Part shown: positions 1-64,000 of the stretch, in pieces
Position numbering within the stretch: the first letter of the stretch is position 1
How the letters are laid out: each line of letters opens with the position of its first letter
Notes under the pieces: generated by a model
Databases searched by the model: none
The model's input: the letters and a program-made list of their open reading frames with translations, nothing else
What the model was told of the DNA's origin: nothing
Made by a program: the position numbers and the translations under genes
From: Candidatus Porisulfidus sp. TsSOB
GTDB lineage: Bacteria; Pseudomonadota; Gammaproteobacteria; Poriferisulfidales; Poriferisulfidaceae
Direction of reading: 5' to 3'
NCBI GenBank assembly: GCA_002631715.1
Contig: MRSX01000003.1
Coordinates: 361,286-425,285, forward strand
DNA: 64,000 bases

Positions 1-1
1 C

Positions 2-358
2 CAGGCGATGGATCATGGTGCCAGCCTGCTGATGGCGGCGCGCCAGCCTGCGGAAAATGTGTCGGTGGAATTGCCCGACCTGCGTTCCCGGCTCCGCGGT
101 GCCGTCTCGTTTCCGCTACAGCCTCTGGATGACGAACGGCAATCCGAAGCGTTGCGCCGCCGCGCGCACAGCCAAGGGTACGACCTGCCGGAGGATGCGG
201 TGCGCTACATGCAGCGCCATGTAGTCCGCGGTCTGGGACAACTCTGTCAGTTGCTGGATCAGTTGGAACAGGCCTCGCTAAGCCAGCAGCGGCGAATTAC
301 CGTACCGTTTGTGCGCGAGGTGTTGGCTCAGCCGCCGACTTCGGAGAGCCGGCTCTGA
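2..358 (+). CDS. hda: DnaA-homolog Hda (DnaA regulatory inactivator), 5'-truncated at window edge
   Basis: C-terminal region LPDLRSRL...RITVPFVREVL matches Hda/DnaA domain IV-like tail. Frame is open from the window start. Confidence 0.6.
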   Translation, partial: QAMDHGASLLMAARQPAENVSVELPDLRSRLRGAVSFPLQPLDDERQSEALRRRAHSQGYDLPEDAVRYMQRHVVRGLGQLCQLLDQLEQASLSQQRRITVPFVREVLAQPPTSESRL

Positions 359-360
359 AT

Positions 361-1319
<959 letters not shown>

Positions 1320-1332
1320 GCGCGTGTGGGAC

Positions 1333-2070
1333 TTAAGGGATGGGCAGCATGATGACGGCACCCATCGTTCTCACTGCGGCCTGGTGGGCGCGATCCCGCC
1401 AACCGCTCGTGATGGTCACCAGTACCCGCTGATGTCCGACGAGTTGATCCAGGATCTGTTCGGGGGTCGGCTTGGGAAGTCCGGATTCCAGGAGCTGGGC
1501 ATCGCCCTCGTGCCGTATGATCGGCTGGCCATCCGATCCGGTCCGACGTTTCAGGCTGACGCGAACGATTTCCAGGTTGTTGGCGAAGTTTTCGAGATTC
1601 TCGGAATCCAACCGGTTCAGGGCGAAAAATTCCAGCTTGTCGTTATACGCAATCCGCATCTGGCTGACGATGCCAACCATCAGTGCGAAGACCCGGTCGC
1701 CGATGAAGCGGGGCTCGAATGCCAACTGCATCGCCTCGGTGCCGCGGTGGCTGTTCAGCTCCCCGAATCGTAGTTCGTCGTACGTGCGGTCCGGCAGCAC
1801 CAGGGCGACTCGCTCGTCGACCGTGGCGCCCGGCATTTTCTCCAGTTCTTCAGGATTGAGCCGGTACAACTCCCGCATCAGTTCTTCAAGCCCCTCGGTG
1901 GTCGCGTTCAGGTGCGCGTCCAAGGCGTAGTCCACGCTGGTTTTGGCAATTCCCTTGACTTCTTCGGGGATGTCTTGGGTGCTGAAGAGGTCGGTTTTGC
2001 AGCCAGCCAGCGCCAGCACCAGTGTCAGCGCCAGGCCAACACGGATTCCATGGGGGTAAATAGTGTTCAT
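1333..2070 (-). CDS. Lipoprotein of unknown function
   Basis: Starts MNTIYPHGIRVGLALTLVLALAGC (lipobox LAGC). Its ATG overlaps the TGA of the upstream VWA gene (ATGA). Only the last 246 codons of the 527-aa ORF-track entry are plausible. Confidence 0.55.
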   Translation of the reverse strand: MNTIYPHGIRVGLALTLVLALAGCKTDLFSTQDIPEEVKGIAKTSVDYALDAHLNATTEGLEELMRELYRLNPEELEKMPGATVDERVALVLPDRTYDELRFGELNSHRGTEAMQLAFEPRFIGDRVFALMVGIVSQMRIAYNDKLEFFALNRLDSENLENFANNLEIVRVSLKRRTGSDGQPIIRHEGDAQLLESGLPKPTPEQILDQLVGHQRVLVTITSGWRDRAHQAAVRTMGAVIMLPIP

Positions 2071-4301
2071 AGAGTGATGCGGCGGTAGATGTCGGACACC
2101 TTGGTCGGGAGTTTCTCGATGTGGCTGACCACGGCGAAGTTGGAGGCTCCGTACATGTGCGGGAGGTACTCCATGCCCTCTTTGTCTATGGTAATGCAAT
2201 ACGGATGGATTCCCAAATGTCGGGCCTCGTTCAGCGCTTGGCGGGTATCCTCGATGCCGTAAGTGCCCCGGTAGCCGTCCTGGTCGTCCGGCTTGCCGTC
2301 GGACAGCGTGATCAGCAAGCGGGTGCGGGCTTCCGTGTCCTTCAGCAGTTGCGTGAGATGGCGGATCATCACGCCCATGCGGGTGTAGTTCCGTGGCGTA
2401 ATCCCGCTGATGCGACAGCGGACGTCGCCACCATAGGGTTCGTCCAGGTTCTTGATCGGATACAACTCGCAATTGCGATGAGTGCGCCCGGAAAATCCGT
2501 AGATCGCATAGCGGTCTCCCAGCGCTTCCAGTGCACCGCACAGCAGCACCAGCGCCTCGCGCATCAGGTCGTTGATCCAGCCGGACGTGGAGCTGCTCAT
2601 GTCGATCAGGAACATCACGGCGATGTCGCGATCCAGTTTCTTCATGCGGGTGAATAAACGTTCGTCCAGTTCCGAGCCGTTGACATAGTCGCTGTAAGCG
2701 TTGATGAAACTGTCCAGGTCTACTTCGTCGCCGTGCATTTCCCGACGGACGCGTTTTTCCTCGTCGCGCAGGGCCTCGAATGTGCGCCGGAGCCCGGCGA
2801 GCAGGCGGCGGTGCCGGTCCATCGTGTCCTGTGCGAATTGTTCGCTGGTGCCGGTGATCGGGCGTTCGTACAGCTGGCACCAATCGGGCCGGTACTTCTG
2901 GCGGGAATGATCCCATTCCGGGTAGACGTAATCAGCGTCTCCGTTCGCGGGCGAAGAAGCATCCTCCGGCTCTTCCGAAGCCGGGGGATAGGCGCCGGCG
3001 CTGGCCAGCTCAAGATACTCGTCGGGGATTTCCCCGAGATCCTGAATGATGGACTCGAGCAGTTGCTGGATATCTTCGGACGGAGTGACGGTTTCGTCGC
3101 CGAGTTCCAGGGAAAACGCAAATTCGTCGGTCACCTGATTCTGTTCCCTGCGTACGGTGAAACGTTCGTTTTGTTCCTTCTCGGACTGGAAAGGGGACAG
3201 TTCCTTCTTTAGGCTGAGCAGGGCATTCGCCAGTTGATGCTGCTCTTCGTCCACCCGTTTGACCAGGATCTCGGATGCAAGTTCTGGGCGTAGCACGCCT
3301 TGGTACGGAACCTCCGGGAGCGTTACTGCAGTCGGGTAGAGCCCTTCAAGCAGGCGCAGGGAGTCTTCGACCGTGGCTTTCGGGTCCGAGATTTCCGCGA
3401 CAGCGGCCGTCCATGCGTCGGGTAGCTCTGTCCATGCGTCGGGCGGATTGTGGCGCTTGAGGATGCGGCCGATGCCGGGCATGTCGCGTTGGATCCGGGC
3501 ATCCAAACGGAACATTTCCAGTGCATGGAAGTAGTGGCGGGCGCGGGCGCGGTCCGAATAGCTGGCGAAGGCGTCAGCGGGTGCCCGGTACGTCCCGTAT
3601 CGGGTTTGCGCCCACAGGTACGCGGCGGTAGCCTTGAGCAGGTCGAAGTTTTCTTCCCGGGTACCACAGGCGTCCATCAGTTCGGGCAGATAGACGGTTT
3701 CCGTGTCGGTGTACGGTTCCGCGGCAGTTCCGACTTTGAGCGGCCGTCCACCGAAGCCGACCAATAGTGATTCGACCAGTCGCTCCACGTCGCTGAGACG
3801 GACGCTACGGGCACCACCGAGGATTTTCTGCAGGTAACCTTCGACTTCGTGCATGGCTTGCACGGCGGCATCGACCCCGATCTGGTCGTAGCAGGCGCGC
3901 AGATGGTCGAGCCAGCCATCCCAGTGCTCTTCGTCGATCAGCCGAAGTGACGGGATGCCGAAGTGGAAGAATTGGTAGGCAAGTTCGACGTCGCGATCGG
4001 CTAGGGCTTGACCGGAATCTAGGAAGCGGCGTTGCTCGAAGTGGTTGAAGGGGGCCAGTTGTTTTGCGGGTTCGTGCACGCGGCGCCGAGTGGAAAGGAT
4101 GCGCTCGATGATCTGCTCCATGCGCAGTTCCAGTTCGCGTTCGCCCATTCCGCCATATTGGGCACTGGCTTGGATGCGGGGACCTTGTTCGATCAGTTCT
4201 TCCGGTAGCCGGGCCGAGCCTTGGCGGACGTTTCGGTACAGCTGAATCCACGGTGCGGCAAGCTTGCCGAGAACCAATTTCAGGAATGACTGAGCTGGCA
4301 T
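2067..4301 (-). CDS. NorD/CbbO-like von Willebrand factor A (VWA) domain protein
   Basis: 744 aa with a C-terminal VWA domain and MIDAS motif DMSSSTS. The overall architecture is that of NorD/CbbO activase partners. Confidence 0.65.
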   Translation of the reverse strand: MPAQSFLKLVLGKLAAPWIQLYRNVRQGSARLPEELIEQGPRIQASAQYGGMGERELELRMEQIIERILSTRRRVHEPAKQLAPFNHFEQRRFLDSGQALADRDVELAYQFFHFGIPSLRLIDEEHWDGWLDHLRACYDQIGVDAAVQAMHEVEGYLQKILGGARSVRLSDVERLVESLLVGFGGRPLKVGTAAEPYTDTETVYLPELMDACGTREENFDLLKATAAYLWAQTRYGTYRAPADAFASYSDRARARHYFHALEMFRLDARIQRDMPGIGRILKRHNPPDAWTELPDAWTAAVAEISDPKATVEDSLRLLEGLYPTAVTLPEVPYQGVLRPELASEILVKRVDEEQHQLANALLSLKKELSPFQSEKEQNERFTVRREQNQVTDEFAFSLELGDETVTPSEDIQQLLESIIQDLGEIPDEYLELASAGAYPPASEEPEDASSPANGDADYVYPEWDHSRQKYRPDWCQLYERPITGTSEQFAQDTMDRHRRLLAGLRRTFEALRDEEKRVRREMHGDEVDLDSFINAYSDYVNGSELDERLFTRMKKLDRDIAVMFLIDMSSSTSGWINDLMREALVLLCGALEALGDRYAIYGFSGRTHRNCELYPIKNLDEPYGGDVRCRISGITPRNYTRMGVMIRHLTQLLKDTEARTRLLITLSDGKPDDQDGYRGTYGIEDTRQALNEARHLGIHPYCITIDKEGMEYLPHMYGASNFAVVSHIEKLPTKVSDIYRRITL

Positions 4302-4335
4302 CGCGATCTACCCGCAGGTGCCGGATTCGGCAGAG

Positions 4336-6939
4336 TCAGTCGTCATCTGCGGGAGAATCCAGTTTCCGCAATTCATAAATCAGGTCTAGAGCCTCCTTCG
4401 GCGACAACTGGTCGGGCTTCACCTGTCGGAGACGTTCCAGAGCGGCCGGGACGGATGGGGGATCGGAGGGCGGCACGAACAGATCTTTTTGCGGATTGCT
4501 GCGTGCCCAGCGCTGGGTGCTGTCGTCCTCAAGTTCCAGCAGGTATGCTTGGGCCCGTTCCAGCACCGGCGCAGGAATGCCCGCGAGGCGCGCGACCTGC
4601 AGGCCGTAGCTCTGGCTGGCGGGCCCTTCCTTGACGGCGTGCAGGAAGACGATCTGTTGGCCATGCATCGTGGCGTCTAGGTGCAGGTTGACGATCCCGG
4701 GATGGATCTCGGCCAGCTGGGTCAACTCGAAGTAGTGCGTGGAGAAAAGGGTGAATGCCCGGTTTCGGGTGGCCAGATATTCGGCACAGCCCAGTGCCAG
4801 CGCCATCCCGTCGAAAGTGCTGGTGCCGCGACCGATCTCGTCCATCAACACCAAGCTGTATTCAGAGGCGTGGTGCAGGATGTTGGCGGCTTCCGTCATC
4901 TCAACCATGAATGTGGAACGGCCAGAAGTCAGGTCATCGGAGGCTCCGATTCGGGTGAAGATGCGATCGATGGGGCCGATCCGGGCCTGCTTGGCTGGCA
5001 CGTGACTGCCGATGCAGGCCATCAGTACGATCAGTGCGGTCTGCCTCATATAGGTGGATTTGCCGCCCATATTCGGACCGGTGACGAGGAGCAAGCGGCG
5101 TTGCTCGGAGAGCAGCGTGTCGTTTGGCACGAATGGTTCGTTCCAAGTCAGTTCGATTACCGGATGGCGACCGGCTTCAATCTCGACGCCAGGTTCGTCG
5201 ACCAGCTCGGGGCAACAGTAATGGTGCGCTTTGGCCTGCTCGGCGAAGCTACAGAGTACGTCCAGTTCGGACAGCGCGTCTGCGCATTGCTTGAAATGGT
5301 TCAGGTGTGGTGTCAGGCTTTCCAGAAGATTCTGGTAAACCTGTTTCTCCCGCTCCAGCGCCCGGCTGCGTGCACTCAGGACGCGGTCCTCGAATTCCTT
5401 CAGTTCCGATGTCAGGTAACGCTCGTAGTTCTTGAGCGTCTGCCGCCGCCGGTAGTGATCGGGCACCCGCGCGGCTTGACTGCGCGGGACCTCGATGTAG
5501 TAGCCGTGAACCCGGTTGTAGGCGACTTTGAGCTGGGCAATGCCGGTGCTCTCCCGTTCGGTTGCTTCCATCTCCAAAAGAAAATCGTCGGCTCCGCGCG
5601 ACAGTTCGCGCAATTCATCCAATTCGGAATCGAATCCCGCCGCAATGGCGCCGCCTTCACGAATGGTCGGAGGAGGATTATCCGCGAGTGCTGAGGCCAG
5701 ATGTACGGCCAGTTCCGGATCCGATTGCAGATGGGCGCGATAGGAATCGAATTCTGCTGCGTCGATGTTCTCCAGCAAGCGGCGCAAGTCCGGCAGGCGC
5801 TGCAGGGTCTGAGCCAGGCCGCACAGGTCCCGCGGAGAAGCGGTGTATAGCGCAAGGCGGGCAATGACGCGCTCGATGTCAGAGACTTTCTTTAATTGTT
5901 CGCGAATCGGGGCGCGGTGAGTGTTGTCCAGCAGGTGGGAAACGATTTGGTGGCGTGTCGCCAGCATTTCCCGGTTGCGAAGGGGAGACTGGATCCATCG
6001 GTTGAGGCAACGACGGCCCATGGCCGTGACGGTTTTGTCCAATACACCGAGCAAGCTGTGGCGGGAATCGCCGGAGATGGTCTGCTCCAACTCGAGATTG
6101 CGTCGGCTGGTGGCATCCAGGTAGATATGAGTGTCGCGCCGCTCCCGTTGCAGGCTCGTGATATGCGGCAGGGCCGCTCGTTGCGTCTCTTGAGCGTAGT
6201 AGAGCAGGGCTCCGGCAGCTCCGGTGGCGGAGGGTGCGTCTTGGCAGTCGAAGGCGGACAGGTCATGAACCCCGAGTTGTTGGCACAAGAGCCGTGTGGC
6301 GGTCTCAACGTCGAAGTGCCAGTCCGAAAGAGGCTGCCAGTGCGTGTCTTCCCAGTCCGGAGGGGTGTTCGATTCCGGGTACAGGATTTCTGCCGGACGG
6401 AGACGTTCCAGTTCCGCGTACAGGTCTTCGATGGATGGAAGCTCCATTACATTGAAGCGTCCCGAACTCAAGTTCAGGCTGGCCAGCCCGATCGGATCCC
6501 CCGGCCACAGCGCAAGCAGCAACGTGTCGCGTCCGGCGTCCAGCAGTTCATCCTCGATCAGGGTTCCGGGCGTGACGATGCGCGAGATCTGGCGTTCCAT
6601 CGGCCCCCGGCCGGACGGGCTGTCGCCAACCTGTTCGCAAACCACCGCGGATTCCCCGAGGTCGACGAGTTTTGCGAGATAGGAATCAAGCGAAACGACC
6701 GGGATGCCCGCCATCGGGATGGGTTGACCCTTGGAGCGCCCCCGTTCGGTCAGCACGATATCCAGCAATTCGGAGCCGCGTTTGGCGTCCTCGAAGAACA
6801 ACTCGTAGAAGTCTCCCATTCTGTAGAGCAGCAGGTGCTGAGGATATTGCGCCTTGAACTCAAGGTACTGGCGCATGCTGGGAGTGTGCTGCTGCTGCGG
6901 CGTGGGTGAAGTCAACAGTGGAGCCGGTTGCAGTGCCAT
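4336..6939 (-). CDS. mutS: DNA mismatch repair protein MutS
   Basis: N-terminus [34 protein letters not shown] and Walker [14 protein letters not shown]. 867 aa. Confidence 0.95.
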
Positions 6940-7256
6940 GATGCTGCTATTGTGACAAATTTTCGATGCTCTCAGGAAAATTTTTAGCGGAACCTGCGGT
7001 GAACCTGAAGGAGTTTATTTCGCTGAAGCCAGCCGCACATTTTGTCGCGATGGATTTTGAGTCTCTGGTGTTTCCTCGCCGGAGAACATATCGTACAATG
7101 CAAGAAAGGTTCCCCTTTCGCGGTACGCTTTGCGAGGTGTTTGTGTACCATGAATTTTCCAAGTGCTTTGATTACGCTGAAGTTTACGGGACTTCTGATT
7201 TTGTCAGGTCCAGTACATTATCCCCAGTTTTTTCCGAAATCCAGCCCGCGTAACTC

Positions 7257-8792
7257 GTGAAATTTCTCAACAACTTCCTATCCAGAAACCGCGGGCTCGT
7301 CATCGCCGGTTTTGTGGTTCCCGCCAGTTTCGTCTACCACAATGTCGAGAATCTTCGAAAACGGATTCATCGGATGTTGAGGAACACCAGCGCTGAACAC
7401 GACAAAGCCGTCCAGACGATCCAAGCTCATGTGCAGGCTTGCCATGCCACTGGAAAATCAATGTGCACCGCGCGCAAGCCATGGCGAACGATGTCGGTGC
7501 GCAGCGCCGAGTTCAAGAAAGACATGCAGCAGGTTTCCATCAACCTTTGCAATGTCCTTGAGGTCGACGAGAAACGTTTAATCGTTCGCACAGAGCCGAT
7601 GGTCACCGTGGGAGATATTACTTCCTTTCTTGTTCCCAGGGGATTCGCGCTCGCTGTCCAGCCCGAGATGGAAGATCTTACCCTTGGAGGTCTGTGCATG
7701 GGCATCGGCATTGCAACAGGCAGTCACCGAGAGGGCTGCCTGTTCGAGTCGGTCGAGGCCTTCGAGATCGTTACCGCTACCGGAGAGTTTGTTCGCGCCA
7801 CGCGTGACCAGAATGCCGACCTTTTCCACGCTCTGCCCTGTTCCCACGGCACCCTAGGCTTTCTCGTAAGTATTGAGTTTCGCATTGTCCCGATTCAGTC
7901 GCACGTCAAACTCGACTACGAACCATTCCACTCGATCGACGCCTTCTGTGCACGCCTTGAGGAGCTTACCGCTTCCTCCGACGCCCCGCGTTTCGTAGAA
8001 GGACTCGTCTTCTCCAAGGAATCCGGCGTCATACTCGTTGGCGACTACGCGACACCCCCGCCCGGCGCACGCATCAATCGTATCAATGATTACTATAAGC
8101 CATGGTTTTACAGCCATGTTGGCCAGTGTCTGAAGACCGGGGCTGCCAGCGAATACATTCCTGCCCGTCATTATTTCCACCGCCACACGCCTTCCGTGTA
8201 CTTCCAACTGAAGGACCTCATTCCTTTTGCCAACACATCTTGGTATCGCTATTTGTGGGCTTGGATGGGTGCGCCGAAGGTCTCTCTGTTGAAACTGACG
8301 GTAACCCGGGAGCTCCGGCGCCAAGCTTTTGAAAACCGCGTCGTGCAGGACATCATGGTACCGATTGAGAACCTTGCTGAGTCTGTCCGCCTTAGCGACG
8401 AACTGTTCGATATCTACCCACTTTGGGTTGGGCCGGTGCGCCTCTTTGACCACGGTGCGAACGAGGGTTTTTTGCGGAATCCGGCCAACGGCGGCAGTAG
8501 CCAGATGTACGTCGACCTTGGCATTTTCGGTATCCCGCCGAATGCCAAAGCCGGCAACTACGACCAGGTGCCAACCATGCGCCGCCTAGAGAAGTTCGTC
8601 CGTGAGCGTGGCGGTTACCAGATGCTCTATACCGACATCTATATGACTCGCACCGAATTCGAGCACATGTTTGAGCACCGGCTCTACCGGAATATGCGTA
8701 ACAAGTACGCTGTCGAAAACGCCTTCCCCGAGGTCTACGACAAAGTAATACCGGAGAGTTGGCTCATTGATCTGCGAAGCACATCACCATGA
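7257..8792 (+). CDS. FAD-linked oxidoreductase, DHCR24/DWF1-like (delta-24 sterol reductase family)
   Basis: 511 aa. N-terminal TM helix followed by a PCMH-type FAD-binding domain. Same length and architecture as DHCR24. Sits in the sterol cluster. GTG start. Confidence 0.55.
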   Translation: MKFLNNFLSRNRGLVIAGFVVPASFVYHNVENLRKRIHRMLRNTSAEHDKAVQTIQAHVQACHATGKSMCTARKPWRTMSVRSAEFKKDMQQVSINLCNVLEVDEKRLIVRTEPMVTVGDITSFLVPRGFALAVQPEMEDLTLGGLCMGIGIATGSHREGCLFESVEAFEIVTATGEFVRATRDQNADLFHALPCSHGTLGFLVSIEFRIVPIQSHVKLDYEPFHSIDAFCARLEELTASSDAPRFVEGLVFSKESGVILVGDYATPPPGARINRINDYYKPWFYSHVGQCLKTGAASEYIPARHYFHRHTPSVYFQLKDLIPFANTSWYRYLWAWMGAPKVSLLKLTVTRELRRQAFENRVVQDIMVPIENLAESVRLSDELFDIYPLWVGPVRLFDHGANEGFLRNPANGGSSQMYVDLGIFGIPPNAKAGNYDQVPTMRRLEKFVRERGGYQMLYTDIYMTRTEFEHMFEHRLYRNMRNKYAVENAFPEVYDKVIPESWLIDLRSTSP

Positions 8793-8883
8793 CGGAGCTG
8801 CAACATTGAACTCGGTTTCCCTGCATTCTCTTCCGCTCAGCTTTCACGCTCGCCTTCTTGTTGCGCTGCGAAGATTTCTTGGC

Positions 8884-10221
8884 ATGCTGCTAGCGTTGAA
8901 TTTTGTGGCGCTGTGGGCAATACCCATCGTGGCTCAGGGCCGATTGTTTCGCGCCGGGTTACACCGTTTTCTGCGGCCCATCCACCGCCTCCTTGACCAT
9001 TCGGTTCTGTTGCGACACGTTGCCACAAAATACGTCTACCGGCGATCTGTGCATGCGGACTACTTTGCATCCGCAATATTTCTCATGATTGGTCTTGCGC
9101 TATCTCTCGCTGTACTTTTTACCTGGCAAATCTTGTTCGGAGAACTGCCATGGTGGCTCTTAGCGGCATACTATTTTGCATGGGTGGGATTTGGTGGCCG
9201 TGGTATGGGGACGGCATACACCTTGGCCCATCGCGAGGGCCATGTTGCAGGAGGCCGCATGTACCGGCCATGGATCGCCAAACACATTGGAAATATTTTT
9301 GAGAACCGCATCGGTCTATGGTACGGCCTCGTTCCGCACACGTTTTCGACATCGCATATTCTTCTTCATCACCGGCTGAATGCCGGCAAGGCAGACCCGC
9401 TTTACGTGTGGGATCTCGACCGCACCAAATTTAGCGACATGCTTTTGTATCAATGGCGGGCATTCGTGTACGTGACCGGCCTTGGCAGCATTCGAGAATT
9501 CCGCAGACAACAAGGCGTAAATCCGGCGATCCGAAAGGCGCATGCCAAGCTGTCGCGCGGCATGCGGATCTATTGGGTGTATGTGCCGGTGGCACTTGTT
9601 GCACTACTGGTGGCCACGGGCTCGAGTGTTTTATCGTCGCTCATGTTTCTGTTTTTTGTCTACATCCAACCGCTTTTTGCAATGTCGACGTTCATCGCAC
9701 TTGTGACTCTATCGCAGCATGGATTTCTTGAACATGACGAAAAAGGACGAAACCTGAAACACGTGGCTGCGATTACTATTTTAGGTGGTCATGACGATTC
9801 CTTCGGAGAAGACGATCATTTCTCACACCATTATTCTCCTGCTGTTATGCACGACAAACTGGCAGTGGCGCAATCCCTTGAAGAAAGCGAATGGGCTCGT
9901 TGTCACGGTTCCGTCTTCAAGGACACTTCCATAATCGAGATTGCGATTTTTTTGCTGCTTGGGCGGATTGACCGGCTGATTGATCGTCACTACGTAGATT
10001 ACTCAGGAGCACTGGGGAGAGATCAAATCGTCGAGCTGTTTACCCGCCGTGCAAAACGTAAGGAAATGAGCTATGAGGAATATGAATTTCGGTATCTTCC
10101 GGCACTAAGGGACAGCGTTCGCGATCACGTGAAACAAGGCCTCTTCAATAACGAAAACCATGCGTATATTTTCCAGGCCCATCACGAGATTGGTCCCGAG
10201 TTCAGGATGAGCCGAACTTGA
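8884..10221 (+). CDS. Membrane-bound His-box di-iron oxygenase (fatty-acid desaturase/hydroxylase superfamily), putative sterol desaturase/oxidase
   Basis: Multiple TM helices and three histidine boxes: HREGH, HILLHH, HDDSFGEDDHFSHHY. First ATG after the stop of the upstream gene taken as start; a TTG at 8806 is also possible. Confidence 0.5.
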   Translation: MLLALNFVALWAIPIVAQGRLFRAGLHRFLRPIHRLLDHSVLLRHVATKYVYRRSVHADYFASAIFLMIGLALSLAVLFTWQILFGELPWWLLAAYYFAWVGFGGRGMGTAYTLAHREGHVAGGRMYRPWIAKHIGNIFENRIGLWYGLVPHTFSTSHILLHHRLNAGKADPLYVWDLDRTKFSDMLLYQWRAFVYVTGLGSIREFRRQQGVNPAIRKAHAKLSRGMRIYWVYVPVALVALLVATGSSVLSSLMFLFFVYIQPLFAMSTFIALVTLSQHGFLEHDEKGRNLKHVAAITILGGHDDSFGEDDHFSHHYSPAVMHDKLAVAQSLEESEWARCHGSVFKDTSIIEIAIFLLLGRIDRLIDRHYVDYSGALGRDQIVELFTRRAKRKEMSYEEYEFRYLPALRDSVRDHVKQGLFNNENHAYIFQAHHEIGPEFRMSRT

Positions 10222-10233
10222 ACGAGCGGCGAC

Positions 10234-11301
10234 TTATTCAGTTCCTCGATTCTCGGGTTTGCGGGCCAGGAAGAAAAATGCCGGGGTAAAGAGACCGGAT
10301 TCGCCCCCTGCGACCAGTGCGTCCGCCCCCCTGTTCAGCAATGTGCTGACCATGGTGGAGCCTTTCGGAACGACCCGCAGCGTCTCCCCGACCCTTAAGG
10401 TCAAATTGGTCAGGGCGCGCCCGATGGGTGTGCGCGGAATGCTCGCGAGACTAAGGTCGCGACCCTGCAGGGCGCGATACCAAGGCATATCCGGATCCGC
10501 TTCGGGGGCGAGGTCGCGGGCTTCCAAAAACTCGAACCCAGCCGCGCTCAATGCGGGGCCGATTTCCGATGTGATGGTGATATCCGGTAGCCCATTCCCT
10601 TTCTCGATATCTTTCTTGATCCGAAGGTGCCGGGCATTCTCCGGATCGAAGTCCTCGGTGAGGCACCACTCGTAGCCCGCGAAGCAGGCTCCTGGGCGCA
10701 GGATGCGGAAGACCTCCCGGAACGCTGCGATCTTGTCCGGCGCGTGGGGCATGGACTCGATCGCGATGGCGGCGTCGTAGGAGTTGTCGTCCTCGGGAAT
10801 CTGCATGAAATCACCGTGGATGAAGCGGCACAGCGACTGGATGTCTTGGCTTTGTGCTTCGGCACGCTTGATCTGGTAGGCATTATTGTTGAGACCGACG
10901 AAACTGGCCCCGGAATAACGGGCCAGCGTGCGCATTGGTCCCCCGATCCCGCAGCCCAGGTCAATGACCTGCATCCCGGGTTTCAGTGACAGCTGATCAG
11001 CTAGGAAATGCTCGTGCCTGAGCAGTGACTCCTTGAAGCTTTCGCCTCGAAGCCGGGGCGCGAAGTGAAAGGACTGACCCCAGCCGAATTCGTAAAAGTC
11101 GGTCGCCAGGTCGTAGTAGTGATTGACGAGTATCTGGTAGTCCTCTTTCCTGTTCTCCAGGTCGTCATCGTGGAGCCCGGTGTACTGATCGACCGCCTGG
11201 GTCACTTCATCCGGAGTGAGATCCGAGAAGGAACGGGAACTCGATTGTTTGGTGGAGGTGCGGCTCATTCGGTTATCCTGCCAGTTCGCGCTCTTCTTCA
11301 A
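10234..11301 (-). CDS. Sterol C-24 methyltransferase (ERG6/SMT family)
   Basis: Signature YYDLATDFYEFGWGQSFHFA (SMT region I) and SAM motif VIDLGCGIGGP. ATG overlaps the stop of the upstream SQMO-OSC ORF (ATGA). Confidence 0.8.
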   Translation of the reverse strand: MKKSANWQDNRMSRTSTKQSSSRSFSDLTPDEVTQAVDQYTGLHDDDLENRKEDYQILVNHYYDLATDFYEFGWGQSFHFAPRLRGESFKESLLRHEHFLADQLSLKPGMQVIDLGCGIGGPMRTLARYSGASFVGLNNNAYQIKRAEAQSQDIQSLCRFIHGDFMQIPEDDNSYDAAIAIESMPHAPDKIAAFREVFRILRPGACFAGYEWCLTEDFDPENARHLRIKKDIEKGNGLPDITITSEIGPALSAAGFEFLEARDLAPEADPDMPWYRALQGRDLSLASIPRTPIGRALTNLTLRVGETLRVVPKGSTMVSTLLNRGADALVAGGESGLFTPAFFFLARKPENRGTE

Positions 11302-14300
11302 GAAGCGGCAGATACGCTGTGCGGCTCTTCCAGGGCCGCTGCCGCCAAAGGCACCGTGTCGCTCTCAATTGCGTCGGTAGCAAGGGAATCGGCAGTTGCC
11401 AGTTCCAGCCGGGCCCGGCGCCGTTGCTCATAGAGGCCAAGCGCGCGTAGGGGGAAATACTGCCGATACAGAACGTAGTCCAGCAGGGCCGTACGGAAAA
11501 AGACCCCGGCCATGTCTTGCTTGGGCCATGCGCCATCCGCGTTTTGGGTGTCGAGCAGGAACCGGGCACCCCGCGAGATCGCGGCCCAGTTGGGATCGTC
11601 CGCCTCAAGGAGCGCAATCAATGCCCATGCGGTCTGGATAATCTGGCTTTCGTCGTGTGCAACGTATTGGCCGGTGAAGCAACCGCTGTAGTGCTCACCC
11701 CATCCTCCGTCTCCGCGCTGACGGTCCAGCAGCCATTGGCAGGCCAAGCGTAGTACCGGATCGCCGGGGCGGGCCCCGGCTGCAAGCAGGCCCCTGATTC
11801 CGAAGGAAGTACCGTAGATGAACTGAACCCCCCATACGCCGCGCCACGATCCATTGCTTGCCTGAGTCCGGCGAAGCCAGGCGCCGGCTTGCGACATGGC
11901 ATCCGTCACTGCTTGGTCCGTGGTGTCCGGAAAGTGCTTCTTGCAGGCTGCGAGTGCCGCAAGGCAAGAAGCGGTGCACTCGACATAGGAATGTTCAGTC
12001 ATCGACTCGCCGAACATCTCGGCCGGATTCAGCCATTCAAGCCCGATTACGGAGCGTTGCGCTTCATAGCTGCCGAAACCGCCATCGCGGTTCTGGCCCC
12101 GCAGCATGAACTGGATCGCGTCTTTGAGCATGGTTGTGTTCGTCGCCTCGCGGTGGGCAGCGATAATTCCGAGCACTGCTTCCGCAGTGCAGTCGGTGAC
12201 CGGCCAGCCATGCCACTGTCCGGCAAAGCACCAGCCACCCTTGGGGTCGTTTCGAAAAGCCTCACGAAATCCTTCGAAACTGGTCTTGATTTGTTGCGTT
12301 TCCAGGAAATCGGCCCCGCGTTGGAGGGAATTTCGAACTTCAGGGGCCAGATCGAGTCTGGACATTGTTTCCAATGCTTGCAGGGCGAAGCCGGTATCCC
12401 ACGAAATGCTTCTCGCCCCGGTGACTCGTGCCCCGTATTCCTCGTCTTCCCAGATCCAGTCGTCCAATTTCTCGAGTGCTTGGCGACTGTCGGGGTCGTT
12501 CGGGTTGCGCAGCCATAAGGCCAGGATGTTGAGGAGCCCGCTGACCGGGGAGATGCTCGTGTGATTGGTCGTTCGCAGTTCCCATTGGATTCGCTCGGTG
12601 ATCGTGTCCATGCATCGAGCGCGCAGGTGTTTACTATGGAATCGTTCAAATAACTGCGAAAACCCATACCCGACCCGGAGCCATACACTGGGCCGCGCAT
12701 GGAGGTCGGCGCTTCGCAGACGATTGCGGCCCGCGGAAAAGCCGACGTTGGCAAAACCCTCGGGATATAGCTCTTCTCGCAGTGATGCGATCAAAGGCGT
12801 GACAGGTGCCTGAAACCGATATGAGTAGACAGCCGACATCGCCATGTAGATGAGCCGGGTATGGCAATACCAGTTGGAGGGGTGCAGCGGAATCCAACGC
12901 GGCAGGCTCCACAGTTCCGGCAGGATGGCGTTGATTCCGCGCCAGTCGTAGAGGTTGAGGAGCGCCAGCCAGAATTTTCCCCAACTCGGAATGCCGAGGA
13001 CTCCTTCGGTCTGCAGGAATTCCTGGGCCGGCTTCAGCAGTGGATCATCCCGCTCGACGCCAAGCAGCCTCGCCGCGACGTAAACCAGCGTGGTGACAAA
13101 CAAGTTGGGAGGCGGGTGCTCGTGCAGGCCCCATGCGCCTCCTTCTAGGCGAGTCTGTTCGAAAGACCGCAGCACGCGTCGGCGTCGGTCGGGATCGAGC
13201 GGCTGCTCCATGATGTAGTGCAGCAGTACGTACTGCGCGGTGAGCATGGGGCACCAAACCATCTCGCCTTCCCAGGCGCCATCCCCATCCTGGAGATCCA
13301 GCAGGCGCTCGCTCGCGCTCTTCAATGCCGGGCCGGCATCGGGCGATTCGACCGTCCACGGGCGGGCGGGTTGAGAGTCGTCGGCCTTCGACGGGATGGA
13401 GACCAGGAACGTGTGGGACCAAGTGGCCCGGATTTGCTCGTCCTCTCCTTCGCCCGTGTTTCTCGCCCGGTGCAACATCCGAGCACCCCGCAGCAACCAT
13501 TTGAGACGGCCCGAGAGTGAATTGAAGGTATCCCGGGCACGGCGCCAGGCAAGTTTGTCGAAGGATCGCGGCATTTCTCTGGCAATCGCCCGGACCATCG
13601 TCGTGAAAAACGCGGAACTCAGGTGGATAACCGATGTGTCTTCACAGGCGAGTAAACGCATGGTCCGGTCGCGCATCGTAGAATTTGCCCGCCAGCCTCG
13701 GTAGGTTGCATGTCGGAGAGCCACCACCTCGGCCCGATGATCGGCAAAGACCTCGTAGAGTCCTATGGCAAGGAACTCCGGAGTACGGATCGCCCGGAAA
13801 CGCTTCTTGGTGAAGTCGCGAAAGTCCCCGTTCTCGGCGAGTGCAAGCGCATCACCGAAACCGAGGGTGATTCCAACCGCCGACATGGGATGGTAGTGCC
13901 CGGCCGCATCGCCGATCAGCACTCGATTCGGACTCCCGTAGCTAACACGCGGCCTCAGCTTATTACTGGCAGTGCGAAACCGCCCCGCCCGCAGCGCTTC
14001 AACAAACGCGGGTCGGACTGATTCCGGCAACCAACCGGTGTACGAGTCCAACAGGAACCCAATCCGATCCCGGGGTGTCCAGCGATCCGCCGGAACATCT
14101 ACGACGATGCGCACGCCGCGCTCTCCGAGGCGGTACATGAGGATCGGCCCGGGTCCACCCCCCAACACGTACCCATAACCCTCCAACGGCAACGTCACGT
14201 CATCGACCAAAACTCCTACCATCCACGAGCAAGTTTTATGGTTCGTCGGCAAGCCCAGTGATCGACGCACGACCGAACCCCGACCGTCGGCACCGACGAT

Positions 14301-14759
14301 CCGCGCAGCCGCGACAGACTCATCGGTCCCGTTGCGAGTAAAAGTGATTCGTCCGTCTACGACCTCACGAACCTGTGCATTGAGAATGAAATCAATACTC
14401 GATTTGCTCTCGATCGCTTCGTGCAGATGCGAGACGAGCACCGCATGCTCGCAGGCCAACCCGTGAGCGCCGTCCGGATAGGGAAGTATGATCGGTTCCG
14501 AGTCGTCTTCCGGGCACACCACGAACCCGTTGCCTGCCCCGATGGGAGGCTGCGTGTCGAGCCCGATCCCGATCTCGCGCAGTATCCGCACGGCGGGGGG
14601 GTGCAGCCATTCTCCCGCTAGTCGCTTGGAAGCCTCGGGGCTCGCTTCGAGCAGGACAACCCGGGCGCCTTTTCGCGCGTAGGCGAGCGCACACACACTG
14701 CCGACTGGCCCCCCGCCGACAATCGCGACATCGTAATGCCGGGTGGGGGGGATGCTCAC
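11298..14759 (-). CDS. Fused squalene monooxygenase (N-terminal) and oxidosqualene cyclase (C-terminal)
   Basis: N-terminal half has the FAD motifs DVAIVGGGPVGS and LIGDAAGHYHP of squalene epoxidases. C-terminal half has QW repeats and VTDCTAEAV (OSC-type DCTAE, not SHC DxDDTA). One uninterrupted frame. Start taken at a GTG (14759) overlapping the CYP51 TGA; the ORF-track TTG at 14828 is the alternative. Confidence 0.8.
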   Translation of the reverse strand: MSIPPTRHYDVAIVGGGPVGSVCALAYARKGARVVLLEASPEASKRLAGEWLHPPAVRILREIGIGLDTQPPIGAGNGFVVCPEDDSEPIILPYPDGAHGLACEHAVLVSHLHEAIESKSSIDFILNAQVREVVDGRITFTRNGTDESVAAARIVGADGRGSVVRRSLGLPTNHKTCSWMVGVLVDDVTLPLEGYGYVLGGGPGPILMYRLGERGVRIVVDVPADRWTPRDRIGFLLDSYTGWLPESVRPAFVEALRAGRFRTASNKLRPRVSYGSPNRVLIGDAAGHYHPMSAVGITLGFGDALALAENGDFRDFTKKRFRAIRTPEFLAIGLYEVFADHRAEVVALRHATYRGWRANSTMRDRTMRLLACEDTSVIHLSSAFFTTMVRAIAREMPRSFDKLAWRRARDTFNSLSGRLKWLLRGARMLHRARNTGEGEDEQIRATWSHTFLVSIPSKADDSQPARPWTVESPDAGPALKSASERLLDLQDGDGAWEGEMVWCPMLTAQYVLLHYIMEQPLDPDRRRRVLRSFEQTRLEGGAWGLHEHPPPNLFVTTLVYVAARLLGVERDDPLLKPAQEFLQTEGVLGIPSWGKFWLALLNLYDWRGINAILPELWSLPRWIPLHPSNWYCHTRLIYMAMSAVYSYRFQAPVTPLIASLREELYPEGFANVGFSAGRNRLRSADLHARPSVWLRVGYGFSQLFERFHSKHLRARCMDTITERIQWELRTTNHTSISPVSGLLNILALWLRNPNDPDSRQALEKLDDWIWEDEEYGARVTGARSISWDTGFALQALETMSRLDLAPEVRNSLQRGADFLETQQIKTSFEGFREAFRNDPKGGWCFAGQWHGWPVTDCTAEAVLGIIAAHREATNTTMLKDAIQFMLRGQNRDGGFGSYEAQRSVIGLEWLNPAEMFGESMTEHSYVECTASCLAALAACKKHFPDTTDQAVTDAMSQAGAWLRRTQASNGSWRGVWGVQFIYGTSFGIRGLLAAGARPGDPVLRLACQWLLDRQRGDGGWGEHYSGCFTGQYVAHDESQIIQTAWALIALLEADDPNWAAISRGARFLLDTQNADGAWPKQDMAGVFFRTALLDYVLYRQYFPLRALGLYEQRRRARLELATADSLATDAIESDTVPLAAAALEEPHSVSAAS

Positions 14760-16144
14760 TGGAAAATGCTGGCCTGCGGGCGGCGGCGGTAACGGATTCG
14801 GCAGGGTTCCCTGGGGCCTGTCACCCAACTGCCGTAATTCGGTTCGGGAAACTCGGTGACGGGCTGAAAATCAAAGCGATCAAACAGCACGGTCCAGATT
14901 GCTTTCAGTTGCATGTAAGCAAAATGTTCACCGATGCACCGGTGTTTGCCGCCGCCAAAACTGATCAAGGCATAGTGGTGCTGTTTGCCCTCGGATGCAG
15001 GTGGGGCGAAACGGTCTGGGTTGAAGCGGTTCGGATCGGCAAACAGGTGGGGCAACCGTTGGGAGACCGCCGGCGACACCATGGCCAAGGCACCGGCTGG
15101 CACGACATGATCCTTGTAGTGCAAGGGCCTGAGTACCTTGCGGATTAGCATGATCAACGGCGGGTGCATCCGCTCGCATTCGCGAATGGCGTGCTCTAGT
15201 GTGACTTGGTGCCTGAGGCTCTCGTAGCTCACGGTTCCTGCCTCGCGGTAGGTGTCTTGCACCTCGTCTTTCACCCGCGCCAGGTACGACGGGGCCCTCA
15301 TGAGTTCCAGAAGGGTCCAGGTTGCGAGCACCGCGCTGGTGTGCTGGCCCGCGAACAGCACCGTCAGCAGGATTCCGGTAATCTCGTCATCGCTTGGGGC
15401 GTGGCCATCCTTGTACCGAGCGTTCATGAGGGTCTGCATGAAATCTTCAGGCTGGGCATCGGTTCGCCGACGTTCCGCCATGATCTGGCCGAAGAGCTTG
15501 GCGACTTTTCGGCGGGCCCGGTCGCGGCTCCGATGTGCCGGGATTGGGAGATAAGGGAAAAAGAACCCCAGGGTGTTGATGCCGTTTTGCAGTTCGTGGT
15601 ATGCCTCGGCGAATCCTGCGTCCAGCTGGGCCCGGACTTCCTCTCCAATGAGGCAACGGCTGGCGATCTTGACGGTGAGTTCGTTCATAGCGTGGGGCAG
15701 GTCGACTTCCCCATGCTCGCCGAGATCCTCGGCGAACTGCCAAGTCTCCTCGAACATGATGCGGGCGAACCGGCGCATCGCGGCTTCATTGAGCGCCGGA
15801 TACAGAAATCCCAATTGCTCGAGCATCAGTTCAGGCGTAGTGTCGTAAGCCACGCCACGCCCGAAGATGGGCACCGTGAACTGGTAGACCTCTTTGGCGC
15901 TGAGCTGGTCTTCGGGTGCGTGGAAGTAGAAGTCGTGAGCTTCGGGCCCGGTGAAGAGGAAGAATTCGCGCGGGCCGAGCCGGAACCGGATGAGCTCGCC
16001 CTGCTCGCGCCAGCCGCGCTGCAGCATCGCGATCGGGTCCTTCTGGAAATCCAGCAGATGGCCGATCAACGGCCACCTGCCCGCGACCTCGGGAATGGCC
16101 CGGGACTCCTGCGGCGAAAGTGGGGTGGAACGTACGGTGGTCAT
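14756..16144 (-). CDS. Sterol 14-alpha demethylase (cytochrome P450 CYP51)
   Basis: Heme loop FGGGKHRCIGEHFA, I-helix AGQHTSA and B' region YQFTVPIFGRGVAYD are CYP51 signatures. Start at MTTVRS, 14 nt after the reductase stop. Confidence 0.8.
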   Translation of the reverse strand: MTTVRSTPLSPQESRAIPEVAGRWPLIGHLLDFQKDPIAMLQRGWREQGELIRFRLGPREFFLFTGPEAHDFYFHAPEDQLSAKEVYQFTVPIFGRGVAYDTTPELMLEQLGFLYPALNEAAMRRFARIMFEETWQFAEDLGEHGEVDLPHAMNELTVKIASRCLIGEEVRAQLDAGFAEAYHELQNGINTLGFFFPYLPIPAHRSRDRARRKVAKLFGQIMAERRRTDAQPEDFMQTLMNARYKDGHAPSDDEITGILLTVLFAGQHTSAVLATWTLLELMRAPSYLARVKDEVQDTYREAGTVSYESLRHQVTLEHAIRECERMHPPLIMLIRKVLRPLHYKDHVVPAGALAMVSPAVSQRLPHLFADPNRFNPDRFAPPASEGKQHHYALISFGGGKHRCIGEHFAYMQLKAIWTVLFDRFDFQPVTEFPEPNYGSWVTGPREPCRIRYRRRPQASIFQ

Positions 16145-16158
16145 GTCGTCAGGTTGCT

Positions 16159-17253
16159 TCAATAGACGAATGGCAGCATCGCGAAACGCACTCGCTTCGT
16201 ATACCGCTCCCACAGTTCGCCGTACTTGGCGCGGCAGCGACGGTCGTCGCGTCTTGAGCGATGCGACAACAGACCCACCAACCACGCGGGCAGCAGGTAG
16301 GGCACCCAGGATGCGAATCCGGTGGTCAGGGCGAACGAAAAGTAAATGCAGATCTCGCCGGTATAGTTGAGATGCCGCCCGACTCCCCAGAACCCGGAGA
16401 CCAGCAGGCGCCCGTCCAGGGACTCGGCGGGCTTCCCCCAGATCTTGGCGTGGGAGTCACGCTTGAAACGGTGCTTTTGCCCGTTGGCGCCGCGGAAGAG
16501 CCAGAAGCCGAAGACAAACAGCAGGGTGATTGCGACGGCAGCGACGGGGGACAGGGGCTCGGTTGCATGGACCAGCCACCAGCCGGCAAGGCAATAGAAG
16601 AACGGCACCAGCACGTAGTCTCCCCAGACCAGCATCCATCCGAAGCGCTCGCTGACGATGTCCCAGGTGTGAACCATTCCGTATTCGAAGTGGAAGTAGT
16701 TGAGGACGTACAGGAAGGTGAAGGCCTGGTAAAGCATCATGGCCAAGGTCAGTTCGCCGTAGGTTTCGTATTGCACGGCGGCGAACGAGACGTTGAACAA
16801 CGCGAGGCCGATGAGGGAAGGGCGGTAACTGAAAAACTTCAGATCCACCCCAAACCAGGTCGGATGGCCTTCCACGCCATAGAAGAAGCCCTCCAGTCCT
16901 CTTGGGGAATCGCCCTGGGCTCGGGTGCCTTGGTAGTACAGCAAGGCGGAAAAAGCAAACGCGAATACGTTCGCCACCACGAACAGGGCGAGAAAGTGGG
17001 TATACAGCACCGAAAGAGAGAACCAGCCGGAGACTTGGGCAAGCCCTCCCACGACCATGGTCAGCAGGAACAGGGCAAGCCCATTGCTCCTGTAGATCCT
17101 TGATTTTCCATCGTAATCTGGACCCGTAATCCGGCGTCCGGGCAACAGCATCGAACCCAGGAACAGAAAGCCGAAGAATGCCAGCATCATGGCTGCCGCG
17201 TCGAGCAGGGTGCTGCCGGACAGCGCAATCAGCGAGAAGGGCAGTTCAGGCAT
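16159..17253 (-). CDS. Sterol reductase, ERG4/ERG24 family (C-14 or delta-24(28)/delta-7 reductase)
   Basis: Polytopic membrane protein with the C-terminal signature LLVSGFWGVGRHLNYTGEICIYFSFAL. Confidence 0.8.
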   Translation of the reverse strand: MPELPFSLIALSGSTLLDAAAMMLAFFGFLFLGSMLLPGRRITGPDYDGKSRIYRSNGLALFLLTMVVGGLAQVSGWFSLSVLYTHFLALFVVANVFAFAFSALLYYQGTRAQGDSPRGLEGFFYGVEGHPTWFGVDLKFFSYRPSLIGLALFNVSFAAVQYETYGELTLAMMLYQAFTFLYVLNYFHFEYGMVHTWDIVSERFGWMLVWGDYVLVPFFYCLAGWWLVHATEPLSPVAAVAITLLFVFGFWLFRGANGQKHRFKRDSHAKIWGKPAESLDGRLLVSGFWGVGRHLNYTGEICIYFSFALTTGFASWVPYLLPAWLVGLLSHRSRRDDRRCRAKYGELWERYTKRVRFAMLPFVY

Positions 17254-18343
17254 AGGTGTTGCCGTTCTCCGCTTTGCGTGCCAGGTATTCCCGCCACTTG
17301 CGCACGGTCACGTCCTGGAAAGCCTCGACCACGGGGTTGAACTCGACGGTCGGAGCGTCCCAATGTTTTTCGTAACCTTCCTGTTCTCCTTCGAGCGCGT
17401 ATTGATCCTGGGTGAGCAACGGGCCGATGAGGATGCGGTTCGAGATCTTTAGAACAAAGGTCATGGCGAAACGGGGAATGTGGACCGGCAGAAAGGGTAT
17501 CTTCAGCGACTTGAAATAGAACAAAAAGAAGGTCCGGGTGGTCCGCTCGTCGATGGGCAGCACGAAAAGCCAGTGTTTGATCCAGTCATCGGTGTTCGAC
17601 CATTGGTAAGGGTATTGGAAGCAGAGATCCATGTGATTGGTGTCGAGTTTTTTGTGGTCGACGAATAGCCCGGAGATACGCCCGCGTCCGACCTGAGTCT
17701 CGTAGGAGAGGTGCACGTCATCGCCGATGGTCTCGCAGCGGGTGAGGGTGGCGCCGACGAAAGGCCGGTATTCACGGTGCAGATGGGCATGAGAGAAGTC
17801 GCTCACGTTGTCGATCACCATAGAGTGGTGGGCCGACCAGGTGAAAGTGAGCGGGACACAGGCCCATCGGCCGCGTCCCTCGAGTTCGGGGATGTCCGGG
17901 ATCTGCCGCGATTCCGCCTTCTCCGGGTCTCCGGGAAACAACCAGACCAGGCCGTAACGGACTTTTACGGGGTAGGATCGGATCGAGACGTTCTGACAAC
18001 TTTCCCCGAGGTGCTCGCGAGGCCCTCCGGCACGTTGCCCCTCTCCGTCGTATTGCCAGCCATGGTAGGCGCAGACCAGCCGACAGTCCTCGACATGGCC
18101 GAGGGAAAGCTTGAGCTGGCGGTGGGCGCAACGATCCTCGACCGCATGGAACGAGCCGTCCTTCGCCCGGAACAGTGCGATGGCATGCTTCCAGAAAACG
18201 ACTTCAGTCACGCTTCCCGGCTTGACGCGACGTACTTCTTCGACCGCGTACCAATAATCCGGGTCCATGCCCGCGGCGCGTGCTTTCTGGCGTAAATTGC
18301 TGGCTTCATCGAAGCCAGGAGGCGGGCTTGTCATTGAGTCCAT
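17246..18343 (-). CDS. Rieske [2Fe-2S] non-heme iron oxygenase, SdmA-like (bacterial sterol C-4 demethylase oxygenase)
   Basis: Rieske motif CAHRQLKLSLGH...CAYHGWQY. Location between a sterol reductase and an NAD-dependent reductase mirrors sdmA-sdmB. Confidence 0.65.
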   Translation of the reverse strand: MDSMTSPPPGFDEASNLRQKARAAGMDPDYWYAVEEVRRVKPGSVTEVVFWKHAIALFRAKDGSFHAVEDRCAHRQLKLSLGHVEDCRLVCAYHGWQYDGEGQRAGGPREHLGESCQNVSIRSYPVKVRYGLVWLFPGDPEKAESRQIPDIPELEGRGRWACVPLTFTWSAHHSMVIDNVSDFSHAHLHREYRPFVGATLTRCETIGDDVHLSYETQVGRGRISGLFVDHKKLDTNHMDLCFQYPYQWSNTDDWIKHWLFVLPIDERTTRTFFLFYFKSLKIPFLPVHIPRFAMTFVLKISNRILIGPLLTQDQYALEGEQEGYEKHWDAPTVEFNPVVEAFQDVTVRKWREYLARKAENGNTYA

Positions 18344-18344
18344 T

Positions 18345-19487
18345 TCAGCCTCCGTCCGAAGTGATGGGTGTGCCTTGATCCGGCATGAGTTCTTCTACTT
18401 GTCCCGCGCCGTCCGTGCATGGGGGTTTCGCGTCCGGGTTCGTGATCGCCTTGCGCTGGTGGTAGTGAAAGGCGTAGGCTTCGTGGACCGCGGCGCGGAT
18501 GCTGGTCGGTCGGTAGCCGAGTTCCTCTTTCGCCTTGCTGTTGTTGGCATGGCGGCACTTTTGCAGCAGGCGGATGGCGCCGGGAGTGAAGCGCTGGGGG
18601 AAGCTCGGATGGAACCGGCTCAGGTAAAAACTGGCCACTTCCGAGAAAGCGAGCATCGCGCGGACTGGAATCCGCCGGTGCGGGCGCGGGATGCCGGAGA
18701 CTTCCTCGTACAGGTCGATGATGTCGGAGATGGTTTTGTACTCGGAACTGAAGATATATTTCTCGCCCGAGCGTCCTCGGTCCATGCACAACCGGTGTCC
18801 TTCAACGATGTCCCGTGCCGCGACAAACTCGAAGCCGCCATCGACGTAGGCATGGAGTTTGCCGTTCGTGTAATCGCACAGGGTTCTACCCAATCGCGAG
18901 GGGAAGAAATCGCTGCCCCCCACAACCGCGCAGCACGTCGCGACCAAGACGTCCTGTCCGGCTGACGCGGCGCGCCAGCACTCGTGTTCGACGAGTGTCT
19001 TGCTGCGCTCGTAGGGCATCGTACGTTCCATGGGATAGAAAAGCATCGTCTCGTCGCTGGGGGCGGAAGGGTCATCCAGGTTGTACCCGACCGCGCTGAA
19101 GGAGCCCGTCACGACCACCCGGCCGGCTTCCGTCTCCCGTGCCGCCTGCAGCATGTTGCGGGTGCCGAGAACGTTGCATTCGTATATTTCCCGACGGTGG
19201 GCGTGGTTTCCTTCGATGGTCGAAACCTTGGCTGCACAGTGATAGACGCCCTGGCAGCCCTCGACCGCACGCCTGACGGAATTCAAGTCCCGGAGGTCGC
19301 CGAACACGCGTTCGACCTCGAGGCCTTCCAGCGCCTCGTTGTTCTCTTCGTGTCTTAGCAGCACCCGGACCCGGGTGCCTTCGTCGAGTAGCCGGCGCAC
19401 GAGATTGGCGCCCACGTGTCCAGCCGCACCGGTAACGAAAACGGGTGCAGCCGATGAATTGCCGGGTGTGCTCGATCCTGAAGTCAT
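18345..19487 (-). CDS. NAD(P)-dependent epimerase/dehydratase (3-beta-HSD-like) family reductase, SdmB-like
   Basis: Rossmann motif VFVTGAAGHVGANLVRRL and catalytic YERSK. First gene of the minus-strand sterol operon. Confidence 0.65.
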   Translation of the reverse strand: MTSGSSTPGNSSAAPVFVTGAAGHVGANLVRRLLDEGTRVRVLLRHEENNEALEGLEVERVFGDLRDLNSVRRAVEGCQGVYHCAAKVSTIEGNHAHRREIYECNVLGTRNMLQAARETEAGRVVVTGSFSAVGYNLDDPSAPSDETMLFYPMERTMPYERSKTLVEHECWRAASAGQDVLVATCCAVVGGSDFFPSRLGRTLCDYTNGKLHAYVDGGFEFVAARDIVEGHRLCMDRGRSGEKYIFSSEYKTISDIIDLYEEVSGIPRPHRRIPVRAMLAFSEVASFYLSRFHPSFPQRFTPGAIRLLQKCRHANNSKAKEELGYRPTSIRAAVHEAYAFHYHQRKAITNPDAKPPCTDGAGQVEELMPDQGTPITSDGG

Positions 19488-19747
19488 CTTGGCCCTGATT
19501 CCGAAACTCTGGTTATTTCCGTCCGTTGTTCGGCGTCATCGAGGGCGCACGCAGGCGAATACGTTTGATGGACAAGCGCGTCACGGAATTAGCCGCTCCA
19601 CGATATTTTCTTCAAGCCCATCGGGTAGCTGGGCACCGATCTGCCTGCCAGTCATCCCTCGCATATGACTGATGACATAATTCTAACAAACTTATAGTTT
19701 GGCACCGAAGTGCGCAGACCTGCAGAATTTTTTGAGAGTGAGGGTGC

Positions 19748-20077
19748 CTATTTCGCAGGAGCGAAGAGGATTACTAGGGTGAGAATGCCGGTTATGGTTC
19801 CGGTTGCCCCGCCCGCGACGGCCAGGATGTGCCAAGAGAGTTTATTGAACCTTGCTTCCATCTCCCCACGCAGTCTAAATTCCATCTCCGCCAAGTCAGC
19901 CTTCGTCGCTAACTCGCTTTGCGCATCCTGAAGGGTCTCGACCAAGGTCACGGCCTGTTTGTCTCCGAATTCTGCTTTCTTCAGATTCTTGACAGCCCGC
20001 AGTGTATCAAAGTTCGGCGGGGTGACCTTTTTGCGCGCATCGGTTGTGGCTTCGGACCTTTTTGCGCTCGGGTTCAT
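19748..20077 (-). CDS. DUF1640-like coiled-coil protein with C-terminal TM helix
   Basis: LATKADLAEMEFRLRGEMEARFNKL... followed by a hydrophobic tail. Start at MNPSAKR with a strong SD (AAGGAGA). Confidence 0.45.
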   Translation of the reverse strand: MNPSAKRSEATTDARKKVTPPNFDTLRAVKNLKKAEFGDKQAVTLVETLQDAQSELATKADLAEMEFRLRGEMEARFNKLSWHILAVAGGATGTITGILTLVILFAPAK

Positions 20078-20389
20078 ATCGGTTCTCCTTGACGGGGGCG
20101 GGATGAATGTGGGGAGACTCTTTCTATTGAGGGTCTCCATGGCTAGGTTCGGGATGATGCCATGAGATCGGTGAAAATCAAGGAAAAATGGTCGGAATTT
20201 TTAGACCGTTTTTTCTAAATTAGAATCAAACGGTTAGAGATCAAACTGAATGCCTGTGAGTCGGATTTTCGAGAGTTTTTCGTGTTTTTAGTTTCGTGGG
20301 CTCGTCGATTCCTGCAGAGTGCGGATTTTTCGACTCGGCCGGATGGATCAGACCCGGATAACCATACTAAGGGCTTCCGGAGAAGGGAT

Positions 20390-20779
20390 TCACGGAACTG
20401 AGAGCCAGCCGCGGATTTCGGCTTGGATGCTTCTTATCTGCCTGAGCGCAGCTTGAATTTCGGAAGGCTCAGGAGGTCTTGGAAATTCGCCTTCGGCATC
20501 CGGATAACGCCAGGCGGTTGCTGCCCCGGTGAGGCTGTCGAGTTTGACGAGGCTTTTCCTGAGAGGGTGTTCTTGGGCTAGTTGTTCGGTAATTCGGGTG
20601 ATGTCGTGGGTACGAAGATCCGGGAGCCCTTCGTGCAGGCACACGGCACGCGCGAGTTTTTCTGCAGCCTGCTGGGCGTGGAATGCCGCCAGGTCCGGGA
20701 GGTCTGGAAGGAGAAGATCGACGCCAGCGATATCCCGTTCGGCGGTCTTCAGGAATCCTAGGACAAGCGGAGAGGTCAT
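20390..20779 (-). CDS. HEPN domain protein (toxin component of a HEPN/MNT pair)
   Basis: AAFHAQQAAEKLARA-type HEPN helix. ATGA overlap with the upstream MNT gene. Confidence 0.6.
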   Translation of the reverse strand: MTSPLVLGFLKTAERDIAGVDLLLPDLPDLAAFHAQQAAEKLARAVCLHEGLPDLRTHDITRITEQLAQEHPLRKSLVKLDSLTGAATAWRYPDAEGEFPRPPEPSEIQAALRQIRSIQAEIRGWLSVP

Positions 20780-21308
20780 CGCAGGGGGAATGTCTCGCGA
20801 TAGCGTTTCCAGAACGGACCATCAACGCGCGCATCCAGCAATTTTCCCTCCCGGTCGACCGCGTAAGGGAGCATGCCGGGCACTTTCCGATTCTTCTCGA
20901 ACGCAGAATACTGGCAAGGAACTACGTCCACCGGGACACCACACCCGGAAATGGGTTTCCGAGCCGTCAGGTAATCGAGAGGTTGGTCGTCCGGGGTGAT
21001 CACCATCAGGTCGAAGTCACTGTCCGAGCGCGCGGTGCCGCACGCGCGGCTGCCGAACAGGAAAATGGCATCCGGATTGAATGCGATAGCCAGATTCATG
21101 GTCAGAACGGAAAGAGCGACTTCCGCGTTGCGGAATGGGCCAAGACTCTCATCTGCCGCTGCGGCCTCGTGCCTTGGCTGAGGCGCATTGCGAACGTATT
21201 CCAGGACTAGGCCAATCAATTCCGGGTCATCTTTGATGGAATTAACCAATTCGCGCACATCGGCTTGCTGATCTTGGCGTACGCGGAAACTGATGATGGG
21301 GGTATTCA
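20776..21308 (-). CDS. Minimal nucleotidyltransferase (MNT) antitoxin with N-terminal extension
   Basis: LFGSRACGTARSDSDFDLMV nucleotidyltransferase motif. Start at MNTPIISFRV with an AGGAGG SD. The N-terminal ~50 aa may form a ribbon-helix-helix. Confidence 0.6.
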
Positions 21309-21397
21309 TGGAATCCTCCTGTGTATTACACTCTGTAATACACATTTGAGAAATGTAAAGCATGCGGGAGTGTCTGTCAAACAGGTATGATTGAAGC

Positions 21398-21886
21398 ATG
21401 AATGATTCAACGCTATTGGAAGCGACAAAAATGCTGGCCGACCGCTGTCTGACGCAAGGCTTGCGCATGGCGGTAGCCGAATCCTGTACCGGGGGCTGGC
21501 TAGCCAAATGCTGCACCGACCTACCGGGCAGTTCTGACTGGTTCGAATGCGGGTGGGTGACCTACAGCAACGAGGCGAAAAGCCAATCGCTGGGTGTAGA
21601 TCCAGAACTGATCCGCCAAGAGGGCGCAGTTTCCCAAGCCGTGGTCGAGGCGATGGTGGTAGGAGCCCTGGAGCGTGCGCAGTGCGATCTGGCCTGCGCG
21701 GTCAGCGGTGTGGCCGGGCCATCCGGTGGGACGGAACGTGCGCCGGTCGGTTGCGTGTGGTTTGCGTTCCTGCGTGCGGGCAGGGAGGTGTGCAGCGAAC
21801 GGCGGGATTTCTCTGGGGGTCGCGACGCGGCCCGGCGGGCATCCGTGCTGCATGCACTGCGTCGGCTGGCAGAGGAGATTTCCTAG
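21398..21886 (+). CDS. pncC: Nicotinamide-nucleotide amidohydrolase PncC (CinA C-terminal domain)
   Basis: AESCTGG motif. Conserved position upstream of recA. Confidence 0.8.
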   Translation: MNDSTLLEATKMLADRCLTQGLRMAVAESCTGGWLAKCCTDLPGSSDWFECGWVTYSNEAKSQSLGVDPELIRQEGAVSQAVVEAMVVGALERAQCDLACAVSGVAGPSGGTERAPVGCVWFAFLRAGREVCSERRDFSGGRDAARRASVLHALRRLAEEIS

Positions 21887-21992
21887 TAGTTTCAGGGCCG
21901 TTTGGGTTCGAATTATTTCAGGGTTTCCCCTGTGGAATAATACGCTTGCTGCGTAACCGGACCGCCCAAGAAACAGGGAGGTTGAGATACCC

Positions 21993-23022
<1,030 letters not shown>

Positions 23023-23042
<20 letters not shown>

Positions 23043-23469
23043 CGCCGTGCAGCAGGCGGTCAGTCTTCTGGCGCGACGCGAACATTCGAGCCGGGAGTTA
23101 CGAGACAAGCTGCAGGCGCGAAATTTTTCTGCCGAGGCAGTGGAAGCGGCACTCGCAACCTTGCGCGAGCAGGATCTGCAAAGTGACCAGCGTTTTGCGG
23201 AAGCCTGCGCCCGTTCCTTGATGGATCGCGGCTACGGCAGCCTTCGCGTGGCAAATGAATTACGCGAGCGCGGCGTGTCGGGCGACATTGCGCAGGAGTT
23301 CGAGTCTTTGGCTAGGAAAGGGGAGTTCGAACGCGCCTGCGAAGCCTTGCGCCGAAAGACGGGAACACGGCAGCAACAGTTGCGTTTCCTGAGCCAGCGG
23401 GGGTATCCAGGCGAGGTCGCGAGACAGGCGGTTGATACGGCACTTCGGGAGAGTCGAGATGACGAGTAG
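23023..23469 (+). CDS. recX: RecA regulator RecX
   Basis: About 148 aa immediately after recA, of the RecX family. Confidence 0.85.
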
Positions 23470-26059
23470 GCAAAGCGACGAAATTCGCCAAGCTTTCTTG
23501 GATTATTTCGCGAATCACGATCATCAGGTCGTGCCTTCCAGTTCATTGGTTCCGGCGAATGACCCAAGCCTGTTGTTCGCCAATGCCGGTATGGTGCAGT
23601 TCAAGGACGTATTCCTCGGGCACGAAACCCGCACGCCGCCCCGGGCGGTCAGCGCGCAGCGCTGCGTCCGTGCCGGTGGGAAGCACAATGACTTGGAGAA
23701 CGTCGGCTATACCGCCCGGCATCACACGTTCTTCGAGATGCTGGGAAATTTCAGTTTCGGCGACTATTTCAAGGAAGAGGCGATCCAGTATTGCTGGGAG
23801 TTCCTGACCGATACTCTGGCGTTGCCGCCGGACCGGCTCTGGGTCTCGGTGTATCAGGATGACGCCGATGCGGAGCGGATCTGGCTTGAAGAGGTCGGGG
23901 TGAGTCCGGATCGGCTGGCTCGGCTCGGCGAAGAAGAGAACTTCTGGTCGATGGGCGACACCGGGCCGTGCGGGCCCTGTACCGAGGTCTACTACGATCA
24001 CGGAGAGGGGATTCCCGGAAAGCCGCCGGGGCAGGGCGATGACAGCGACCGTTTCGTGGAGATCTGGAACCTGGTCTTCATGCAGTACCGGCGTGAAGCG
24101 GACGGGAGCATGGAGCCGTTGCCGAGCCCGTCGGTGGATACCGGCATGGGACTTGAGCGCATCGCGGCCGTCATGCAGGGCGTACACGACAATTACCAGA
24201 CGGATCTGTTCATCCCGTTGCGGCAGGCCGTGTCCGAGATGGTGGATTCGGATACGCCGCATTCGGCGTCGCTCAACGTGATCGCAGACCATATCCGGAC
24301 CAGCGGATTCCTGATCATGGACGGCATGCTGCCGTCCAACGAAAATCGGGGTTATGTGCTGCGTCGGATCATCCGCCGTGCCTTACGTCATGGTAACAAG
24401 ATTGGCCTGACCGAGCCCTTCTTCCACCGTCTCGTAGATCCGTTGGTCGACGTGATGGGGAAGGCCCACCCGGATCTGGCGGAGGCTCGCGACCGGATCG
24501 AGGAGGCCTTGCTGCAGGAGGAGGAGCGCTTCGCGCTGACCCTCCAGACAGGCTTGAAGGTTCTGGACGAGGGGCTGGCTCAGCTTCAGGATAAGACCAT
24601 TCCTGGAGAACTTGCATTCCTGCTTTACGACACGTACGGTTTCCCGATCGACTTGACGCAGGACATCGCCCGGGAGCGCGACCTGACGGTCGATGTGGAA
24701 GATTACGAACGCCGAATGGACGAACAGCGCGATCGTGCCCGGGATACCGCGCAGTTTTCGGTGGATTACTCCCAACTCAAGGATGTGGCGCAGGATGGCC
24801 GCTTCAGCGGCTACGAGCGGGTCAGCCAGGACAGCTCAGTGGTCGCGCTCTACGCCGATGGGCGAAGCGTGCAGGCAATAGAGGCGGGCGACGATGCGGT
24901 GGTGGTATTGGAGGAGACTCCGTTTTATGCCGAATCAGGCGGGCAGGTGGGTGACACCGGCTGGCTGCGCGGCGAGGATACCCGGTTCGAAGTTCGCGAC
25001 ACGCAAAAACATGGGCAGGCCCATTTGCATCTGGGCCGGCTGCGGGAAGGAAACCTGAACGTTGGCGATTCGGTGGCTGCGGAGATCGATGCGGAGCGTC
25101 GTCAGTCGATTGTGCTCAATCATTCCGCCACGCACCTGATGCACGCGGCTCTGCGCGAGGTTCTCGGTTCTCACGTGATGCAGAAAGGTTCGCTGGTCGC
25201 ACCGGACCGGCTGCGTTTCGATTTCTCGCATCCGCAACCGGTGACGGCGGAAGAATTGCACCAGATCGAAGAGATGGTCAATGCGGCTGTTCGCCAGAAC
25301 TACGAAACGGAATCGGCGGTCATGCCGTTCAAGGAAGCAATGGATGCGGGCGCGCTTGCGTTCTTCGGCGACAAGTATGGAGATGAAGTGCGGGTGCTGC
25401 GGATGGGCGACTTTTCGATGGAGCTGTGCGGTGGCACGCATGTTTCGCGGACTGGAGATATCGGATTTTTCTGCATTGTCAGCGAGACGGGCATCGCATC
25501 CGGCGTGCGACGGATCGAAGCCCTCACCGGGGCAGTGGCGAATCGCTGGGCTTGGGAGCAGAAAGAGTTACTGCGCGATACGGCCGAGATGATTCGGGCG
25601 GTGCCGGACAACTTCCGCGAGAAGCTCGAACGTCTGGTCGAACAGAACCAAAGCCTTGAGAAGGAACTGGAGCGGCTCAAGAGCCGGCAGGCACACCAGG
25701 CAGGCGGAGACTTGGCGCAGCAAGCGGTGGAAGTCGAAGGCATCAAGGTGTTGAGTGCCCAGGTGGACGCTGACGCCAAATCCATGCGCAGCATGCTGGA
25801 TCAGCTCAAGGACAAACTTGGCAGTGCCGTGATCGTGCTGGCCTCGGTCAAGAACAAAAAAGTGACATTGGTAGCCGGGGTGACCCCGGACCAGACCGAG
25901 CGAATCAAGGCCGGGGATCTGGTTAATTCCGTGGCCAGCCAGGTTGGCGGGAAGGGCGGGGGTCGCCCGGATATGGCGCAGGCCGGAGGTGACCATCCGG
26001 AGGCGTTGAAGGAGGCATTGGAATCAATCCCGGGATGGGTCCGCGAGCGGCTGCATTGA
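23459..26059 (+). CDS. alaS: Alanine--tRNA ligase
   Basis: N-terminus [28 protein letters not shown] and the class II AlaRS core. About 866 aa. Confidence 0.95.
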
Positions 26060-26060
26060 C

Positions 26061-27281
26061 ATGAGCCTGTGGGTACAGAAATACGGCGGGACCTCGGTGG
26101 CCAGCACCGAGAAGCTCTTGACTATTGCCGAGCGACTTCACGAGCAGCATAGCCAGGGGCACCGCTTGGTGGTGGTGCTGTCCGCGATGGGCGGGGAAAC
26201 CGATCATCTGTTGTCGCTGGCACGCCAGGTGAGTTCGCAGCCGGGAGGTCCTGCGCTGGACTTGTTGCTGTCCTCCGGTGAACGGGTCAGCATTGCATTG
26301 CTGGCATTGGCGCTGCAGGCGCTCGGGTGTCCGGCCACCGCATTGACCGGGCGGCAGGCGGGAATCCTGACGGAAGGGCAAGCCAACAAGGCCCGGATCA
26401 AAAACATCGACAGCGACCGTTTGAATGGCCTTCTCAACGAAGGGCAGGTGGTCGTGGTGGCTGGATTTCAAGGCATGGATGAGTCCGGACGGGTCACGAC
26501 CTTGGGACGGGGCGGGTCGGACACGACCGCGGTTGCACTGGCAGCCTCGCTGAGTGCGGACGAATGCCATATCTATACCGATGTCGAAGGGGTGTACACG
26601 GCGGATCCTCGGCTTGTGCCGGAAGCGCGCAGGCTGGAGCATCTCACCTACGAGGAGATGCTGGAGATGTCCGGGCTGGGCTCCAGGGTGCTGCAACTGC
26701 GCTCGGTGTTGTTTGCGGAAAAGTACAATGTTCCGCTACGGGTTCTTTCCGCGTTCGGATCCGGCCCTGGAACGCTGATCTCAGAGGAGGCTGAAAACAT
26801 GGAACAGGCCACTATCGCGGGCATTGCGCACAACCGCGACGAGGCGCAACTGACTATCTCCGGCGTGAAGGACATGCCGGGTGTTGCGGCGCGTATCCTG
26901 GGGCCGATTGCCGAAGCACAGATCGAAGTGGACATGATCGTGCAGAATGTCGGGCAGGACGGCACGGCGGACTTCACTTTCACGGTGCACCGCAACGATT
27001 ACGCCAAGGCGCTGGAAATTTTGGAGAAGGTCGGCGGCGAACTCGGTGCGCGCGAGACCTGCGGCAACCGGGACATCGTCAAGGTGTCATTGGTCGGAGT
27101 CGGGATGCGCTCGCACGCGGGGATTGCGAGCCGCATGTTCCAGGCTCTGGCTGATGCGGGCGTGAACATCTCCATGATCTCTACTTCGGAGATCAAGATC
27201 TCGGTGGTAATCGACGAGCCGCTGCTTGAAACCTGCGTTCAAGTGCTGCACAAGGAATTTGATTTAGCGGAAAAAGATTAG
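26061..27281 (+). CDS. lysC: Aspartate kinase
   Basis: N-terminus VQKYGGTSV and C-terminal ACT domains. 406 aa. Confidence 0.9.
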   Translation: MSLWVQKYGGTSVASTEKLLTIAERLHEQHSQGHRLVVVLSAMGGETDHLLSLARQVSSQPGGPALDLLLSSGERVSIALLALALQALGCPATALTGRQAGILTEGQANKARIKNIDSDRLNGLLNEGQVVVVAGFQGMDESGRVTTLGRGGSDTTAVALAASLSADECHIYTDVEGVYTADPRLVPEARRLEHLTYEEMLEMSGLGSRVLQLRSVLFAEKYNVPLRVLSAFGSGPGTLISEEAENMEQATIAGIAHNRDEAQLTISGVKDMPGVAARILGPIAEAQIEVDMIVQNVGQDGTADFTFTVHRNDYAKALEILEKVGGELGARETCGNRDIVKVSLVGVGMRSHAGIASRMFQALADAGVNISMISTSEIKISVVIDEPLLETCVQVLHKEFDLAEKD

Positions 27282-27334
27282 TGGTACACTGATTCCGCGT
27301 TTTTGCCTGGGCCGGAAGCCCGGGGTGCGAGGGA

Positions 27335-27523
27335 ATGCTAATACTGACGCGGAAAATCGGGGAATCCCTGATTATCGATGACAAAGTCACGGTGACGGTC
27401 ATGGGGATGAAGGGAAACCAAGTGCGACTTGGCATTGATGCGCCAAGGAATGTTCGTATATATCGCGAAGAGATTTTCCCACGTGATGCGAGCGACAAGG
27501 CTCGAGAGCCTGAGAAAGAGTAG
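27335..27523 (+). CDS. csrA: Carbon storage regulator CsrA
   Basis: [37 protein letters not shown]. Confidence 0.9.
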
Positions 27524-27532
27524 TCGTTGATC

Positions 27533-27623
27533 GGAGAGGTGGCTGAGTGGCTGAAAGCGCTCCCCTGCTAAGGGAGTATGGGCTAATACCCCATCGAGGG
27601 TTCGAATCCCTCCCTCTCCGCCA
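27533..27623 (+). tRNA. tRNA-Ser (anticodon GCU)
   Basis: Cloverleaf with a long variable arm. Acceptor GGAGAGG/CCTCTCC + G + CCA. Anticodon loop CT-GCT-AA. Confidence 0.85.
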
Positions 27624-27770
27624 GTTCCAAATTTAAATCGTTCAGCTTTTCTATAGGAAGGCTTGGGCACCATTTCCGCCAGAGAGGCGGAGTTCAAACC
27701 GCCCATGCTTCCAATCATTTTTCTCACAACGTACCTACCTACGAATAGGGAAAGCATGGGCGTAAGAATT

Positions 27771-28067
27771 TCAAAGCTGAGAAAAAATTCCTCCTCCCAT
27801 GGCGCTATCGTTCTGACGGTATCCAGGACGAGGATACTCGAATCTCTCCTCCAACACTGCTAGTGCATTAATTTGGTCTACCCGAAACAACTTCCAATGC
27901 TGAGGTTTGCCAGATGCGCTTGCACCACTGACTTGGAAAGCCCTGAGCAACTCATTTCCGTTAGAGCCAACTCCATAGGCATGTGGTTCTATAAGCCGTT
28001 CGCCGGGGCCATAGTCGAGCTTTACAAGCCGACGTTCATTGATTGCTATTCTTATGGATTGATTCAT
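27771..28067 (-). CDS. Small WYL-like domain protein
   Basis: RLIEPHAYGV...LLRAFQ...WKLFRVDQI resembles the WYL beta-barrel pattern. Start at MNQSIRI. Confidence 0.4.
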   Translation of the reverse strand: MNQSIRIAINERRLVKLDYGPGERLIEPHAYGVGSNGNELLRAFQVSGASASGKPQHWKLFRVDQINALAVLEERFEYPRPGYRQNDSAMGGGIFSQL

Positions 28068-28336
28068 ATCAATCTCCCTCTTTCTGAAGGACAGGCGCAC
28101 TTACCAAATTTTGGAATCGGTATGATTCCTTAATTCAACGATGTTCCGCGTGCCCGTCTTGGTTTTTGCGGAACCGCTATAACACCTAGGCTGAGTTGCT
28201 ACCCAGCTTCCGTTTGTCTTGCGGCTAGCATCACTCTACACAAAATGAAGTAATTTTTCAAGGTTAAACCACAGGTTCTTGTAGAGCAAGGAAGATTGGG
28301 CAATAAAAGAAGAGGAAGTGATGGATTCTAAAGAGT

Positions 28337-29224
28337 TCAGCCTTTCTTTAGGGAGCGCTGACGCACCATCTTTGCCAAGGCAGCGGAATCCAATTCACCA
28401 TCACCTTGCTCGACCAGTTGCTCCATCAGGTGTAGTGCGTCTTTCGCACCGGACAGGGTCAGGCCGGTTTCTCGGGCCTCTCGCTCCACAATGCGAAGAT
28501 CCTTGAGGTGCAACTCGGCCTTGAAGCCAGGCTGGTAGTCTCCGGTCAGCATGCGCTGGCCGTGGACTTCTAGGATCCGGCTGTAGGCGAATCCACCAAG
28601 CAAGGCATCGCGTACCTGCTCGCGGCTCACTCCACTGGATTCTGCCAAGAGGAACGCCTCTGCCACTGCCGCCATCGTCTGAGCCACAAGCAACTGGTTG
28701 CAGGCTTTGGCTACTTGTCCAGCCCCAGCATCGCCGATCCGGCGTACTTGCTTCCCAAGCACCTCGAGCACTGGGCGGACGCGCTCGAATATTTCTTCCG
28801 GTCCACCGACCATGATCGACAGGGTGCCATCGATGGCTCCGGTCTCGCCTCCAGACACCGGGGCGTCCAGCATGGCAATGCCTTTCACCTTCAGTTGTTT
28901 GGCTACAGTCCGGGTCTCGGTTGGCGAGACAGTACTCATGTCAACCACGATATGGCCGGGCTGGGCACCTTTGTCAATTCCGTTCTCTCCCGTCACCACT
29001 TCCAGCATGTCGGGAGTGTCCGCCACCATGACGATGGTCAGGCCGGTCGCAGCACTGACTTCGGCTGGACTGTCTCCGATCGTCGCCCCGGCTTCGACTA
29101 GGGGCTCTAATTGCTCGGGCCGGCGTGCAAATACCTTGACCGGGTAACCTGCGCGCAGCAGGTTGAGAGCCATCGGGCGGCCCATGATGCCGGGGCCGAC
29201 CCAACCGATGGAAAGATCGCTCAT
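28337..29224 (-). CDS. NAD-binding 3-hydroxyisobutyrate/2-hydroxy-3-oxopropionate (tartronate semialdehyde) reductase family dehydrogenase
   Basis: N-terminal Rossmann IGWVGPGIMGRPMALNLLRAGY and the overall HIBADH/GarR-like pattern. Confidence 0.75.
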   Translation of the reverse strand: MSDLSIGWVGPGIMGRPMALNLLRAGYPVKVFARRPEQLEPLVEAGATIGDSPAEVSAATGLTIVMVADTPDMLEVVTGENGIDKGAQPGHIVVDMSTVSPTETRTVAKQLKVKGIAMLDAPVSGGETGAIDGTLSIMVGGPEEIFERVRPVLEVLGKQVRRIGDAGAGQVAKACNQLLVAQTMAAVAEAFLLAESSGVSREQVRDALLGGFAYSRILEVHGQRMLTGDYQPGFKAELHLKDLRIVEREARETGLTLSGAKDALHLMEQLVEQGDGELDSAALAKMVRQRSLKKG

Positions 29225-29268
29225 GAGGTCTTGTTCCTTATACAATACGAACGCATCATACCTGTACC

Positions 29269-30285
29269 GTGAAAGTCTATTTTCGGAAACTCCGCGAGGT
29301 CCTGGATGGACCGCTCCTGCCGGTGTACTTGATTACCGGAGATGAACCGGTGCAAATGCGGGATGCGGCGCGGATGATCCGCCAGCGGGCGAAGCAGGAA
29401 GGCTTTGATCGTCGAGAATTGCGGATTATCGAGCGGGGTTTTTCTTGGGAGGAATTACCGACGCTGTGCAGCCCGTCCCTGTTCGGGGATCAGGCCATGC
29501 TCGACATGCGGGTACTGAGCGGCAAGCCGGACGCGACGGCGAAAGCCCGGCTCAAGGAGTGGTGCGAACAGGCTCCAGAGGGCAGCTTGATTACCCTGCA
29601 GGTGCCGCGGTTGGACAACCGGGCCCTGAACGAGGCGTGGGTGCGCGCCATCGACAAGATCGGCTTGATTGTGCGAATCATGCCGATGGACGAAAGGGAG
29701 ACCCGGCAGTGGCTGCAGGGGGCGCTTCGGAAGCGTGAGTTGGAGATGGGCAGCTTCGAGATGGATTATTTCCTGTCGTGCGTGGAGGGCAACCTGCTGG
29801 CGGCCGAGCAGGAGTTGCACAAGCTGCATATCCTGAACGGGCCGGGGTCGGTTTCGATGGAGTCCTTGCAGCAGTTCCTGGGGCAGGACGCCCGCTACGA
29901 GGCGATGGATCTGGCCATGGCCATGCTGCAGGGCCGGAGGCGCCGCATCATCAGCGTGGCGCGGAACCTGGAGAGCGAGGGGCACGACCCGGTCACGACG
30001 CATGCCATGCTGATGCGTGAAATCCGCCAGTTGCTGGCCTTGAGCCGCCAGCCGTCCGGGCTGGATTCGATTTTCCCGTTCACTCGCCGCGACCTGCTGA
30101 AAAGAGCCTTGAATCAGCACTCTCAGGAGCATTTTCGCGCTATACTGAAACGTTTCATCCACCTGGAACGGGTGGTCAAGGGACAGGGGCCGGAAAGCTC
30201 GTGGCCCGCCATCCAAAATGCCTGCCTGGCTTTTTCAGGAAAGGATCGATTGCTACCGGTACAGGGAGTCTCCGACCATGCCTGA
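29269..30285 (+). CDS. holA: DNA polymerase III subunit delta
   Basis: LPVYLITGDEPVQ... About 338 aa. Confidence 0.8.
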   Translation: MKVYFRKLREVLDGPLLPVYLITGDEPVQMRDAARMIRQRAKQEGFDRRELRIIERGFSWEELPTLCSPSLFGDQAMLDMRVLSGKPDATAKARLKEWCEQAPEGSLITLQVPRLDNRALNEAWVRAIDKIGLIVRIMPMDERETRQWLQGALRKRELEMGSFEMDYFLSCVEGNLLAAEQELHKLHILNGPGSVSMESLQQFLGQDARYEAMDLAMAMLQGRRRRIISVARNLESEGHDPVTTHAMLMREIRQLLALSRQPSGLDSIFPFTRRDLLKRALNQHSQEHFRAILKRFIHLERVVKGQGPESSWPAIQNACLAFSGKDRLLPVQGVSDHA

Positions 30286-31540
30286 CGAAAATCTGGATGC
30301 CCGGATTGCTGAACTAGGTCAAGCCGCGCGAGCGGCCGGGCGGGTCATTGCGGCCTCCAGCACGGAAGCGCGCAACCGGGCCATGAGAACCACGGCCGGC
30401 CTGATTCGGGAGCGCGCAGGCGCGATCCTCGAAGCCAACACGGAAGATGTGGAAGCAGCGAGGGCGCACCGGGACGATGCGTTCATCGACCGTCTGGCAC
30501 TAAACGAATCACGGATTGAGGCGCTAGCGGTAGAACTTGAACATATTGCCGAGTTGCCGGACCTCTTGGGCCGGATCTCGGACATGCAGGATCGATCCAA
30601 TGGCTTGAAGATCGGACGGATGCGGGTGCCGATCGGCGTCATCGGCATGATTTACGAAGCCCGTCCCGGCGTGACCGTGGAGGCGGGCGGATTGTGCACC
30701 AAGTCCGGCAATGCAGTCATTTTGCGCGGCGGCTCCGAGTCGTACCGCTCCAATCAGGCGCTGGCGGACTGCCTGCAGGAAGGCTTGCGTCAGGCTTCAC
30801 TGCCTCCGGAAGGCGCGCAGTTGCTGCCGACCACGGATCGGGCCGCGATCGACGCGCTGCTTAAGATGGATCAGTGGGTGGATTTGATCATTCCCCGGGG
30901 CGGGACGGAGTTGATTGAGCGGGTTCGCAGCCAGACTCACATTCCGATGCTCAAGCATCTGCATGGCGTGTGCCACGTGTACATCGACGATACCGCAGAC
31001 CGGGATCAGGCGATTCGCATTGCCGTGAACGCCAAGACCCAGCGTTACGGGGTCTGCAATGCAATGGAGACCCTGCTGGTCGCGGAATCCCGGGCCGAAG
31101 AGTTGCTTCCGATCCTGGGCGATGCTTACGCCGAGCACGGGGTGGAGATTCGCGGCTGTCCCCGTACTTGCGAATTGCTGGAGCAGGCTGTCCCGGCGGC
31201 GGAGGAAGACTGGACCGAAGAGTACTTGTCGCCGGTCCTGTCGGTACGGGTGGTCGCAGGCCTCGATGAGGCAATGGATCACATCGCGAAATACGGTTCG
31301 CAACATACCGACGCCATCGTCACTGCGGATGACGAGCGGGCGAAGCGGTTCATGCGCGAGGTGGATTCCAGTTCGGTGATGGTCAATGCTTCGACCCGGT
31401 TCGCGGACGGGTTCGAATACGGGCTGGGTGCGGAGATCGGAATCAGCACGGACAAGCTGCATGCCCGCGGGCCAGTGGGCCTGGAAGGGCTGACCAGCCA
31501 GAAGTTCGTGGTCTACGGCGACGGACAAATCCGCGTATAA
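30278..31540 (+). CDS. proA: Gamma-glutamyl phosphate reductase
   Basis: ProA family. Start MPDENL overlaps the holA stop. Confidence 0.9.
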   Translation: MPDENLDARIAELGQAARAAGRVIAASSTEARNRAMRTTAGLIRERAGAILEANTEDVEAARAHRDDAFIDRLALNESRIEALAVELEHIAELPDLLGRISDMQDRSNGLKIGRMRVPIGVIGMIYEARPGVTVEAGGLCTKSGNAVILRGGSESYRSNQALADCLQEGLRQASLPPEGAQLLPTTDRAAIDALLKMDQWVDLIIPRGGTELIERVRSQTHIPMLKHLHGVCHVYIDDTADRDQAIRIAVNAKTQRYGVCNAMETLLVAESRAEELLPILGDAYAEHGVEIRGCPRTCELLEQAVPAAEEDWTEEYLSPVLSVRVVAGLDEAMDHIAKYGSQHTDAIVTADDERAKRFMREVDSSSVMVNASTRFADGFEYGLGAEIGISTDKLHARGPVGLEGLTSQKFVVYGDGQIRV

Positions 31541-31564
31541 TCCGCGACCTACGAGGCCCTGACC

Positions 31565-32660
31565 ATGGAAGAATTCTCTCTGCCGGAACAGTTGCGCGAC
31601 CTGACACAGCGGGTGGATGCGCTTAGGGGGTATCTTTGACCTCGACGGCAAACGCCGCCAGCTGGACGACATAAAGCAGCAGCTGGAAAACCCCGAAATC
31701 TGGAAGGATCCCGACCAGGCGCGCGAGCTGGGCCAAGCGCGTGCCCGCCTGGAGTCCGTCGTGCTGACGCTCGACGATCTCGGAGGCACCCTGCGCGACA
31801 CCGGGGAGTTGCTGGACATCGCCCTGGAGGAACAGGACGAGGACACGATGGAAGCCTTGGCGTCGGATGTCCGGAATTGCGCGAAGCAGGTGCATGACTT
31901 GGAGTTCCAGCGCATGTTCTCCGGGCGTTTCGACGCCAACGACGCTTTTCTCGACATTCAGGCCGGTTCCGGCGGCACCGAGGCGCAGGACTGGGCCGAG
32001 ATGCTGTTGCGCATGTACCTGCGCTGGGGGGAGAAGCGCGGCTACGGGACTGAGTTGATTGCCGCATCGGCAGGCGAAGTGGCGGGAATCAAGAGCGCGA
32101 CCATCAAGTACACCGGCGATTACTGTTTTGGCTGGTTGCGTACGGAAACCGGCGTACATCGCCTGGTGCGCAAGTCGCCGTTCGACTCCGGCAATCGCCG
32201 GCACACTTCATTCGCGGCGGTGGTGGTCTCGCCGGTGGTCAGCGACGAGATCGAAATCGAGATCGACCCGAGTGACCTGAGAGTCGACGTATACCGGGCC
32301 AGCGGGGCCGGCGGACAGCACGTCAACAAGACCGAATCGGCGGTGCGGCTCACGCATCTTCCAAGCGGCGTGGTCACACAATGTCAGAATAGTCGCTCAC
32401 AGCACAAGAACAAGGAGATGGCGATGCGGCAGTTGCGGGCCAAGCTCTACCAGTTGGAAGAGCAGAAGCGGCGTGAAGCCGAGCAGCAAAGTGCTGGAGA
32501 GAAGGCCGACATCGGTTGGGGCAGCCAGATCCGTTCTTACGTGCTGGACCAGTCGCGGATCAAGGATCTGCGCACCCAGGTCGAGACCGGCACGCCGCAG
32601 GTCGTATTGGACGGCGATCTCGATGCTTTCCTGGAAGCCAGTCTCAAGGCGGGGTTGTAA
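31565..32660 (+). CDS. prfB: Peptide chain release factor 2 (programmed +1 frameshift at 31634-31640)
   Basis: Frame 0 [24 protein letters not shown] ends at the in-frame TGA in CTT-TGA-C. The +1 frame continues DLDGKRRQ... with SPF and GGQ motifs. Confidence 0.9.
31622..31640 (+). promoter_or_regulatory. prfB autoregulatory +1 frameshift site (internal SD-like AGGGGG + CUU UGA C)
   Basis: cttAGGGGGtatCTTTGAC read directly in the sequence. Confidence 0.85.
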
Positions 32661-34153
32661 TGGCGAAGAAGACCGGCGAAGAGCGCCTGCTCGCGCAGCG
32701 TCAGGAGAAACTGCAGGAACTGCGGACGTCCGGCTGGGCGTATCCGAACGATTTCCGGCCCACGCATACGGCGCAGGAGCTGCAAGAGGCCTATGCGGAG
32801 CAGACGGCGGAGGAATTGGCCGACGGCCAAGTGAGCGTGGCCTTGGGCGGCCGGTTGATGAGCCAGCGCGTGATGGGCAAGTCCGCATTCGCGCATGTAC
32901 AGGACCGGACGGGGAGAATTCAGTTGCTGGCACGCCGCGACGGGTTGGGCGAATCAGACTATGCGGACTTCAAGACCTGGGACATCGGCGACATCGTCGG
33001 GGCGCAGGGCGTCCTGATGAAGACCAAGACTGGGGAGTTGTCGGTGGACGTACAGGAAGTGCGGTTGCTGAGCAAGTCCCTGCGGCCGTTGCCGGAGAAA
33101 TACCACGGGCTGACGGACATCGAACAACGTTACCGGCAGCGTCACGTTGACCTGATCATGAACAGCGATGCCCGGGGCGTGTTCCAGAAACGCAGCCAGT
33201 TGCTCAACTGCCTGCGGCAGCAACTGGAACAGCGAGGCTTTTTGGAGGTCGAGACGCCCATGATGCACTCGATCGCAGGAGGCGCGACGGCGCGCCCCTT
33301 CGTGACGCACCACAACGTGTTGCATCAGGACCTGTACCTGCGCGTCGCGCCCGAACTGTATCTCAAGCGCCTGGTGGTGGGTGGATTCGAGAAGGTGTTC
33401 GAAATCAACCGCAGCTTCCGAAACGAAGGGGTGTCGTCGCGACACAACCCGGAATTCACCATGATGGAGCTGTATCAGTCGTTCGCCGATTACCAGGATC
33501 TGATGAACCTTGCGGAAGCATTGATGCGGGAGATGGCGCAGTCCGTGCTGGGCAGCACGACCGTGTCCTATCAAGGTCAAGAATACGACCTGAAACAGCC
33601 TTTCCAGCGAACCACGCTGACCGACGCGGTGCTAGCGCATCATCCGAGCCTGGACCGGTCCGACCTGTCCAATCGGGAACTGCTGGCTGGATTGTGCCGG
33701 GACAATGGTGTAGAAGTCGATAAAAACCGGGGCGAGGGAGGGCTGTTGTTCGACCTTTTCGAGTCGTCGGTGGAAGAGAAGCTGGAGCAGCCGACGTTTG
33801 TGACCGAGTATCCACTCGAAGTCTCGCCGTTGGCGCGGCGTTGCGACCATAACCCTGATTTCGTGGATCGCTTTGAGTTGTTCGTGGCCGGACGGGAGAT
33901 CGCGAACGGATTTTCCGAGTTAAACGATCCGAAGGATCAGGCGGAGCGGTTCAAGGCACAGGTGGAGAAGCGGGATGCGGGCGACCAGGAGGCGATGCAC
34001 TATGACGCCGACTATATCCGTGCCTTGGAATACGGCATGCCGCCGACGGCCGGGATCGGCATCGGCATCGATCGGCTGGTGATGTTCTTCTGCGATGCGC
34101 CGTCGATCCGCGACGTGCTGCTGTTCCCGCACATGCGCCCGGAAGCGGGCTGA
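32660..34153 (+). CDS. lysS: Lysine--tRNA ligase
   Basis: Class II LysRS. ATG overlaps the prfB TAA (taATGg). Confidence 0.92.
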
Positions 34154-34159
34154 TTCGAA

Positions 34160-34315
34160 CTAGATAATTTCCAGGAAACCGATGATCGCCAGCCCGGCGG
34201 CGATCGCGCCGAGAATGTAGAGAAGCATGCCGATGTCGCGCTGGCGGTTGAACAGGATGTAGCCGCCGATCAGCAGCAGGATCGCCACGTACAGAATCAG
34301 CATCATCCGGGACAT
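34160..34315 (-). CDS. Small two-helix membrane protein (51 aa), not in the ORF track
   Basis: MSRMMLILYVAILLLIGGYILFNRQRDIGMLLYILGAIAAGLAIIGFLEII read on the minus strand. Confidence 0.3.
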   Translation of the reverse strand: MSRMMLILYVAILLLIGGYILFNRQRDIGMLLYILGAIAAGLAIIGFLEII

Positions 34316-34325
34316 GTCAGTCGCC

Positions 34326-35267
34326 TCAAGTCAATTGGTAGGGTAGCGGGAGCGGTTCCAGAGACGGGCCGTCTGGACGTTGTGCGCGTAGCGGCTGACT
34401 GGCATCCGCTGCGCGGACGGAGGCCAGCATTTGGCACGGCCCACCGTCGGGCGGGACGCGCGCGTCGACTATTCGTCCGCAGGGGCGGGCATCGGGACCC
34501 TCGCTTAGGTGAATGGGATCACCTGGAACCGGGATCTCATCGAAGTTGCCGCTCAAGCGGTAGGTGCGGAACTTGACTTGGCCACGGTATTTCATGCGTG
34601 CGACGACTTCCTGGCCGGGGTAACATCCCTTGTCGAAACTGATTGCGTCGACCAAGTCGAGGTTCAGGTGCTGTGGGACGAACTGTTCGCGGTTTTCGGC
34701 GCGGACGAACGCAATCCCGTCCTCGATGTCCCAGAGACGCCACAGGTCGGAGCCTGAATCGGGAGCTTTGCCGTCTTCCCACAAGGTGGATGCCGCATCT
34801 CGGGGACTGATTACCAACCATCGGACGCGCTCCCCGGGCCAGGTGATGGCGGTGTATGGGTCGGTCTCCATTTTGCTGAGGGGGGATCGGGGCAATTCAA
34901 CCGGGAATTCGGGGTTTTCTTCGAGATAGGGCCCGGTGACGCCGAACAGGGAAAATGATTCCGCCAGAGATTCGATTTCGACGTCGGAGCGCAGTTTGAA
35001 CAATTGCAAACGTTGCAGCACGGCTTCGTCAAGGCCTGAAGGAAGCACGATCCGGTATTGGTTCTCGCTTCTACGCCAAACTAGGAAGTTGGCGATCATC
35101 TGCCCCTTGGGCATGCAATAGGCGGATAGCTGAGCCCGGTTGTCGGGCAGAGCCAGGAGATCATTGGTGAATTGGCCGTGCAGGAAGTCGGAGGCATCGG
35201 CGCCGGTGACGCCGAGAATGGTCCAGTCGTCAAGTGCGTAAATGCTTGGGTCGGGTTTCCTGGACAT
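34326..35267 (-). CDS. ygfZ: tRNA-modifying folate-binding protein YgfZ
   Basis: KGCYPGQE signature. GcvT-like fold. Confidence 0.75.
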   Translation of the reverse strand: MSRKPDPSIYALDDWTILGVTGADASDFLHGQFTNDLLALPDNRAQLSAYCMPKGQMIANFLVWRRSENQYRIVLPSGLDEAVLQRLQLFKLRSDVEIESLAESFSLFGVTGPYLEENPEFPVELPRSPLSKMETDPYTAITWPGERVRWLVISPRDAASTLWEDGKAPDSGSDLWRLWDIEDGIAFVRAENREQFVPQHLNLDLVDAISFDKGCYPGQEVVARMKYRGQVKFRTYRLSGNFDEIPVPGDPIHLSEGPDARPCGRIVDARVPPDGGPCQMLASVRAADASQPLRAQRPDGPSLEPLPLPYQLT

Positions 35268-35351
35268 GACTAGGCTCAATTCCAAGTTTTCCATTGTAAC
35301 GGGCGCAAGCCCGATGATAAACTAACTGCGATCCAATTTTTTGGGGGGGAT

Positions 35352-35624
35352 ATGGGGAATCAATCAGGCGACGATCAGGTCTTCCCGTTCGAAGAATCCC
35401 TCAAGCAACTTGAGGATTTGGTCGAGCGGCTGGAGGGCGGTGAGGTTTCGCTGGAAGAATCGCTGCAGGATTTCGAGAGTGGCGTCGCCCTAGTGCGCAT
35501 CTTGCGCGAGCGCCTGGACCAGGCGCAGCAGAGAGTCGACAAGATTGTCGAGCAAGAAGGCGGCGAGACAGCCGCACAACCCATGGACCTCATGGACGAT
35601 GACGATGAGGACAAGGATGGCTGA
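35352..35624 (+). CDS. xseB: Exodeoxyribonuclease VII small subunit
   Basis: [26 protein letters not shown]... Confidence 0.85.
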
Positions 35625-35626
35625 TC

Positions 35627-37477
35627 GTGGACGATTTCCCTTTTCTATCGAAGATCGAAAGCCCGGCTGATTTACGCGCGCTGGACCGCGAGAATCTCCC
35701 TGCGGTTGCAGATGAACTTCGCGAATTCCTGATTCAGGGCGTGGCCCGCTGCGGGGGGCATTTCGGGGCCAGCCTCGGTGCGGTCGAATTGACCGTGGCC
35801 TTGCACTACGCGTTCAACACGCCGGAAGATTGGCTGGTCTGGGACGTGGGGCATCAGAGCTATGGCCACAAGATTCTGACGGGGCGTCGCGACCAGTTGG
35901 AGACGATTCGCCGCTGGGGGGGTCTGGCACCATTCCCGGAACGGCATGAGAGCCCTTACGACAGTTTTGGGGTGGGACATTCCAGCACCTCGATTAGCGC
36001 AGCCCTGGGCATGGCGTTGGCCAGCCGCAATGCGGGGAAACCGTGCAAGTCAGTAGCAGTGATCGGAGATGGTGGGCTGACGGCCGGCCTGGCCTACGAA
36101 GCGCTCAACCACTTGGGGGTCTCCGAGGCAGATGTGCTGGTGATACTCAACGACAACGAAATGTCGATTTCTCCGAATGTGGGTGCCATGTCCCGTTACC
36201 TGACCCGCTTGTTGGCGGGGAGCCTGTACTCCTCGGTGCGTGAAACCGGTCAACGTATGCTGAGTTCGGTGCCGAGAGTGAAAAAGTTCGCGATGAGGAT
36301 GGAGGGACAACTCAAGGGAATAATTTTGCCGGCGGGCATGCTGTTCGAGGAATTGGGCGTACAGTATTTTGGGCCGGTTGGCGGCCATAACGTGTTAGGG
36401 CTACTGGATGTCATAGAGCAGATGCGCGACCAGACTGGTCCGCGCCTGTTGCATGTCATCACCCAGAAAGGAAAGGGCTACGAGCCGGCAGAAGGAGACC
36501 CCGTGGGCTATCACGCGGTGCCGATCTTCGATCCGGAAATCGGCGTGGAGAAGAAAGGATCAAGTGGAGGGCCGACCTATACGCAAGTGTTCGGCGAGTG
36601 GCTGTGTGATCAGGCTGCTGCAGACCCCAGGTTGATGGCGATTACTCCGGCGATGCGAGAGGGCAGCGGCCTCGTTCGCTTTGAGAAAGAGTATCCGGAT
36701 CGTTATTTCGACGTCGGGATTGCTGAGCAACATTCGGTTGCCGTGGGCGCGGGCATGGCCTGTGCAGGCGCGAAGCCGGTGGTGGCCATCTACTCGACAT
36801 TCCTGCAGCGTGGATACGACCAGTTGGTCCATGACATCGTGGTCCAGGAACTGGACGTGCTGCTTGCCATCGACCGCGCCGGGATGGTCGGAAACGACGG
36901 GAAGACCCATGTCGGTGCTTTCGACCTGTCTTACTTGCGTTGCCTGCCGGGCATGGTGGTTATGGCGCCATCCGATGAAAACGAATGCCGGAAGATGCTG
37001 ACAACGGGATATCTACATGAAGGTCCGGCGGCGGTGCGCTATCCGCGCGGCAAGGGACCGGGGGCTGAGGTTGAGAAGACTTTGGAGCCGATCCCGATCG
37101 GCAAGGCGCGAAAGGTTCGCGAAGGGAAGGAGATTGCATTTCTGGTGTTTGGCAGCTTGTTGGATCAGGTGGCTCCGATTGCGGAGGAACTGGACGCGAC
37201 GTTGGTTGATATGCGATTCGTCAAACCCCTAGACGTGGAATGCCTGAACGAGGTGGCGGGAGCCCACAGTCTGCTGGTGACTGTCGAGGACAATGTTGTG
37301 GCAGGCGGGGCAGGCAGCGCGGTGAGCGAGGCCTTGGATTTAAATGGCTCTGTGCGATTGTTGCAATTGGGCCTCCCGGATCACTATGTTGAACACGGAA
37401 GCCGCGAGGAGCAGTTGACAGCGGTGGGTTTGGATACAGAAGGGATCAGGAAGTCGGTTACCGAACATCAGGCATAG
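35627..37477 (+). CDS. dxs: 1-deoxy-D-xylulose-5-phosphate synthase
   Basis: Thiamine diphosphate-dependent transketolase-like. 616 aa. Confidence 0.95.
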
Positions 37478-37528
37478 AATGACGCATGACGAATTGGTGG
37501 CCATATTGGTTGAGGAAGGAGCGAGGAA

Positions 37529-37831
37529 GTGAAAACCGAATGGCTGAAACTGATTGATGGTGCAAGCGGACGCATCCTGCGGACGCGACAACTTCCGCAA
37601 GCAGAGGACTTGGATCCGGAGGCCGAGCGAGAGTCACGCCAGACGAAAATTTGGGGTGGACTGCTTGCCGTGTCCATAATTGGGCTAGTGGCGATGCTCG
37701 CGCTGTTCCTCATTGATATTGGCATGGGCGGACTGATCGCGCTGTCGGTTGTTGCGTTCTTCGCTTCGCTTTGGTATGGGCAATTCTGGTTGGCCGTGCT
37801 GATCTTCCTGTGGTGGCTCTGGATGAGTTGA
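37529..37831 (+). CDS. Hypothetical membrane protein
   Basis: Two predicted TM helices. No recognisable motif. Confidence 0.35.
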   Translation: MKTEWLKLIDGASGRILRTRQLPQAEDLDPEAERESRQTKIWGGLLAVSIIGLVAMLALFLIDIGMGGLIALSVVAFFASLWYGQFWLAVLIFLWWLWMS

Positions 37832-37936
37832 AGCATCCGTAATGGTTATTCTGGATCGGCAAGGTGGGAACAGTCACTTCATCTGTCCCTTTACTTTTCA
37901 CTCCATTTAGGACTTGCCGGTTCAGTCCGGAAAATC

Positions 37937-38221
37937 GTGCCTAAGCCTCAAAACTTGAGACCTCAGGAGCTTTCGGCGTTAGGGCTTAAGCTTTTAGAAG
38001 AAGCGGTCATTCGAGTTTTGCTGGATGCCAGGGAAAATGGAGAACATGCAGTCGGAGCGACCGAGATCGCCAGACGCGCCGGTATTCCGGTTGAACAGGA
38101 AGGCCCTGTTTTTTCAGGAGCTATTGGCACGGGGGTTCTATGCCGACTGTTAGAACAAGGTTATGTTGAGCAATTGAAAGAAGGTAAGGGTGGCTGGAAG
38201 CTTTGCGACACATTCCAGTAA
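37937..38221 (+). CDS. Hypothetical protein (possible wHTH)
   Basis: ORF only. Confidence 0.3.
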   Translation: MPKPQNLRPQELSALGLKLLEEAVIRVLLDARENGEHAVGATEIARRAGIPVEQEGPVFSGAIGTGVLCRLLEQGYVEQLKEGKGGWKLCDTFQ

Positions 38222-38225
38222 CTAG

Positions 38226-39029
38226 TCAGACAGGCTGATTCAGGATTATTTCCAGAACCAGCTTAGTGCCGAGAAAACCAAGAATCAAGAAAGCGAGACC
38301 CGCTAGCGTCATGCCGGCGGCCAGCCGTCCTCGCCAGCCGAATTGCCAATGTCCCCACAGAAGCGCGACAAGCGTAATCCACGCTAAGGCGGAAAACGTC
38401 ATCTTGTGCAACATGCCGGGGCTGAATGGCTCGGTCAGTGCGCTGCCGCCGACAGCGAGACCGATTGAAAGCAAGATCAGGCCCAGCGCAATGATTTTGA
38501 TCAGCAAGGACTCCATCCGGTCCAGCGGAGGCAATCGTCCGGAAATCCGGTCGGCCAGATGGCGAGAGCTAAGTTGATGTTCCTTCAGGAGCAGCATCAG
38601 GGCTTGGGCCCCGGCCAGCATCAGCGTGCCGTAGGCCAGAAGCGAAACCATGATGTGCGTATTGACGCTCCACGGAAGGATTGCGGCCTGCGAACCTGTG
38701 GCAGGTTCAATCCAGATGGCGGCCAGAGCGCAGGGAAGAGTAATCAGGCCCAAATGCCAAGTCGGCTGAAACACGGCCCAGGCCAGGACCAGTGCGTTGA
38801 TAAGCAAGGCGGTCAACGCCATGGCATTGAAGAAGCTAAACGTGAAGCTTCCTCCAGCCCCGGTCGGGTCGAACAGGACCCAGGCGTGCAGTGCGCAACC
38901 CGCTGCCCAGGCTACGGCCGTGGAATTGCGGCTCAATTTGTCCGACAGGATGCCTGCCAGGGCAACCAGGTATAGGGCAAACGCGATGACGGGCAGCAGC
39001 GGGGACATGGAAAAGCCTGAAAAACTCAC
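38226..39029 (-). CDS. Cytochrome c assembly family inner-membrane protein (YpjD/CcsA-like)
   Basis: Polytopic membrane protein with conserved Trp/His typical of the CcsA/YpjD family. Confidence 0.6.
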   Translation of the reverse strand: MSFSGFSMSPLLPVIAFALYLVALAGILSDKLSRNSTAVAWAAGCALHAWVLFDPTGAGGSFTFSFFNAMALTALLINALVLAWAVFQPTWHLGLITLPCALAAIWIEPATGSQAAILPWSVNTHIMVSLLAYGTLMLAGAQALMLLLKEHQLSSRHLADRISGRLPPLDRMESLLIKIIALGLILLSIGLAVGGSALTEPFSPGMLHKMTFSALAWITLVALLWGHWQFGWRGRLAAGMTLAGLAFLILGFLGTKLVLEIILNQPV

Positions 39030-39098
39030 CTATTCTATATACTGATAGGCTGATTCATGCAGGAGAGGCGGTTTTGGCCAGCATCGAGGATTGACAAC

Positions 39099-40373
39099 AT
39101 GAAGATGGAAACCTTGGCCGTGCACGGCGGTTACGAACCGGAAGCCACCACCAAAGCGGTGGCCGTGCCGGTCTACCAGACCACGTCGTACGCTTTCGAC
39201 GATACACAGCACGGGGCAGACCTGTTCGACCTCAAGGTCGAGGGCAACATCTATACCCGCATCATGAACCCGACTACGGCGGTGCTGGAGAAGCGCGTTG
39301 CCGAAATGGAAGGTGGGGTCGGGGCGCTGGGGCTGTCCTCCGGAATGGCGGCCATTACCGATGCGATCTTCACCATCGCGGGTAGTGGCGACAACATCAT
39401 CTCCACGCATACCTTGTACGGTGGTACCTACAACCTGTTTGCGCATGCCTTGCCACGGCTAGGCATCGAAGTTCGCTTCGTCGACCCGGATGATCTGGAG
39501 GCCATGGAGGCAAGCATTGATGACCATACGCGGCTAGTTTTTTGCGAGACCATCGGGAATCCGCTTGGCAATGTCGCGGACCTGGCGGCATTGGCCGATT
39601 TGTCGCATGCGCACGGGTTGCCTCTGGTAGTGGACAACACTGTCCCGACCCCGGTGCTGTGCCGGCCTGTCGAGTTCGGAGCCGATATCGTGATTCATTC
39701 CCTGACCAAGTACATGGGAGGGCACGGCACGTCGATCGGCGGCGTCGTGGTGGATTCTGGGAAATTCCCGTGGCTCGATCACGCGGACCGTTTCCCCATG
39801 ATGAGCGAGCCGGATGCTTCCTACCATGGCGTGGTCTACACTGATCTGGGTGCGGCAGCCTACATCACACGAGTCCGGCTGATTCCGCTACGCAACATGG
39901 GTGCGGCGCTGTCGCCGTTCAATAGCTTCCTGGTTCTGCAAGGAATCGAAAGCCTGCCGTTGCGCATGGAACGGCATTGTGAGAACGCGCAAAAGGTTGC
40001 GGAGTTCCTGCAGGGGCACGATCAGGTGGGTTGGGTACAGTTCGCGGGACTAGAGGATCATCCGCATCACGACCGGGTGCAGCGTTACATGGGCGGACGG
40101 GCCTCGTCCATCCTGAGTTTCGGAATCAAAGGCGGCACGGAAGCGGGCGGACGGTTCATCGACGCTTTGAACCTGATCGTCCGGCTGGTCAACATCGGGG
40201 ATGCCAAATCGTTGGCCTGTCATCCGGCGACCACTACTCACCGTCAGTTGGACGAGGCTTCCATGAAGGCGGCCGGGGTAAGTCCGGACATGGTGCGCTT
40301 GTCGATCGGCATCGAACACATCGACGACATTCTCGAAGATCTCGACCAAGCCTTGCTAGCAGCAAAAGCCTGA
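39099..40373 (+). CDS. metY: O-acetylhomoserine aminocarboxypropyltransferase (sulfhydrylase)
   Basis: MKMETLAVHGGYEP...TTSYAFDD. PLP-dependent Cys/Met metabolism family. SD GAGGA 8 nt upstream. Confidence 0.85.
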   Translation: MKMETLAVHGGYEPEATTKAVAVPVYQTTSYAFDDTQHGADLFDLKVEGNIYTRIMNPTTAVLEKRVAEMEGGVGALGLSSGMAAITDAIFTIAGSGDNIISTHTLYGGTYNLFAHALPRLGIEVRFVDPDDLEAMEASIDDHTRLVFCETIGNPLGNVADLAALADLSHAHGLPLVVDNTVPTPVLCRPVEFGADIVIHSLTKYMGGHGTSIGGVVVDSGKFPWLDHADRFPMMSEPDASYHGVVYTDLGAAAYITRVRLIPLRNMGAALSPFNSFLVLQGIESLPLRMERHCENAQKVAEFLQGHDQVGWVQFAGLEDHPHHDRVQRYMGGRASSILSFGIKGGTEAGGRFIDALNLIVRLVNIGDAKSLACHPATTTHRQLDEASMKAAGVSPDMVRLSIGIEHIDDILEDLDQALLAAKA

Positions 40374-40394
40374 TCATAGCCCGCGTACGGGCCG

Positions 40395-42368
40395 TCAGGG
40401 TCGGATCGGTTGGATCTGCGGCCAGATCGGAGAGGTTGGTCGACCTGCCTGCCACTGGTAGATCGCAGCGTATTCCAGAACGATGCGGACGTATTTCCGG
40501 GTCTCTTCGAACGGGATGGTGTCGATCCAGATATCCGCATCCGTCTCGAAATTGGGACGCCAGCGGTCGACGGCTCCGGGGCCGGCGTTGTAGGCGGCCA
40601 GGGCCATGGCGGGGTTGCCGTTGTAGCGTTTGAGCATGTCGGCAATGTAGCGGCTGCCCAGGCGGATATTCAAGGAAGGCTTTTTGAGGGACTGGGTTCG
40701 GGGGGGCTTGAGTTTGAGGGACCGGGCGACCTGCCGTGCAGTTCCCGGCATCAATTGCATCAGGCCGACGGCTCCGGCTCGGGAGCGCGTGTCGGCTGCG
40801 AAGGCGCTCTCGCGTCGAGAGATGGCGAACAGCAGGGAAGAGTCGACCTTGTTGCGGAGGGCCTCTTTTTCGAACAGGTCGGCGTGAGCCCGCGGGAAGC
40901 GGCGTTTTAGGTCATCGAAGTAGCGGCTTTTCCCGAAGGCACGGATCGTGCCTTCATGCCAACCCCAGTTGCTGGCGGCGATCGCTGCGCGATTGAGTTG
41001 CTCCGCGCTGCCTTGATTCATCAGGTCATACCATTCTTCACGCGCATTCATGATGCTCCCTTGGTGGAGGAACTCGCGGGCACGCTTCAGAGCGGGCAGC
41101 TCTTCCTCGGAAACTTTGTCCGAAGGAGTGGGGGCGTTGTTCAAGGAGTGCGGCCGGTTGAGCCGTTCAGCCGCGAGGAACCCGTAGTAACTGCGGTGAT
41201 TAGCGACTTCCTCGAACAGTTTGACGCTTTCGGCGGTACGGCCAAGCCGCTTCAGCGCACGGGCCTGCCAGTACGGGCCCATCTGGTTGTATGGATAGGC
41301 GTCCGGCAGTTCTTGAGCAGCTTCCAGGATCTTCTGCCAGTCCCTTTCATGCAGAGCCAGGCGTAGGCGCATGTGCCGGAACGTATCATCACGCAAGTAA
41401 TTGGGCGTGGCTTCCATCAATGAATGAGCCAACGGCAACCCGTCGCTGGCGGCCTCTAGGGCAATGCGGTAGCGCAGGTCCTGGATCTGCTTGAGGCTGA
41501 GCACCTTGGCCTTACGGAATCCTTCATACCATTCGTAGGCGGCTTCGGGGTCTTTTCGTGCGCGGCGCGTGATGCCGTGCGCGACGATCCGGCGTGCGTG
41601 GGGGTTGGCGGATTTCAGGCGGCGATCCCTCAGGTAGCGCTTGGGGTTTCGATGAACCTGAATCAAAAGATCAACCCAGGCACGCTCCTTTTTCGGCAGA
41701 AAACGCTTGAGATAGCGTGCCAGCCGGGTGTTGCGTTTCTCCATGCTTAGTTGGATGCGTTGCCAGACTAGGTCATCGGTCAGTCCGTTTTTGTTGAACC
41801 ACTTGAACAGGGGGTCACAGATCTTGGGCCGGGACTTGCCGTGAAGCCAGATGGAATGAATCAGCGGCTCAAGCTCTTTGGTGGATCTTTTGAGGCGGAT
41901 ATGGGAGCGGACGTACAGGCACTGGAGGCTGACATCGCCGTATTCCTGGTAAGAGTTGATTAGCTTGGTGTAATGGCGACGCTTGAACAGGGAGCGCAAC
42001 CAGGCATTGTGCAGCCGACGGCTTAGATGAGAGTCCTTGTGCTCGACGATGAATTTCGCGATCTGCTTGTCATGTGATCCGCCGCGGCGTACGACCAGAT
42101 AGCGGTAGTCGAGGTAGGAAACCAGGGGATAGTCGCCGAGTTGCTTGCGCAGGCGGTGAAAGCGTTTAGTTTGGCCTTTCTTCAGAGCTTTCAGGGCCTG
42201 GCTGTAGACCGCGCGCTGAGCTGTCAGTTCACTGTCACTGGATTTGGCTGCTGTAGCGAGAGTGGGTAGGGCAGCCAGAAGGCTAAACGCCAGCAGCCAG
42301 CACGTATACTGTCGGCGCGAGTGAGGCGTATGGAGCCGCCGAATGTTTGAGTGGGACTGGATCATCAA
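40395..42368 (-). CDS. slt: Soluble lytic murein transglycosylase
   Basis: Signal peptide, superhelical repeats, and the C-terminal SLT domain with GLMQLMPGTA. Confidence 0.85.
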   Translation of the reverse strand: MMIQSHSNIRRLHTPHSRRQYTCWLLAFSLLAALPTLATAAKSSDSELTAQRAVYSQALKALKKGQTKRFHRLRKQLGDYPLVSYLDYRYLVVRRGGSHDKQIAKFIVEHKDSHLSRRLHNAWLRSLFKRRHYTKLINSYQEYGDVSLQCLYVRSHIRLKRSTKELEPLIHSIWLHGKSRPKICDPLFKWFNKNGLTDDLVWQRIQLSMEKRNTRLARYLKRFLPKKERAWVDLLIQVHRNPKRYLRDRRLKSANPHARRIVAHGITRRARKDPEAAYEWYEGFRKAKVLSLKQIQDLRYRIALEAASDGLPLAHSLMEATPNYLRDDTFRHMRLRLALHERDWQKILEAAQELPDAYPYNQMGPYWQARALKRLGRTAESVKLFEEVANHRSYYGFLAAERLNRPHSLNNAPTPSDKVSEEELPALKRAREFLHQGSIMNAREEWYDLMNQGSAEQLNRAAIAASNWGWHEGTIRAFGKSRYFDDLKRRFPRAHADLFEKEALRNKVDSSLLFAISRRESAFAADTRSRAGAVGLMQLMPGTARQVARSLKLKPPRTQSLKKPSLNIRLGSRYIADMLKRYNGNPAMALAAYNAGPGAVDRWRPNFETDADIWIDTIPFEETRKYVRIVLEYAAIYQWQAGRPTSPIWPQIQPIRP

Positions 42369-42573
42369 TCTACCGCACTATCGCTACGGCATAACGCTGT
42401 TCGGCGTGCTGGCGATTCTTCCAGCACTGGTCAGCGGGAACATGCTGATCCACGAGGTTGGTCGATTCCGGCAGGGAAAGAAGGACGCGGACGGGAAGGC
42501 CGTGTTGTTCAATGCGGTAGCCCTGATCGTCAGTGTGGCGTTCATCGTGGGAGCAATTTACCAGTGGCTCTAA
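42343..42573 (+). CDS. Small membrane protein (hypothetical)
   Basis: Two hydrophobic helices. Overlaps the slt start. Confidence 0.3.
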   Translation: MFEWDWIINLPHYRYGITLFGVLAILPALVSGNMLIHEVGRFRQGKKDADGKAVLFNAVALIVSVAFIVGAIYQWL

Positions 42574-43703
42574 GCCTTGCTCAGAACCATGAAGGCGCTT
42601 TGATGTGATTCGGTTTGCTGGGCGATTTCTTCCTCGATTCGTTCGGAATAATGATAAATCGGGATGCTGGGGTGAAGGCGTTGCGCGACTGTGTCCGAAT
42701 AGTATTCCGGTTCCTTGAATCCTGAACCCAGTTCCGGGTTCGATGCAGCACATTCCGGTGTCAGGATGAGTGTGCCTCCTTTAGCAAGTTGACGCGCAGC
42801 CGCATTCGAGTCCAAGGTCGCAGAATCGGTGATGCACAGCACATCTCGCAGATTTTCGGTGTCAGAGGGTTCGGAACATTCAAGCGGACCATGCTCTTGA
42901 GTCGAGCAGGCTTGATCCAGGGCCTGCAGGGCATCAGGAGATTCCTTGGAACCGTGAGCATCGGCTCGGGTGACACGAGTATAGGGGCTGTAAAGGCATT
43001 CAAGCGCGATTAGGCCTGCATCCTCACCGATGGCGGCCAAGCGCACGGGTCGGCGCGGGCCGTATTGGTTGCGGATGATTTGTTCAATGACGGCGTGATA
43101 GCGACCGAGACGCCATAAGCGTTGGACTTCGGATTGCCAGAATTTCTGGATCGCTTCGGTATTGTCTTCCAACCCCAAAGCTACCGCATGCCGAGGAGTC
43201 TGTTCGAACAGCCACCGGGCCGTACTCGGGATGATAGGCGGCCAGCGTCGACCAACCCGCATCGACATGACGCCGTCGTTTTCCGCCCAGATGTTGCTGA
43301 TGCCGATGTAGCGTGAACGGCTCCGGAAGACATTTTCAAGAGAACTGCGGCACCACAGACCTTGGTCGCGTGCCTGGATTTCCGGATAGACCGGGAGGAT
43401 TACAGCCCCTTTGGGTTTTATCAATCCTAGTAGGTGGCGCAGGAACGCCGCCCCCCAATTGTTGGAGAACAGCGGGAAACTGATGCCGATGAAGATTCGA
43501 TCCAGCGAAAATGGTGCAAAGGGATGGAATACGTTGCCTATCCCGTCTTCGCCGGGGTCTTCCGTGAAATTTGCAGCATCCGTGGTGAAACTCCGGATAT
43601 CGTCCGACGGGCGAATTTGGTTGTGCTTGTCGCGCTGTTCGCTGAAGTAGTACTCCAGGTCTTCCTCAATATCGGAGGCTGAACGATGCAGGGCAATGTC
43701 CAT
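42570..43703 (-). CDS. Hypothetical protein, possibly tandem degenerate class-I methyltransferase-like folds
   Basis: LIKPKGAVIL and LAKGGTLILT resemble SAM-methyltransferase post-I/III strands. No clear glycine-rich motif I. Confidence 0.3.
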   Translation of the reverse strand: MDIALHRSASDIEEDLEYYFSEQRDKHNQIRPSDDIRSFTTDAANFTEDPGEDGIGNVFHPFAPFSLDRIFIGISFPLFSNNWGAAFLRHLLGLIKPKGAVILPVYPEIQARDQGLWCRSSLENVFRSRSRYIGISNIWAENDGVMSMRVGRRWPPIIPSTARWLFEQTPRHAVALGLEDNTEAIQKFWQSEVQRLWRLGRYHAVIEQIIRNQYGPRRPVRLAAIGEDAGLIALECLYSPYTRVTRADAHGSKESPDALQALDQACSTQEHGPLECSEPSDTENLRDVLCITDSATLDSNAAARQLAKGGTLILTPECAASNPELGSGFKEPEYYSDTVAQRLHPSIPIYHYSERIEEEIAQQTESHQSAFMVLSKA

Positions 43704-43714
43704 GGATCAGAAAT

Positions 43715-44167
43715 TCAGAGCACCAGGATGTCGGGACGTTCGTAGTTTTTCTGGATGTAGTCGTTCAGGTCGCTCACCCAGTTTGGATCTGGAATTTCCG
43801 GCGGCAGTTCTCCGATGCTGGCGCGCGCTCGGGACAGTTCGGACTGGGAATCTTCCAGGAGCTTGTCGCACTGCGTGAGGACGGTGGTTGCTTCGCGACG
43901 ATAGATTTCTTCGAACACAGTGGCGGTTACACGGTGGACGAGTGCTTGCCGGACGACGCCAAAGTGGGTGCAGACACGTTCGGTCAGACCGATCAAGGCG
44001 CCGTTGATGTGGGGGTCCTGCTGCATTGAGACCGGAACGTTTCCAAGGTCATCCTGAACGGGTGTGAGGCAGGGCAGGAGCAGGGCGAGGGTTTTCTGGC
44101 GGGCCTTGAGCGTGCGGGGTTTTAGGAACTCCATGGGGATGTGTGGCCGGATAACGCATTTTAGCAA
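43715..44167 (-). CDS. Hypothetical protein
   Basis: ORF only. Confidence 0.3.
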   Translation of the reverse strand: MLKCVIRPHIPMEFLKPRTLKARQKTLALLLPCLTPVQDDLGNVPVSMQQDPHINGALIGLTERVCTHFGVVRQALVHRVTATVFEEIYRREATTVLTQCDKLLEDSQSELSRARASIGELPPEIPDPNWVSDLNDYIQKNYERPDILVL

Positions 44168-44243
44168 GGATGCGCTGGCGATTCGGGAAACCTATAATCA
44201 CACATCAGCGCACACGGGCTATTGATTCCTTGAGCGGTGAACC

Positions 44244-45845
44244 TTGACTTTCATGTCTGAACAGATGGCAGATTTTTTGACTTTACGCGGTCGCGTAATT
44301 AGTGGGCGTGGAACCGCCTCAAAGATCAAAAGCTTTTCTGCCGAAATCGTAAATTTTTTCGGAGAGCCCCCAGTTCGCGGATCGCTGAATTTGGCGCTAG
44401 ACAAGCCAATCCGATTTGATCCAGAACAGGTTGAGCTTGAGGGAGGGAGACGCTCCTTTTTCTGGGCTGGTGAAATTGATGGAATGCGTTGCTTGATTAC
44501 GCGGGCAAAGGGTCACCCGCTGCATATTATTGAAATCGTTGCCCCGTGCAAGTTGCGAGATAAATTCCAGTTACGCGATGGGGACTGGATGGAATTGAAG
44601 GTGTCGCGAGACATCGTTTTGGAAGATTTGCCATGGGGCACCAAAGCAGCCTGGAATTTCTTTTGGCGTTTTCGGGAGTGCTGGTATGTATCCAAAGTCT
44701 ACCGCGCGCTGATCGGGCCTTTCTGGCTGATTCGCAGGATGGCGACGCAATCTCCCCAGTACCACGCCAAATTGTGGGGCCGAAGGAAACTCCGGAACGA
44801 TATTTCGGTTTGCCATATCAACTTGGCGCGCAACCCGAAGCTGCGCGGAGGCGAACGACAGACTGAAATCTTGGTCGAAGCACTTGCGGCCGAAGGCGTG
44901 TCCAGGCAGCGTGTCATCGTGCTGCGACAAGGCCCTTTGGCACAGCGCTTTCGTAACCGTCCAAATTTGGAAGTCTGCCGGGTGAGAAACCGGTTGTCGG
45001 CAGTATTTGTTTGCCGGGGCGCATCCTTGTTGCACGCGCATGAGGCGCATGCGGCGCAGGTGGCTTATGCTGCGAGTCTGTTTGGCAAGCAATATCTGAT
45101 TACGCGCCGACTGACAAAGCCCGTACGGTCCAATTCCTACAGTTCGGCCGTATACCGGAATGCACAGACTGTCGTGGCTTTGACAGAAGCGGTGGAAAAC
45201 AGCCTTCAGAACCGTTTCCCGGAGATTTCAATCGACCGCATTCCCGATGCTTGGAACCCGGAGTACCCTGACCCGGATGGGGTGCGGCAGATCAAAGAGG
45301 AGTTTTCGGGCAGGTTCATTGTCGGGCATGCTGCTGCGATGGATGGCCCGGAGAAAGGACATTCCGTATTGCTTCAAGCGGCACGGACCCTGCAGCAGGA
45401 TGCGCCAGATCTCCAGTTTGTTCTGCTGGGGAGTGGCCGCTTGGAGGAAGAATTCCGCCGACAGGCCGAAGGTTTGACCAATGTGTACTTTGCAGGTTGG
45501 GTTGAAGATCCCATCACATGGATTGCCGCTTTTGATCTTTTTGCATTTCCTTCTCTGATCGAGCCGCTGGGGTCCACGCTTCTGGATGTCATGCGTGCGG
45601 GTGTGCCTGTTGTGGCGAGCCGGGTGGATGGGATCCCGGAAACCATCACTGAAGGGTGCGGAATTCTAGTCCCGCCTGGAGATGCAGGCGCACTGGCGGA
45701 GCAATTGCTACTCCTATATCGGTCAGAGGGATTGAGGCGAAGTTTATCGGAGAAGGGACTAGAAAGAGCGAAGGAATACAGTCCGGAATTGATAGCGAGG
45801 AGTCATTTGAAAGTATATCGAACTTTAAAGGCTGAATTCACATGA
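44244..45845 (+). CDS. Bidomain protein: N-terminal DUF120/CTP-dependent riboflavin kinase-like domain fused to a family-4 (GT-B) glycosyltransferase
   Basis: N-terminus GRVISGRGT...PPVRGSLNLALD...HIIEIVAPCKLRDKFQLRDGDWMELKV aligns by eye with the archaeal RibK (PF01982) pattern. C-terminal part shows the GT4 pattern EPLGSTLLDVMRAGVPVVASRVDGIPE. Confidence 0.6.
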   Translation: MTFMSEQMADFLTLRGRVISGRGTASKIKSFSAEIVNFFGEPPVRGSLNLALDKPIRFDPEQVELEGGRRSFFWAGEIDGMRCLITRAKGHPLHIIEIVAPCKLRDKFQLRDGDWMELKVSRDIVLEDLPWGTKAAWNFFWRFRECWYVSKVYRALIGPFWLIRRMATQSPQYHAKLWGRRKLRNDISVCHINLARNPKLRGGERQTEILVEALAAEGVSRQRVIVLRQGPLAQRFRNRPNLEVCRVRNRLSAVFVCRGASLLHAHEAHAAQVAYAASLFGKQYLITRRLTKPVRSNSYSSAVYRNAQTVVALTEAVENSLQNRFPEISIDRIPDAWNPEYPDPDGVRQIKEEFSGRFIVGHAAAMDGPEKGHSVLLQAARTLQQDAPDLQFVLLGSGRLEEEFRRQAEGLTNVYFAGWVEDPITWIAAFDLFAFPSLIEPLGSTLLDVMRAGVPVVASRVDGIPETITEGCGILVPPGDAGALAEQLLLLYRSEGLRRSLSEKGLERAKEYSPELIARSHLKVYRTLKAEFT

Positions 45846-47137
45846 AGCAAGAACTGGATGTCTATCTTCACCGAATCTATGCGGGTCGCTTGACCCGAAT
45901 GGGTTTTGGCGCAATATCTTTCTCGTATGATCCGAGTTATGTAGAGCGAGATCTTCCCACGCTGTCAATCTCAATGCCTCCACGGGAAAAGCCGTATCGT
46001 GAAGGGGTCGTCAAATCGTTCTTTTTTACGCCTCTGCCGGACTTTGTGGTTTGGAAAAAGAGGACCTTTTCCCGTTTACTGCGGAAGTTTCTGTGGAGTT
46101 TCGTTCCGGGATCGCTTGCACGCAATCAGAAGGCTAAGTATTTCTATCTGTCCGAGCGAGAGCGGTTCACTTTTTTGAAAAACAAGGGAATATCAGCAGG
46201 AGCAGTTGATTTGTGTCCGAGCGGAACTTCGCTAGCCGAATCGGATGTAAACGAAGAACAGAATGAAATTCTGAAGGGTGAACTCATTCGGAAAATAATC
46301 GCAGACCCAAAGTCGTCGATAGCCTCCATGGGGGGAAGCAACAAGAAGATTCCCGTATATATCGACAAGGAGAGTGGTGAACTGGTGTGGGTGAAAGGGA
46401 GGAAGGCTACTTCCTCGACTCACATTCTCAAAAATCTCGATGAACGAGAAACTGCCATCAATGAGCTATTCTGTATGCGCCTAGCCCAGTCAGTCGGCTT
46501 GACTGTCCCCGCGGTAGAGAAACGTTCCATTGATGGTATTCCTTGTTTTTTAGTCGCGCGTTACGACCGGGCACAGTCAGACGACGGACAAATCGAGGTT
46601 TTGCATCAGGAAACTTTCTGTCAGGCGTTGGGTGTTCTCCCTGGCGTAGTATCAGAGCGCAGGGGCGGCCCTAGCGTAGAAAAATGTCTTGATTTGCTGG
46701 ATCAGCATTCTACCGCCCCAGAGCGGGACCAAGCGGAATTTCTGATGCAGATCGTTTTTTGTTACCTGATTGGCCGGAACGATTTCAACGGCAGGAATTT
46801 GTCATTGGTATACCGGAATAACCAGCCGGAACTGGCGCCTGCACATGATCTGATGGGGTCTTTTTCTTGGCGTGACAGACTGGACATGACTATAGGCGGG
46901 GTAAGGGATCCATGGAAAGTGGGAACACGGGATTGGCGTCGCGCTGTCGGGGAAGCCAGATTCCCTGTATTGCGCGAGCAATTGACTAGGCTTCCTAAGG
47001 AGTGCCTAGAGAATTCTCGTACATTGTTGCAAGAGTTTAAACGCGAAGATATGTTTTCTGAAAGGATCGAAATTATCTGCTCCAGGATCACACAGCGTGC
47101 TCATATCATTGAACAACAGTTATCGAGCGAATTGTAA
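45842..47137 (+). CDS. HipA-like kinase family protein with divergent catalytic loop
   Basis: HipA N-terminal pattern LDVYLHRIYAGRLTRMGFGAISFSYDPSY. HipA_C pattern IGRNDFNGRNLSLVY...APAHDL, where DFNGRN replaces the canonical DxHxKN. ATGA overlap with the upstream glycosyltransferase. Confidence 0.6.
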   Translation: MKQELDVYLHRIYAGRLTRMGFGAISFSYDPSYVERDLPTLSISMPPREKPYREGVVKSFFFTPLPDFVVWKKRTFSRLLRKFLWSFVPGSLARNQKAKYFYLSERERFTFLKNKGISAGAVDLCPSGTSLAESDVNEEQNEILKGELIRKIIADPKSSIASMGGSNKKIPVYIDKESGELVWVKGRKATSSTHILKNLDERETAINELFCMRLAQSVGLTVPAVEKRSIDGIPCFLVARYDRAQSDDGQIEVLHQETFCQALGVLPGVVSERRGGPSVEKCLDLLDQHSTAPERDQAEFLMQIVFCYLIGRNDFNGRNLSLVYRNNQPELAPAHDLMGSFSWRDRLDMTIGGVRDPWKVGTRDWRRAVGEARFPVLREQLTRLPKECLENSRTLLQEFKREDMFSERIEIICSRITQRAHIIEQQLSSEL

Positions 47138-47266
47138 TTTCCACTAAGTAAAAAATACGATCTACTTTGCGACGAACCAAGCTCTATGGGGGCGTTCTTG
47201 TATACTGGCGTCCGTCAGAATTTAGAGTATTTATACCGTCCGCCTGTTTGGTAGCTGGGACTAAAA

Positions 47267-48121
47267 ATGGATATTGGAATCATCGGCTACGGTGTGGTGG
47301 GCAAGGCTGTGACCGTTGCATTCGAAGGGCAAACCTCGCTCCATATATATGATCCGGCATATTTAGGGTCTTCAAAAGACGAATTTGAGGACTCGCTGGA
47401 TGCCGTTTGGGAAAAAGCTGAATTTACCTTTATCTGTGTGCCTACGCCTCAGCAGGTTGAGCCGGGAGTGTTGGGGGGAGCCTTTGATAGCACCATTATC
47501 GATTCATGCATGAAGTCGCTGGGAGAGCAATCGCGCGATACGTCCAAGATTGCTGTTTTGAGCAGCACGACACTACCATCGCGCATCACTCATTACCAGA
47601 AAAATTGGCCTCACTTGCGTCTAGTTGTCTGCCCCGAATTTCTCAGGGAGAGAACGGCTATCGAAGACTACATTAAGCCGGAGTTCCGCATTTTAGGCGG
47701 TGAGGATAGAGACACAAAAGAAGTGCAGGATCTATTTTCTGAATTCAGCATCTGTACCCCCTGTCCGACCGAGTTCTGTGATGCTGCTGGAGCGGCACTC
47801 ATCAAATATATGAACAACACGTTTTTAGCAACCAAGGTAAGTATATTCAATCAATTCTACGAATTATGGCAGAAGGAGGGCATCCTGACAGACTGGATTA
47901 AACTGATGAAAGCACTGCATCTGGATGGGCGCCTAGGCAATTCTCATTACCAAATTCCTGGCCCGGATGGAGATAGAGGCTGGGGCGGGAAGTGCTACCC
48001 GAAAGATGCGAATGCGCTCCTGCATGAAGCCAAAGAAATGGGAGTGTCGTTGAGTATTCTGGAGGAGGCATGGAAGTATAATCTATCAGTCCGGAAGGAC
48101 ATTGATTGGATGGATGATTAG
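47267..48121 (+). CDS. Nucleotide-sugar (UDP-glucose/GDP-mannose) dehydrogenase family protein, short form
   Basis: N-terminal Rossmann MDIGIIGYGVVGKAV and catalytic GGKCYPKD. Confidence 0.6.
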   Translation: MDIGIIGYGVVGKAVTVAFEGQTSLHIYDPAYLGSSKDEFEDSLDAVWEKAEFTFICVPTPQQVEPGVLGGAFDSTIIDSCMKSLGEQSRDTSKIAVLSSTTLPSRITHYQKNWPHLRLVVCPEFLRERTAIEDYIKPEFRILGGEDRDTKEVQDLFSEFSICTPCPTEFCDAAGAALIKYMNNTFLATKVSIFNQFYELWQKEGILTDWIKLMKALHLDGRLGNSHYQIPGPDGDRGWGGKCYPKDANALLHEAKEMGVSLSILEEAWKYNLSVRKDIDWMDD

Positions 48122-48178
48122 CAGGGTGGATATCATTTATCCCTAAACAATTACACCTTATCCCAACCCGAACAAACC

Positions 48179-49105
48179 ATGAAAATTGGCGTCGCCGTGA
48201 TAACACGGAATAGGCCAAAGTCGCTTCACAGATTGCTAACCTCATACGTGCAACTTGTTCCCCCGGAACATGCATCCCTTCACTTCATCGTAGTGGAAAA
48301 CAATGATGCGCTGACAATGGGGGGGGTAGTTGAAAAATTCAGACAAGCCTTGAAGGGATCAGCAAACGAGACGGCAAGTATCAGTGTCGACATTGAGCAG
48401 ACACAAGGCATACCTTTTGCCCGGAACAAAGCCTTGGACATGGCGATTGAACTGGACTGCGACTTCATGTCTTTTACAGACGATGATTGCGAAGTCTCTC
48501 CGGATTGGCTGGTTGACCTGATCAAGACCCAGAAAGAAAGTGGGGCAGACCTTGTGACAGGCGCGGTCCAGCCTATTCCTGAGTCATCTCCGAAATCTAA
48601 CCAGTTCGTCAGAAATGGATTGATACGCTACTTTGATCGACACAGACAAAAGGAGGATCTTCCTGGAACAAACAACTGGCTTGGTCGCTTGGAATTCATC
48701 AAAGCCAAATCTCTTCGATTTGACGAATCCTACGGTCTTTCTTCAGGCTCGGACTGGAAATTCAAGAAAGACCTGATTGCTGCTGGAGGATACACAGACT
48801 TCACCCGGAATGTCCGTGTACATGAGTTGGTTCCAGTCGACAGGACGACAATCAGATCTCTCTTCGAGAGGAGTCGGGACTTCAAGAAGGCAAACAAAAA
48901 AATTTATCAGGCTTCGCCTTTCTATCTGGTTGCCAGCATCGCCAGTAGGATCCTGTTTCACGTTATTCCACGCTTAGTTTTATCTCCCTTCGATAGGGGC
49001 TATTCTTTTGTTATGGCGATCAAGCAGGCTGGAAAAGTTGCTGGGCAAATTGATGTATTGTTTGGGCGCCGTAGGAGTTTCTACCGCACTACAACGGGAG
49101 AGTAA
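48179..49105 (+). CDS. Family-2 glycosyltransferase
   Basis: GT-A pattern VAVITRNRP...FTDDDCEVSPDWL. Confidence 0.7.
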   Translation: MKIGVAVITRNRPKSLHRLLTSYVQLVPPEHASLHFIVVENNDALTMGGVVEKFRQALKGSANETASISVDIEQTQGIPFARNKALDMAIELDCDFMSFTDDDCEVSPDWLVDLIKTQKESGADLVTGAVQPIPESSPKSNQFVRNGLIRYFDRHRQKEDLPGTNNWLGRLEFIKAKSLRFDESYGLSSGSDWKFKKDLIAAGGYTDFTRNVRVHELVPVDRTTIRSLFERSRDFKKANKKIYQASPFYLVASIASRILFHVIPRLVLSPFDRGYSFVMAIKQAGKVAGQIDVLFGRRRSFYRTTTGE

Positions 49106-49147
49106 GTAGTACCTTTCTGCAAATTGTAAGGTGTCCGCAGGTCCATA

Positions 49148-50290
49148 TTGATGGTTGCTTGGTTAGCACGATGGATGCGAAGGCTTCGGAGAGGCCGGCA
49201 GCAGATCATGCTTTCTCTGGCACGCTGTCTTCTTAATATTAGAACGGCACCTAGGGAGGTCTACAACCCAAGTGCTGTACGGAAAATCTTGATTCTGTTG
49301 CCGGACAGCATTGGGGAGTCCCTGATGGCCACCGTGTTTATAAATTTAGTCAAGGTACAGAGGCCTGATATTGAAATCACTGTGGCCAGTGGCTCAACAA
49401 CTAGAGCTATGCTTGCCGGGTGCGATGCGGTTGATCAGTTTATTTCCACCGATGAGGCGGCAAGACCGAGACGACGTTTGAAATTGCTGGCAGCTGAGAT
49501 CAGAAAACAGAAGGAGGAGTTTTGCCTCATCGTCGAGATGCGGATAAAACTGAATCCTAGGATATTGGCTTGTCTTGCCCGCATTGGAGGGCAGCATTAC
49601 CTTGGATATAACAAGCACGACTACAAAGTTTTTGATTTAAATGTACCGCATAGTCCAACGTTGCATACGTCGGAGCGTTGGCTAGCCGCGGCTGAGATAG
49701 CGGTAGGGCAAAGTTTCCAGAAACCGGATCGCCTCCGCCAGGTCTTTTCTCTTCCTGTCGACGAGGATGTCGAGCTTGAGGTCGATGCGTGGCTGGCCGC
49801 CAATGCAGGATCTGGCCCACGAATCTTGCTCAATTTCTACGCCAAAGCGAGCAATCGCTCGTTTCGCCATGTGGAAGCGATGAAACTTTTGCGATTATGG
49901 CGAACAAAATTTCCGAATCACCTATTGTTACTGCTCCCTGTACCAAGCCACGAATCCGATGTCGAAAAGATGGCTGCGGAGCTAAATGATCCGAAGGTTG
50001 TTGTTGCGCCAAGTCCTCTTCTTCTTGCTACTTCAGTCGCTTTGGCTCGCCGCGTTGACCTGATTTTGACGCCTGATACTGGCATGGTTCACATTGCATC
50101 GGCTCTAAATACTCCCGTGGTTGCGATATACAGAGATAATCCAGAGAACTTTGAACAATGGAAACCTCTCAGTGACCGGCAGGGTGTGATTTATACGCGC
50201 CCGCCAACTTCGCCGCACCATCGTGTCTATGTCCACGAATTTGACAAAGGGGAATTGGTGGCGCATGTGGAGAGGTTATTGCCTGCATGA
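49148..50290 (+). CDS. Family-9 glycosyltransferase (LPS heptosyltransferase-like)
   Basis: TPDTGMVHIASALNTPVVAIY motif. Confidence 0.7.
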   Translation: MMVAWLARWMRRLRRGRQQIMLSLARCLLNIRTAPREVYNPSAVRKILILLPDSIGESLMATVFINLVKVQRPDIEITVASGSTTRAMLAGCDAVDQFISTDEAARPRRRLKLLAAEIRKQKEEFCLIVEMRIKLNPRILACLARIGGQHYLGYNKHDYKVFDLNVPHSPTLHTSERWLAAAEIAVGQSFQKPDRLRQVFSLPVDEDVELEVDAWLAANAGSGPRILLNFYAKASNRSFRHVEAMKLLRLWRTKFPNHLLLLLPVPSHESDVEKMAAELNDPKVVVAPSPLLLATSVALARRVDLILTPDTGMVHIASALNTPVVAIYRDNPENFEQWKPLSDRQGVIYTRPPTSPHHRVYVHEFDKGELVAHVERLLPA

Positions 50291-50365
50291 CAGGGCAATT
50301 TTGTGCACAAACAGGTCATTATCTGCGCCGGATTGTTTCTTGAGGCGTAAATACTGGAATTGATT

Positions 50366-51163
50366 TTATCCTCTTGAGGAGATGCCGAGTTCGCGAATAG
50401 GAGGGCAACTTTTGTGAAGAAATACGAGATTTAGGCCAAGCCAGTTAACTAGCCCATAGTTTTGGCCAATCATGAAAGCATAGAGATCGCTTCGCATTAC
50501 GTCCTCGATTCTTGAGTCCCACGTTTCAACACAAACTACCTTAGGACAGTAGCGGTCAAAATCTAACGATTGCAACACTGCCAGGTTATGGCCTTCTACA
50601 TCTACGCTGAGGAAATCTATGGGACGGTCTCTGTGTGGCGTTTGATCAATCAGGTTCGTTAATGTATCGGTTTTTACTTCAATTTTCCGCCATCCCTTTT
50701 CATTCTCTGCTCGTTCGAGTTTTTCAAGGGAATTTAGGCTAGACCATAGCCCCCTTCTCCAGTATTTTGCTACGCCTGTTTGCCGACTTACGGCACAAGC
50801 GATATTTGTATCCCGAGGGCGACGCAAATTAAATGCATCAATTTTAATTTGATCAATATCTATGTTGATTCCTCGCCAGCCGTGTTGGTAAAGGACGTAA
50901 GTTGTGTTGCCCCGGATTGGGTGGAAGCATCCGACATCAACAAAAAATCCATCTTTGGGAACCACGCCAACATTATTGAGGTGTTTGAGAATTTTCTTGA
51001 TGTATTCGTCAGTGTACGAGAAATAGTGAGTTTTAGTAGTGTGTGCGATCCTACGCAGCACATACAGTTTTCTGAATAATGGATTGCGCTCAAGCCAAAG
51101 GGGTGGGTTAGTGCGTTTGTAATTAGGAAACATCCTCAATGCTCTAGGTGATTTACGAAGCAT
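50366..51163 (-). CDS. FkbM-family methyltransferase
   Basis: FFVDVGCFHP... FkbM domain pattern. Confidence 0.7.
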   Translation of the reverse strand: MLRKSPRALRMFPNYKRTNPPLWLERNPLFRKLYVLRRIAHTTKTHYFSYTDEYIKKILKHLNNVGVVPKDGFFVDVGCFHPIRGNTTYVLYQHGWRGINIDIDQIKIDAFNLRRPRDTNIACAVSRQTGVAKYWRRGLWSSLNSLEKLERAENEKGWRKIEVKTDTLTNLIDQTPHRDRPIDFLSVDVEGHNLAVLQSLDFDRYCPKVVCVETWDSRIEDVMRSDLYAFMIGQNYGLVNWLGLNLVFLHKSCPPIRELGISSRG

Positions 51164-51315
51164 TCTACTGGATATGACTCATGGTGTATGGCAAAAATCC
51201 CCAACAATTTGTTCTTTTCGAGAGGCATAATCTTCTGGAGCAATCCACCTAAAAACTCCCATATGCTAAAGTAATCTCACACTTTTTGGCGGGGTTTAAC
51301 CACGGAATCACCCAC

Positions 51316-53121
51316 ATGAGGAAATTCTGGAAAAAGACCGCCAAAAAAATCCCGAGATACTTAAAAACCCGGTTCCTGCCGTTCCTCGAATGGCTGCCGG
51401 AACTGCGTTCTTCTTCCGTCATAAAGGCGGACCTCATCGCCGGCACCACCGTTGCCTTGGTGATCGTCCCACAATCAATGGCTTATGCTCAGTTGGCAGG
51501 TTTGCCGACTTATTACGGCCTGTACGCCTCGTTTTTGCCGGTCATCGTCTCGGCCGTGTTCGGATCGTCCCGCCAGTTGGCGACCGGCCCGGTAGCCGTG
51601 ATTTCGTTGCTGACCGCATCGGCTCTGGAGCCGATCGCTTCGGCGGGATCGGAAGGCTATATCGCCTACGCGATCATGCTGGCGCTGATGGTCGGCGTAT
51701 TCCAGATTGCTCTGGGGCTTCTGCGTCTCGGAGTGTTGGTGGACTTCCTGTCACACCCGGTGGTTATTGGTTTCACGAATGCGGCGGCACTAATCATCGC
51801 CACATCCCAGTTGGGCAAATTACTGGGGGTGGTTGCCGAGAAAAGCGAGCATCACTACGAGACAGTCTGGAACATACTGGTCGCGGCTTCCGAATTCACA
51901 CACTGGCCGACCGTGGCCATGAGCGTTGCGGCCATCGGCTTGATGTATTTTCTGCCGAAAATTTCGAAAAAAGTACCAGGCATCCTGGTTGCGGCAGTCC
52001 TGACCACGGTAGTTTCGTGGCTGATCGGATTTAAAGAAAATTTTGGTGGTGCCATTGTTGGCGCAATTCCAGAGGGCTTGCCGAATCTCGTATTGCCGAC
52101 TGTTGATTTTGGCTATGTGCTGGATCTGGCCGGCGTTGCAATTGCCATTTCCCTGATTGGCTTCATGGAGGCGTTTTCCGTTGCCAAGTCGATGTCGATG
52201 CGGAAAACTCGCCAGCATCTGGATGCCGACCAGGAATTGTTAGGCCAGGGCTTGGGCAATCTGGCGGCCAGCTTCTTCCAGGGCTATGCGGTTTCCGGCT
52301 CGTTCTCCCGTTCCGCAGTGAACTTGACCGCTGGGGCAGTCACCGGTTTTTCCTCCGTCGTAACCGGCCTGCTCGTGGCTGCGACTCTGCTGTTCTTGAC
52401 CCCGATCCTGTACCACATGCCACAGGCCATGCTGGCTTCGGTCATCATCATTGCCGTAGCGGGTCTGATCCGGGTCAAGCCGGTCATCGATGCCTGGAAG
52501 GTTCAAAAACACGACGCGGTCGTAGCAGTCATCACATTCGTGTTGACGCTGGCGTTCGCACCGCATCTGGAGAACGGGATCATCATCGGGGTACTTTTGG
52601 CGCTCGGGTTGTTCGTCTACCGCATCATGCGTCCGAATATCAGCCTGATTTCACGTGACAGCATGGGCAAGTTTGCCGATGCTCGGCGGCGGATTCTCGA
52701 GACTTGCTGCAGCATCTCAATGCTGCGCTTCGACGGACCACTGTTCTTCGCCAACACAGGTTATTTCAGCGACCAGGTCCTGCGAGCCGCTGCTTCGACC
52801 GAGGGCTTGCGCTACATCATCGTGGATGCGAGCAGCATCACGGAGATCGACTCTACCGGGGAGCATATGTTGCACAGCCTTGCACGGGAGTTGGTGGATT
52901 CCGAGATCACTTTCATCGTGACTCGCGCCAAACCGGAGATCATGGAAATTTTCGAACGTACGGGATTCGCCAGCCCGGAGTGGAGCGAGTATTTCACGGC
53001 AACCCGGGAAGAGGCAATGGATTATGCGATGAAGCAGATGAGGATCTGCGGAGACAAGCCCTGTGGTTGCACGCGGGATAAGTGCCCGATGATGGCTAAG
53101 CCCAAGCCCGGGACGATATAA
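51316..53121 (+). CDS. SulP-family anion (sulfate) permease with C-terminal STAS domain
   Basis: 10-12 TM core plus a STAS domain. First ATG (MRKFW) taken as start. Confidence 0.85.
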   Translation: MRKFWKKTAKKIPRYLKTRFLPFLEWLPELRSSSVIKADLIAGTTVALVIVPQSMAYAQLAGLPTYYGLYASFLPVIVSAVFGSSRQLATGPVAVISLLTASALEPIASAGSEGYIAYAIMLALMVGVFQIALGLLRLGVLVDFLSHPVVIGFTNAAALIIATSQLGKLLGVVAEKSEHHYETVWNILVAASEFTHWPTVAMSVAAIGLMYFLPKISKKVPGILVAAVLTTVVSWLIGFKENFGGAIVGAIPEGLPNLVLPTVDFGYVLDLAGVAIAISLIGFMEAFSVAKSMSMRKTRQHLDADQELLGQGLGNLAASFFQGYAVSGSFSRSAVNLTAGAVTGFSSVVTGLLVAATLLFLTPILYHMPQAMLASVIIIAVAGLIRVKPVIDAWKVQKHDAVVAVITFVLTLAFAPHLENGIIIGVLLALGLFVYRIMRPNISLISRDSMGKFADARRRILETCCSISMLRFDGPLFFANTGYFSDQVLRAAASTEGLRYIIVDASSITEIDSTGEHMLHSLARELVDSEITFIVTRAKPEIMEIFERTGFASPEWSEYFTATREEAMDYAMKQMRICGDKPCGCTRDKCPMMAKPKPGTI

Positions 53122-53189
53122 CCATTGGAATTGCGACTCGCAGCCCATTTTTGGGCACCCATTCGTGCAGTTCGGGGAAGGGCGCGGTG

Positions 53190-53195
53190 TATAAT
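53190..53195 (+). promoter_or_regulatory. Putative -10 element (TATAAT) upstream of the cytochrome c pair
   Basis: Exact TATAAT hexamer 55 nt upstream of the ATG at 53251. No convincing -35 seen. Confidence 0.25.
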
Positions 53196-53250
53196 GGCCG
53201 CCAGACGAGCGATTCTTCGCACATATCTTTCTGGGACTGCATAAAACGTC

Positions 53251-53574
53251 ATGCACGGACGCGGATATCTTCTTGCGGCTTCTCTCGTATTGGGATTAAC
53301 TCCCGCTCTCGCAGCTGCTGACGAAGCGGCAATCGAACGCGGGCGCACTTTGGCAGGAACCTGTCTTGGGTGCCACGGTGTCCCCAGCTACACCAATGTC
53401 TATCCGACCTACCATGTGCCGAAACTAGGTGGGCAGCATGCGGAATACATCGTGGCGGCCCTGAAAGCCTATAAATCCGGTGAACGCAGCCATGTCACCA
53501 TGCGGGCGCATTCGGTGAGGCTTTCGGAAGAGCAGATCCGAGACATTGCGACCTACTTCTCCTCCCTCAAATGA
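53251..53574 (+). CDS. Monoheme class I cytochrome c (c552/c553-like)
   Basis: Signal peptide plus CLGCHG heme-binding site. Confidence 0.75.
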   Translation: MHGRGYLLAASLVLGLTPALAAADEAAIERGRTLAGTCLGCHGVPSYTNVYPTYHVPKLGGQHAEYIVAALKAYKSGERSHVTMRAHSVRLSEEQIRDIATYFSSLK

Positions 53575-53930
53575 ACCGTCTGTCCCGTTCTTTCCTGATT
53601 TCAGCCGCGGTCGCGCTGGGCGTCGGCCTTTCAGGTCCCGTGCTGGCGGGTGATCCGGCAGCGGGCAAAGAGAAGTCCGTGACCTGCCAGGCCTGCCATG
53701 GCCTAGACGGCAACAGCCCGATCCCGACGTTCCCGATCATTGCGGGGCAGCATAAGGATTACCTGGTGTACAGCATGCTGAGCTACAAGACCGGCGAGCG
53801 CACCAATCCGATCATGGTTGCCATCGTGCAACCGCTGTCGGAAGAGGATATTGAAGATCTGGCCGCGTATTACGCGTCCCAGGAAGGCCTGTACCAGATC
53901 GACGCGGGTCTGGGCTCCGGCACTCCCTGA
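53571..53930 (+). CDS. Monoheme class I cytochrome c (c552/c553-like)
   Basis: Own signal peptide plus CQACHG. ATGA overlap with the previous gene. Confidence 0.75.
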   Translation: MNRLSRSFLISAAVALGVGLSGPVLAGDPAAGKEKSVTCQACHGLDGNSPIPTFPIIAGQHKDYLVYSMLSYKTGERTNPIMVAIVQPLSEEDIEDLAAYYASQEGLYQIDAGLGSGTP

Positions 53931-53931
53931 A

Positions 53932-54171
53932 TCAACCGGTTTTCTCGCTTTCTTCCGGCGTCAACGGCCGGATCGTCAAGGCATGCAGTGATCCGTCCGC
54001 GATCTGTTCCCGGACGGTGGCATAGACCAATTGGTGGCGTTTGACGGGCATCAGGCCCTCGAACGCATTGCTGATTACGGTCGCTTCAAACTTCCCTTCA
54101 CCGCCGCTGACGGTGACTTTGGCATCAGGCATGCCCGCCTGGATCAGGTTTTCGATTTGCTGTGCGTCCAC
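53932..54171 (-). CDS. BolA-family protein (IbaG-like)
   Basis: About 79 aa BolA fold pattern. Confidence 0.7.
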   Translation of the reverse strand: MDAQQIENLIQAGMPDAKVTVSGGEGKFEATVISNAFEGLMPVKRHQLVYATVREQIADGSLHALTIRPLTPEESEKTG

Positions 54172-54336
54172 GGGATGCCCTCAGAAAGGTGCGCATTGTA
54201 CTTCCATGATACAGAGAACCATGATTTCATGTCTCTCGCATACGCTAAAATGCCCGCACCAGAAATCGAGGAATTCTTTTCGAGGTTCCCTCTCTAAGGT
54301 ACAGCCCGAGGAATTCACGCAAAGAACGGATTCGCC

Positions 54337-55089
54337 ATGATTTTCAGGCAACTCTTCGAACCGGAATCGTTCACCTACACCTATCTGCTCGGCTGCCCGC
54401 AGACCGGCGAGACCGTGCTCATCGACCCGGTGTTGGAGACGGCGAACCGCGACCTTGAAGTCATGCATGAGATGGGTCTGAAACTCACCTACACCTTGGA
54501 GACACACGTTCATGCCGATCACGTGAGCGGGGCTTTCAAGCTCAAGGCGATCACCGACTGCAAAATCGCCGGCGCCGCGATGGATGACTTGGCGTGCCGG
54601 GACATCGGCGTCCGTGAGGGTGAGACGTTCCGCGTCGGAACCTTGGAGATCCATCCGCTGTTCACGCCGGGGCATACCGACACCCACCATGCTTTCCTGT
54701 TCCACTCCCCGAGTGGCGACTGGCTGTTCACTGGCGATGCGCTGCTGATCGACGCCTGTGGGCGGACCGACTTCCAGATGGGGGATGCTGGCATGCTGTA
54801 CCGCTCGATCCACGACAAATTCTTTTCCCGCCCGAACGACACGCTGGTCTATCCGGCGCACGACTACGAGGGACGTTTCGTCTCTACCATCGGTCAGGAG
54901 AAAGCCCGCAACCCACGCCTCAAGGACAACCGGAGCGAAGAGGACTTCGTGAAGCTGATGAGCGAATTGGACCTGCCGTACCCGAAGAAGATCGATTTCT
55001 CGGTTCCGGCCAACGAGCTGTGCGGGCGCTGCCCCGAAGACCTGCCGCCGGGGGTTCAGGCCCTGTGCAACGTGCACGATCAGGGTTGA
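54337..55089 (+). CDS. MBL-fold metallo-hydrolase, persulfide dioxygenase (ETHE1)/glyoxalase II-like
   Basis: HVHADH metal motif. MIFRQLFEPESFTYTYLL N-terminus is typical of bacterial PDOs. Confidence 0.65.
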   Translation: MIFRQLFEPESFTYTYLLGCPQTGETVLIDPVLETANRDLEVMHEMGLKLTYTLETHVHADHVSGAFKLKAITDCKIAGAAMDDLACRDIGVREGETFRVGTLEIHPLFTPGHTDTHHAFLFHSPSGDWLFTGDALLIDACGRTDFQMGDAGMLYRSIHDKFFSRPNDTLVYPAHDYEGRFVSTIGQEKARNPRLKDNRSEEDFVKLMSELDLPYPKKIDFSVPANELCGRCPEDLPPGVQALCNVHDQG

Positions 55090-55095
55090 GTCAGC

Positions 55096-55566
55096 CTACC
55101 AGCGGAATTTGTTCCAGAGCTGGGGATTGGCCCAGAAGCGGTTGTTCAGCCAGTTTGGCGTTTTCTTGTAGGTCTTCAGGCTGAAATGGTTCAGCCCCCA
55201 GGGCTGTTCGTTTACATTAAAGATTTCTAGGCAGCGCAGCCCCAGCGCGCCCATCCGCCGGGTCTGTTCCATCGAATCGCCGGGGTGCAGGACATACAGT
55301 TCCAGGGACAGGAAGTCGCGCAGATGGGCGATGACCGCATCCAGCTGGTTCTCTTCTACCCACGGGGTCAGGATCAATCCACAGGTATGGCGCGATTCCG
55401 GACGTGGTGTCGCCAAGGCCTCGGTGCTCGACAGTGTTGTGGCGACCCATTCCGGGACGGAAGAGGGCGGCTGGTCTGCGATCAGCAGAATGTCCTGATC
55501 CGGTGAGGTTTCCCGGATCTTTTCCAGGAGAGTATCCGAAGTGATTGCTTCCGATTCAGAGAGCAT
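55096..55566 (-). CDS. Hypothetical protein
   Basis: ORF only. Confidence 0.3.
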   Translation of the reverse strand: MLSESEAITSDTLLEKIRETSPDQDILLIADQPPSSVPEWVATTLSSTEALATPRPESRHTCGLILTPWVEENQLDAVIAHLRDFLSLELYVLHPGDSMEQTRRMGALGLRCLEIFNVNEQPWGLNHFSLKTYKKTPNWLNNRFWANPQLWNKFRW

Positions 55567-56659
55567 CGAGGGCTTGAGTCAAGGCCGGGCCAACCATCTT
55601 GCCACGCCAGCCTTGAAGCAGGATCGGATCCGGATTCTGCCGCACGAGGTCCTCCAGCATGGAACGGGGCGCGAGCAGTTCCGGCGAGACTTCGATTTCC
55701 TCGGCGATTTTGCGGGCAACACCGGCCAGGATCCGGATTTTCCTGCGCATTTCCATGCGCTCGTTCCGATCCATGAGCTTCCGCTGGATGGGAGGGCAGC
55801 GATGGGCTTCTTGAAGCGTCTTCCACAGTCGTTCGTGCAGCTTCCAAGAGACCTTGCCGGCCACGATCTGTTCGAAGCCGTCCCGGTCCTCGGGGGTCGC
55901 ACAGGCGAGAGCCACCAGGATCTCGTCCGAGGCAACCCGACCTCGAGCCTGGTCTTGGCGCCGGGCGACCAGTTCGCGCCAACGCGCCAGCCCTTGCAGC
56001 ACGTGCAGCCGGTCGTTGGGGATCTCGTTGTTGGGGATCTTGACCCGTTTCCACACATGGTTTGAGTTGGGGACCAGGACGGAAGGAGCTAGGTTTCGTT
56101 CCAGTTCTTCCTGGAGCCAGGTCATTCGTCCCTTGGCTTCCAGGTCTTCCGACAGCTGTTGGTAGATGGGGCCGAGATACACGACGTCGTGCAGTGCGTA
56201 CTGGAGCTGGGCGGGCTTGAGCGGTCGGCGGTCCCACCAACTGCGCACCTGGGATTTGTCCAGCGCGATCCCCAGCGTTTCCTCCACCATGGCAGCATAG
56301 CTGACTTGGAAGTCGCGCCCGAGCAAGGCCCAGGCGATCTGGGTGTCGAATAGGTTTTCAGGAATCAGGTCGAAATCGTGGTACATGATCTCGACATCCT
56401 GAAGGCAGGCGTGCAGGACGCTGACTCTGTCGGGTTCGCGCAACAACTCGATGAAACCGGACAGATCGAGTCCAACCTGCGCATCGATCAGGGCATGCTG
56501 AGTGCCGTCCGAAACCTGTATCAAGCAGAGTTTCGGATAGTAGGTATTGATGCGCAGGAACTCCGTGTCCAGCGCAAGCCACGGCGCTTCCTTGATGGAA
56601 TCAATGAATTTCAACAGGGTGTCCTGCCGGGCGACCCATGTCCAACTCGGTACCAACAT
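55556..56659 (-). CDS. rnd: Ribonuclease D
   Basis: DEDDy 3'-5' exonuclease (LALDTEF...HDVVYL) plus an HRDC domain. Confidence 0.8.
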   Translation of the reverse strand: MLVPSWTWVARQDTLLKFIDSIKEAPWLALDTEFLRINTYYPKLCLIQVSDGTQHALIDAQVGLDLSGFIELLREPDRVSVLHACLQDVEIMYHDFDLIPENLFDTQIAWALLGRDFQVSYAAMVEETLGIALDKSQVRSWWDRRPLKPAQLQYALHDVVYLGPIYQQLSEDLEAKGRMTWLQEELERNLAPSVLVPNSNHVWKRVKIPNNEIPNDRLHVLQGLARWRELVARRQDQARGRVASDEILVALACATPEDRDGFEQIVAGKVSWKLHERLWKTLQEAHRCPPIQRKLMDRNERMEMRRKIRILAGVARKIAEEIEVSPELLAPRSMLEDLVRQNPDPILLQGWRGKMVGPALTQALDAL

Positions 56660-56720
56660 CCTCCCCATGGGGGGACAGTATAATGCGCCCAACTGCGAAA
56701 TTCTTCCCGATCCTCAAAAA

Positions 56721-57020
56721 ATGCCTATTTTTCAGGCTTTTCTACTGTTTTTCCTGCTCGTTGGCGTGAGCATTCCGGGACAGGTGCAAGCGCAGGACCC
56801 GGCCGCAAATGACCCGATTCAAGCGGCATCGAATGACGTGCCGGCATCAGCTGGAGAGGAGGTTTCACCTGAGCCGTCTGTTCCACCGGAAGACGAACCT
56901 CTTGCGCCCCCCTCCGACCCCTTGAGCCTGTATTCTCCGGACATCCTGGTCGACATGCCGTATGTCTATCCTTTGTTGCGGATGCGCTTGACCCCGGAAA
57001 TGAGGCAGGAGGCACCATGA
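56721..57020 (+). CDS. Small secreted acidic/proline-rich protein (hypothetical)
   Basis: Signal peptide MPIFQAFLLFFLLVGVSIPGQVQA. Confidence 0.35.
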   Translation: MPIFQAFLLFFLLVGVSIPGQVQAQDPAANDPIQAASNDVPASAGEEVSPEPSVPPEDEPLAPPSDPLSLYSPDILVDMPYVYPLLRMRLTPEMRQEAP

Positions 57021-57613
57021 AGTTCCGCTGGAACTCCCGCCTCGCCAGTCATCTGGCCGTCGTCATCATCGTGATCACGCTGCTGCTGCTCGGATGGCGG
57101 ATGAGCCCGAATGTCACCTGGTTTCCAGACCTGGAGACGGAGCCCTTGTTCGAGCCCGAGGAGTTGCCCTCGCTTCGGGACGTGATCGACCAGCCGGAAG
57201 AGGAAAGCGGGCTAAAACCCGTGCCGGCCGCTCCCCAAGAGGAAAAACCGGATGTCCCGTCCGAACCTGTGCAGGAAGCGGAGGCGGAGGCTCCACAGCC
57301 GGAAGCGACCCCGACACCGCCCCAGCCTCAACTCCGTGATCTGGAAGCGGAAAGGCTCTACGAATCTTGGAGCCGGGCCCGGCAGTTACTGCGACAGCGG
57401 GATTTGGCGGGTGCCGAACAGGCCTACTTGGAATTGACGAACCGCTGGCCGAAGCACCCGGATCTGGTTGGCGAGCTCGGCAACGTCTATGTTTTGCTAG
57501 GAGAGAAGAATTCGGCCCGGACCGCATTCCGGCGATCTCAAAAACTACTGGAGCCGATGGGTCCGTCGCTGCAATTGGAAGCGGTGACGCGCTGGCTGGA
57601 GCGACACCGGTAA
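57017..57613 (+). CDS. Membrane-anchored protein with Pro/Glu-rich linker and C-terminal TPR-like helix pair
   Basis: N-terminal TM helix. ATGA coupling with the upstream ORF. Confidence 0.4.
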   Translation: MKFRWNSRLASHLAVVIIVITLLLLGWRMSPNVTWFPDLETEPLFEPEELPSLRDVIDQPEEESGLKPVPAAPQEEKPDVPSEPVQEAEAEAPQPEATPTPPQPQLRDLEAERLYESWSRARQLLRQRDLAGAEQAYLELTNRWPKHPDLVGELGNVYVLLGEKNSARTAFRRSQKLLEPMGPSLQLEAVTRWLERHR

Positions 57614-57638
57614 CGGGAAGACTTCTCTGACCCCGATC

Positions 57639-58124
57639 TCAGGGCAGCCCGGGTTCTCCCGCCGGAATCTTCTTCATCAGAAAGTATAAGATCGGCCAGA
57701 CCACCATGCTGGTCGGCAGGCTGGCCCAGAAAATCAGGCCGGGGTCGACGTTAGAGAGAAAGATCGAGAGCAGGTGAAGGTAACCCAGGTGCAGCGCCAG
57801 CAGCAGGCCGACCGGGAGGCTTGTCTCCAGGGAGCCGGAGAAATGCAGCGTCCGGTAGAACCGGGCGCATAGATACACGATGATGGAATAACTGACGATG
57901 TGAATGCCAACCCAGTTGCCGACGATGAGGTCGCTGGCTAGGCCTGCCACCCAGGCCATTCCGAAGCCCGCTTTCCCGGTCTGGGTGATGACCCAGAAGA
58001 TCATCACCATTGCGATCCAGTGTGGCTGCCATGGTGCAAACCATTCCGGAAACGGCCAGGCTGAAAGGGTGGCCGCCGCGATCAGGCTCAAGGCCTGATA
58101 GAGTCGCCATCGTTCAATCCGCAT
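57639..58124 (-). CDS. mreD: Rod shape-determining protein MreD
   Basis: Polytopic membrane protein immediately downstream of mreC. Confidence 0.75.
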   Translation of the reverse strand: MRIERWRLYQALSLIAAATLSAWPFPEWFAPWQPHWIAMVMIFWVITQTGKAGFGMAWVAGLASDLIVGNWVGIHIVSYSIIVYLCARFYRTLHFSGSLETSLPVGLLLALHLGYLHLLSIFLSNVDPGLIFWASLPTSMVVWPILYFLMKKIPAGEPGLP

Positions 58125-58932
58125 CGGCGACTTCCTCGGGAGTCTCTCGGTTCCAGACCAGCAGGACTTCCCGGTTCCGGTGCAGTTGCGCCCCGGCCTG
58201 GACATCCGCTTCCAGGAAATCTCGACCGGGCTGGGCGGCGATCTGCGTGACCTTTCCGACCAGGTGTTGCTCGGGGTAGGTCTCGTCGAGGCCCGAGGTC
58301 AGCAGGATATCACCGGACTTGAGGTCGTTGTGGCGCGGGACGAACTTGAGGGTCAGCCCCTGTCCGTTTCCGTGCGCCAGGTAGCGGTCGTCGGTTCGCG
58401 CGTTGCGCACCATCAGGGCGTGGCTGACGTCGGTAACCAGCAAGACGGTGGACTGGAACAGGCTGGTGTTGGAGATCTGACCGACGACGCCGCGTTCATC
58501 CAAAACCGGTTGGCCAACATAGGTGCCGTCCCGGGTGCCGCGATTGATGGTGATGGTCTGGCGGAACGCGTTTGTGTTGCTCTTCGTGACGACCGCGACC
58601 AGTGCCTGTTTCGAATGTTCTTGGACGTCCAGCTGCGCAAGGGTCCGCAGACGGCGGTTCTCGTCTTCCAGTGCTTCGAGAGTCCGCGACGAGAAGACGT
58701 TCTCCAGCAATTGCTGACGGAGTTTCCGATTCTCTTCGGCCAGTGCCTCGACTCCCTGGTAGTGGGTATAGACCGAATCAATGAGCTGCTGGGGCAGGCT
58801 CGCGACGACCATGATCGGCTGGATGATCAGGTCGAGCAGGGGGGTGGCACGGTCGACCACCGCATAGCGATAGTCGACGCTGATCAATGCGATTGCCAGG
58901 ATCAGGCTGCCGGTCAGTTTACGCCAAAGCAT
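58114..58932 (-). CDS. mreC: Rod shape-determining protein MreC
   Basis: N-terminal TM helix, coiled coil, and beta domains. Confidence 0.85.
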   Translation of the reverse strand: MLWRKLTGSLILAIALISVDYRYAVVDRATPLLDLIIQPIMVVASLPQQLIDSVYTHYQGVEALAEENRKLRQQLLENVFSSRTLEALEDENRRLRTLAQLDVQEHSKQALVAVVTKSNTNAFRQTITINRGTRDGTYVGQPVLDERGVVGQISNTSLFQSTVLLVTDVSHALMVRNARTDDRYLAHGNGQGLTLKFVPRHNDLKSGDILLTSGLDETYPEQHLVGKVTQIAAQPGRDFLEADVQAGAQLHRNREVLLVWNRETPEEVADAD

Positions 58933-58982
58933 CTGGGGTCTGACTCAGGAAAGGCGAAGCCGTTCCAACGAATTTCGGTCGG

Positions 58983-60020
58983 TTACCCGAAAAAGGCTTG
59001 CGAATCCTGCTGAAGTTCGATGTTTTCCTCCAAGACCTTGCCGCCGCCGCGTGCGACGCAGTACAAGGGTTCGTTGGCGATGATCACGGAAACCTTGATC
59101 TCCTGCATCAGCAATTCGTCGATGCCCCGCAACATGGCGCCGCCGCCGGTGACAACGATGCCGCGCGCCATGATGTCCGAAGCCAAGTCCGGCGGGGTTT
59201 GCTCCAGAACCGAACGAACCTTGTTCAGAACGACCTGCAGGGGCTCCTGCAGGGCGTCGTTGATCTCGTTGCTGTTGACGGTGATGCTGCGCGGCGTGCC
59301 GTCAGACAGGTCGCGGCCCCGCACTTCCATTTCTTCCACCGTCTGCGGGCGGTAGGCGCTGCCGATAGTGTGCTTGATCGTTTCCGCGGTGGTTTCCCCG
59401 ATCAACAGCCCGCAGTTGCGCCGCACGTACTCGATGACGCTCTGGTTGAAATGATCACCACCGGTTCGGGAGGAGTCGGCATAAACGATGTCGTTGAGCG
59501 ACAGTACCGCGACCTCCGAGGTGCCGCCGCCGATGTCCAGGATGAAGTGGCCACAGGGCTCTTCGATGCTCAGGCCCGCCCCCAGCGCGGCAAGCAATGG
59601 TTCCTCGTACAGGTAGACCTTGCGCGCGCCAGCTGCTTCCGCGGCGGCCCGGATCGCCCGGCGTTCTACCTGGGTGGCGCCGCAGGGCACGCAGATCAGG
59701 ACCCGCGGTCCGATGGAAAACAGCCGCCGCTGGCTCGCTTTCCGAATGAAATACTGCAACATCTTCTCGGCGGTCGCGAAGTCGGCAACCACGCCGTCGC
59801 GCAAAGGACGCACCACCTCGATGTTGGCAGGCGTCCGGCCGATCATGCGCTTGGCCTCGATGCCGACGGCTTCGACCTGCGGTTTGTTCAGGTCCGAATA
59901 CTTGCGGATAGCCACCACCGAAGGCTCATCCAGGACGATTCCTTCACCGGGCACGTAGACGAGGGTATTGGCGGTGCCCAGGTCAATGGACATGTCGTCG
60001 CTGAAAAGACGCCGGAACAT
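58983..60020 (-). CDS. mreB: Rod shape-determining protein MreB
   Basis: [23 protein letters not shown] actin-like fold. Confidence 0.95.
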
Positions 60021-60131
60021 GAAAAACTTCCAGAAAATATTGAAACGCCAATTTAGCATAAATATAGGCTTGGCGACTATACTAGACTGTTAATCTCAGC
60101 TTTTTTCGACCTCCAAGACCCCACTTCGTTC

Positions 60132-60425
60132 ATGGATCTGACCGCCGAGACTGTCCGGGGGATCGCAAAACTCGCCCGACTCCGCCCGAATCCCGATGAA
60201 GAGCAGCGCCTAATCCAGGATCTGGGCGCGATTCTCGAATTTTTCGCCCAGCTCAGCGAAGCGGAAGTCGACGGCATCGAACCGATGGCGCATCCGCTCG
60301 AGGTTGATCAGCGCATGCGCGAGGACGAGGTGACCGAACCCGACCGTCGGGAAGACTACCAGGAGATCGCCCCGGATGCGCGCGAAGGCCTGTACCGGGT
60401 CCCGGCCGTGCTGGATTCTGACTGA
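60132..60425 (+). CDS. gatC: Asp/Glu-tRNA amidotransferase subunit C
   Basis: GatC family. Conserved divergent arrangement with mreB. Confidence 0.85.
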
Positions 60426-61879
60426 TGCATGAGCAAACCCTGCTGGAACAGGCGCAGGCGTTGCAGGACGGGGAAGTGTCCAGCGTCGAGCTGACGCAGT
60501 TCTATCTCAATCGCATCCAGGCGCACGACGAGTCGCTCAACAGCTTCGTCACCGTGACGGGGGCACAGGCCCTGGCGCAGGCTGAGGCGGCAGATCGCGC
60601 CCGGTCTGCCGGAGAAGCCGGGCCGCTGACCGGCGTGCCGCTGGCGCACAAGGATATTTTCTGCACGCGCGGTGTGCGCACCACCTGCGGGTCCCGGATG
60701 CTGGATAACTTCGTTTCACCGTACGATGCCACGGTCGTGGAACGGCTGCAGGCGGCCGGCATGGTCATGCTCGGCAAGACGAACATGGACGAATTTGCGA
60801 TGGGTTCGTCCAACGAAAACAGCTACTATGGCCCGGTTCACAATCCTTGGGATCCGGAGCGGGTCCCGGGCGGCTCCAGCGGCGGTTCTGCTGCTGCCGT
60901 GGCGTCTCGCCTTGCCCCAGCGGCCACCGCGACCGACACCGGCGGTTCCATCCGGCAGCCAGCTACGTTCTGCGGCGTGACCGGCCTGAAGCCGACTTAC
61001 GGCCGGGTCTCTCGGTTTGGCATGGTGGCCTACGCCTCCAGTTTGGACCAGGGCGGGATGCTCGGCGTGAGCGCTGAAGACTGTGCGGCTTTGCTCGGTA
61101 CGATGGCGGGGTTCGACTCCCGCGATTCGACCAGCGTAGACCACCCCGTGCCGGACTACCAAGAAGAACTGAAGCAGCCGGTTGACGGTCTGCGTCTGGG
61201 ACTACCTAAAGAGTTTTTCGATGATCGGCTGGATGCGCGGATCCGGGCGTCCGTGGAAGAAGCGGTTGCGGCCTGGGAGGGGCAGGGCGCGCAGTTGGTC
61301 GAGATCTCATTGCCGAATCTCCCGCTCGCAACGCCGGCCTACTACGTGATCGCCTCGGCCGAGTGCTCGTCCAATCTGGCCCGCTACGACGGGGTGCGCT
61401 ACGGACACCGGTGCGCAGACCCGGAAGACTTGGAGGATCTGTTCTGCCGCTCGCGCGAGGAAGGTTTTGGAGCGGAAGTCCGGCGCCGAATCATGATCGG
61501 AACGTATGCTTTGTCTGCCGGCTATCGCGAGGCATACTACGACCGGGCGCGGCGAGTGCGGCAATTGATCCGGCGGGATTTTCAGCAGGCATTCGAGAAG
61601 GTTGATGCGATCGTAGCCCCGGTCTCTCCGGTGCTGCCGTTTCGGCTCGGCGAAAAGACGCAGGATCCGGTGGCGATGTACCTGATCGACTGCTATACCA
61701 TCCCGGTCAACTTGGCCGGCCTGCCGGGCCTGTCGCTGCCGGCGCGGCCGGTGGATGGGCTGCCGACCGGCGTGCAACTGATTGGGAATTATTTTGACGA
61801 AGCGCGGCTGCTCGGGCTCGGCGCCGCCTGGCAACGGGAGACGGATTGGCACCGGCAGGTGCCGCCGGAGTTCGCATGA
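60425..61879 (+). CDS. gatA: Asp/Glu-tRNA amidotransferase subunit A
   Basis: Amidase signature [12 protein letters not shown]. Confidence 0.95.
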
Positions 61880-63315
61880 GCGAGTGGGAGACCGTGATCG
61901 GGCTGGAGATTCATACCCAGCTCTCGACCCAAAGCAAACTGTTCTCCGCTGCCTCGACGCAGTACGGGGCGGAACCAAATCGTCAGGCCTGCGGCATCGA
62001 CTTGGCGCTGCCGGGCGTGTTGCCAGTGGTTAATCGCGAAGCCATTCGCATGGCGGTCATGTTCGGGCTTGCGGTTGGTGCGAAGATCCGTACGCCCTGC
62101 GTGTTTGCGCGCAAGAATTATTTCTACCCGGATCTCCCTCGCGGTTACCAGATCAGCCAATACGAACTGCCGATCGTCGAGGGTGGCTCGGTCGAGATCG
62201 AACTGCAGGACGGCAGCCATCGGCAGATCGAACTAACCCGGGCGCATCTGGAGGAGGATGCCGGCAAGTTACTGCACGAGGGCTACGCCGGGGAGAGCGC
62301 AGTGGACCTCAACCGCGCTGGCGTGCCGTTGATGGAAATTGTCTCGGAGCCGCAGATGCGAAGCCCCGAGGAAGCTTCCGCCTACATGCGGACTTTGCAC
62401 GGCATCGTCACCTTCTTGGGGATCTGTGACGGCAACATGGAGCAAGGCTCGTTCCGCTGCGACGCGAACATTTCCATGCGGCAGAAGGGCGAAAAAGAGT
62501 TGGGCGTAAAAGTCGAACTGAAAAATATCAACTCGTTCCGCTTCGTGGAGCGTGCCCTGCGCTATGAGCAACAGCGCCAGGTCGATGCGCTGGAGTCCGG
62601 CAAACCGATCATCCAGGAGACCCGGCAGTACGATCCAGGAACCGACCGCACCCGCCCGATGCGGATCAAGGAATACGCAGACGATTACCGGTATTTTCCA
62701 GATCCCGACCTGTTGCCGGTGGTCGTCGACGAATCCGTTCAGGCGGAACTGGCCGAATCGCTTCCGGAACTGCCGCAAGCGCGTAGGACCCGGCTGATCG
62801 AGCAGTACGCGCTGTCCGCCGACCTGGCCGCCGTGCTGGTACAGAGTCGGCAGTGGGCCGATTATTTCGAGGCGACCGTTGAAGCGGGTGCCGGTGCTTC
62901 CACCGCGGCGCGCTGGATCACTGGCGAGGTGTTCGCCTGGATGCACAAGGAGTCGACCGAGTTGATCGAGCCGCCGGTATCGGCGAATTCGCTGGCTCAA
63001 TTGCTGAAGTGCATCGACTCTGGCGTTGTGTCCAACAGTGCGGCGAAGGAAGCGCTGGCCGCGATGTGGAAGGGCGAAGGCGAGGCCGAGGAGATCATCG
63101 AAGCGCGGGGCTTGCGCCAAGTCGGCGCGGGAGCCGACCTGGACCAATGGGTCGATCAGGTCATCGAGGCGCACCCGGACGAGGTGGAACAGTACCGTGG
63201 CGGCAAGGATCGCCTGCTCGGGTTCTTCGTCGGACAGGTGATGAAGGCATCGGGCGGGAAGGCGGACCCAAAACAGGTTAGCGAACAACTGCGCACAAAA
63301 CTTCAGTCCGGTTGA
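61876..63315 (+). CDS. gatB: Asp/Glu-tRNA amidotransferase subunit B
   Basis: [19 protein letters not shown] overlaps the gatA TGA. Confidence 0.95.
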
Positions 63316-63340
63316 GGTTGAGGGCTACAGGGAGGAGATC

Positions 63341-64000
63341 GATGAAAGCCGCTTTTTCACTGATATTGCTGCTGGCCTGCAGTTCGGTCGCAGCCGAAAT
63401 CGTCGAGGAGACAGTCGATTTCGAGTACAACGGCGCTCCACACAAGGGATATCTCTACTACGACGACAGTCACTCGGACAAGCGCCCCGGCATCTTGGTA
63501 GTGCATGAATGGTGGGGATTGAACACCTACGCCCGTGAGCGCGCAAGACAGATGGCTGCCGACGGCTACGTGGCCTTCGCCATGGACATGTATGGCACGG
63601 GCATGGTGACCGAGCACCCCAAGCAGGCTGGCGAATGGATGACGCAGGTCACTAGCAATGTCGCGGACTGGCAGAAGCGTGCGCAGTTGGGAGTCGAGTT
63701 ACTGCGCGACCACGAAATGACGGATAACGACAAAATCGCCGCGATTGGCTACTGCTTCGGTGGGGCGACCGTCATGCAACTCGCCTACAGCGGTGCGGAC
63801 GTCAAGGGCGTGGTCAGCCTGCATGGCTCGCTGCCGCCGGCCTCCGGCGAACAGACGAAAGCGATCCAGGCGGCGATACTGGTCGAACATGGCAACGACG
63901 ACCCCTTCGTGCCGGAGGAGAGAGTCCTCGAGTTTCGCGCGGCGCTGGATGCAGCGGGAATCGAATATACCTTTAATGGCTACGACGGCGTGCGGCATGG
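63341..64000 (+). CDS. Dienelactone hydrolase family protein (3'-truncated at window end)
   Basis: Signal peptide, HEWWGL and GYCFGG nucleophile elbow. Open frame runs to the window edge and is not in the ORF track. Confidence 0.65.

What the first reader, a model, noticed from the sequence alone, without database searches (positions are those of the whole stretch)
7257..19487. Compact eukaryote-like sterol biosynthesis supercluster in a gammaproteobacterial housekeeping backbone
Nine adjacent genes cover squalene epoxidation, cyclisation, C-14 demethylation (CYP51), sterol double-bond reduction, C-4 demethylation (Rieske oxygenase plus NAD-dependent reductase), C-24 methylation and DHCR24/DWF1-like side-chain reduction, plus a His-box oxygenase. 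Seven lie in one translationally coupled minus-strand operon (stop/start overlaps ATGA or GTGA, or gaps of 1-14 nt). The remaining two converge on it. In most described sterol-producing bacteria these functions are scattered or incomplete. Here almost the whole post-squalene pathway, including side-chain alkylation, is packed into about 12 kb. It lies between mutS and the cinA-recA block.
Basis: partly seen in the sequence, partly recalled or inferred. Interest (0 to 1): 0.9.

Follow-up and report, generated by a model that had tools for sequence, protein, structure and literature searches.

The report
Published sponge-symbiont sterol synthesis gene cluster
This is a real bacterial gene cluster for making side-chain-methylated sterols, but this same locus from a Theonella swinhoei sponge symbiont was published in 2023; only one conserved, unassigned membrane di-iron enzyme in it remains an open question.

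Summary
HMM and solved-structure matches assign a DHCR24-like reductase, a sterol C-24 methyltransferase (SMT), squalene epoxidase, oxidosqualene cyclase (OSC, DCTAE motif), CYP51, an ERG24-type reductase and SdmA/SdmB. mutS and recA flank it.

Two corrections apply.
- Epoxidase and cyclase are one fused 1153-aa ORF, so there are eight genes, six on the minus strand.
- The His-box gene starts at 8806 (471 aa). It is a divergent FA_desaturase/AlkB-fold protein, not an ERG3/ERG25-type sterol enzyme.

It is not new. The window's exact SMT, CYP51 and SdmA proteins lie on an NCBI contig of 444,506 bp. That is the length of the Theonella swinhoei-associated Chromatiales MAG scaffold in Brown et al. 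2023. Their gene table lists DHCR24, a skipped gene, SMT, fused SMO/OSC, ERG11, ERG24, sdmA and sdmB in the same order. Kelly et al. 2022 described such clusters in 10 phyla of sponge symbionts.

The skipped gene is the residual lead. Its family is small, unnamed and found only in uncultured MAGs. It sits beside DHCR24-like genes in 13 of 42 loci, in both orders, and often near an SMT. It may be an undescribed sterol-modifying oxygenase or desaturase.

The parts
7257..8792 (+). DHCR24-like FAD-dependent sterol delta-24 reductase (511 aa from GTG; the automated gene call of 443 aa is too short)
   Evidence: Pfam FAD_binding_4, 45.8 bits. 41% identity over 500 aa, E 1e-138, to a human DHCR24 sequence recalled from memory, including the N-terminal membrane segment. 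This agrees with the 40.8% / 4e-134 that Brown et al. give for gene 2690455920. GC3 is 0.656 against 0.70-0.80 for neighbouring genes.
8806..10221 (+). Unassigned His-box membrane di-iron protein (471 aa, TTG start), a divergent FA_desaturase / AlkB-fold family
10234..11268 (-). Sterol C-24 methyltransferase (SMT/ERG6 type, 344 aa)
   Evidence: Pfam Sterol_MT_C 74.5 bits plus Methyltransf_11. Motif YEFGWGQSFHF is present. The exact sequence lies on an NCBI contig of 444,506 bp, the scaffold length of 'T. swinhoei associated Chromatiales sp. 1 of 2', gene 2690455922.
11298..14759 (-). Fused squalene monooxygenase-oxidosqualene cyclase, one ORF of 1153 aa (GTG start overlaps the CYP51 stop as GTGA)
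   Evidence: The reading frame is continuous. It is called as a single gene of 1153 or 1132 aa in L001 and L002. Brown et al. give the same gene id for ERG1 and ERG7 and mention fused SMO/OSC homologs in their methods. About 114 of 120 nearest OSC homologs are fusions.
13572..14735 (-). Squalene epoxidase (SE / FAD_binding_3) domain of the fusion
   Evidence: Pfam SE 81.2 bits (cut-off 20.1) and FAD_binding_3 78.4 bits, residues 32-419 of the 1176-aa ORF.
11412..13340 (-). Oxidosqualene cyclase domain of the fusion
   Evidence: SQHop_cyclase_N and _C at 172 and 180 bits. TIGR03463 2,3-oxidosqualene cyclase 736 bits against squalene-hopene cyclase 269 bits. Human lanosterol synthase 1W6K scores E 1e-137. 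The motif VTDCTAEA is present. Residues at human positions 381/449/453 are A/H/V.
14756..16144 (-). CYP51 sterol 14-alpha-demethylase (462 aa)
   Evidence: Pfam p450 198.7 bits. Best PDB sequences are Methylococcus capsulatus CYP51 7JJ1/6MCW at E 1e-102, followed by 50+ other CYP51 entries. Motifs YQFTVPIFGRGVAYD and AGQHTS are present.
16159..17253 (-). ERG4/ERG24-family sterol reductase (delta-14 type, 364 aa)
   Evidence: Pfam ERG4_ERG24 239.4 bits. Best PDB sequence is 4QUV, a delta(14)-sterol reductase, at E 3e-72.
17246..18343 (-). SdmA-like Rieske oxygenase (C-4 methyl oxidation, 365 aa)
   Evidence: Rieske plus VanA_C. NCBIfam NF052579 4beta-methylsterol monooxygenase 403 bits, E 9e-121, below the 600-bit equivalog cut-off.
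18345..19487 (-). SdmB-like NAD(P)-dependent SDR (C-4 decarboxylation/reduction, 380 aa)
   Evidence: Epimerase and 3Beta_HSD. NCBIfam NF052578 SdmB 306 bits, E 3e-91, below the 600-bit cut-off.
6940..7256 (.). AT-richer (GC 0.46) intergenic region between divergent mutS and the DHCR24-like gene; presumed promoter region
   Evidence: The promoter scan was not above chance, so this is inference only.
19488..19747 (.). Upstream region of the six-gene minus-strand operon (GC 0.52); presumed promoter region
   Evidence: The promoter scan was not above chance, so this is inference only.

Best explanation
The region is the chromosomal sterol-biosynthesis gene cluster of a sponge-associated sulfur-oxidiser-type gammaproteobacterium (Chromatiales, near 'Ca. 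Porisulfidus'). By exact protein matches it is the Theonella swinhoei-associated Chromatiales MAG already analysed by Brown et al. 2023.

Inferred pathway:
1. Squalene comes from an SQS encoded elsewhere, fed by the MEP pathway (dxs is in the window).
2. The fused SMO-OSC epoxidises and cyclises it to a protosterol. Lanosterol, cycloartenol or parkeol cannot be told apart from the A/H/V residues.
3. CYP51 removes the 14-alpha methyl.
4. The ERG24-type reductase saturates delta-14.
5. SdmA/SdmB remove one or both C-4 methyls.
6. SMT methylates C-24.
7. The DHCR24-like flavoprotein reduces the side-chain double bond.

No C-8,7 isomerase, C-5 desaturase or C-7 reductase is present. The predicted product is therefore a delta-8-type, possibly 4-methyl, 24-alkyl sterol rather than a delta-5 sterol.

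The eighth gene is an AlkB/desaturase-fold di-iron membrane enzyme. It most likely oxidises or desaturates the sterol, with the side chain as best guess. It behaves as a mobile partner of DHCR24 and SMT.

Shown: gene content, domains, the fusion, synteny and identity with the published MAG. Inferred: substrates, order of steps, translational coupling and the product.
For: - Domain and family assignments.
- Operon junctions.
- Housekeeping flanks.
- Full synteny at 86-96% amino-acid identity in an uncultured Chromatiales MAG (L006) and a Ca. Porisulfidus chromosome (L007). In L007 mutS and the VWA gene are upstream and HEPN is downstream, so it is the same locus.
- The exact SMT, CYP51 and SdmA sequences and the 320-aa His-box call lie on an NCBI contig of 444,506 bp. 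That equals scaffold 2690316284 of the T. swinhoei Chromatiales MAG.
- Consecutive IMG genes 2690455920-27 are listed as DHCR24, (unlisted), SMT, SMO+OSC, ERG11, ERG24, sdmA, sdmB.
- His-box association with sterol genes. DHCR24-like is the commonest neighbour (13 of 42 loci, same strand, both gene orders, in Chromatiales, Arenicellales, Pseudomonadales, Nitrospirales and unclassified Gammaproteobacteria). An SMT is near in about 12 loci.
- Both close DHCR24 relatives found in sponge metagenome contigs have the His-box gene directly downstream.
Against: - No lipid data exist for this organism. The enzyme order and the product are inferred.
- SdmA and SdmB score below NCBIfam's equivalog cut-offs.
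- TIGR03463 (OSC) is also below its curated cut-off, 736 against 851 bits.
- About 19 of 42 His-box loci show no sterol gene within 10 kb, so a non-sterol substrate for that enzyme is not excluded.
I could not retrieve that contig itself.
Confidence: 0.9

Rival explanations
1. The cluster is a hopanoid or other non-sterol triterpenoid locus: a squalene-hopene cyclase plus unrelated P450 and methyltransferase genes.
For: SQHop_cyclase Pfam domains are shared by SHC and OSC. HpnA (TIGR03466) is the second-best hit for the SdmB-like protein.
Against: The cyclase has DCTAE, not DxDDTA. The OSC model scores 736 bits against 269 for SHC, and human lanosterol synthase scores 1e-137 against SHC at 1e-50. 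It is fused to a squalene epoxidase. All top structure-database hits for the P450 are CYP51. The Sterol_MT_C domain is present.
Confidence: 0.02
2. The 'eukaryote-like' genes are host (sponge) or other eukaryotic DNA misassembled into a bacterial contig.
For: DHCR24 is 41% identical to the human enzyme, and SMT and ERG24 are classically eukaryotic. The two plus-strand genes have a lower GC3 than their surroundings.
Against: There are no introns. Genes overlap or sit 1-29 nt apart in an operon. Bacterial SdmA/SdmB are part of the same operon. The same arrangement sits between mutS and HEPN in a closed Ca. Porisulfidus chromosome and in independent long-read contigs. Brown et al. classify the scaffold as prokaryotic.
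Confidence: 0.01
3. The DHCR24-like and His-box genes are a later-acquired two-gene module that remodels sterols taken from the host or diet. It would alter side-chain saturation, or dealkylate in the manner of the insect and Tetrahymena routes that end with a DHCR24 step. It would not be a step of the de novo pathway.
For: The GC3 of the two genes (0.656 and 0.540) departs from the operon and backbone values of 0.70-0.80. The pair, or pair plus SMT, occurs without OSC, CYP51, ERG24 or SdmAB within 10 kb in Arenicellales, Pseudomonadales and other Gammaproteobacteria. From established knowledge, a di-iron His-box protein carries out sterol C-24 de-ethylation in Tetrahymena, and DHCR24 ends phytosterol dealkylation in insects.
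Against: Here, and in L006, L007, L046 and L047, the pair abuts the de novo cluster. At least two chromosomes whose His-box gene lies away from the cluster still carry an SMO-OSC fusion elsewhere, judged by matching contig lengths 2,618,325 and 4,341,124. Frequent linkage to an alkylating SMT argues against dealkylation.
Confidence: 0.25
4. The His-box protein is unrelated to sterols. It could be an acyl-lipid desaturase or an alkane/terminal-methyl hydroxylase that merely sits next to the cluster.
For: The only family match is generic FA_desaturase. The closest fold is the alkane monooxygenase AlkB. About 19 of 42 loci show no sterol gene nearby.
Against: Its three commonest neighbours across phyla are DHCR24-like, P450 and SMT genes. 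Adjacency to DHCR24 is kept in both gene orders. It starts 13 nt after the DHCR24 stop here.
Confidence: 0.3

Closest known systems
Sterol gene cluster of the Theonella swinhoei-associated Chromatiales MAG (IMG genome 2690315631, scaffold 2690316284, genes 2690455920-27), Brown et al. 2023, Nat Commun 14:1859 (PMC10070321)
   Same: Same gene order: DHCR24, one unlisted gene, SMT, fused SMO/OSC, ERG11, ERG24, sdmA, sdmB. The window's exact SMT, CYP51 and SdmA proteins lie on an NCBI contig of the same length, 444,506 bp. Its SMT ('1 of 2') was among those assayed in vitro.
   Different: Apparently nothing. This is the same locus or a near-identical strain. The paper leaves gene ..921 (the His-box protein) unassigned. 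I could not read the per-enzyme assay result, which is only in a figure.
[quoted passage not shown] 2022, Microbiome 10:164 (PMC9531527)
   Same: The core order is 'DFR' (= SdmB), a hypothetical protein (= SdmA), ERG24, CYP51, LSS, with SMT or FDFT1 flanking. CSGs were found in 115 of 537 MAGs across 10 phyla including Gammaproteobacteria, with evidence of horizontal transfer and purifying selection.
   Different: In their typical CSG the SMT is on the opposite strand. Here it is the last gene of the same operon. DHCR24 and the His-box gene are not described there.
Methylococcus capsulatus sterol pathway (SMO, OSC, CYP51, SdmA/SdmB)
   Same: It is also gammaproteobacterial. Its CYP51 is the best structural-database match at E 1e-102. 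It uses SdmA/SdmB-type C-4 demethylation.
   Different: M. capsulatus has separate SMO and OSC genes, no SMT and no DHCR24. It uses a distinct 8,14-sterol reductase that is not reported from sponge Chromatiales (PMC13277303). The window's SdmA and SdmB score below the equivalog cut-offs.
Alkane 1-monooxygenase AlkB and membrane fatty-acid desaturases (PF00487 superfamily), compared with the His-box protein only
   Different: Only 11-12% identity, no PDB sequence match and no NCBIfam family. It has an extra N-terminal helical segment and a conserved C-terminal domain of about 110 aa. Its genomic partners are sterol enzymes rather than rubredoxin or alk genes.

Membership tests
Published T. swinhoei Chromatiales MAG sterol cluster (Brown et al. 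2023) | Gene order DHCR24 - x - SMT - fused SMO/OSC - ERG11 - ERG24 - sdmA - sdmB on consecutive genes | tested here: met
   Window order compared with consecutive IMG gene ids in Supplementary Data 1.
Published T. swinhoei Chromatiales MAG sterol cluster (Brown et al. 2023) | Sequence identity with scaffold 2690316284 (444,506 bp) | tested here: met
   The exact SMT, CYP51 and SdmA proteins and the 320-aa His-box call occur on an NCBI contig of 444,506 bp. The scaffold length comes from Suppl. Table 2. This is indirect: the contig DNA itself could not be fetched.
Sponge-symbiont CSG (Kelly et al. 2022) | ERG24-CYP51-LSS core on one strand, preceded by a DFR-like gene and a hypothetical gene, flanked by SMT or FDFT1 | tested here: met
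   SdmB, SdmA, ERG24, CYP51, SMO-OSC and SMT are all on the minus strand. The SMT strand differs from their typical case.
Oxidosqualene cyclase (as opposed to squalene-hopene cyclase) | Catalytic DCTAE motif instead of DxDDTA; closer to OSC than to SHC profiles and structures | tested here: met
   VTDCTAEA is present. 1W6K scores E 1e-137 against SHC at 1e-50. TIGR03463 scores 736 bits, below its 851 cut-off, against TIGR01507 at 269. TIGR01787 scores 518, above its 322.7 cut-off.
Lanosterol synthase versus cycloartenol synthase | Residues at human positions 381/449/453: T/C(Q)/V for lanosterol, Y/H/I for cycloartenol (established knowledge) | tested here: inconclusive
   The window has A/H/V (alignment), a mixed pattern. 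The product cannot be assigned.
CYP51 sterol 14-alpha-demethylase | Closest to CYP51 among P450s; B' helix and helix I signatures | tested here: met
   The top 57 PDB sequences are CYP51, the best at E 1e-102. YQFTVPIFGRGVAYD and AGQHTS are present.
Sterol C-24 methyltransferase (ERG6/SMT) | Sterol_MT_C domain plus a class I SAM methyltransferase domain; region I motif YExGWGxSFHF | tested here: met
   Sterol_MT_C 74.5 bits (cut-off 21.7) and Methyltransf_11 63.2 bits. YEFGWGQSFHF is present.
Sterol C-24 methyltransferase (ERG6/SMT) | Catalytic methylation of a delta-24 sterol | not testable with these tools
   It was assayed in vitro by Brown et al. as 'T. swinhoei associated Chromatiales sp. 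1 of 2'. The individual result is in a figure not held as text.
SdmA/SdmB bacterial C-4 demethylase pair | Adjacent Rieske oxygenase and SDR reaching the NCBIfam equivalog scores | tested here: inconclusive
   Both are the best hits by far (403 and 306 bits, E 9e-121 and 3e-91) but fall below the 600-bit cut-offs. The two genes are 1 nt apart. Brown et al. report 44.5% and 42.8% identity to M. capsulatus and 54% to Calothrix SdmB.
DHCR24/DWF1 sterol delta-24 reductase | Full-length similarity to DHCR24, including the N-terminal membrane segment and the FAD_binding_4 domain | tested here: met
   41% identity over 500 of 511 residues, E 1e-138, using a human sequence recalled from memory. This is consistent with the published 40.8%. 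FAD_binding_4 scores 45.8 bits. There is no solved structure beyond the generic FAD domain.
ERG4/ERG24 sterol reductase | Pfam ERG4_ERG24 above cut-off; closest solved relative is a delta-14 reductase | tested here: met
   239.4 bits against a cut-off of 27. 4QUV scores E 3e-72. The regiospecificity (delta-14, delta-7 or delta-24(28)) was not tested.
ERG3/ERG25-type sterol desaturase or methyl oxidase (FA_hydroxylase, PF04116), for the His-box protein | Match to PF04116 | tested here: not met
   The only Pfam match is FA_desaturase PF00487. It is not a member of the known sterol His-box enzyme family.
FA_desaturase superfamily (PF00487), for the His-box protein | Pfam match above the gathering score; conserved His boxes; membrane di-iron fold | tested here: met

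The most novel reading that the evidence does not exclude
The unassigned 471-aa His-box protein (8806-10221) may represent an undescribed class of bacterial sterol-modifying di-iron enzyme, with an AlkB/desaturase fold rather than ERG3/ERG25 type. It appears to travel horizontally with DHCR24 and SMT among sponge symbionts of many phyla and to introduce a double bond or hydroxyl into the sterol.

The most specific version concerns Theonella. The cluster's predicted product is a 4-methyl, delta-8-type, 24-alkyl sterol with a saturated side chain. That is one desaturation (4-methyl to 4-methylene) and one double-bond shift away from theonellasterol and conicasterol, the unexplained signature sterols of this sponge. 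This would point to the symbiont, not the sponge, as their source. The specific version is weakened because homologs occur in symbionts of sponges that, as far as I know, lack 4-methylene sterols, and because the gene is linked to side-chain enzymes rather than C-4 enzymes.
Probability: 0.4. Interest if true: 0.6.

Novelty: already known. Interest (0 to 1): 0.25.

Why it matters
Bacterial side-chain-alkylated sterol synthesis bears on whether 24-alkyl steranes can be read as eukaryote or sponge biomarkers, and on who makes the unusual sterols of sponges. That point was already made using this very locus (Brown et al. 2023) and its relatives (Kelly et al. 2022), so the finding adds no new case.

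What this analysis adds is modest.
- A corrected gene model: the SMO-OSC fusion, and longer starts for the DHCR24 and His-box genes than the automated calls.
- Evidence that the one gene the literature skipped belongs to a small, conserved family. It counts 70 representatives at E<=1e-30 among 1.84 billion and occurs only in uncultured MAGs.
- Evidence that this gene is repeatedly linked to DHCR24 and SMT.

That makes the gene a concrete candidate for a missing sterol-modifying step, testable in existing E. coli sterol expression systems.

Tried and rejected
- The afdb50 library was unavailable.
- A profile search of PDB sequences with the His-box alignment found nothing even at E<=10.
- NCBIfam gave no family for the His-box protein or for ten of its more distant relatives. 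Pfam gave only the generic FA_desaturase.
- An exact look-up of the window's SMT in the gene-position index returned nothing. The 444,506-bp contig could therefore not be fetched, and identity with the published scaffold rests on cluster membership plus contig length.
- Promoter and terminator scans over 6800-20200 were at chance level, so no regulatory claim is made.
- The metagenome scan with DHCR24 returned only two true relatives, both from a Sarcotragus foetidus metagenome.
- I tried to tell whether genomes carrying only the DHCR24/His-box pair locally also have an OSC, by matching contig lengths in the OSC hit list. This resolved two cases (2,618,325 and 4,341,124 bp). The list is cut at 120 of 2,050 hits, so absence means nothing.
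- Literature searches for the His-box family in a sterol context found nothing in the held library.
- The hopanoid and eukaryotic-contamination readings were considered and rejected (see rivals).

Full report
**Observation.** ORF listing and translation give eight substantial ORFs between 7257 and 19487.

Pfam and NCBIfam assign them as follows.
- 7257-8792 (+): FAD_binding_4.
- 8767/8806-10221 (+): FA_desaturase, weak at 38 bits, with no NCBIfam family.
- 10234-11268 (-): Sterol_MT_C plus a SAM methyltransferase domain.
- 11298-14759 (-): SE and FAD_binding_3 followed by SQHop_cyclase_N and _C in one protein.
- 14756-16144 (-): P450.
- 16159-17253 (-): ERG4_ERG24, 239 bits.
- 17246-18343 (-): Rieske plus VanA_C, best NCBIfam SdmA at 403 bits.
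- 18345-19487 (-): SDR/epimerase, best NCBIfam SdmB at 306 bits.

The minus-strand junctions read from the sequence are as follows.
- SdmB to SdmA: 1-nt gap.
- SdmA/ERG24: 8-nt overlap.
- ERG24 to CYP51: 14-nt gap.
- CYP51/SMO-OSC: GTGA overlap.
- SMO-OSC to SMT: 29-nt gap before ATG 11268, which has an AGGA ribosome-binding site.

However, there is no stop codon between the epoxidase and the cyclase. It is one 1153-aa fusion protein, so the cluster has eight genes, six of them on the minus strand.

**Independent checks of the key assignments.**
- The cyclase domain matches human lanosterol synthase 1W6K at E 1e-137 against squalene-hopene cyclase at 1e-50. It carries VTDCTAEA. The residues at human positions 381/449/453 are A/H/V, so lanosterol and cycloartenol cannot be told apart.
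- The P450's best 57 solved-structure relatives are all CYP51, led by Methylococcus capsulatus CYP51 at E 1e-102.
- The ERG24-like protein matches the delta(14)-sterol reductase 4QUV at E 3e-72.
This agrees with the published 40.8%. It also shows that the true start is the GTG at 7257, not the 443-aa automated call.

**Context.** The window is a housekeeping stretch.
- Around the cluster: mutS at 4336-6939, an MNT/HEPN pair, then cinA, recA, recX, alaS and aspartokinase.
- Further along: holA, prfB, lysS, dxs, mreBCD and gatAB.
- No squalene synthase, C-8,7 isomerase, C-5 desaturase or C-7 reductase is in the window.
- The six operon genes have GC3 of 0.70-0.78, like the backbone at 0.72-0.80.
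- The DHCR24-like gene (0.656) and the His-box gene (0.540) are compositional outliers.

**Where it comes from, and whether it is new.**
- An exact-protein look-up found the cluster on two long-read ENA contigs of one sample. These are 98.8% and 97.7% identical to the window in DNA, so they are close strains, not the source.
- The window's exact SMT, CYP51 and SdmA sequences, and the 320-aa call of the His-box protein, lie on an NCBI contig of 444,506 bp.
- Brown et al. 2023 (PMC10070321) list 'Theonella swinhoei associated Chromatiales sp. 1 of 2' on scaffold 2690316284 of exactly 444,506 bp, with SMT gene 2690455922.
- Their Supplementary Data 1 assigns the neighbouring genes as follows:
  - 2690455920: DHCR24.
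  - ..922: SMT.
  - ..923: both ERG1 and ERG7.
  - ..924: ERG11.
  - ..925: ERG24.
  - ..926: sdmA.
  - ..927: sdmB.
- That is the window's order, with the fusion, and with one gene (..921) left unlisted where the His-box gene lies. Their methods also mention fused SMO/OSC homologs.
- Kelly et al. 2022 (PMC9531527) described 'clusters of steroid biosynthesis genes' in 115 of 537 Ircinia-symbiont MAGs from 10 phyla.
- The finding is therefore real but already published, down to this locus.

**Relatives.** A scan of one genome per GTDB species with a His-box alignment, followed by tblastn with all window proteins, gave these results.
- Complete synteny at 86-96% identity in an uncultured Chromatiales MAG (L006) and a Ca. 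Porisulfidus chromosome (L007).
- In L007, mutS and the VWA gene lie upstream and HEPN downstream, so it is the same chromosomal site.
- A rearranged full cluster is present in a Binatia MAG, and partial clusters sit at locus edges in Nitrospirales.
- About 114 of the 120 closest OSC homologs are SE-OSC fusions of 1104-1179 aa, at 73-94% identity across phyla.

**The one open item: the His-box protein.**
- Homologs of about 470 aa cover the whole 471-aa protein from TTG 8806.
- Invariant residues are H142x3H146, H184x3H188H189, H305 and H338x2H341H342. There is also a conserved C-terminal motif.
- It has no PDB sequence relative, no NCBIfam family and no FA_hydroxylase (ERG3/ERG25) match.
- A profile search of 1.84 billion representatives found only 70 proteins at E<=1e-30, many of them fragments. 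A further tier of unnamed FA_desaturase proteins follows.
- All 40 genome loci are uncultured MAGs. Many carry names typical of sponge symbionts, such as Ca. Porisulfidus, Ca. Poriferisocius, Binatia, Dadabacteria, Nitrospirales and Arenicellales. That these are sponge-associated is my inference from the names.
- Clustering all neighbouring ORFs shows the commonest neighbours are DHCR24-like (13 of 42 loci), P450 (12) and SMT (11).
- DHCR24 and the His-box gene are on the same strand and adjacent in both possible orders. They often lie with an SMT but without OSC, CYP51, ERG24 or SdmAB within 10 kb.
- In reverse, both close DHCR24 relatives recovered from metagenome contigs (Sarcotragus foetidus) have the His-box gene directly downstream.
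- At least two chromosomes whose His-box gene lies away from the cluster still encode an SMO-OSC fusion, judged by matching contig lengths.
- I read this as guilt by association for a sterol substrate, most likely in the side chain. The reaction is unknown.
- I found no paper on this family in the held library.

**Speculation, marked as such.** T. swinhoei's signature sterols are theonellasterol and conicasterol, which are 4-methylene sterols. Reviewers call their biosynthesis unique (PMC3280575; Suppl. Table 1 of Brown et al.). From my own knowledge, they are 24-alkyl, delta-8(14) sterols with saturated side chains.

The cluster's predicted product is a 24-alkyl, side-chain-saturated, delta-8-type sterol that may keep one C-4 methyl. 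That is close to these compounds, and a desaturase acting on the 4-methyl would complete them. The wide distribution of the His-box family, and its linkage to side-chain enzymes, argue against that specific role.

**Verdict.** Novelty is nil for the cluster. Residual interest lies in the unassigned His-box gene.

Noticed in passing
window 31566-32660 (+): prfB (RF2) carries the canonical +1 programmed frameshift site AGGGGGTATCTTTGAC at about 31624-31639. The long ORF listed from 31617 is the post-shift frame.
   Followed up: partly
window 20390-21516 (-); L007 7294-8207: A nucleotidyltransferase/HEPN (MNT-HEPN type) toxin-antitoxin pair sits between SdmB and cinA. The Ca. Porisulfidus chromosome has a second such pair between mutS and the DHCR24-like gene, so the cluster is bracketed by TA modules there.
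   Followed up: partly
window about 44200-51200: A low-GC island (0.47-0.54 against about 0.60). It holds GT1, GT2 and GT9 glycosyltransferases, a UDP-glucose dehydrogenase fragment, an FkbM methyltransferase and a HipA toxin kinase (45842-47137). It is probably a horizontally acquired surface-polysaccharide/LPS locus.
   Followed up: no
L002 7111-8500 (ENA ERZ24894577 ctg464383l): A co-occurring strain contig is 97.7% identical in DNA with 22 gap openings over 11 kb. A 1-nt insertion splits its CYP51 into two ORFs. This is either an assembly error or a pseudogenised CYP51 in a second strain.
   Followed up: partly
window 11298-14759; P0170-P0289: The SE-OSC fusion is the rule, not the exception, in this OSC clade: about 114 of the 120 nearest homologs are fusions. 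These share 73-94% identity across MAGs labelled Nitrospira, Rhodospirillales, Alphaproteobacteria and Gammaproteobacteria, which is consistent with horizontal spread.
   Followed up: partly
L008, L010, L018, L021, L036, L043 (P450 ORFs near the His-box gene): Non-CYP51 P450 genes (22-28% identical to the window's CYP51) recur within 10 kb of His-box homologs in several phyla. They may be further sterol-tailoring enzymes.
   Followed up: no
window 35627-37477 (+): dxs (DXP synthase) lies 16 kb from the cluster. The isoprenoid precursors presumably come from the MEP pathway. No squalene synthase is in the window.
   Followed up: no
window 2067-4301 (-) and 1333-2916 (-): A 744-aa protein with a C-terminal VWA domain next to mutS is conserved at 88% identity in Ca. 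Porisulfidus (L007). An overlapping 527-aa ORF has no Pfam match and is probably spurious.
   Followed up: no

What the first reader, a model, noticed from the sequence alone, without database searches (positions are those of the whole stretch)
7257..8792. DHCR24/DWF1-like FAD oxidoreductase, a possible delta-24 or delta-24(28) sterol reductase
A 511-aa protein with an N-terminal membrane anchor plus a PCMH FAD-binding domain. Its length and architecture match DHCR24/DWF1. It starts at a GTG and diverges from mutS. Together with the SMT it would complete a plant or fungus-like side-chain pathway. Generic FAD-linked oxidases (GlcD/LdhD-like) look similar at this level, so the call depends heavily on genomic context.
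Basis: inference. Interest (0 to 1): 0.55.

Follow-up and report, generated by a model that had tools for sequence, protein, structure and literature searches.

The report
Bacterial DHCR24-type sterol side-chain reductase gene
This gene in a sponge-symbiont bacterium is a true relative of the human and plant enzyme that saturates the sterol side chain, sits in a complete sterol-making gene cluster, and was already listed as a DHCR24 homolog in a 2023 paper, so it is real but not new.

Summary
The ORF at 7257-8792 (+, GTG, 511 aa) is real and under purifying selection (dN/dS 0.09-0.14). It is a full-length member of the DHCR24/DWF1 delta-24 sterol reductase family. It shares 40.8% identity with human DHCR24 over 500 residues (E 1e-138) and 34% with Arabidopsis DWF1. 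Nine of 12 human disease or FAD-contact positions checked are conserved. Hits to GlcD, LdhD and other VAO families are weak and confined to the FAD domain.

It heads a sterol cluster: DHCR24-like, a His-box desaturase-like gene, an SMT, a fused squalene epoxidase-oxidosqualene cyclase, CYP51, ERG24, SdmA and SdmB.

The window appears to be the 444,506-bp contig of the Theonella swinhoei-associated Chromatiales MAG studied by Brown et al. 2023. Their Supplementary Data 1 already lists this gene as a DHCR24 homolog (40.8%, 4e-134), untested.

The substrate is unresolved: delta-24(25), or the SMT's 24-alkylidene products as with plant DWF1. Linkage to an SMT in two bacterial lineages favours the second role. 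A close relative's cluster without an SMT shows the first role is also possible. The adjacent desaturase-like gene is the least understood part.

The parts
7257..8792 (+). DHCR24/DWF1-family FAD-dependent sterol delta-24 reductase homolog (511 aa, GTG start; end includes the TGA stop)
   Evidence: ORF. 40.8% identity to human DHCR24 over 500 aa, E 1e-138. Homologs named delta24-sterol reductase. dN/dS 0.09-0.14. AF2 model pLDDT 87.4 with a VAO-type two-domain fold.
7290..7379 (+). N-terminal predicted helix (residues 12-41) holding the only hydrophobic stretch (residues 13-27); a putative membrane-association segment
   Evidence: DSSP on the AF2 model. Hydropathy 1.99 over 15 residues but only 1.25 over 19. 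Aligns with the human DHCR24 N-terminal segment. Codons 1-68 are under purifying selection.
7473..7799 (+). PCMH-type FAD-binding domain (residues 73-181)
   Evidence: Pfam PF01565 FAD_binding_4, 45.8 bits. Counterparts of human R94, R103, L167, M169 and E191 are conserved (R73, R82, L146, M148, E170).
7899..8756 (+). C-terminal DHCR24-specific (substrate/cap) domain (about residues 215-500)
   Evidence: No Pfam model covers it, but it aligns end to end with human DHCR24. Counterparts of human N294, Y471, D473 and E480 are conserved (N274, Y458, D460, E467).
6940..7256 (.). Divergent intergenic spacer between mutS and the reductase gene; presumed promoter region
   Evidence: Sequence. One sigma-70-like match at 6952-6981 on the + strand, but the number of matches in the region is not above the shuffled expectation.
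8806..10221 (+). His-box membrane di-iron protein of the FA_desaturase superfamily (471 aa, TTG start), 13 nt after the reductase stop; probable same operon; function unknown
   Evidence: Pfam PF00487, 38 bits. Start inferred from the 95%-identical P0324, which begins MNSVSL. Next to the reductase in 13 related loci. Weak fold match to AlkB only. Unassigned gene 2690455921 in Brown et al..
10234..11301 (-). Sterol C-24 methyltransferase (SMT)
   Evidence: Pfam Sterol_MT_C 74.5 bits plus methyltransferase domains. Corresponds to gene 2690455922, 'T. swinhoei associated Chromatiales sp. 1 of 2', in Brown et al..
11298..14828 (-). Fused squalene epoxidase-oxidosqualene cyclase (1176 aa)
   Evidence: Pfam SE and FAD_binding_3 at the N-terminus; SQHop_cyclase_N and _C at the C-terminus. 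ERG1 and ERG7 hit the same gene ID in Brown et al..
14756..16285 (-). Cytochrome P450, CYP51-type sterol 14-demethylase (listed start probably too far upstream; it overlaps ERG24)
   Evidence: Pfam p450 198.7 bits. ERG11 homolog 2690455924.
16159..17253 (-). ERG4/ERG24-family sterol reductase, most likely the C-14 reductase
   Evidence: Pfam PF01222 239 bits. Assigned to ERG24 by Brown et al.. Retained in the SMT-less cluster L003.
17246..18343 (-). SdmA-like Rieske oxygenase (bacterial sterol C-4 demethylation)
   Evidence: Pfam Rieske and VanA_C. 44.5% identity to M. capsulatus MCA1016 in Brown et al..
18345..19487 (-). SdmB-like NAD(P)-dependent 3-beta-HSD/epimerase-family reductase (C-4 demethylation)
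   Evidence: Pfam Epimerase and 3Beta_HSD. sdmB homolog 2690455927.

Best explanation
The ORF encodes a bacterial orthologue of the eukaryotic FAD-dependent delta-24 sterol reductase (DHCR24 in animals, DWF1/DIM in plants). It belongs to the symbiont's own de novo sterol pathway.

Shown here:
- Family membership over the full length.
- An intact FAD domain, with conservation of residues that are FAD contacts or disease sites in the human enzyme.
- Purifying selection.
- Placement at the head of a cluster that encodes squalene epoxidation and cyclisation (a fused enzyme), C-14 demethylation and reduction, SdmAB C-4 demethylation and C-24 methylation.

Inferred:
- The protein sits on the membrane through its N-terminal helix.
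- It takes electrons from NAD(P)H through FAD and saturates the C-24 double bond of the sterol side chain.
- It acts on delta-24(25) sterols derived from lanosterol. Probably, like plant DWF1 and as proposed for annelid DHCR24, it also acts on the SMT's 24-alkylidene or 24-alkyl-delta-24(25) products, giving saturated 24-methyl and 24-ethyl side chains.
- The downstream His-box protein is probably co-transcribed and is probably a further sterol-tailoring enzyme.
For: Family membership:
- 40.8% identity and 61% positives over 500 aa to human DHCR24, E 1e-138. The sequence was verified as DHC24_HUMAN. The result is the same against Zalophus DHCR24. Identity to DIM_ARATH is 34%.
- Homologs are named delta24-sterol reductase.
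- R73, R82, L146, M148, E170, N274, Y458, D460 and E467 match human R94, R103, L167, M169, E191, N294, Y471, D473 and E480. That residue list comes from PMC10795535.
- The AF2 model is confident (pLDDT 87.4) and has the VAO two-domain fold.
- dN/dS is 0.09-0.14.

Context:
- The full sterol cluster sits at 7257-19487 and is syntenic in L002 and L008.

Link to the SMT:
- An SMT lies within 10 kb in 8 sponge-symbiont-type loci.
- An SMT-Rieske-DHCR24-like three-gene arrangement occurs in 11 full Myxococcota-type loci, plus one cut at a contig end.
- Other bacterial clusters pair the SMT with an ERG4-type 24-reductase instead. This suggests that a reductase partner for the SMT is a recurring need.

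Precedents:
- A 'canonical C-24 reductase' is assigned to cholesterol synthesis in Enhygromyxa (PMC12004948).
- DHCR24 is proposed to reduce fucosterol to sitosterol in annelids.
- Brown et al. list this very gene as a DHCR24 homolog.
Against: - No activity data exist for this protein. None of the papers I read reported an assay of any bacterial DHCR24 homolog; their roles are inferred.
- The substrate cannot be read from the sequence.
- A delta-24(25) reductase competes with the SMT for the same double bond.
- The close relative L003 (MutS 97% identical) has the reductase and the core cluster but no SMT or desaturase-like gene between them. The SMT is therefore not obligatory.
- Many related loci carry the gene with no sterol gene within 10 kb.
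- E174 of the human enzyme, reported as an FAD contact, is Ala in this subclade.
- The N-terminal segment is only weakly hydrophobic, and the GTG start lacks a ribosome-binding motif.
- The gene's GC content (0.548) is lower than that of its neighbours (0.59-0.62), so it may have a separate history from the core cluster.
Confidence: 0.82

Rival explanations
1. Strict animal-type DHCR24. The enzyme reduces only delta-24(25) of non-alkylated sterols such as lanosterol, zymosterol or desmosterol-type intermediates. It yields cholestane-type side chains and competes with the SMT rather than finishing its products, so the 24-alkylidene sterols stay unsaturated.
For: It is closer to animal DHCR24 (41%) than to plant DWF1 (34%). 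At positions M148, D460 and E467 it matches the human residue, not the Arabidopsis one. L003 has the reductase with the core cluster but no SMT. Bacteroidota-type homologs sit near SdmAB-like genes with no SMT within 10 kb (L031, L033).
Against: The gene is adjacent to an SMT in two distant bacterial lineages. Some bacterial SMTs make 24-methyldesmosterol, a delta-24(25) sterol that even a strict DHCR24 might accept. The host sponge's main sterol has a saturated 24-ethyl side chain.
Confidence: 0.3
2. The enzyme remodels sterols taken up from the sponge host or its diet, rather than serving the bacterium's own pathway.
For: Many related loci have the gene with no sterol-synthesis gene within 10 kb: Alphaproteobacteria L006, Ca. 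Azotimanducus L015, Ca. Poriferihabitans with two copies (L020, L021), Aestuariivita L019 and Coxiellaceae L029. In Coxiella, orphan sterol reductases of a different family act on host sterols.
Against: In this window the gene adjoins a complete de novo cluster that is syntenic in relatives. I could not scan whole genomes, so the 'orphan' status of the other copies is unproven.
Confidence: 0.1
3. A generic FAD-linked oxidase or dehydrogenase (GlcD/LdhD, alditol, lactone oxidase or cytokinin dehydrogenase type) that merely lies next to sterol genes.
For: Pfam recognises only FAD_binding_4. NCBIfam and PDB searches return VAO-family members.
Against: Those hits cover only the FAD domain and score far below family cutoffs: GlcD 26 against 567.9, and lactone oxidase 39 against 396.8. 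PDB sequence hits have E of about 1e-7. By contrast, DHCR24 aligns over the full length at E 1e-138.
Confidence: 0.02
4. A decaying or unexpressed gene, a relic of horizontal transfer.
For: GTG start without a Shine-Dalgarno motif. Lower GC than its neighbours. Some related copies gave internal stops when I extended the match in frame (L009, L056, L058).
Against: The 511-codon frame is intact. dN/dS is 0.09-0.14 against four to five orthologs. Catalytic and FAD residues are conserved.
Confidence: 0.03

Closest known systems
Human DHCR24 (seladin-1; delta(24)-sterol reductase, EC 1.3.1.72)
   Same: Same length class (511 against 516 aa). Same order of N-terminal helix, PCMH FAD domain and C-terminal domain. 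40.8% identity end to end. Nine of 12 checked disease or FAD positions are conserved.
   Different: Bacterial host and operon context. The N-terminal segment is much less hydrophobic. The positions matching human E174, K306 and L324 differ (A153, S286, A303). An SMT lies next door, which mammals lack.
Arabidopsis DWF1/DIM (plant delta-24 sterol isomerase-reductase acting after SMT)
   Same: Same family (34% identity). Same pathway logic: an SMT creates a 24-alkylidene sterol and a DHCR24-type enzyme saturates it. This is established plant biochemistry, recalled from general knowledge.
   Different: Lower identity than to the animal enzyme. The C-terminal motif region follows the animal pattern (D460, E467). 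Isomerase activity on delta-24(28) is untested.
'Canonical C-24 reductase' homologs of Myxococcota (Enhygromyxa salina, Nannocystaceae, Nannocystis)
   Same: Bacterial DHCR24 homologs assigned to the last step of cholesterol synthesis (PMC12004948; PMC10152446). Myxococcota-type homologs are 43-47% identical to the window protein.
   Different: A different clade in my tree. Many of the Myxococcota copies sit in an SMT-Rieske-reductase operon rather than next to an OSC cluster.
ERG4-type C-24(28) reductases next to bacterial SMTs, and Coxiella Stmp1 (CBU1206)
   Same: Same proposed pathway position, as the reductase partner of an SMT (Walker Lake and Beatty hot-spring clusters).
   Different: An unrelated fold: polytopic ERG4/ERG24 family, PF01222, NADPH-dependent and without flavin. 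The window's ERG4/ERG24-family gene (16159-17253) is assigned to C-14 reduction.
Bsr, the geranylgeranyl-reductase-type bacterial C-24 sterol reductase
   Same: Same reaction, FAD-dependent saturation of delta-24, in bacteria (PMC12004948).
   Different: A different flavoprotein family (GGR). The window ORF has no GGR features.
Cytokinin dehydrogenase (closest solved structures, e.g. 3s1d, 2qpm)
   Same: VAO/PCMH two-domain fold with TM about 0.6. It also handles an isoprenoid side chain.
   Different: 12-18% identity, an oxidase direction of reaction and a different substrate. This is a fold relative only.

Membership tests
DHCR24/DWF1 delta-24 sterol reductases | Full-length sequence homology to characterised members, covering both the FAD domain and the family-specific C-terminal domain | tested here: met
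   Human DHCR24: 204/500 identical, E 1e-138, query residues 1-497. Reference sequences verified as DHC24_HUMAN and DIM_ARATH. 34% identity to DWF1.
DHCR24/DWF1 delta-24 sterol reductases | PCMH-type FAD-binding domain | tested here: met
   PF01565, 45.8 bits against a cutoff of 26.4, residues 73-181.
DHCR24/DWF1 delta-24 sterol reductases | Conservation of residues whose mutation inactivates human DHCR24 (desmosterolosis) or that contact FAD | tested here: met
   R94, R103, L167, M169, E191, N294, Y471, D473 and E480 are conserved. E174, K306 and L324 are not (residue list from PMC10795535).
DHCR24/DWF1 delta-24 sterol reductases | N-terminal membrane-anchoring hydrophobic segment | tested here: inconclusive
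   A homologous helix at 12-41 contains a 15-residue hydrophobic core. The Kyte-Doolittle 19-residue mean is 1.25, against 1.99 in human. No dedicated TM predictor was available.
DHCR24/DWF1 delta-24 sterol reductases | Closer to this family than to any other VAO/PCMH family | tested here: met
   Other families hit only the FAD domain, at 16-39 bits and far below their cutoffs. PDB sequence hits have E >= 4.5e-7. Named homologs are delta24-sterol reductases.
DHCR24/DWF1 delta-24 sterol reductases | NADPH- and FAD-dependent reduction of a sterol C-24 double bond | not testable with these tools
   Needs an enzyme assay. The papers I read reported none for this protein or for any bacterial homolog.
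DHCR24/DWF1 delta-24 sterol reductases | Occurs in a sterol-synthesising organism or pathway context | tested here: met
   Cluster with SQMO-OSC, CYP51, ERG24, SdmAB and SMT at 10234-19487. Syntenic in L002 and L008.
   TIGR00387 glcD scores 26 bits against a cutoff of 567.9. No FAD-oxidase_C Pfam hit. Glycolate oxidase and LctD have E 0.07-0.35 in the PDB search.
ERG4/ERG24 sterol reductases (the fungal C-24(28) reductase type) | PF01222 polytopic membrane domain | tested here: not met
   No PF01222 hit in this ORF. The family is present in the neighbouring gene 16159-17253.
Bsr (GGR-type bacterial C-24 reductase) | Geranylgeranyl reductase family flavoprotein fold and motifs | tested here: not met
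   The only Pfam hit is FAD_binding_4. Family definition from PMC12004948.

The most novel reading that the evidence does not exclude
The reductase, the SMT and the adjacent uncharacterised His-box di-iron protein form a horizontally mobile sterol-tailoring module. It is shared by sponge symbionts of several phyla. In Theonella swinhoei the Chromatiales symbiont, not the sponge, makes the sponge's hallmark sterols theonellasterol and conicasterol. These carry a saturated 24-ethyl or 24-methyl side chain, a retained and oxidised C-4 carbon, and an 8(14) double bond. Under this reading the DHCR24-like enzyme supplies the saturated 24-alkyl side chain. The 4-methylene group would come from an SdmA shunt or from the His-box enzyme.
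Probability: 0.2. Interest if true: 0.65.

Novelty: already known. Interest (0 to 1): 0.3.

Why it matters
Bacterial sterol side-chain chemistry bears on two questions. One is how far 24-alkyl steranes in old rocks can be read as eukaryote or sponge markers. The other is who makes the unusual sterols of sponges.

Brown et al. showed that bacterial SMTs from sponge symbionts, this MAG's among those tested, can alkylate C-24. However, every product they report keeps a side-chain double bond. A working DHCR24-type reductase in the same cluster would let a bacterium finish plant-like saturated 24-alkyl sterols on its own.

For biomarker work the step is minor, because diagenesis saturates the chain anyway. 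For sponge natural products it matters more. Theonellasterol and conicasterol are nuclear-receptor ligands, and this cluster points to a testable symbiont origin.

As a gene call, though, it is a recognised homolog in a published cluster.

Tried and rejected
- **Generic FAD oxidase reading:** rejected. NCBIfam, Pfam and PDB hits outside DHCR24 are confined to the FAD domain and far below cutoffs.
- **Structure search as a discriminator:** uninformative beyond the VAO fold, because no DHCR24 structure is in the PDB.
- **Promoter and terminator scans of 6800-10400:** counts were not above the shuffled expectation.
- **ATGA overlap at 8789-8792:** I considered it as coupling to the next gene. That ATG is out of frame with the downstream ORF. 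The supported start is TTG 8806.
- **NTF2-type 8,14-sterol reductase:** I looked for one near the cluster, because the host sterol has an 8(14) double bond. None was found. The small ORFs upstream of SdmB are a HEPN/nucleotidyltransferase pair and an unassigned 130-aa ORF.
- **Is the His-box protein always linked to the reductase?** No. More distant members (50-57% identity) sit in unrelated contexts. Sequence and fold searches gave no useful relative except a weak AlkB match.
- **In vitro result for this MAG's SMT:** I could not read it. It is only in a figure that is not held.
- **Literature search for Theonella + Chromatiales + sterol:** nothing found.
- **Coxiella 'delta-24 reductase' (CBU1206):** I considered it as a relative. 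It is ERG4/ERG24-type, so it is not relevant to membership.
Full report
**1. The observation**

The six-frame ORF list shows 7257..8792 (+), 511 aa, with a GTG start. The translation is uninterrupted. An in-frame TAA at 7251-7253 means GTG 7257 is the earliest possible start. mutS (all five MutS domains) occupies 4336-6939 on the minus strand. The two genes therefore diverge across a 317-bp, relatively AT-rich spacer.

Pfam finds one domain, FAD_binding_4, at residues 73-181 (45.8 bits against a cutoff of 26.4).

**2. The start codon and the 'anchor'**

Public gene calls for the identical sequence begin at ATG 7461 and give 443 aa (P0003). That call would remove the N-terminus. Four results support the long form:
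- tblastn matches in related genomes begin at query residues 1-6.
- Human DHCR24 aligns from query residue 1.
- P22, S24, H48 and V59 are invariant in a 50-sequence alignment that includes animals.
- Codons 1-68 have dN/dS of 0.12-0.31 against five orthologs.

No Shine-Dalgarno-like motif precedes the GTG.

The AlphaFold model places a long helix at residues 12-41. Its hydrophobic core spans only residues 13-27. The Kyte-Doolittle mean over 19 residues is 1.25, against 1.99 for the human enzyme. I treat this as a membrane-association segment, not a demonstrated transmembrane anchor.

**3. What the protein is**

NCBIfam gives only sub-threshold, FAD-domain-only hits:
- BagG, 39 bits against a cutoff of 850
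- sugar lactone oxidase, 39 against 397
- DprE1, 33 against 500
- GlcD, 26 against 568

A sequence search of the PDB gives VAO-family members at E of 4.5e-7 or weaker, again over the FAD domain only. No DHCR24 structure exists there.

A search of the large protein collection returns 907 homologs. Full-length matches run from 94% down to 46% identity. Several are named 'delta24-sterol reductase' by JGI. Others are 'FAD-binding protein' from Gammaproteobacteria, Rhodobacteraceae and Bacteroidota MAGs.

BLASTP against human DHCR24 gives 204/500 identities (40.8%), 61% positives and E 1e-138, spanning both domains. I first typed the human and Arabidopsis sequences from memory. An exact-sequence look-up then confirmed them as DHC24_HUMAN and DIM_ARATH. 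A search with the human sequence returned only animal delta(24)-sterol reductases among the 120 best hits listed. A database copy, Zalophus DHCR24, gives the same alignment. Identity to Arabidopsis DWF1 is 34%.

I checked positions where human mutations cause desmosterolosis or that contact FAD; the list comes from PMC10795535. R94, R103, L167, M169, E191, N294, Y471, D473 and E480 are conserved as R73, R82, L146, M148, E170, N274, Y458, D460 and E467. E174, K306 and L324 are not conserved.

The AlphaFold model is confident (pLDDT 87.4, pTM 0.88). Its nearest solved folds are cytokinin dehydrogenase, galactonolactone dehydrogenase, DprE1 and alditol oxidase, with TM about 0.55-0.61 and 12-18% identity. 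That is the expected VAO fold. D-lactate and glycolate oxidases are not among the 50 best matches.

dN/dS over the whole gene is 0.09-0.14.

**4. Context**

The gene heads a sterol cluster:

| Coordinates | Strand | Product |
|---|---|---|
| 8806-10221 | + | His-box FA_desaturase-superfamily protein |
| 10234-11301 | - | SMT with the Sterol_MT_C domain |
| 11298-14828 | - | 1176-aa fusion of squalene epoxidase and oxidosqualene cyclase |
| 14756-16285 | - | P450 (CYP51) |
| 16159-17253 | - | ERG4/ERG24-family reductase |
| 17246-18343 | - | SdmA-like Rieske oxygenase |
| 18345-19487 | - | SdmB-like reductase |

The rest of the window is housekeeping: recA, alaS, lysC, lysS, dxs, mreB and gatAB. 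It also holds a lower-GC glycosyltransferase region.

**5. Provenance and prior knowledge**

Brown et al. 2023 (PMC10070321), Supplementary Data 1, has a sheet titled 'T. swinhoei Chromatiales MAG'. It lists:

| Gene ID | Assignment in Brown et al. |
|---|---|
| 2690455920 | DHCR24 homolog (40.8% to human, E 4e-134) |
| ..921 | no assignment |
| ..922 | SMT |
| ..923 | hit by both ERG1 and ERG7 |
| ..924 | ERG11 |
| ..925 | ERG24 |
| ..926 | sdmA |
| ..927 | sdmB |

This is exactly the order in the window. The identity figure equals mine (204/500).

Their Supplementary Table 2 gives the contig as 444,506 bp. That is the same length as the longest contig carrying the 100%-identical reductase and desaturase-like proteins. 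I conclude that the window comes from that contig.

The main text of the paper does not discuss the reductase, and nobody appears to have assayed it.

Bacterial DHCR24 homologs are recognised elsewhere:
- The 'canonical C-24 reductase' of Enhygromyxa and Nannocystaceae (PMC12004948).
- Nannocystis (PMC10152446).
- Hoshino and Gaucher infer that DHCR24 arose in eukaryotes (PMC8237579).
- Sterol clusters that spread horizontally among sponge symbionts were described for Ircinia (PMC9531527).

**6. Distribution**

A scan of one genome per species found 71 loci, all of them MAGs.

| Identity to window protein | Taxa |
|---|---|
| 65-94% | Taxa typical of sponge microbiomes, across phyla: Chromatiales (94%), Ca. 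Porisulfidus (91%), Nitrospirales (81%), an alphaproteobacterium (80%), Arenicellales, Ca. Poriferihabitans (two copies), Ca. Azotimanducus, Rhodobacteraceae |
| 54-59% | Bacteroidota, and one Coxiellaceae MAG |
| 43-48% | Myxococcota (43-47%); Bacteroidales and Eudoraea (47-48%) |

In a neighbour-joining tree the plant and animal enzymes form one clade and the bacterial sequences form others. The sponge-symbiont group mixes Gamma- and Alphaproteobacteria with Nitrospirales, which implies horizontal transfer. This tree is rough: distance-based, midpoint-rooted and without support values.

**7. Which double bond?**

tblastn with the window's cluster proteins gave three patterns:
- Full synteny in L002 and L008.
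- A close relative, L003 (MutS 97% identical), has the reductase directly abutting the SQMO-OSC gene, with neither the SMT nor the desaturase-like gene.
- An SMT lies within 10 kb of the reductase in eight sponge-type loci, in various orders.

In Myxococcota-type loci the arrangement is SMT, then a Rieske/KshA_C oxygenase, then the reductase. This occurs in 11 full loci plus one cut at a contig end. These loci are not embedded in an OSC cluster.

In other bacterial clusters of Brown et al. the SMT neighbours an ERG4-type 24-reductase instead.

Recurrent pairing of an SMT with a side-chain reductase of either type argues that the reductase finishes SMT products. Plant DWF1 does this, and the same has been proposed for annelid DHCR24 acting on fucosterol. 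The SMT-less L003 cluster and the SMT-less Bacteroidota contexts argue that plain delta-24(25) reduction is also a native role.

Sequence slightly favours the animal type: 41% against 34% identity, and human-like residues at M148, D460 and E467. No specificity determinants are established, so I leave the substrate range open and rank a dual role first.

**8. Mechanism**

This section is inferred from the family. Reducing equivalents from NAD(P)H pass through the bound FAD to the C-24 double bond of a membrane-embedded sterol. The protein is held at the membrane by its N-terminal helix. If the enzyme is DWF1-like, an isomerisation from delta-24(28) to delta-24(25) precedes the reduction. None of this is shown here.

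**9. The neighbour gene**

The downstream ORF is best read from TTG 8806, giving 471 aa. The 95%-identical P0324 starts at the matching position. It begins 13 nt after the reductase stop. Public calls truncate it to 320 aa.

It carries three His boxes (HREGH, HILLHH, HFSHH) and matches Pfam FA_desaturase only weakly, at 38 bits. Its family is small: 181 hits, none named beyond 'hypothetical' or 'fatty acid desaturase'. It has no PDB sequence relative. A confident model (pLDDT 86.8) finds only a weak fold match to AlkB.

It lies next to the reductase in 13 loci. More distant members sit elsewhere. It is the unassigned gene ..921 of the published cluster.

Both this gene (GC 0.512) and the reductase (GC 0.548) are lower in GC than their neighbours (0.59-0.62).

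**10. A speculative link**

T. swinhoei's main sterol is theonellasterol. It is a 4-methylene-24-ethyl sterol with an 8(14) double bond. Its 4-methylene group has been proposed to arise by a shunt of oxidative 4-demethylation (PMC3264597; PMC3280575).

The cluster encodes 4-methyl oxidation (SdmA), C-24 alkylation (SMT) and a candidate side-chain reductase. A symbiont origin for these sterols is therefore conceivable. I found no NTF2-type 8,14 reductase in the window, and I have no lipid evidence. I give this reading a low probability.

**11. Verdict**

The gene is a recognised DHCR24 homolog in a published cluster, so it is already known. What remains open is biochemical: the substrate range, the role of the His-box neighbour, and whether the symbiont makes the host's signature sterols.

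Noticed in passing
window 8806-10221 (+): An uncharacterised His-box (HREGH, HILLHH, HFSHH) membrane di-iron protein of the FA_desaturase superfamily lies 13 nt after the reductase stop. It is adjacent to the reductase in 13 related loci, and with the SMT it forms a recurring three-gene set in varying order (L005, L007, L009, L038, L056). It is the one unassigned gene (2690455921) inside the published cluster. Its family is small (181 hits), it has no PDB sequence relative, and its only fold match is a weak one to AlkB.
   Followed up: partly
window 11298-14828 (-): Squalene epoxidase and oxidosqualene cyclase are fused into a single 1176-aa ORF. The same spacing of SQMO and OSC hits on one strand appears in L002, L003, L008, L010, L016 and L022-L024. 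In Brown et al., ERG1 and ERG7 hit the same gene ID in three clusters. I found no paper that discusses the fusion.
   Followed up: partly
window 7257-7460 and 8806-9258: Public gene calls truncate both genes. The reductase is called from ATG 7461 (443 aa) and the desaturase-like gene from 9259 (320 aa). These calls cut off a conserved N-terminal helix and part of the Pfam domain respectively.
   Followed up: yes
window 7257-10221; L003 9869-11597: The reductase (GC 0.548) and the desaturase-like gene (GC 0.512) are lower in GC than the flanking genes (0.59-0.62). In the close relative L003 the desaturase-like gene and the SMT are both absent, and the reductase abuts the SQMO-OSC gene. The roughly 2.5-kb SMT plus desaturase-like pair therefore behaves as an indel.
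   Followed up: partly
L002-L027, L038, L043, L056: The reductase clade at 65-94% identity spans Gammaproteobacteria, Alphaproteobacteria and Nitrospirales MAGs of sponge-symbiont type, which implies horizontal transfer. Many copies have no sterol gene within 10 kb, and Ca. Poriferihabitans carries two copies (L020, L021). L003 is nearer to the window than L008 by MutS (97% against 90%) but farther by the reductase (87% against 91%).
   Followed up: partly
L046 7756-11596, and L042, L045, L048-L050, L053, L059-L061, L070 (L047 partial): Myxococcota-type loci carry a compact SMT, Rieske/KshA_C oxygenase and DHCR24-like arrangement on one strand. It is flanked by unrelated genes (phospholipase D, sensor kinase, DctP). 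This looks like a stand-alone sterol-tailoring operon.
   Followed up: partly
L009, L056, L058 (reductase matches): Extending the reported match in frame gave 1, 13 and 21 internal stops respectively. These could be pseudogenes, long-read frameshift errors or an artefact of my extraction. I did not resolve this.
   Followed up: no
window 19748-21516 (-): Directly upstream of SdmB lie an unassigned 130-aa ORF and a HEPN plus nucleotidyltransferase pair that resembles a toxin-antitoxin system. No NTF2-type 8,14-sterol reductase is present, although the host's main sterol has an 8(14) double bond.
   Followed up: partly
window 44000-52000: A lower-GC stretch (0.48-0.54) holds glycosyltransferases (GT1, GT2, GT9), a UDP-glucose dehydrogenase-like gene, an FkbM methyltransferase and a HipA-like kinase. 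It is probably a horizontally acquired surface-polysaccharide island.
   Followed up: no
window 35627-37477 (+): dxs, the first enzyme of the MEP isoprenoid pathway, lies about 16 kb from the sterol cluster. No squalene synthase was found among the ORFs of this window that I scanned; Brown et al. list an ERG9 homolog elsewhere in the MAG.
   Followed up: no

Follow-up and report, generated by a model that had tools for sequence, protein, structure and literature searches.

A conserved MsbE-type gene joining squalene monooxygenase and oxidosqualene cyclase in a bacterial sterol operon

A single open reading frame (ORF) on the minus strand of the window, the 64,000-nucleotide stretch of DNA analysed here, runs from 11298 to 14828 (1176 codons) and encodes two complete enzymes without a break in the frame, first an FAD-dependent squalene monooxygenase (SMO) and then an oxidosqualene cyclase (OSC). 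The locus raises the question of whether these two enzymes are truly encoded as one protein, and what such a protein would do. The frame appears in the ORF listing exactly as the original prediction had given it, and the quoted motif strings translate where expected: HYDVAIVGGGPVG at 14700-14738, IGDAAGHYHP at 13887-13916 and VTDCTAE at 12180-12200. The proposed range of 1153-1176 codons also holds, since the 1176-codon frame opens with TTG and a GTG at 14759 gives a protein of 1153 aa. This GTG is the probable true start, because it overlaps the stop codon of the preceding CYP51 gene (GTGA) and is the position at which most homologues begin in the family alignment; block conservation of residues 1-20 is 0.06. 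Read from there, the msbE-type gene, delimited by its ORF and its Pfam and NCBIfam domains, occupies 11298-14759 (minus strand) with a TGA stop at 11298-11300, and the 23-codon in-frame extension up to the TTG (14760-14828), which overlaps the 3' end of CYP51, is probably untranslated. The C-terminal tail (11301-11408) is poorly conserved (block conservation 0.17-0.33; dN/dS up to 0.69) and modelled with low confidence (pLDDT <50 for residues 1129-1153). At least four QW-type motifs (Q-x3-G-x-W and variants) are readable in the ORF translation, and the fused protein has no transmembrane segments.

Relatives of the fused protein are encoded at 529 places in species-representative genomes, and the best 80 of these 529 were examined for the state of the junction. 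The fused gene was present at all 80 loci with the junction open and in frame at each; a stop or frameshift at this point in related genomes, which the original prediction had proposed to look for, was found at none of them. The loci belong to species-level genomes from many projects, including some Mb-scale records titled 'chromosome'. The full-length fused protein forms more than 120 clusters at 90% identity, and at 50% identity the fusion is spread over at least 10 clusters. The 90% cluster of the window protein includes the NCBI MAG proteins MDE0152770.1, MCY3852602.1 and MDE0302576.1, and an identical protein, also of 1153 aa, is present in the NCBI data from another public assembly, on a contig of 444,506 bp. 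One stop seen in three loci was rejected as a junction stop when the open frames were compared, as it was the true C-terminal end, crossed by tblastn read-through.

An indel near 13300-13600 could in principle have merged adjacent SMO and OSC genes, and unfused relatives do exist, for example on Planktothrix agardhii plasmid p2 and as the OSCs P0129 and P0131, the closest unfused OSC representatives. However, a stop-free junction in so many independent genomes, the number of full-length protein clusters, the identical protein in a separate assembly, and a linker that keeps its length under purifying selection in the fused frame leave such an artefact with next to no probability. The fusion is real and is not a product of assembly, and the covalent joining of two complete enzymes that had been predicted from the window is borne out.

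The domain boundaries also agree with the predicted junction at 13400-13480 (residues 449-476), as the last SMO helix ends near 13410 and the OSC begins at 13334. Between them lies an inter-domain linker of about 25 residues (FLVSIPSKADDSQPARPWTVESPDA; 13335-13409, minus strand), which is rich in Pro, Ser and Asp and is modelled with no regular structure and with low confidence in an otherwise confident model (pLDDT <50 for residues 448-467). Its length is conserved across the family, with almost no indels, and its sequence is less conserved; as judged from dN/dS (0.11-0.50 in the linker, 0.07-0.28 in the domains), it is under purifying selection in the fused frame. Alignments of unfused SMOs (442-444 aa) reach fusion residues 449-452, and those of unfused OSCs start at residues 497-518 (both in 1176-codon numbering); relative to these unfused proteins, the two domains are joined end to end. 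From one fused family to another, 30-106 residues separate the aligned domains.

A linker of this kind might also allow one gene to yield two proteins, through cleavage or through an internal OSC start, in which case the enzymes would act separately and the fusion would serve co-expression only. Low-confidence, Pro/Ser-rich stretches are often found in protease-accessible linkers, and 65% of the aligned family have a Met at linker position 478 (1176-codon numbering). However, this Met is replaced by Ile in the window protein and its closest relatives, no internal start is conserved, and promoter-like signals inside the gene do not exceed chance. The conserved linker length and the pTM of the structure model (0.87) fit a single functional unit better, and we regard the production of two proteins as very unlikely.

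The SMO domain, including its C-terminal helical region, covers residues 8-450 of the 1153-aa protein (13410-14738, minus strand), as delimited by Pfam, the match to human SQLE and superposition. The Pfam family SE (PF08491) matches ORF residues 178-419 with 81.2 bits (cut-off 20.1), over 258 of 276 profile positions (6-263), and FAD_binding_3 matches ORF residues 32-331 with 78.4 bits (cut-off 22); all four Pfam matches of the fused ORF are far above their gathering cut-offs. The FAD-binding motif GGGPVG (14700-14717, minus strand), GADGRGS, and the flavoprotein monooxygenase motif IGDAAGHYHP (13887-13916, minus strand; aligned with LGDAYNMRHP of human SQLE) align with the GxGxxG, DG and GD motifs of the human enzyme and are invariant across the fused family, the first of them also in unfused relatives. 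The best solved relative of the domain is human SQLE (PDB 6C6N; E 8e-23), followed at a distance by VisC (E 1e-7), and the domain model, with a pLDDT of 80-96 over most of its length, superposes on 6C6N with a target-normalised TM-score of 0.82 (rmsd 2.8 Å, 438 alignment columns, 450-residue chain). A long basic amphipathic helix (residues 426-455, 1176-codon numbering) precedes the linker, at a position that matches the C-terminal helices of human SQLE in the superposition, and probably lies on the membrane surface.

Identity of this domain to human SQLE is about 22-24%, many UbiH/UbiF family models also match its N-terminal Rossmann part in the NCBIfam search, and two residues of the human substrate/inhibitor pocket are replaced (Y195F and Q168H). 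These features would suit another class A monooxygenase, such as a UbiH- or PqsL-like enzyme or a sterol-tailoring hydroxylase, that became fused to the cyclase by chance. The replaced pocket residues are, however, common to nearly all aligned fused and unfused bacterial relatives and are therefore normal for bacteria, not a flaw in this gene. The near-complete SE match, the distance in E-value between SQLE and VisC, and a superposition over almost the whole SQLE chain also argue against such an enzyme, as does the operon, which holds no other SMO candidate for an OSC that requires an epoxidised substrate. We consider a different monooxygenase highly improbable, and an SMO remains our preferred assignment.

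The OSC domain (residues 476-1117; 11409-13334, minus strand), a two-domain alpha/alpha-barrel cyclase, is defined by the Pfam families SQHop_cyclase_N (172.5 bits, residues 503-796) and SQHop_cyclase_C (179.7 bits, residues 809-1134), by the match to human lanosterol synthase (PDB 1W6K; E 2.7e-137, about 37% identity) and by superposition on that structure (target-normalised TM-score 0.86, rmsd 1.7 Å). Among NCBIfam models, the score is 518 bits for TIGR01787 (squalene/oxidosqualene cyclases; cut-off 322.7), and TIGR03463 (2,3-oxidosqualene cyclase) gives the top score for this domain, 736.2 bits over profile positions 2-633 of 634, although this is below its curated cut-off of 851. Relative to 1W6K, D455, C456, C533, H232, Y503, W387, W581, F444, F696 and Y704 (human numbering) are all kept, and the first five of these, namely the catalytic Asp, its Cys partners and the H232/Y503 deprotonation pair, are present in 22 of 22 sponge-family sequences of one alignment. 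The motif VTDCTAE (12180-12200, minus strand), located by translation and alignment to 1W6K, includes both this Asp (human D455) and the Val that determines the product (human V453). Val at position 453 correlates with lanosterol production in bacteria, and Ile with cycloartenol (PMC4919349). At position 449 the protein has His, as described for cycloartenol synthases, and its Ala at position 381 fits neither eukaryotic pattern (C449H and T381A relative to the human enzyme). Since both positions depart from the eukaryotic lanosterol pattern, Val453 is the one residue on which the product assignment is based, and lanosterol is the predicted product. With a length of about 3.5 kb, and expected to give lanosterol from squalene on its own, the fused gene would be a handy part for metabolic engineering.

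An AlphaFold2 model of the whole protein, built from a 71-sequence alignment, reached a pLDDT of 88.8 and a pTM of 0.87, with low confidence confined to residues 448-467 and the termini. A first model from a shallow family alignment of 31 sequences had been discarded (pLDDT 61.6, pTM 0.45), as its OSC domain was poorly modelled. The pTM of the retained model, taken by itself, suggests that the SMO and OSC domains are docked.

Based on homology, the N-terminal FAD-dependent SMO would convert squalene to (3S)-2,3-oxidosqualene, and the C-terminal OSC of the same polypeptide would cyclise this intermediate to a protosterol, for which the Val at human position 453 predicts lanosterol. The fused enzyme would thereby place the two oxygen-dependent entry steps of the sterol pathway in one predicted protein, found in hundreds of symbiont genomes. 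Human SQLE and OSC are both monotopic membrane proteins, and their substrates partition into the bilayer. A fusion would enforce 1:1 stoichiometry and hold two such active sites side by side at the membrane, so that the lipophilic intermediate would have only a short way to travel, and would pack two steps into one transferable gene. The most likely reading is a bifunctional enzyme of the membrane surface that couples the steps by proximity and stoichiometry, and with regard to the gene as a whole we conclude, from sequence and homology, that it is very probably a conserved bifunctional MsbE-type gene with these putative activities, product and coupling.

The original prediction went further and proposed that a labile intermediate is channelled directly into the cyclase. 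2,3-Oxidosqualene is not notably labile, which weakens this argument. True channelling would imply that the two domains form a fixed complex through which a hydrophobic path runs without a break, so that 2,3-oxidosqualene skips equilibration with the membrane pool. A pTM of this height, in a protein whose larger domain makes up about 55% of the chain, implies a confident relative orientation of the domains, the fusion persists across divergent clusters, and SMO recurs in fusions with adjacent enzymes of the pathway, OSC in some and squalene synthase in others. However, the variable gap between the domains across fused families fits a flexible tether, and proximity may suffice where the substrates of both monotopic enzymes partition into the bilayer. 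True channelling is in our view possible but doubtful. A broader proposal, that a fixed and co-evolved SMO-OSC assembly hands over oxidosqualene directly and that such a squalene-to-lanosterol module helped the operon to function once it had been transferred into MAGs with the labels of over ten phyla, we would call unlikely. The fused gene provides a natural test case for whether tethering two monotopic membrane enzymes gives channelling.

The genes around the fusion form a tightly packed sterol operon, probably co-transcribed, in the order sdmB-sdmA-ERG24-CYP51-[SMO-OSC]-SMT, flanked by recA and mutS, in a relative of the gammaproteobacterial sponge symbiont 'Ca. Porisulfidus'. The operon genes are all on the minus strand: an SdmB-like NAD(P)-dependent sterol C-4 demethylation protein (msbA-like; 18345-19487; Epimerase and 3Beta_HSD), an SdmA-like Rieske C-4 methylsterol monooxygenase (msbB-like; 17246-18343; Rieske and VanA_C), an ERG4/ERG24 sterol C-14 reductase (msbC-like; 16159-17253; PF01222, 239 bits), a CYP51-type sterol 14-demethylase (msbD-like; 14756-16144; p450, 199 bits) whose stop overlaps the start of the fusion, and, beyond the fusion, a sterol C-24 methyltransferase (SMT, msbF-like; 10234-11268; Sterol_MT_C and Methyltransf_11). 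The SdmB- and SdmA-like proteins match NF052578 (306 bits) and NF052579 (403 bits), each below the cut-off of 600. The SMT begins with an ATG at 11268, 30 nt past the stop of the fusion, with AGGA seven bases upstream, and is adjoined by a divergently oriented gene pair encoding a VAO-type flavoprotein and a desaturase-family protein. CYP51 holds the same relative position in about 70 of the 80 loci and the operon order is kept in about 65, including a 'Ca. Porisulfidus' locus (L005) laid out like the window. A promoter and terminator scan of 9800-20800 gave counts no higher than in shuffled sequence and is therefore uninformative on the operon boundaries. No squalene synthase was found in the window, and none lay within 8 kb of the fusion at any of the 80 loci, so that the substrate supply must be encoded elsewhere; a corresponding situation was reported for the symbiont studied by Mohanty et al. 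(PMC7074536).

The original prediction also held that such a fusion had not been described, and in this respect it fails. The fused SMO-OSC is genuine, widespread and already known, having been in print since 2020: Mohanty et al. 2020 and Brown et al. 2023 both mention it, with annotations of this locus as bifunctional, and the exact 1153-aa protein stands in the NCBI records. A one-frame architecture of SMO followed by OSC, of about 1110-1180 residues, is the MsbE type, into which the present ORF fits. In the msb locus (MT026193), from a gammaproteobacterial symbiont of the sponge Melophlus sarasinorum, MsbE likewise consists of an N-terminal squalene epoxidase followed by a cyclase, termed a lanosterol cyclase from its key Val (Mohanty et al. 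2020, PMC7074536), and the six genes follow the order of the window: msbA (oxidoreductase), msbB (Rieske), msbC (reductase), msbD (demethylase), msbE (fusion) and msbF (SMT). The window protein is 93-94% identical to two family representatives, P0001 and P0002 (QIJ55911.1). The latter, an nr entry of 1153 aa titled 'squalene--hopene cyclase [uncultured bacterium]' and 93% identical, we infer to be MsbE itself; at 93% and not 100%, MsbE would come from another strain or species than the window protein. The flavoprotein and desaturase-family pair next to the SMT in the window is not described in the msb paper.

In a symbiont scaffold from the sponge Aplysina aerophoba (JGIcombinedJ30088_10000835), a single gene (gene 12) matches both ERG1 and ERG7 (Brown et al. 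2023, PMC10070321). The gene order is again that of the window, with SMT (gene 11), ERG11 (13), ERG24 (14), sdmA (15) and sdmB (16), whereas a second SMT (gene 9) is unlike the window. The same study trimmed 'fused SMO/OSC homologs', and its assays covered SMTs and not the fused gene (PMC10070321). In our search for functional tests of the fusion, these two bioinformatic mentions were the only ones found, with no biochemical, transcript or protein evidence for any family member; the main texts of Hoshino & Gaucher 2021 and of a 2025 triterpenoid-cyclase preprint do not mention the fusion. Sterol synthesis by sponge symbionts bears on the debate over who makes sponge sterols and on the reliability of 24-isopropylcholestane as an animal biomarker (Brown et al. 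2023, PMC10070321). The genomes closest to the window are MAGs titled 'Ca. Porisulfidus', Chromatiales and Gammaproteobacteria bacterium RHO3_bin_14, and Porisulfidus has been named as a known sponge symbiont (PMC12988363).

The MAGs in which the fused family occurs carry the labels of more than ten phyla. A similar distribution was reported from Ircinia sponges, where ERG24-CYP51-LSS clusters in 115 of 537 MAGs from 10 phyla were attributed to horizontal transfer and found to be under purifying selection (Kelly et al. 2022, PMC9531527). Our data match this, as the fused gene occurs in MAGs of many labelled phyla, with a dS between them of only 0.7-1.0. Kelly et al. annotate the gene as LSS/ERG7 only and do not mention a fusion, but their LSS nucleotide alignment of 3765 positions fits the fused length (PMC9531527). 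Among 72,556 plasmids, a protein search detected unfused OSCs and squalene-hopene cyclases (SHCs) but no copy of the fusion, and hence gives no evidence for carriage on a known plasmid. In neighbour-joining trees of the two domains, which carry no support values and were not used to count fusion events, the fused OSCs sit in one region together with a few unfused ones.

Several known systems keep these enzymes apart or join them differently. In eukaryotes, human SQLE (6C6N) and lanosterol synthase (1W6K) share the folds and catalytic motifs but are two separate proteins. On Planktothrix agardhii plasmid p2, an OSC 54.5% identical to the fused OSC domain and an FAD monooxygenase are encoded by two genes that lie about 1.8 kb from each other on opposite strands, and Streptomyces sp. 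YIM 121038 encodes OSC, squalene synthase (SQS) and an FAD-oxidoreductase as three genes in that order. A similar N-terminal SMO domain occurs in SMO-squalene synthase fusions (P0203, P0210, P0223, P0229, P0254, P0264, and a 1017-aa gene in GCA_039186435.1), in which the partner is the upstream enzyme (SQS_PSY) and not the downstream enzyme, and OSC is a separate gene in that lineage. Because SMO is found fused to either OSC or squalene synthase, bacterial SMO may in general need tethering to a pathway neighbour, a rule that we did not find stated in the searchable literature. Most SMO-squalene synthase fusions have about 400 residues between the domains, in which no Pfam match was found at E <= 1e-8. 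No Pfam match outside the P450 domain was found in the CYP51 of the window. The CYP51-ferredoxin of Methylococcus capsulatus is another natural fusion in a bacterial sterol pathway, which joins an enzyme to its redox partner and not two consecutive pathway enzymes (PMC7947880).

Among the ORFs listed for the window is an uninterrupted one of 1176 codons on the minus strand (11298-14828), with four Pfam matches far above gathering score: in the N-terminal part, FAD_binding_3 at residues 32-331 and, for squalene epoxidase, SE at 178-419, and SQHop_cyclase_N (503-796) and SQHop_cyclase_C (809-1134) in the C-terminal part. In NCBIfam, the squalene/oxidosqualene cyclase family TIGR01787 scored 518 bits against a cut-off of 322.7, and the 2,3-oxidosqualene cyclase family TIGR03463 matched end to end with 736 bits, yet below its cut-off of 851. 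These matches bear out the original prediction of one ORF joining squalene monooxygenase (SMO) to oxidosqualene cyclase (OSC); the motif strings that it quoted all translate where it placed them, and its junction at 13400-13480 was correct. The 1176-codon frame starts with TTG; 23 codons inside it, a GTG at 14759 overlaps the stop codon (TGA) of CYP51, the gene before it, within the bases GTGA (14756-14759) and coincides in the alignment with the start of most homologues. A 444,506-bp contig of a public NCBI assembly already encodes the identical 1153-aa protein. The gene was therefore taken as 11298-14759, with a putative GTG start and a product of 1153 aa. Its stop is TGA (11298-11300); the ATG of the sterol methyltransferase (SMT) gene lies 30 nt downstream, with AGGA seven bases before it.

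The fusion is real and robust. Among 5.8 billion proteins searched, more than 120 clusters (90% identity) of 1107-1179 aa were retrieved, 68-94% identical with a query coverage of 92-99%, and relatives are encoded at 529 places in GTDB contigs (one genome per species). At the best 80 of these 529 loci, many of them Mb-scale records titled 'chromosome', the fused gene was found in 80 of 80 (identity 64-93%), and in each the SMO and OSC matches share a frame across the junction, with neither a stop nor a frameshift there; the three stops flagged among these loci all lie at the C-terminal end. Within a 31-sequence alignment, region 421-500 had gaps in 8 of 85 columns, and R441, W444 and S477 were invariant. 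Pairwise dN/dS was 0.11-0.50 in the linker versus 0.07-0.28 in the two domains, indicating that the linker is translated in this frame and constrained. A sequencing or assembly artefact is ruled out by the in-frame junction in all 80 loci, the clusters of relatives and this conserved linker under constraint, and the proposal of a true fusion has held.

The accompanying belief that such a fusion was undescribed was refuted. Mohanty et al. 2020 (PMC7074536) described one in a gammaproteobacterium symbiotic with Melophlus sarasinorum; msbA-D and msbF of its msb locus (GenBank MT026193) are the five genes that also neighbour the fusion in the window. Brown et al. 2023 (PMC10070321) speak of 'fused SMO/OSC homologs' and list gene ...1000083512, on a scaffold of an Aplysina aerophoba symbiont, as matching both ERG1 and ERG7, and its flanking genes are as in the window. 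Among 537 Ircinia MAGs, Kelly et al. 2022 (PMC9531527) found ERG24-CYP51-LSS clusters in 115, spread over 10 phyla, and reported both horizontal transfer and purifying selection; the fusion went unremarked there, though the LSS alignment (3765 positions) corresponds to the fused length. The window gene is typical of this family, which is widespread and already in print, and the exact sequence of the gene is public. No enzymatic test of the SMO-OSC fusion was found in the literature searched.

The sterol block comprises six genes, all on the minus strand: those for an SdmB-like reductase (18345-19487), an SdmA-like Rieske oxygenase (17246-18343), an ERG4/ERG24 reductase (16159-17253), a CYP51-type P450 (14756-16144), the SMO-OSC fusion and SMT (10234-11268), flanked by mutS (4336-6939) on one side and recA-alaS-lysC (21993-27281) on the other. 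The order sdmB-sdmA-ERG24-CYP51-fusion is retained at about 65 of the best 80 loci, and a chromosome titled 'uncultured candidatus Porisulfidus' (L005) has exactly the layout of the window (recA, operon, SMT, divergent desaturase-family and flavoprotein genes, mutS). The G+C content of the operon (0.606) is that of the flanking housekeeping genes, which marks it as long resident in this lineage. Two MAGs, with the titles Chromatiales and Gammaproteobacteria RHO3_bin_14, encode a MutS 97-98% identical to that of the window. Porisulfidus has been cited as a known sponge symbiont (PMC12988363), and has served as outgroup to the SUP05 sulfur oxidisers.

The operon is tightly packed: ERG24 and sdmA share 8 nt, sdmA and sdmB are spaced by 1 nt, and these features, together with the CYP51/fusion overlap, suggest translational coupling of its genes. 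In the 2.5-kb gap between the operon and recA lies an ORF with a nucleotidyltransferase domain (NTP_transf_2 / Polbeta; 20776-21516, minus strand). Adjoining SMT is a divergently oriented gene pair (7257-8792 and 8767-10221, both plus strand). The first gene encodes a flavoprotein of the VAO/PCMH type, matched by FAD_binding_4 only, and the second a 484-aa membrane protein of the FA_desaturase family without an NCBIfam match. Among close relatives, L003 and L005 alone share the pair with the window, and the desaturase gene without its partner is also present at loci L039 and L056; the G+C content of the pair (0.51-0.55) is lower than that of the operon (0.61), and the two may be accessory sterol-tailoring genes. 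Elsewhere in the window, G+C falls to 0.48-0.49 at 46000-52000 against a mean of 0.58, and this region may be a horizontally acquired island.

Across the best 80 of the 529 loci, the titles of MAGs with the fused gene include Binatia, Nitrospirales, Acidimicrobiales, Alphaproteobacteria, Bryobacterales, Opitutales, Rhodothermales, Longimicrobiales and Nitrospinaceae. Compared with the copies from MAGs under the titles Binatia, Nitrospirales, Acidimicrobiales and Alphaproteobacteria, the window gene showed a dS of only 0.7-1.0 at about 70% protein identity, values that fit an operon passed between phyla comparatively recently, in line with the transfer that Kelly et al. 2022 described. Eight loci (L019, L021, L035, L036, L041, L053, L060 and L066) carry the fused gene without other operon genes within 8 kb; three of these are titled Acidimicrobiales or Acidimicrobiia.

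Both halves retain catalytic residues. The OSC half aligned with human lanosterol synthase 1W6K (E 2.7e-137), with the catalytic D455 (DCTAE) conserved, as well as C456, C533, H232, Y503, W387, W581, F444, F696 and Y704 (human numbering). Position 453 in this alignment is Val; in the bacteria tested by Wei et al. 2016 (PMC4919349), this residue showed a complete correlation with the production of lanosterol instead of cycloartenol. Positions 381 (Ala) and 449 (His) depart from the eukaryotic lanosterol pattern, and these residues are the usual state among bacterial relatives, both fused and unfused. For the SMO half, human SQLE 6C6N was the closest match (E 8e-23), and the GxGxxG, DG and GD motifs are all retained; human Y195 is replaced by F and Q168 by H, likewise in unfused bacterial relatives. 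We conclude that the gene encodes a predicted bifunctional enzyme in which one polypeptide at the membrane surface would convert squalene to 2,3-oxidosqualene and then to lanosterol, both activities and the product being predicted from sequence.

A first AlphaFold2 run with a shallow family alignment gave a poor model and was superseded by a run with 71 sequences, including divergent fused and unfused relatives. The latter had a mean pLDDT of 88.8 and a pTM of 0.87, with pLDDT below 50 only at residues 1-4, 448-467 and 1129-1153. Using Foldseek, the C-terminal domain was superposed on 1W6K (target-normalised TM-score 0.86, rmsd 1.7 A) and the N-terminal domain on nearly the whole SQLE chain (0.82, 438 columns), and no solved chain spanning both domains was retrieved. 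The larger domain alone gave a query-normalised TM-score of only about 0.55, so that a pTM of 0.87 suggests a predictor confident of the relative placement of SMO and OSC. The protein has no transmembrane-like segment, and the strongly amphipathic helix before the linker (426-455 in the 1176-codon numbering) carries a net charge as high as +5. Unfused SMOs (442-444 aa) align up to fusion residues 449-452 and alignment of unfused OSCs begins at residues 497-518, so the two proteins are joined end to end, and the part peculiar to the fusion is a short tether rich in Pro and Ser. A true closed channel between the two active sites is possible, the pTM value being the only support for it; however, the inter-domain gap varies from 30 to 106 residues across fused families, which fits a flexible tether. 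Separate translation of the OSC from an internal start is unlikely, since the sole recurrent linker Met is missing from the window protein and its nearest relatives. The most likely benefits of the bifunctional polypeptide would be a fixed 1:1 stoichiometry with two monotopic active sites side by side, and further a more compact transferable operon.

SMO-OSC fusions extend beyond the sponge-symbiont family, which a library clustered at 50% identity reduced to one representative (P0057). At least nine more of full or near-full length were found at 39-49% identity (P0121-P0126, P0128, P0132 and P0134), along with three fragments also spanning the junction (P0127, P0133 and P0138); one of these fusions lies in a cluster of another order (SdmB-P450-Rieske-fusion-EBP-ERG24). 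The fused OSC domains fell in one region of a neighbour-joining tree without support values, with a few unfused OSCs among them. In the cluster of the closest unfused OSC (P0129), SMO is fused to squalene synthase. Such fusions form a second family outside the window, of 1009-1200 aa overall with SMO at the N-terminus and squalene synthase (SQS_PSY) at the C-terminus, seen in P0203, P0210, P0213, P0223, P0229, P0254, P0264 and locus L086 (1-2425), most with about 400 residues between the domains lacking a Pfam match at E <= 1e-8; that of L086 is clustered with SdmB, SdmA, HMG-CoA reductase, an unfused OSC and SMT. Judged from these gene architectures, bacterial SMO is repeatedly found joined covalently to a pathway neighbour, either OSC or squalene synthase; neither the SMO-squalene synthase family nor this generalisation was found in the literature searched.

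Immediately upstream of the divergent fusion P0132, at locus L082 (GCA_041156705.1; 4100-7945), a 1281-aa gene with precomputed Pfam matches to HMG-CoA_red, polyprenyl_synt, SQS_PSY and 3Beta_HSD/Epimerase is possibly a further multi-enzyme fusion in this pathway. A plasmid-borne triterpenoid cluster lies beside IS elements on the 62-kb plasmid p2 of the cultured cyanobacterium Planktothrix agardhii (NZ_LR882940.1): its OSC is unfused and shares 54.5% identity with the OSC domain, the FAD monooxygenase is encoded separately, and genes for squalene synthase and three P450s accompany them.

Follow-up and report, generated by a model that had tools for sequence, protein, structure and literature searches.

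A bacterial ERG6-type sterol C-24 methyltransferase at the end of a probable sterol biosynthesis operon in a Theonella symbiont genome

The window analysed here, a stretch of 64,000 nucleotides from Candidatus Porisulfidus sp. TsSOB, an uncultured gammaproteobacterial sponge symbiont of the lineage of Chromatiales associated with Theonella swinhoei, carries a block of sterol biosynthesis genes on the minus strand in the order sdmB, sdmA, ERG24, CYP51, SQMO-OSC and SMT, the last being the sterol C-24 methyltransferase gene under study. The first gene (18345..19487) encodes SdmB, the SDR partner in sterol C-4 demethylation (NF052578, E 3e-91), and is followed by that for SdmA, a Rieske-type 4-methylsterol monooxygenase (17246..18343; NF052579, E 9e-121), both matches falling under the equivalog cut-off. 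An ERG24-type Delta14-sterol reductase (16159..17253; E 3e-72 to the Delta14-sterol reductase 4QUV) and a CYP51 sterol 14-alpha-demethylase (14756..16144; E 1e-102 to M. capsulatus CYP51 6MCW) are encoded next, the latter with a probable ATG at 16144 within a maximal open reading frame that reaches 16285. The fifth gene encodes a fused squalene monooxygenase-oxidosqualene cyclase (SQMO-OSC) with a maximal open reading frame of 1176 aa (11298..14828), the true start of which may be a GTG at 14759 overlapping the CYP51 stop as GTGA. The catalytic motif of the cyclase, VTDCTAE, occupies residues 877-883 and places a valine two residues ahead of the catalytic aspartate, a feature which, from the distinction between lanosterol and cycloartenol synthases, we take to point to a lanosterol-type product.

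The junctions within this gene block comprise, in order, a gap of 1 nt, an 8-nt overlap of the SdmA stop with the ERG24 start (ATGCCTGA), a spacer of 14 nt, what may be a 4-nt overlap (GTGA) and a final gap of 29 nt. A scan of positions 6800-20500 for promoters and terminators gave counts no higher than those in shuffled controls, and so no transcript boundaries. The tight junctions together with the lack of promoter or terminator signal above shuffled sequence are consistent with one operon, and the genes from sdmB to SMT are probably co-transcribed as a single minus-strand unit. The co-linear ERG24-CYP51-OSC core with sdmB and sdmA upstream and SMT at the 3' end is the arrangement of a sponge-symbiont CSG. 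The sterol block is flanked by the bacterial genes mutS (4336-6939) and recA/alaS (21993-26059) and therefore lies in the core bacterial chromosome.

Two plus-strand genes lie beyond the SMT gene. The one at 7257..8792, convergent with SMT, encodes a DHCR24/DWF1-like FAD-dependent sterol side-chain reductase with an FAD_binding_4 domain (PF01565, E 6e-12) and full-length similarity to DHCR24, placing it in that family; it shares 204 of 500 residues (40.8% identity, E 2e-138) with human DHCR24, a percentage that equals the figure in Brown et al. 2023. Both reductases reported for this region in the initial annotation, the DHCR24/DWF1-like enzyme on the plus strand and a sterol reductase, here the ERG24-type enzyme on the minus strand, were thus recovered. 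The second plus-strand gene (8767..10221), the stop codon of which is 12 nt from that of SMT, encodes a membrane di-iron protein of the FA_desaturase family with three His boxes, for which searches of the PDB and of NCBIfam returned no match. A metagenome scan for this His-box protein found four loci, only one of them in a sterol context. One homologue was observed on a fungal-looking contig. The DHCR24-like and His-box genes together form a module that is present or absent among near-identical genomes, and the same module was seen on a contig of a Sarcotragus foetidus symbiont.

The maximal SMT open reading frame spans 10234..11301 on the minus strand, and the coding sequence itself is assigned to 10234..11268, giving a protein of 344 aa with an ATG start and a TAA stop at 10234-10236. 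All four conserved SMT regions are encoded. Region I, the sterol-binding region (YEFGWGQSFHFA, 11059..11094, aa 59-70 from the ATG), includes the residues Y81 and F83 in yeast numbering, and its residues 59-69, YEFGWGQSFHF, conform to the motif Y/F-E-x-G-W-G-x-x-F-H-F. Region II, the SAM-binding motif VIDLGCGIGGP (10936..10968, aa 101-111), contains the DxGxGxxGP pattern as DLGCGIGGP within a class-I methyltransferase fold. Region III (YDAAIAIESMPHAPD, 10735..10779) contains the equivalent of E195 and Region IV (RPGACFAGYEW, 10666..10698) that of G217, and a codon for asparagine at 10594..10596 specifies N225, which corresponds to yeast position 249. The Region-I signature and SAM motif on which the first identification had been based are therefore both present.

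Domain and similarity searches place the protein in the same family. The C-terminal Sterol_MT_C domain (PF08498; 10252..10434, aa 279-339) was detected by Pfam with E 7e-21, its 74.5 bits standing well above the cut-off of 21.7, and Methyltransf_11 with E 3e-17, scores that go far past anything chance would give. A BLASTP comparison with yeast ERG6 gave 41.566% identity over 332 aa (E 4e-91); the ERG6 sequence used agrees with the literature at all 28 of the positions for which a residue is specified there, so that its numbering is sound. With the alignment anchored on ERG6 numbering, the window SMT has all 25 of the residues conserved in functional SMTs in the set of Brown & Welander 2025. 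The PDB sequence search matched no solved eukaryotic or bacterial SMT; its best matches were MitM and other small-molecule methyltransferases, over the Rossmann core only (residues 55-197, E 7e-21). Matches in NCBIfam to CMAS, UbiE and other non-sterol models were likewise limited to the Rossmann core and lay far under their curated cut-offs. On domains and scores, the protein resembles bona fide SMTs more closely than it does CMAS, UbiE or other methyltransferases. The window open reading frame is a genuine bacterial, SAM-dependent SMT of the ERG6/SMT1 family, and the earlier call of an ERG6-type SMT is borne out by the Sterol_MT_C domain, the ERG6 match, the 25 conserved residues and the published assay described below.

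The gene proved to have been described previously. Brown et al. 2023 (Nat Commun 14:1859, PMC10070321) listed, as IMG gene 2690455922 on scaffold 2690316284 of IMG genome 2690315631, a 'Theonella swinhoei associated Chromatiales sp. SMT 1 of 2'. Supplementary Data 1 of that paper assigns consecutive gene numbers to DHCR24 (..920, 40.8% to human), an unlisted gene (..921), SMT (..922, 41.57% to ERG6), a gene annotated as both ERG1 and ERG7 (..923), ERG11 (..924), ERG24 (..925), sdmA (..926) and sdmB (..927), and the SQMO-OSC fusion was noted there. Gene order and identities in the window (41.57% to ERG6, 40.8% to human DHCR24), obtained independently, equal these values. In addition, the row of the Brown & Welander 2025 alignment that reads VIDLGCGIGGPMRTLARYSGASFVGLNNN (yeast positions 123-151) is identical to residues 101-129 of the window SMT at 29 of 29 positions and differs from every other row of that alignment. 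From the matching identities, the shared gene order and this unique row it follows that the window SMT is the published SMT 1 of 2, from which it shows no detectable difference.

Activity in vitro is known from the literature. Brown et al. 2023 (PMC10070321) drew the cluster and tested ten SMTs of sponge symbionts, produced in E. coli, in lysate assays with desmosterol and 24-methylenecholesterol; eight of the ten produced 24-methyl sterols, three of these also produced 24-ethyl sterols, and two of the three ethylating enzymes, both from Aplysina, produced 24-isopropyl sterols. The preprint of the same study, which also modelled related SMTs, describes the T. swinhoei cluster as having 'a functional sterol methyltransferase'. 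By these published results the protein methylates desmosterol at its Delta24 bond in vitro. In the Brown & Welander 2025 alignment, SMT 1 of 2 stands among active enzymes near the label '(1)' and above 'No activity', under which is placed the second SMT of the same MAG, located on another contig. The window SMT accordingly reads as a single-methylating enzyme, an assignment taken from row order and from labels shifted by OCR that is slightly less certain than the description as functional. The two assay substrates differ from the 4-methyl Delta8 or Delta8(14) sterols that are the symbiont's likely substrates. The suggestion made at first annotation that the cluster could yield 24-methyl (C28) sterols is backed by these in vitro data on the protein itself, and the checks then proposed, an in vitro assay and phylogenetic placement, had already been carried out and published for this gene. 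The window SMT and its cluster are already known, and the functional call, correct as it stands, holds no new biology.

The start of the SMT gene differs from that first described. On the coding strand the junction of cyclase and SMT reads GCT TCT TGA AGA AGA GCG CGA ACT GGC AGG ATA ACC GAA TGA GCC, in which the cyclase stop is TGA (11300-11298) and the sole start codon overlapping it is a TTG (TTGA, 11301-11298). This TTG (11301-11299) is in frame with SMT and has no Shine-Dalgarno (SD) sequence ahead of it. The initial annotation had placed the SMT ATG across the cyclase stop as ATGA; the sequence reads TTGA, and the conserved ATG (11268-11266) lies 29 nt downstream with its own SD-like AGGA (11279-11276) 7 nt ahead. 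The spacer between the two genes (11269..11297, minus strand) varies in length and frame among relatives. In a comparison of nine co-directional relatives, seven of them Porisulfidus-type (L001-L006 and L014), the ATG of MSR.../MRL... with GGAG or AGGA approximately 7-10 nt upstream was kept in all seven of the latter. The distance from stop to ATG is 29 nt in the window and 27 nt in L005, a difference that is not a multiple of three, and since the frame of the spacer is not kept the N-terminal extension from the TTG is concluded to be non-coding. SMT homologues are 339-345 aa in length, and gene callers on other records also give 344-aa products. Conserved ATG and SD, variable spacer and homologue length together define 10234..11268 as the real coding sequence. 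The TTGA junction, with neither the TTG nor the spacer frame conserved, is thus not the overlapping stop and start of a translationally coupled pair.

The number of carbons added by an SMT can be related to a few residues, which in the window enzyme are Y81, F83 and N249 (N225). Assignment of the last was cross-checked against the context of a mutagenesis primer for the Aplysina enzyme (RIKNDIMVGGGLPDI against RIKKDIEKGNGLPDI). Besides the set of 25 residues shared by every functional SMT (Brown & Welander 2025), work by the same authors found glycine at yeast position 249 to be necessary, not sufficient, for 24-propylation: every G249 substitution tested, G249N included, abolished C30 products, and a Chlamydiae SMT with G249N kept its C28 and C29 products and lost C30. 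Propylating SMTs also have phenylalanine at 81 and/or 83, and F83 alone is common in non-propylating enzymes. The window SMT has F83 and, at 249, asparagine in place of glycine. Because of N249, and of the loss of C30 products from the Chlamydiae enzyme on the same substitution, we expect 24-methyl(ene) products and no 24-isopropyl sterols from this enzyme; on the right substrate it would possibly also form 24-ethyl sterols. Among the best 80 of 168 species-representative relatives the pattern at 81/83/249 was YFD in 45, YFN in 29, YFT in five and FFG in one, and G249 occurred in only three of the 120 best database matches, one of them being P0049, a Nitrospira sp. sequence considered below.

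Several other readings of the locus were weighed. That the protein is a non-sterol SAM methyltransferase of the cyclopropane synthase or UbiE type, merely bearing a motif like that of Region I, would account for the weak Pfam and NCBIfam matches to CMAS, UbiE and others on the Rossmann core; this was the case named at the outset as the one to exclude, and scores favour SMT, the non-sterol models lying far below their curated cut-offs. The SMT-specific C-terminal domain, the full-length ERG6 match, the 25 of 25 functional-SMT residues and the published C-24 methylation in vitro by this protein refute such a reading, which can be given practically no weight. Equally negligible is an origin in eukaryotic DNA, from sponge or alga, mis-binned in a bacterial contig. 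The SMT, DHCR24, ERG24 and CYP51 proteins are indeed eukaryote-like, at 30-42% identity, but the genes are intron-less and overlapping and have SD sites, the cluster lies between mutS and recA/alaS on a contig of 444 kb and contains the bacterial-type C-4 demethylase pair SdmAB, and the contig was classed as prokaryote in the published Whokaryote analysis; mis-binning is refuted by the bacterial flanks, the SD sites and the overlapping intron-less genes. Translational coupling of SMT to the cyclase, by way of TTGA rather than ATGA, can draw on the in-frame TTG across the cyclase stop, on genuine overlaps of 4-8 nt at other junctions of the operon and on relative L002, the only one of those compared with ATGA at this junction. 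It is nevertheless very improbable, as the TTG has no SD and is gone in L004, where the cyclase stop is TAA and no start overlaps it, the spacers of 29 and 27 nt differ by a non-multiple of three, all Porisulfidus-type relatives conserve the ATG with GGAG or AGGA approximately 7-10 nt upstream, and homologues of 339-345 aa begin with MSR or MRL.

A further alternative concerns the number of methyl groups transferred in vivo: on its native substrate the enzyme might alkylate more than once to give 24-ethyl (theonellasterol-type) or 24-isopropyl sterols. The signature sterol of T. swinhoei is 24-ethyl, F83 favours sequential methylation, the enzyme is 73% identical to one that propylates, the Chlamydiae SMT still gave C29 sterols with G249N, and the published assays covered only two substrates, both non-native. 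Against this stand the position of the enzyme among single-methylating rows in the published alignment, the asparagine at 249, where no non-glycine residue tested allowed C30 products, and tyrosine rather than phenylalanine at position 81. Repeated alkylation is on this evidence unlikely.

The preferred reading, to which we assign a probability of about 0.93, is that the gene encodes a SAM-dependent SMT of the ERG6/SMT1 family, stands last in a probable operon, uses an SD and an ATG of its own, and performs a single methylation leading to C28 sterols. The encoded pathway would run from squalene through oxidosqualene to a lanosterol-type product by the action of SQMO-OSC, after which CYP51 and ERG24 would remove the 14-methyl group and SdmAB one C-4 methyl group, giving Delta24 sterols; the pathway scheme in the preprint of Brown et al. 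ends at 4-methylcholesta-8,24-dien-3-ol. We infer that an intermediate of this kind is the native substrate, and that SMT, its translation beginning at the ATG 29 nt past the cyclase stop with a separate SD and no overlapping start, would place one SAM-derived methyl group on C-24 of the Delta24(25) bond. In the SMT chemistry described by Nes and co-workers, transfer of a methyl cation to C-24 leaves a cation at C-25, and a hydride shift followed by proton loss then yields 24(28)-methylene or Delta25(27) products. Quenching of the carbocation by proton loss would here give 24-methylene or related C28 sterols as the presumed product in vivo. The DHCR24/DWF1-like enzyme may either reduce the 24(28) bond to produce a 24-methyl side chain or compete for the Delta24(25) bond.

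Sterols of this kind bear on the reading of ancient rocks, where 24-alkyl steranes (ergostane, stigmastane and 24-isopropylcholestane) are taken as biomarkers of eukaryotes or sponges, an inference that is weakened by a bacterium able to make 24-alkyl sterols de novo. Brown et al. 2023 (PMC10070321) put this argument forward from a set of genes that includes the present one, and a 2025 extension provided residue-level predictors of the number of carbons that an SMT adds. The present analysis adds a corrected SMT start, the absence of overlap coupling, the prediction that the enzyme is non-propylating, and the present/absent module of DHCR24-like and His-box genes.

The gene content also invites comparison with the signature sterols of Theonella, conicasterol and theonellasterol, which are 24-methyl or 24-ethyl, Delta8(14) and 4-exo-methylene sterols. 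The biogenesis proposed for them begins with a sterol from which just one of the C-4 methyl groups has been removed and proceeds from a Delta24 sterol, by SAM methylation, to a 24-methylene and then a reduced 24-methyl sterol. Because the symbiont has SdmAB, CYP51, ERG24, a single-methylating SMT and a DHCR24-like reductase, the cluster might be proposed as the bacterial source of the characteristic sterol skeleton of its host sponge, and the His-box enzyme (8767-10221), encoded between the reductase and SMT, may have a sterol substrate, one possible role being oxidation or desaturation of the 4-methyl group still left to an exo-methylene. The link is weakened by the occurrence of the same module on the Sarcotragus foetidus symbiont contig, and we regard a symbiont source for the Theonella skeleton as decidedly doubtful. 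If true, it would make SMT one step in the route by which a symbiont forms a sponge natural product that has been studied for its pharmacology.

Relatives of the window SMT are numerous. With one genome scanned per species, 168 were detected, of which the best 80 are 68-96% identical to it and are all from MAGs, labelled as Gammaproteobacteria, Nitrospirales, Binatia, Alphaproteobacteria, Gemmatimonadetes, Rhodothermales, Acidobacteria-type, Thermodesulfobacteriota, Opitutales and others. The sdmB-sdmA-ERG24-CYP51-SQMO/OSC block accompanies SMT in approximately 55 of these best 80, with protein identities of 55-97%. SMT lies downstream of the cyclase on the same strand in Porisulfidus-type genomes and is convergent with it in most others. 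Among the 537 Ircinia MAGs of Kelly et al. 2022 (Microbiome 10:164, PMC9531527), 115, belonging to ten phyla, carried this steroid cluster, often accompanied by SMT at its 3' end, and the gene trees in that study pointed to horizontal transfer. The view that bacterial SMTs are rare, held when the locus was first annotated, is on these counts (168 relatives; 115 of 537 Ircinia MAGs) outdated for sponge microbiomes.

The core operon of the window is shared with the clusters of Kelly et al. 2022 (PMC9531527), in which ERG24-CYP51-LSS is flanked by a 'DFR' and a hypothetical protein; these correspond in the window to SdmB and SdmA, respectively. The SMT gene in those clusters is usually on the opposite strand, whereas in the window and in Porisulfidus-type genomes it is co-directional and directly follows the cyclase. 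Saccharomyces cerevisiae ERG6 has in common with the window SMT Regions I-IV, the Sterol_MT_C domain and single methylation. It differs in having Y83 and D249 where the window enzyme has F83 and N249, in its longer N-terminus, and in belonging to a eukaryotic ER pathway where zymosterol is the native substrate. A functional contrast is given by the SMT of an Aplysina aerophoba symbiont (JGIcombinedJ30088_10000835 1 of 2), matched here by P0049 (MCY4612337.1), from a Nitrospira sp. MAG. The match was made by three-frame 5-mer coverage of the published codon-optimised DNA, the machine-read text of which has dropped bases and frameshifts, coverage being 91% for P0049 and 67% for the next best candidate. 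The Aplysina enzyme equals the window SMT in length, in the 25 functional residues and in F83, is 73% identical to it, and belongs to a comparable sdmAB-ERG24-CYP51-SQMO/OSC cluster, although its gene is convergent with the cyclase and that of the window lies downstream. The two part at the predictor positions, the Aplysina enzyme having F81 and G249 and adding up to three carbons, whilst the window SMT, with Y81 and N249, is listed as single-methylating.

Comparison of the window with the related locus L005 revealed a marked discrepancy confined to the sterol C-24 methyltransferase (SMT). Proteins encoded from sdmB to the oxidosqualene cyclase, together with MutS, are 93–98% identical between the two loci, and the L005 SMT (L005:10001–11032) shares only 78.5% identity with the window SMT (10234–11268, minus strand), clustering instead with the SMTs of loci L004 and L006. 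From these sequence comparisons, L005 looks like a case of allelic replacement of the SMT alone, which would have occurred via recombination between related symbiont lineages. Many related loci also carry one or two additional SMT paralogues beside the cluster, no more than 10 kb from the main SMT (L007, L009, L012, L016, L017, L025, L026 and L065). The paralogues show 40–50% identity, with 69% in one case. The window contains a single SMT; the second copy of the Theonella swinhoei-associated Chromatiales genome is reported to lie on a different contig and to be inactive in vitro.

The DHCR24-like and His-box genes adjacent to the SMT form a 3.27-kb module (6963–10233) that varies in presence among near-identical genomes. 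It is present in L002, L003 and L081 and missing from L001 and L005, where approximately 80 bp separate the SMT stop codon from mutS and the MutS proteins are 97–98% identical. GC content of the module (0.53–0.57) is lower than that of its flanks (approximately 0.60). The His-box gene (8767–10221, plus strand; IMG gene ending in 921), which was passed over by Brown et al. (PMC10070321), encodes a membrane protein whose three His boxes read HREGH, HILLHH and HFSHH and which gives a weak FA_desaturase Pfam match. Its family is small, with 142 database matches, none of them named, and includes eukaryotic homologues at 42–43% identity in a cryptophyte transcriptome and on contig L084, which looks fungal. 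In the deposited annotation of the 444-kb contig, the gene product is only 320 aa long, compared with approximately 470 aa in homologues. This protein is a candidate new sterol-modifying enzyme. A separate low-GC island at 44000–52000 (0.48–0.54 versus approximately 0.60) encodes GT1, GT2 and GT9 glycosyltransferases, a UDP-glucose dehydrogenase fragment, an FkbM-type methyltransferase and a HipA-like toxin kinase, and is probably a surface-polysaccharide locus gained horizontally.

Within the sterol operon, a genuine stop/start overlap was observed at the sdmA/ERG24 junction (17246–17253; ATGCCTGA). CYP51 and the SQMO-OSC fusion possibly overlap as GTGA (14759–14756), a start that, if used, makes the fusion protein 23 residues shorter than the maximal ORF. 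The cyclase catalytic motif VTDCTAE lies at 12180–12200 (fusion protein residues 877–883). At position -2 from the catalytic Asp, Val marks the lanosterol-synthase state and Ile the cycloartenol state; the window cyclase has Val, which may indicate the former.

A search of one literature library for a link between the symbiont cluster (7257–19487) and conicasterol or theonellasterol, the signature sterols of the host sponge, found no such paper. These sterols are alkylated at C-24, have a Delta8(14) bond and carry only one modified carbon at C-4, features that fit a bacterial SdmAB-type pathway plus SMT.
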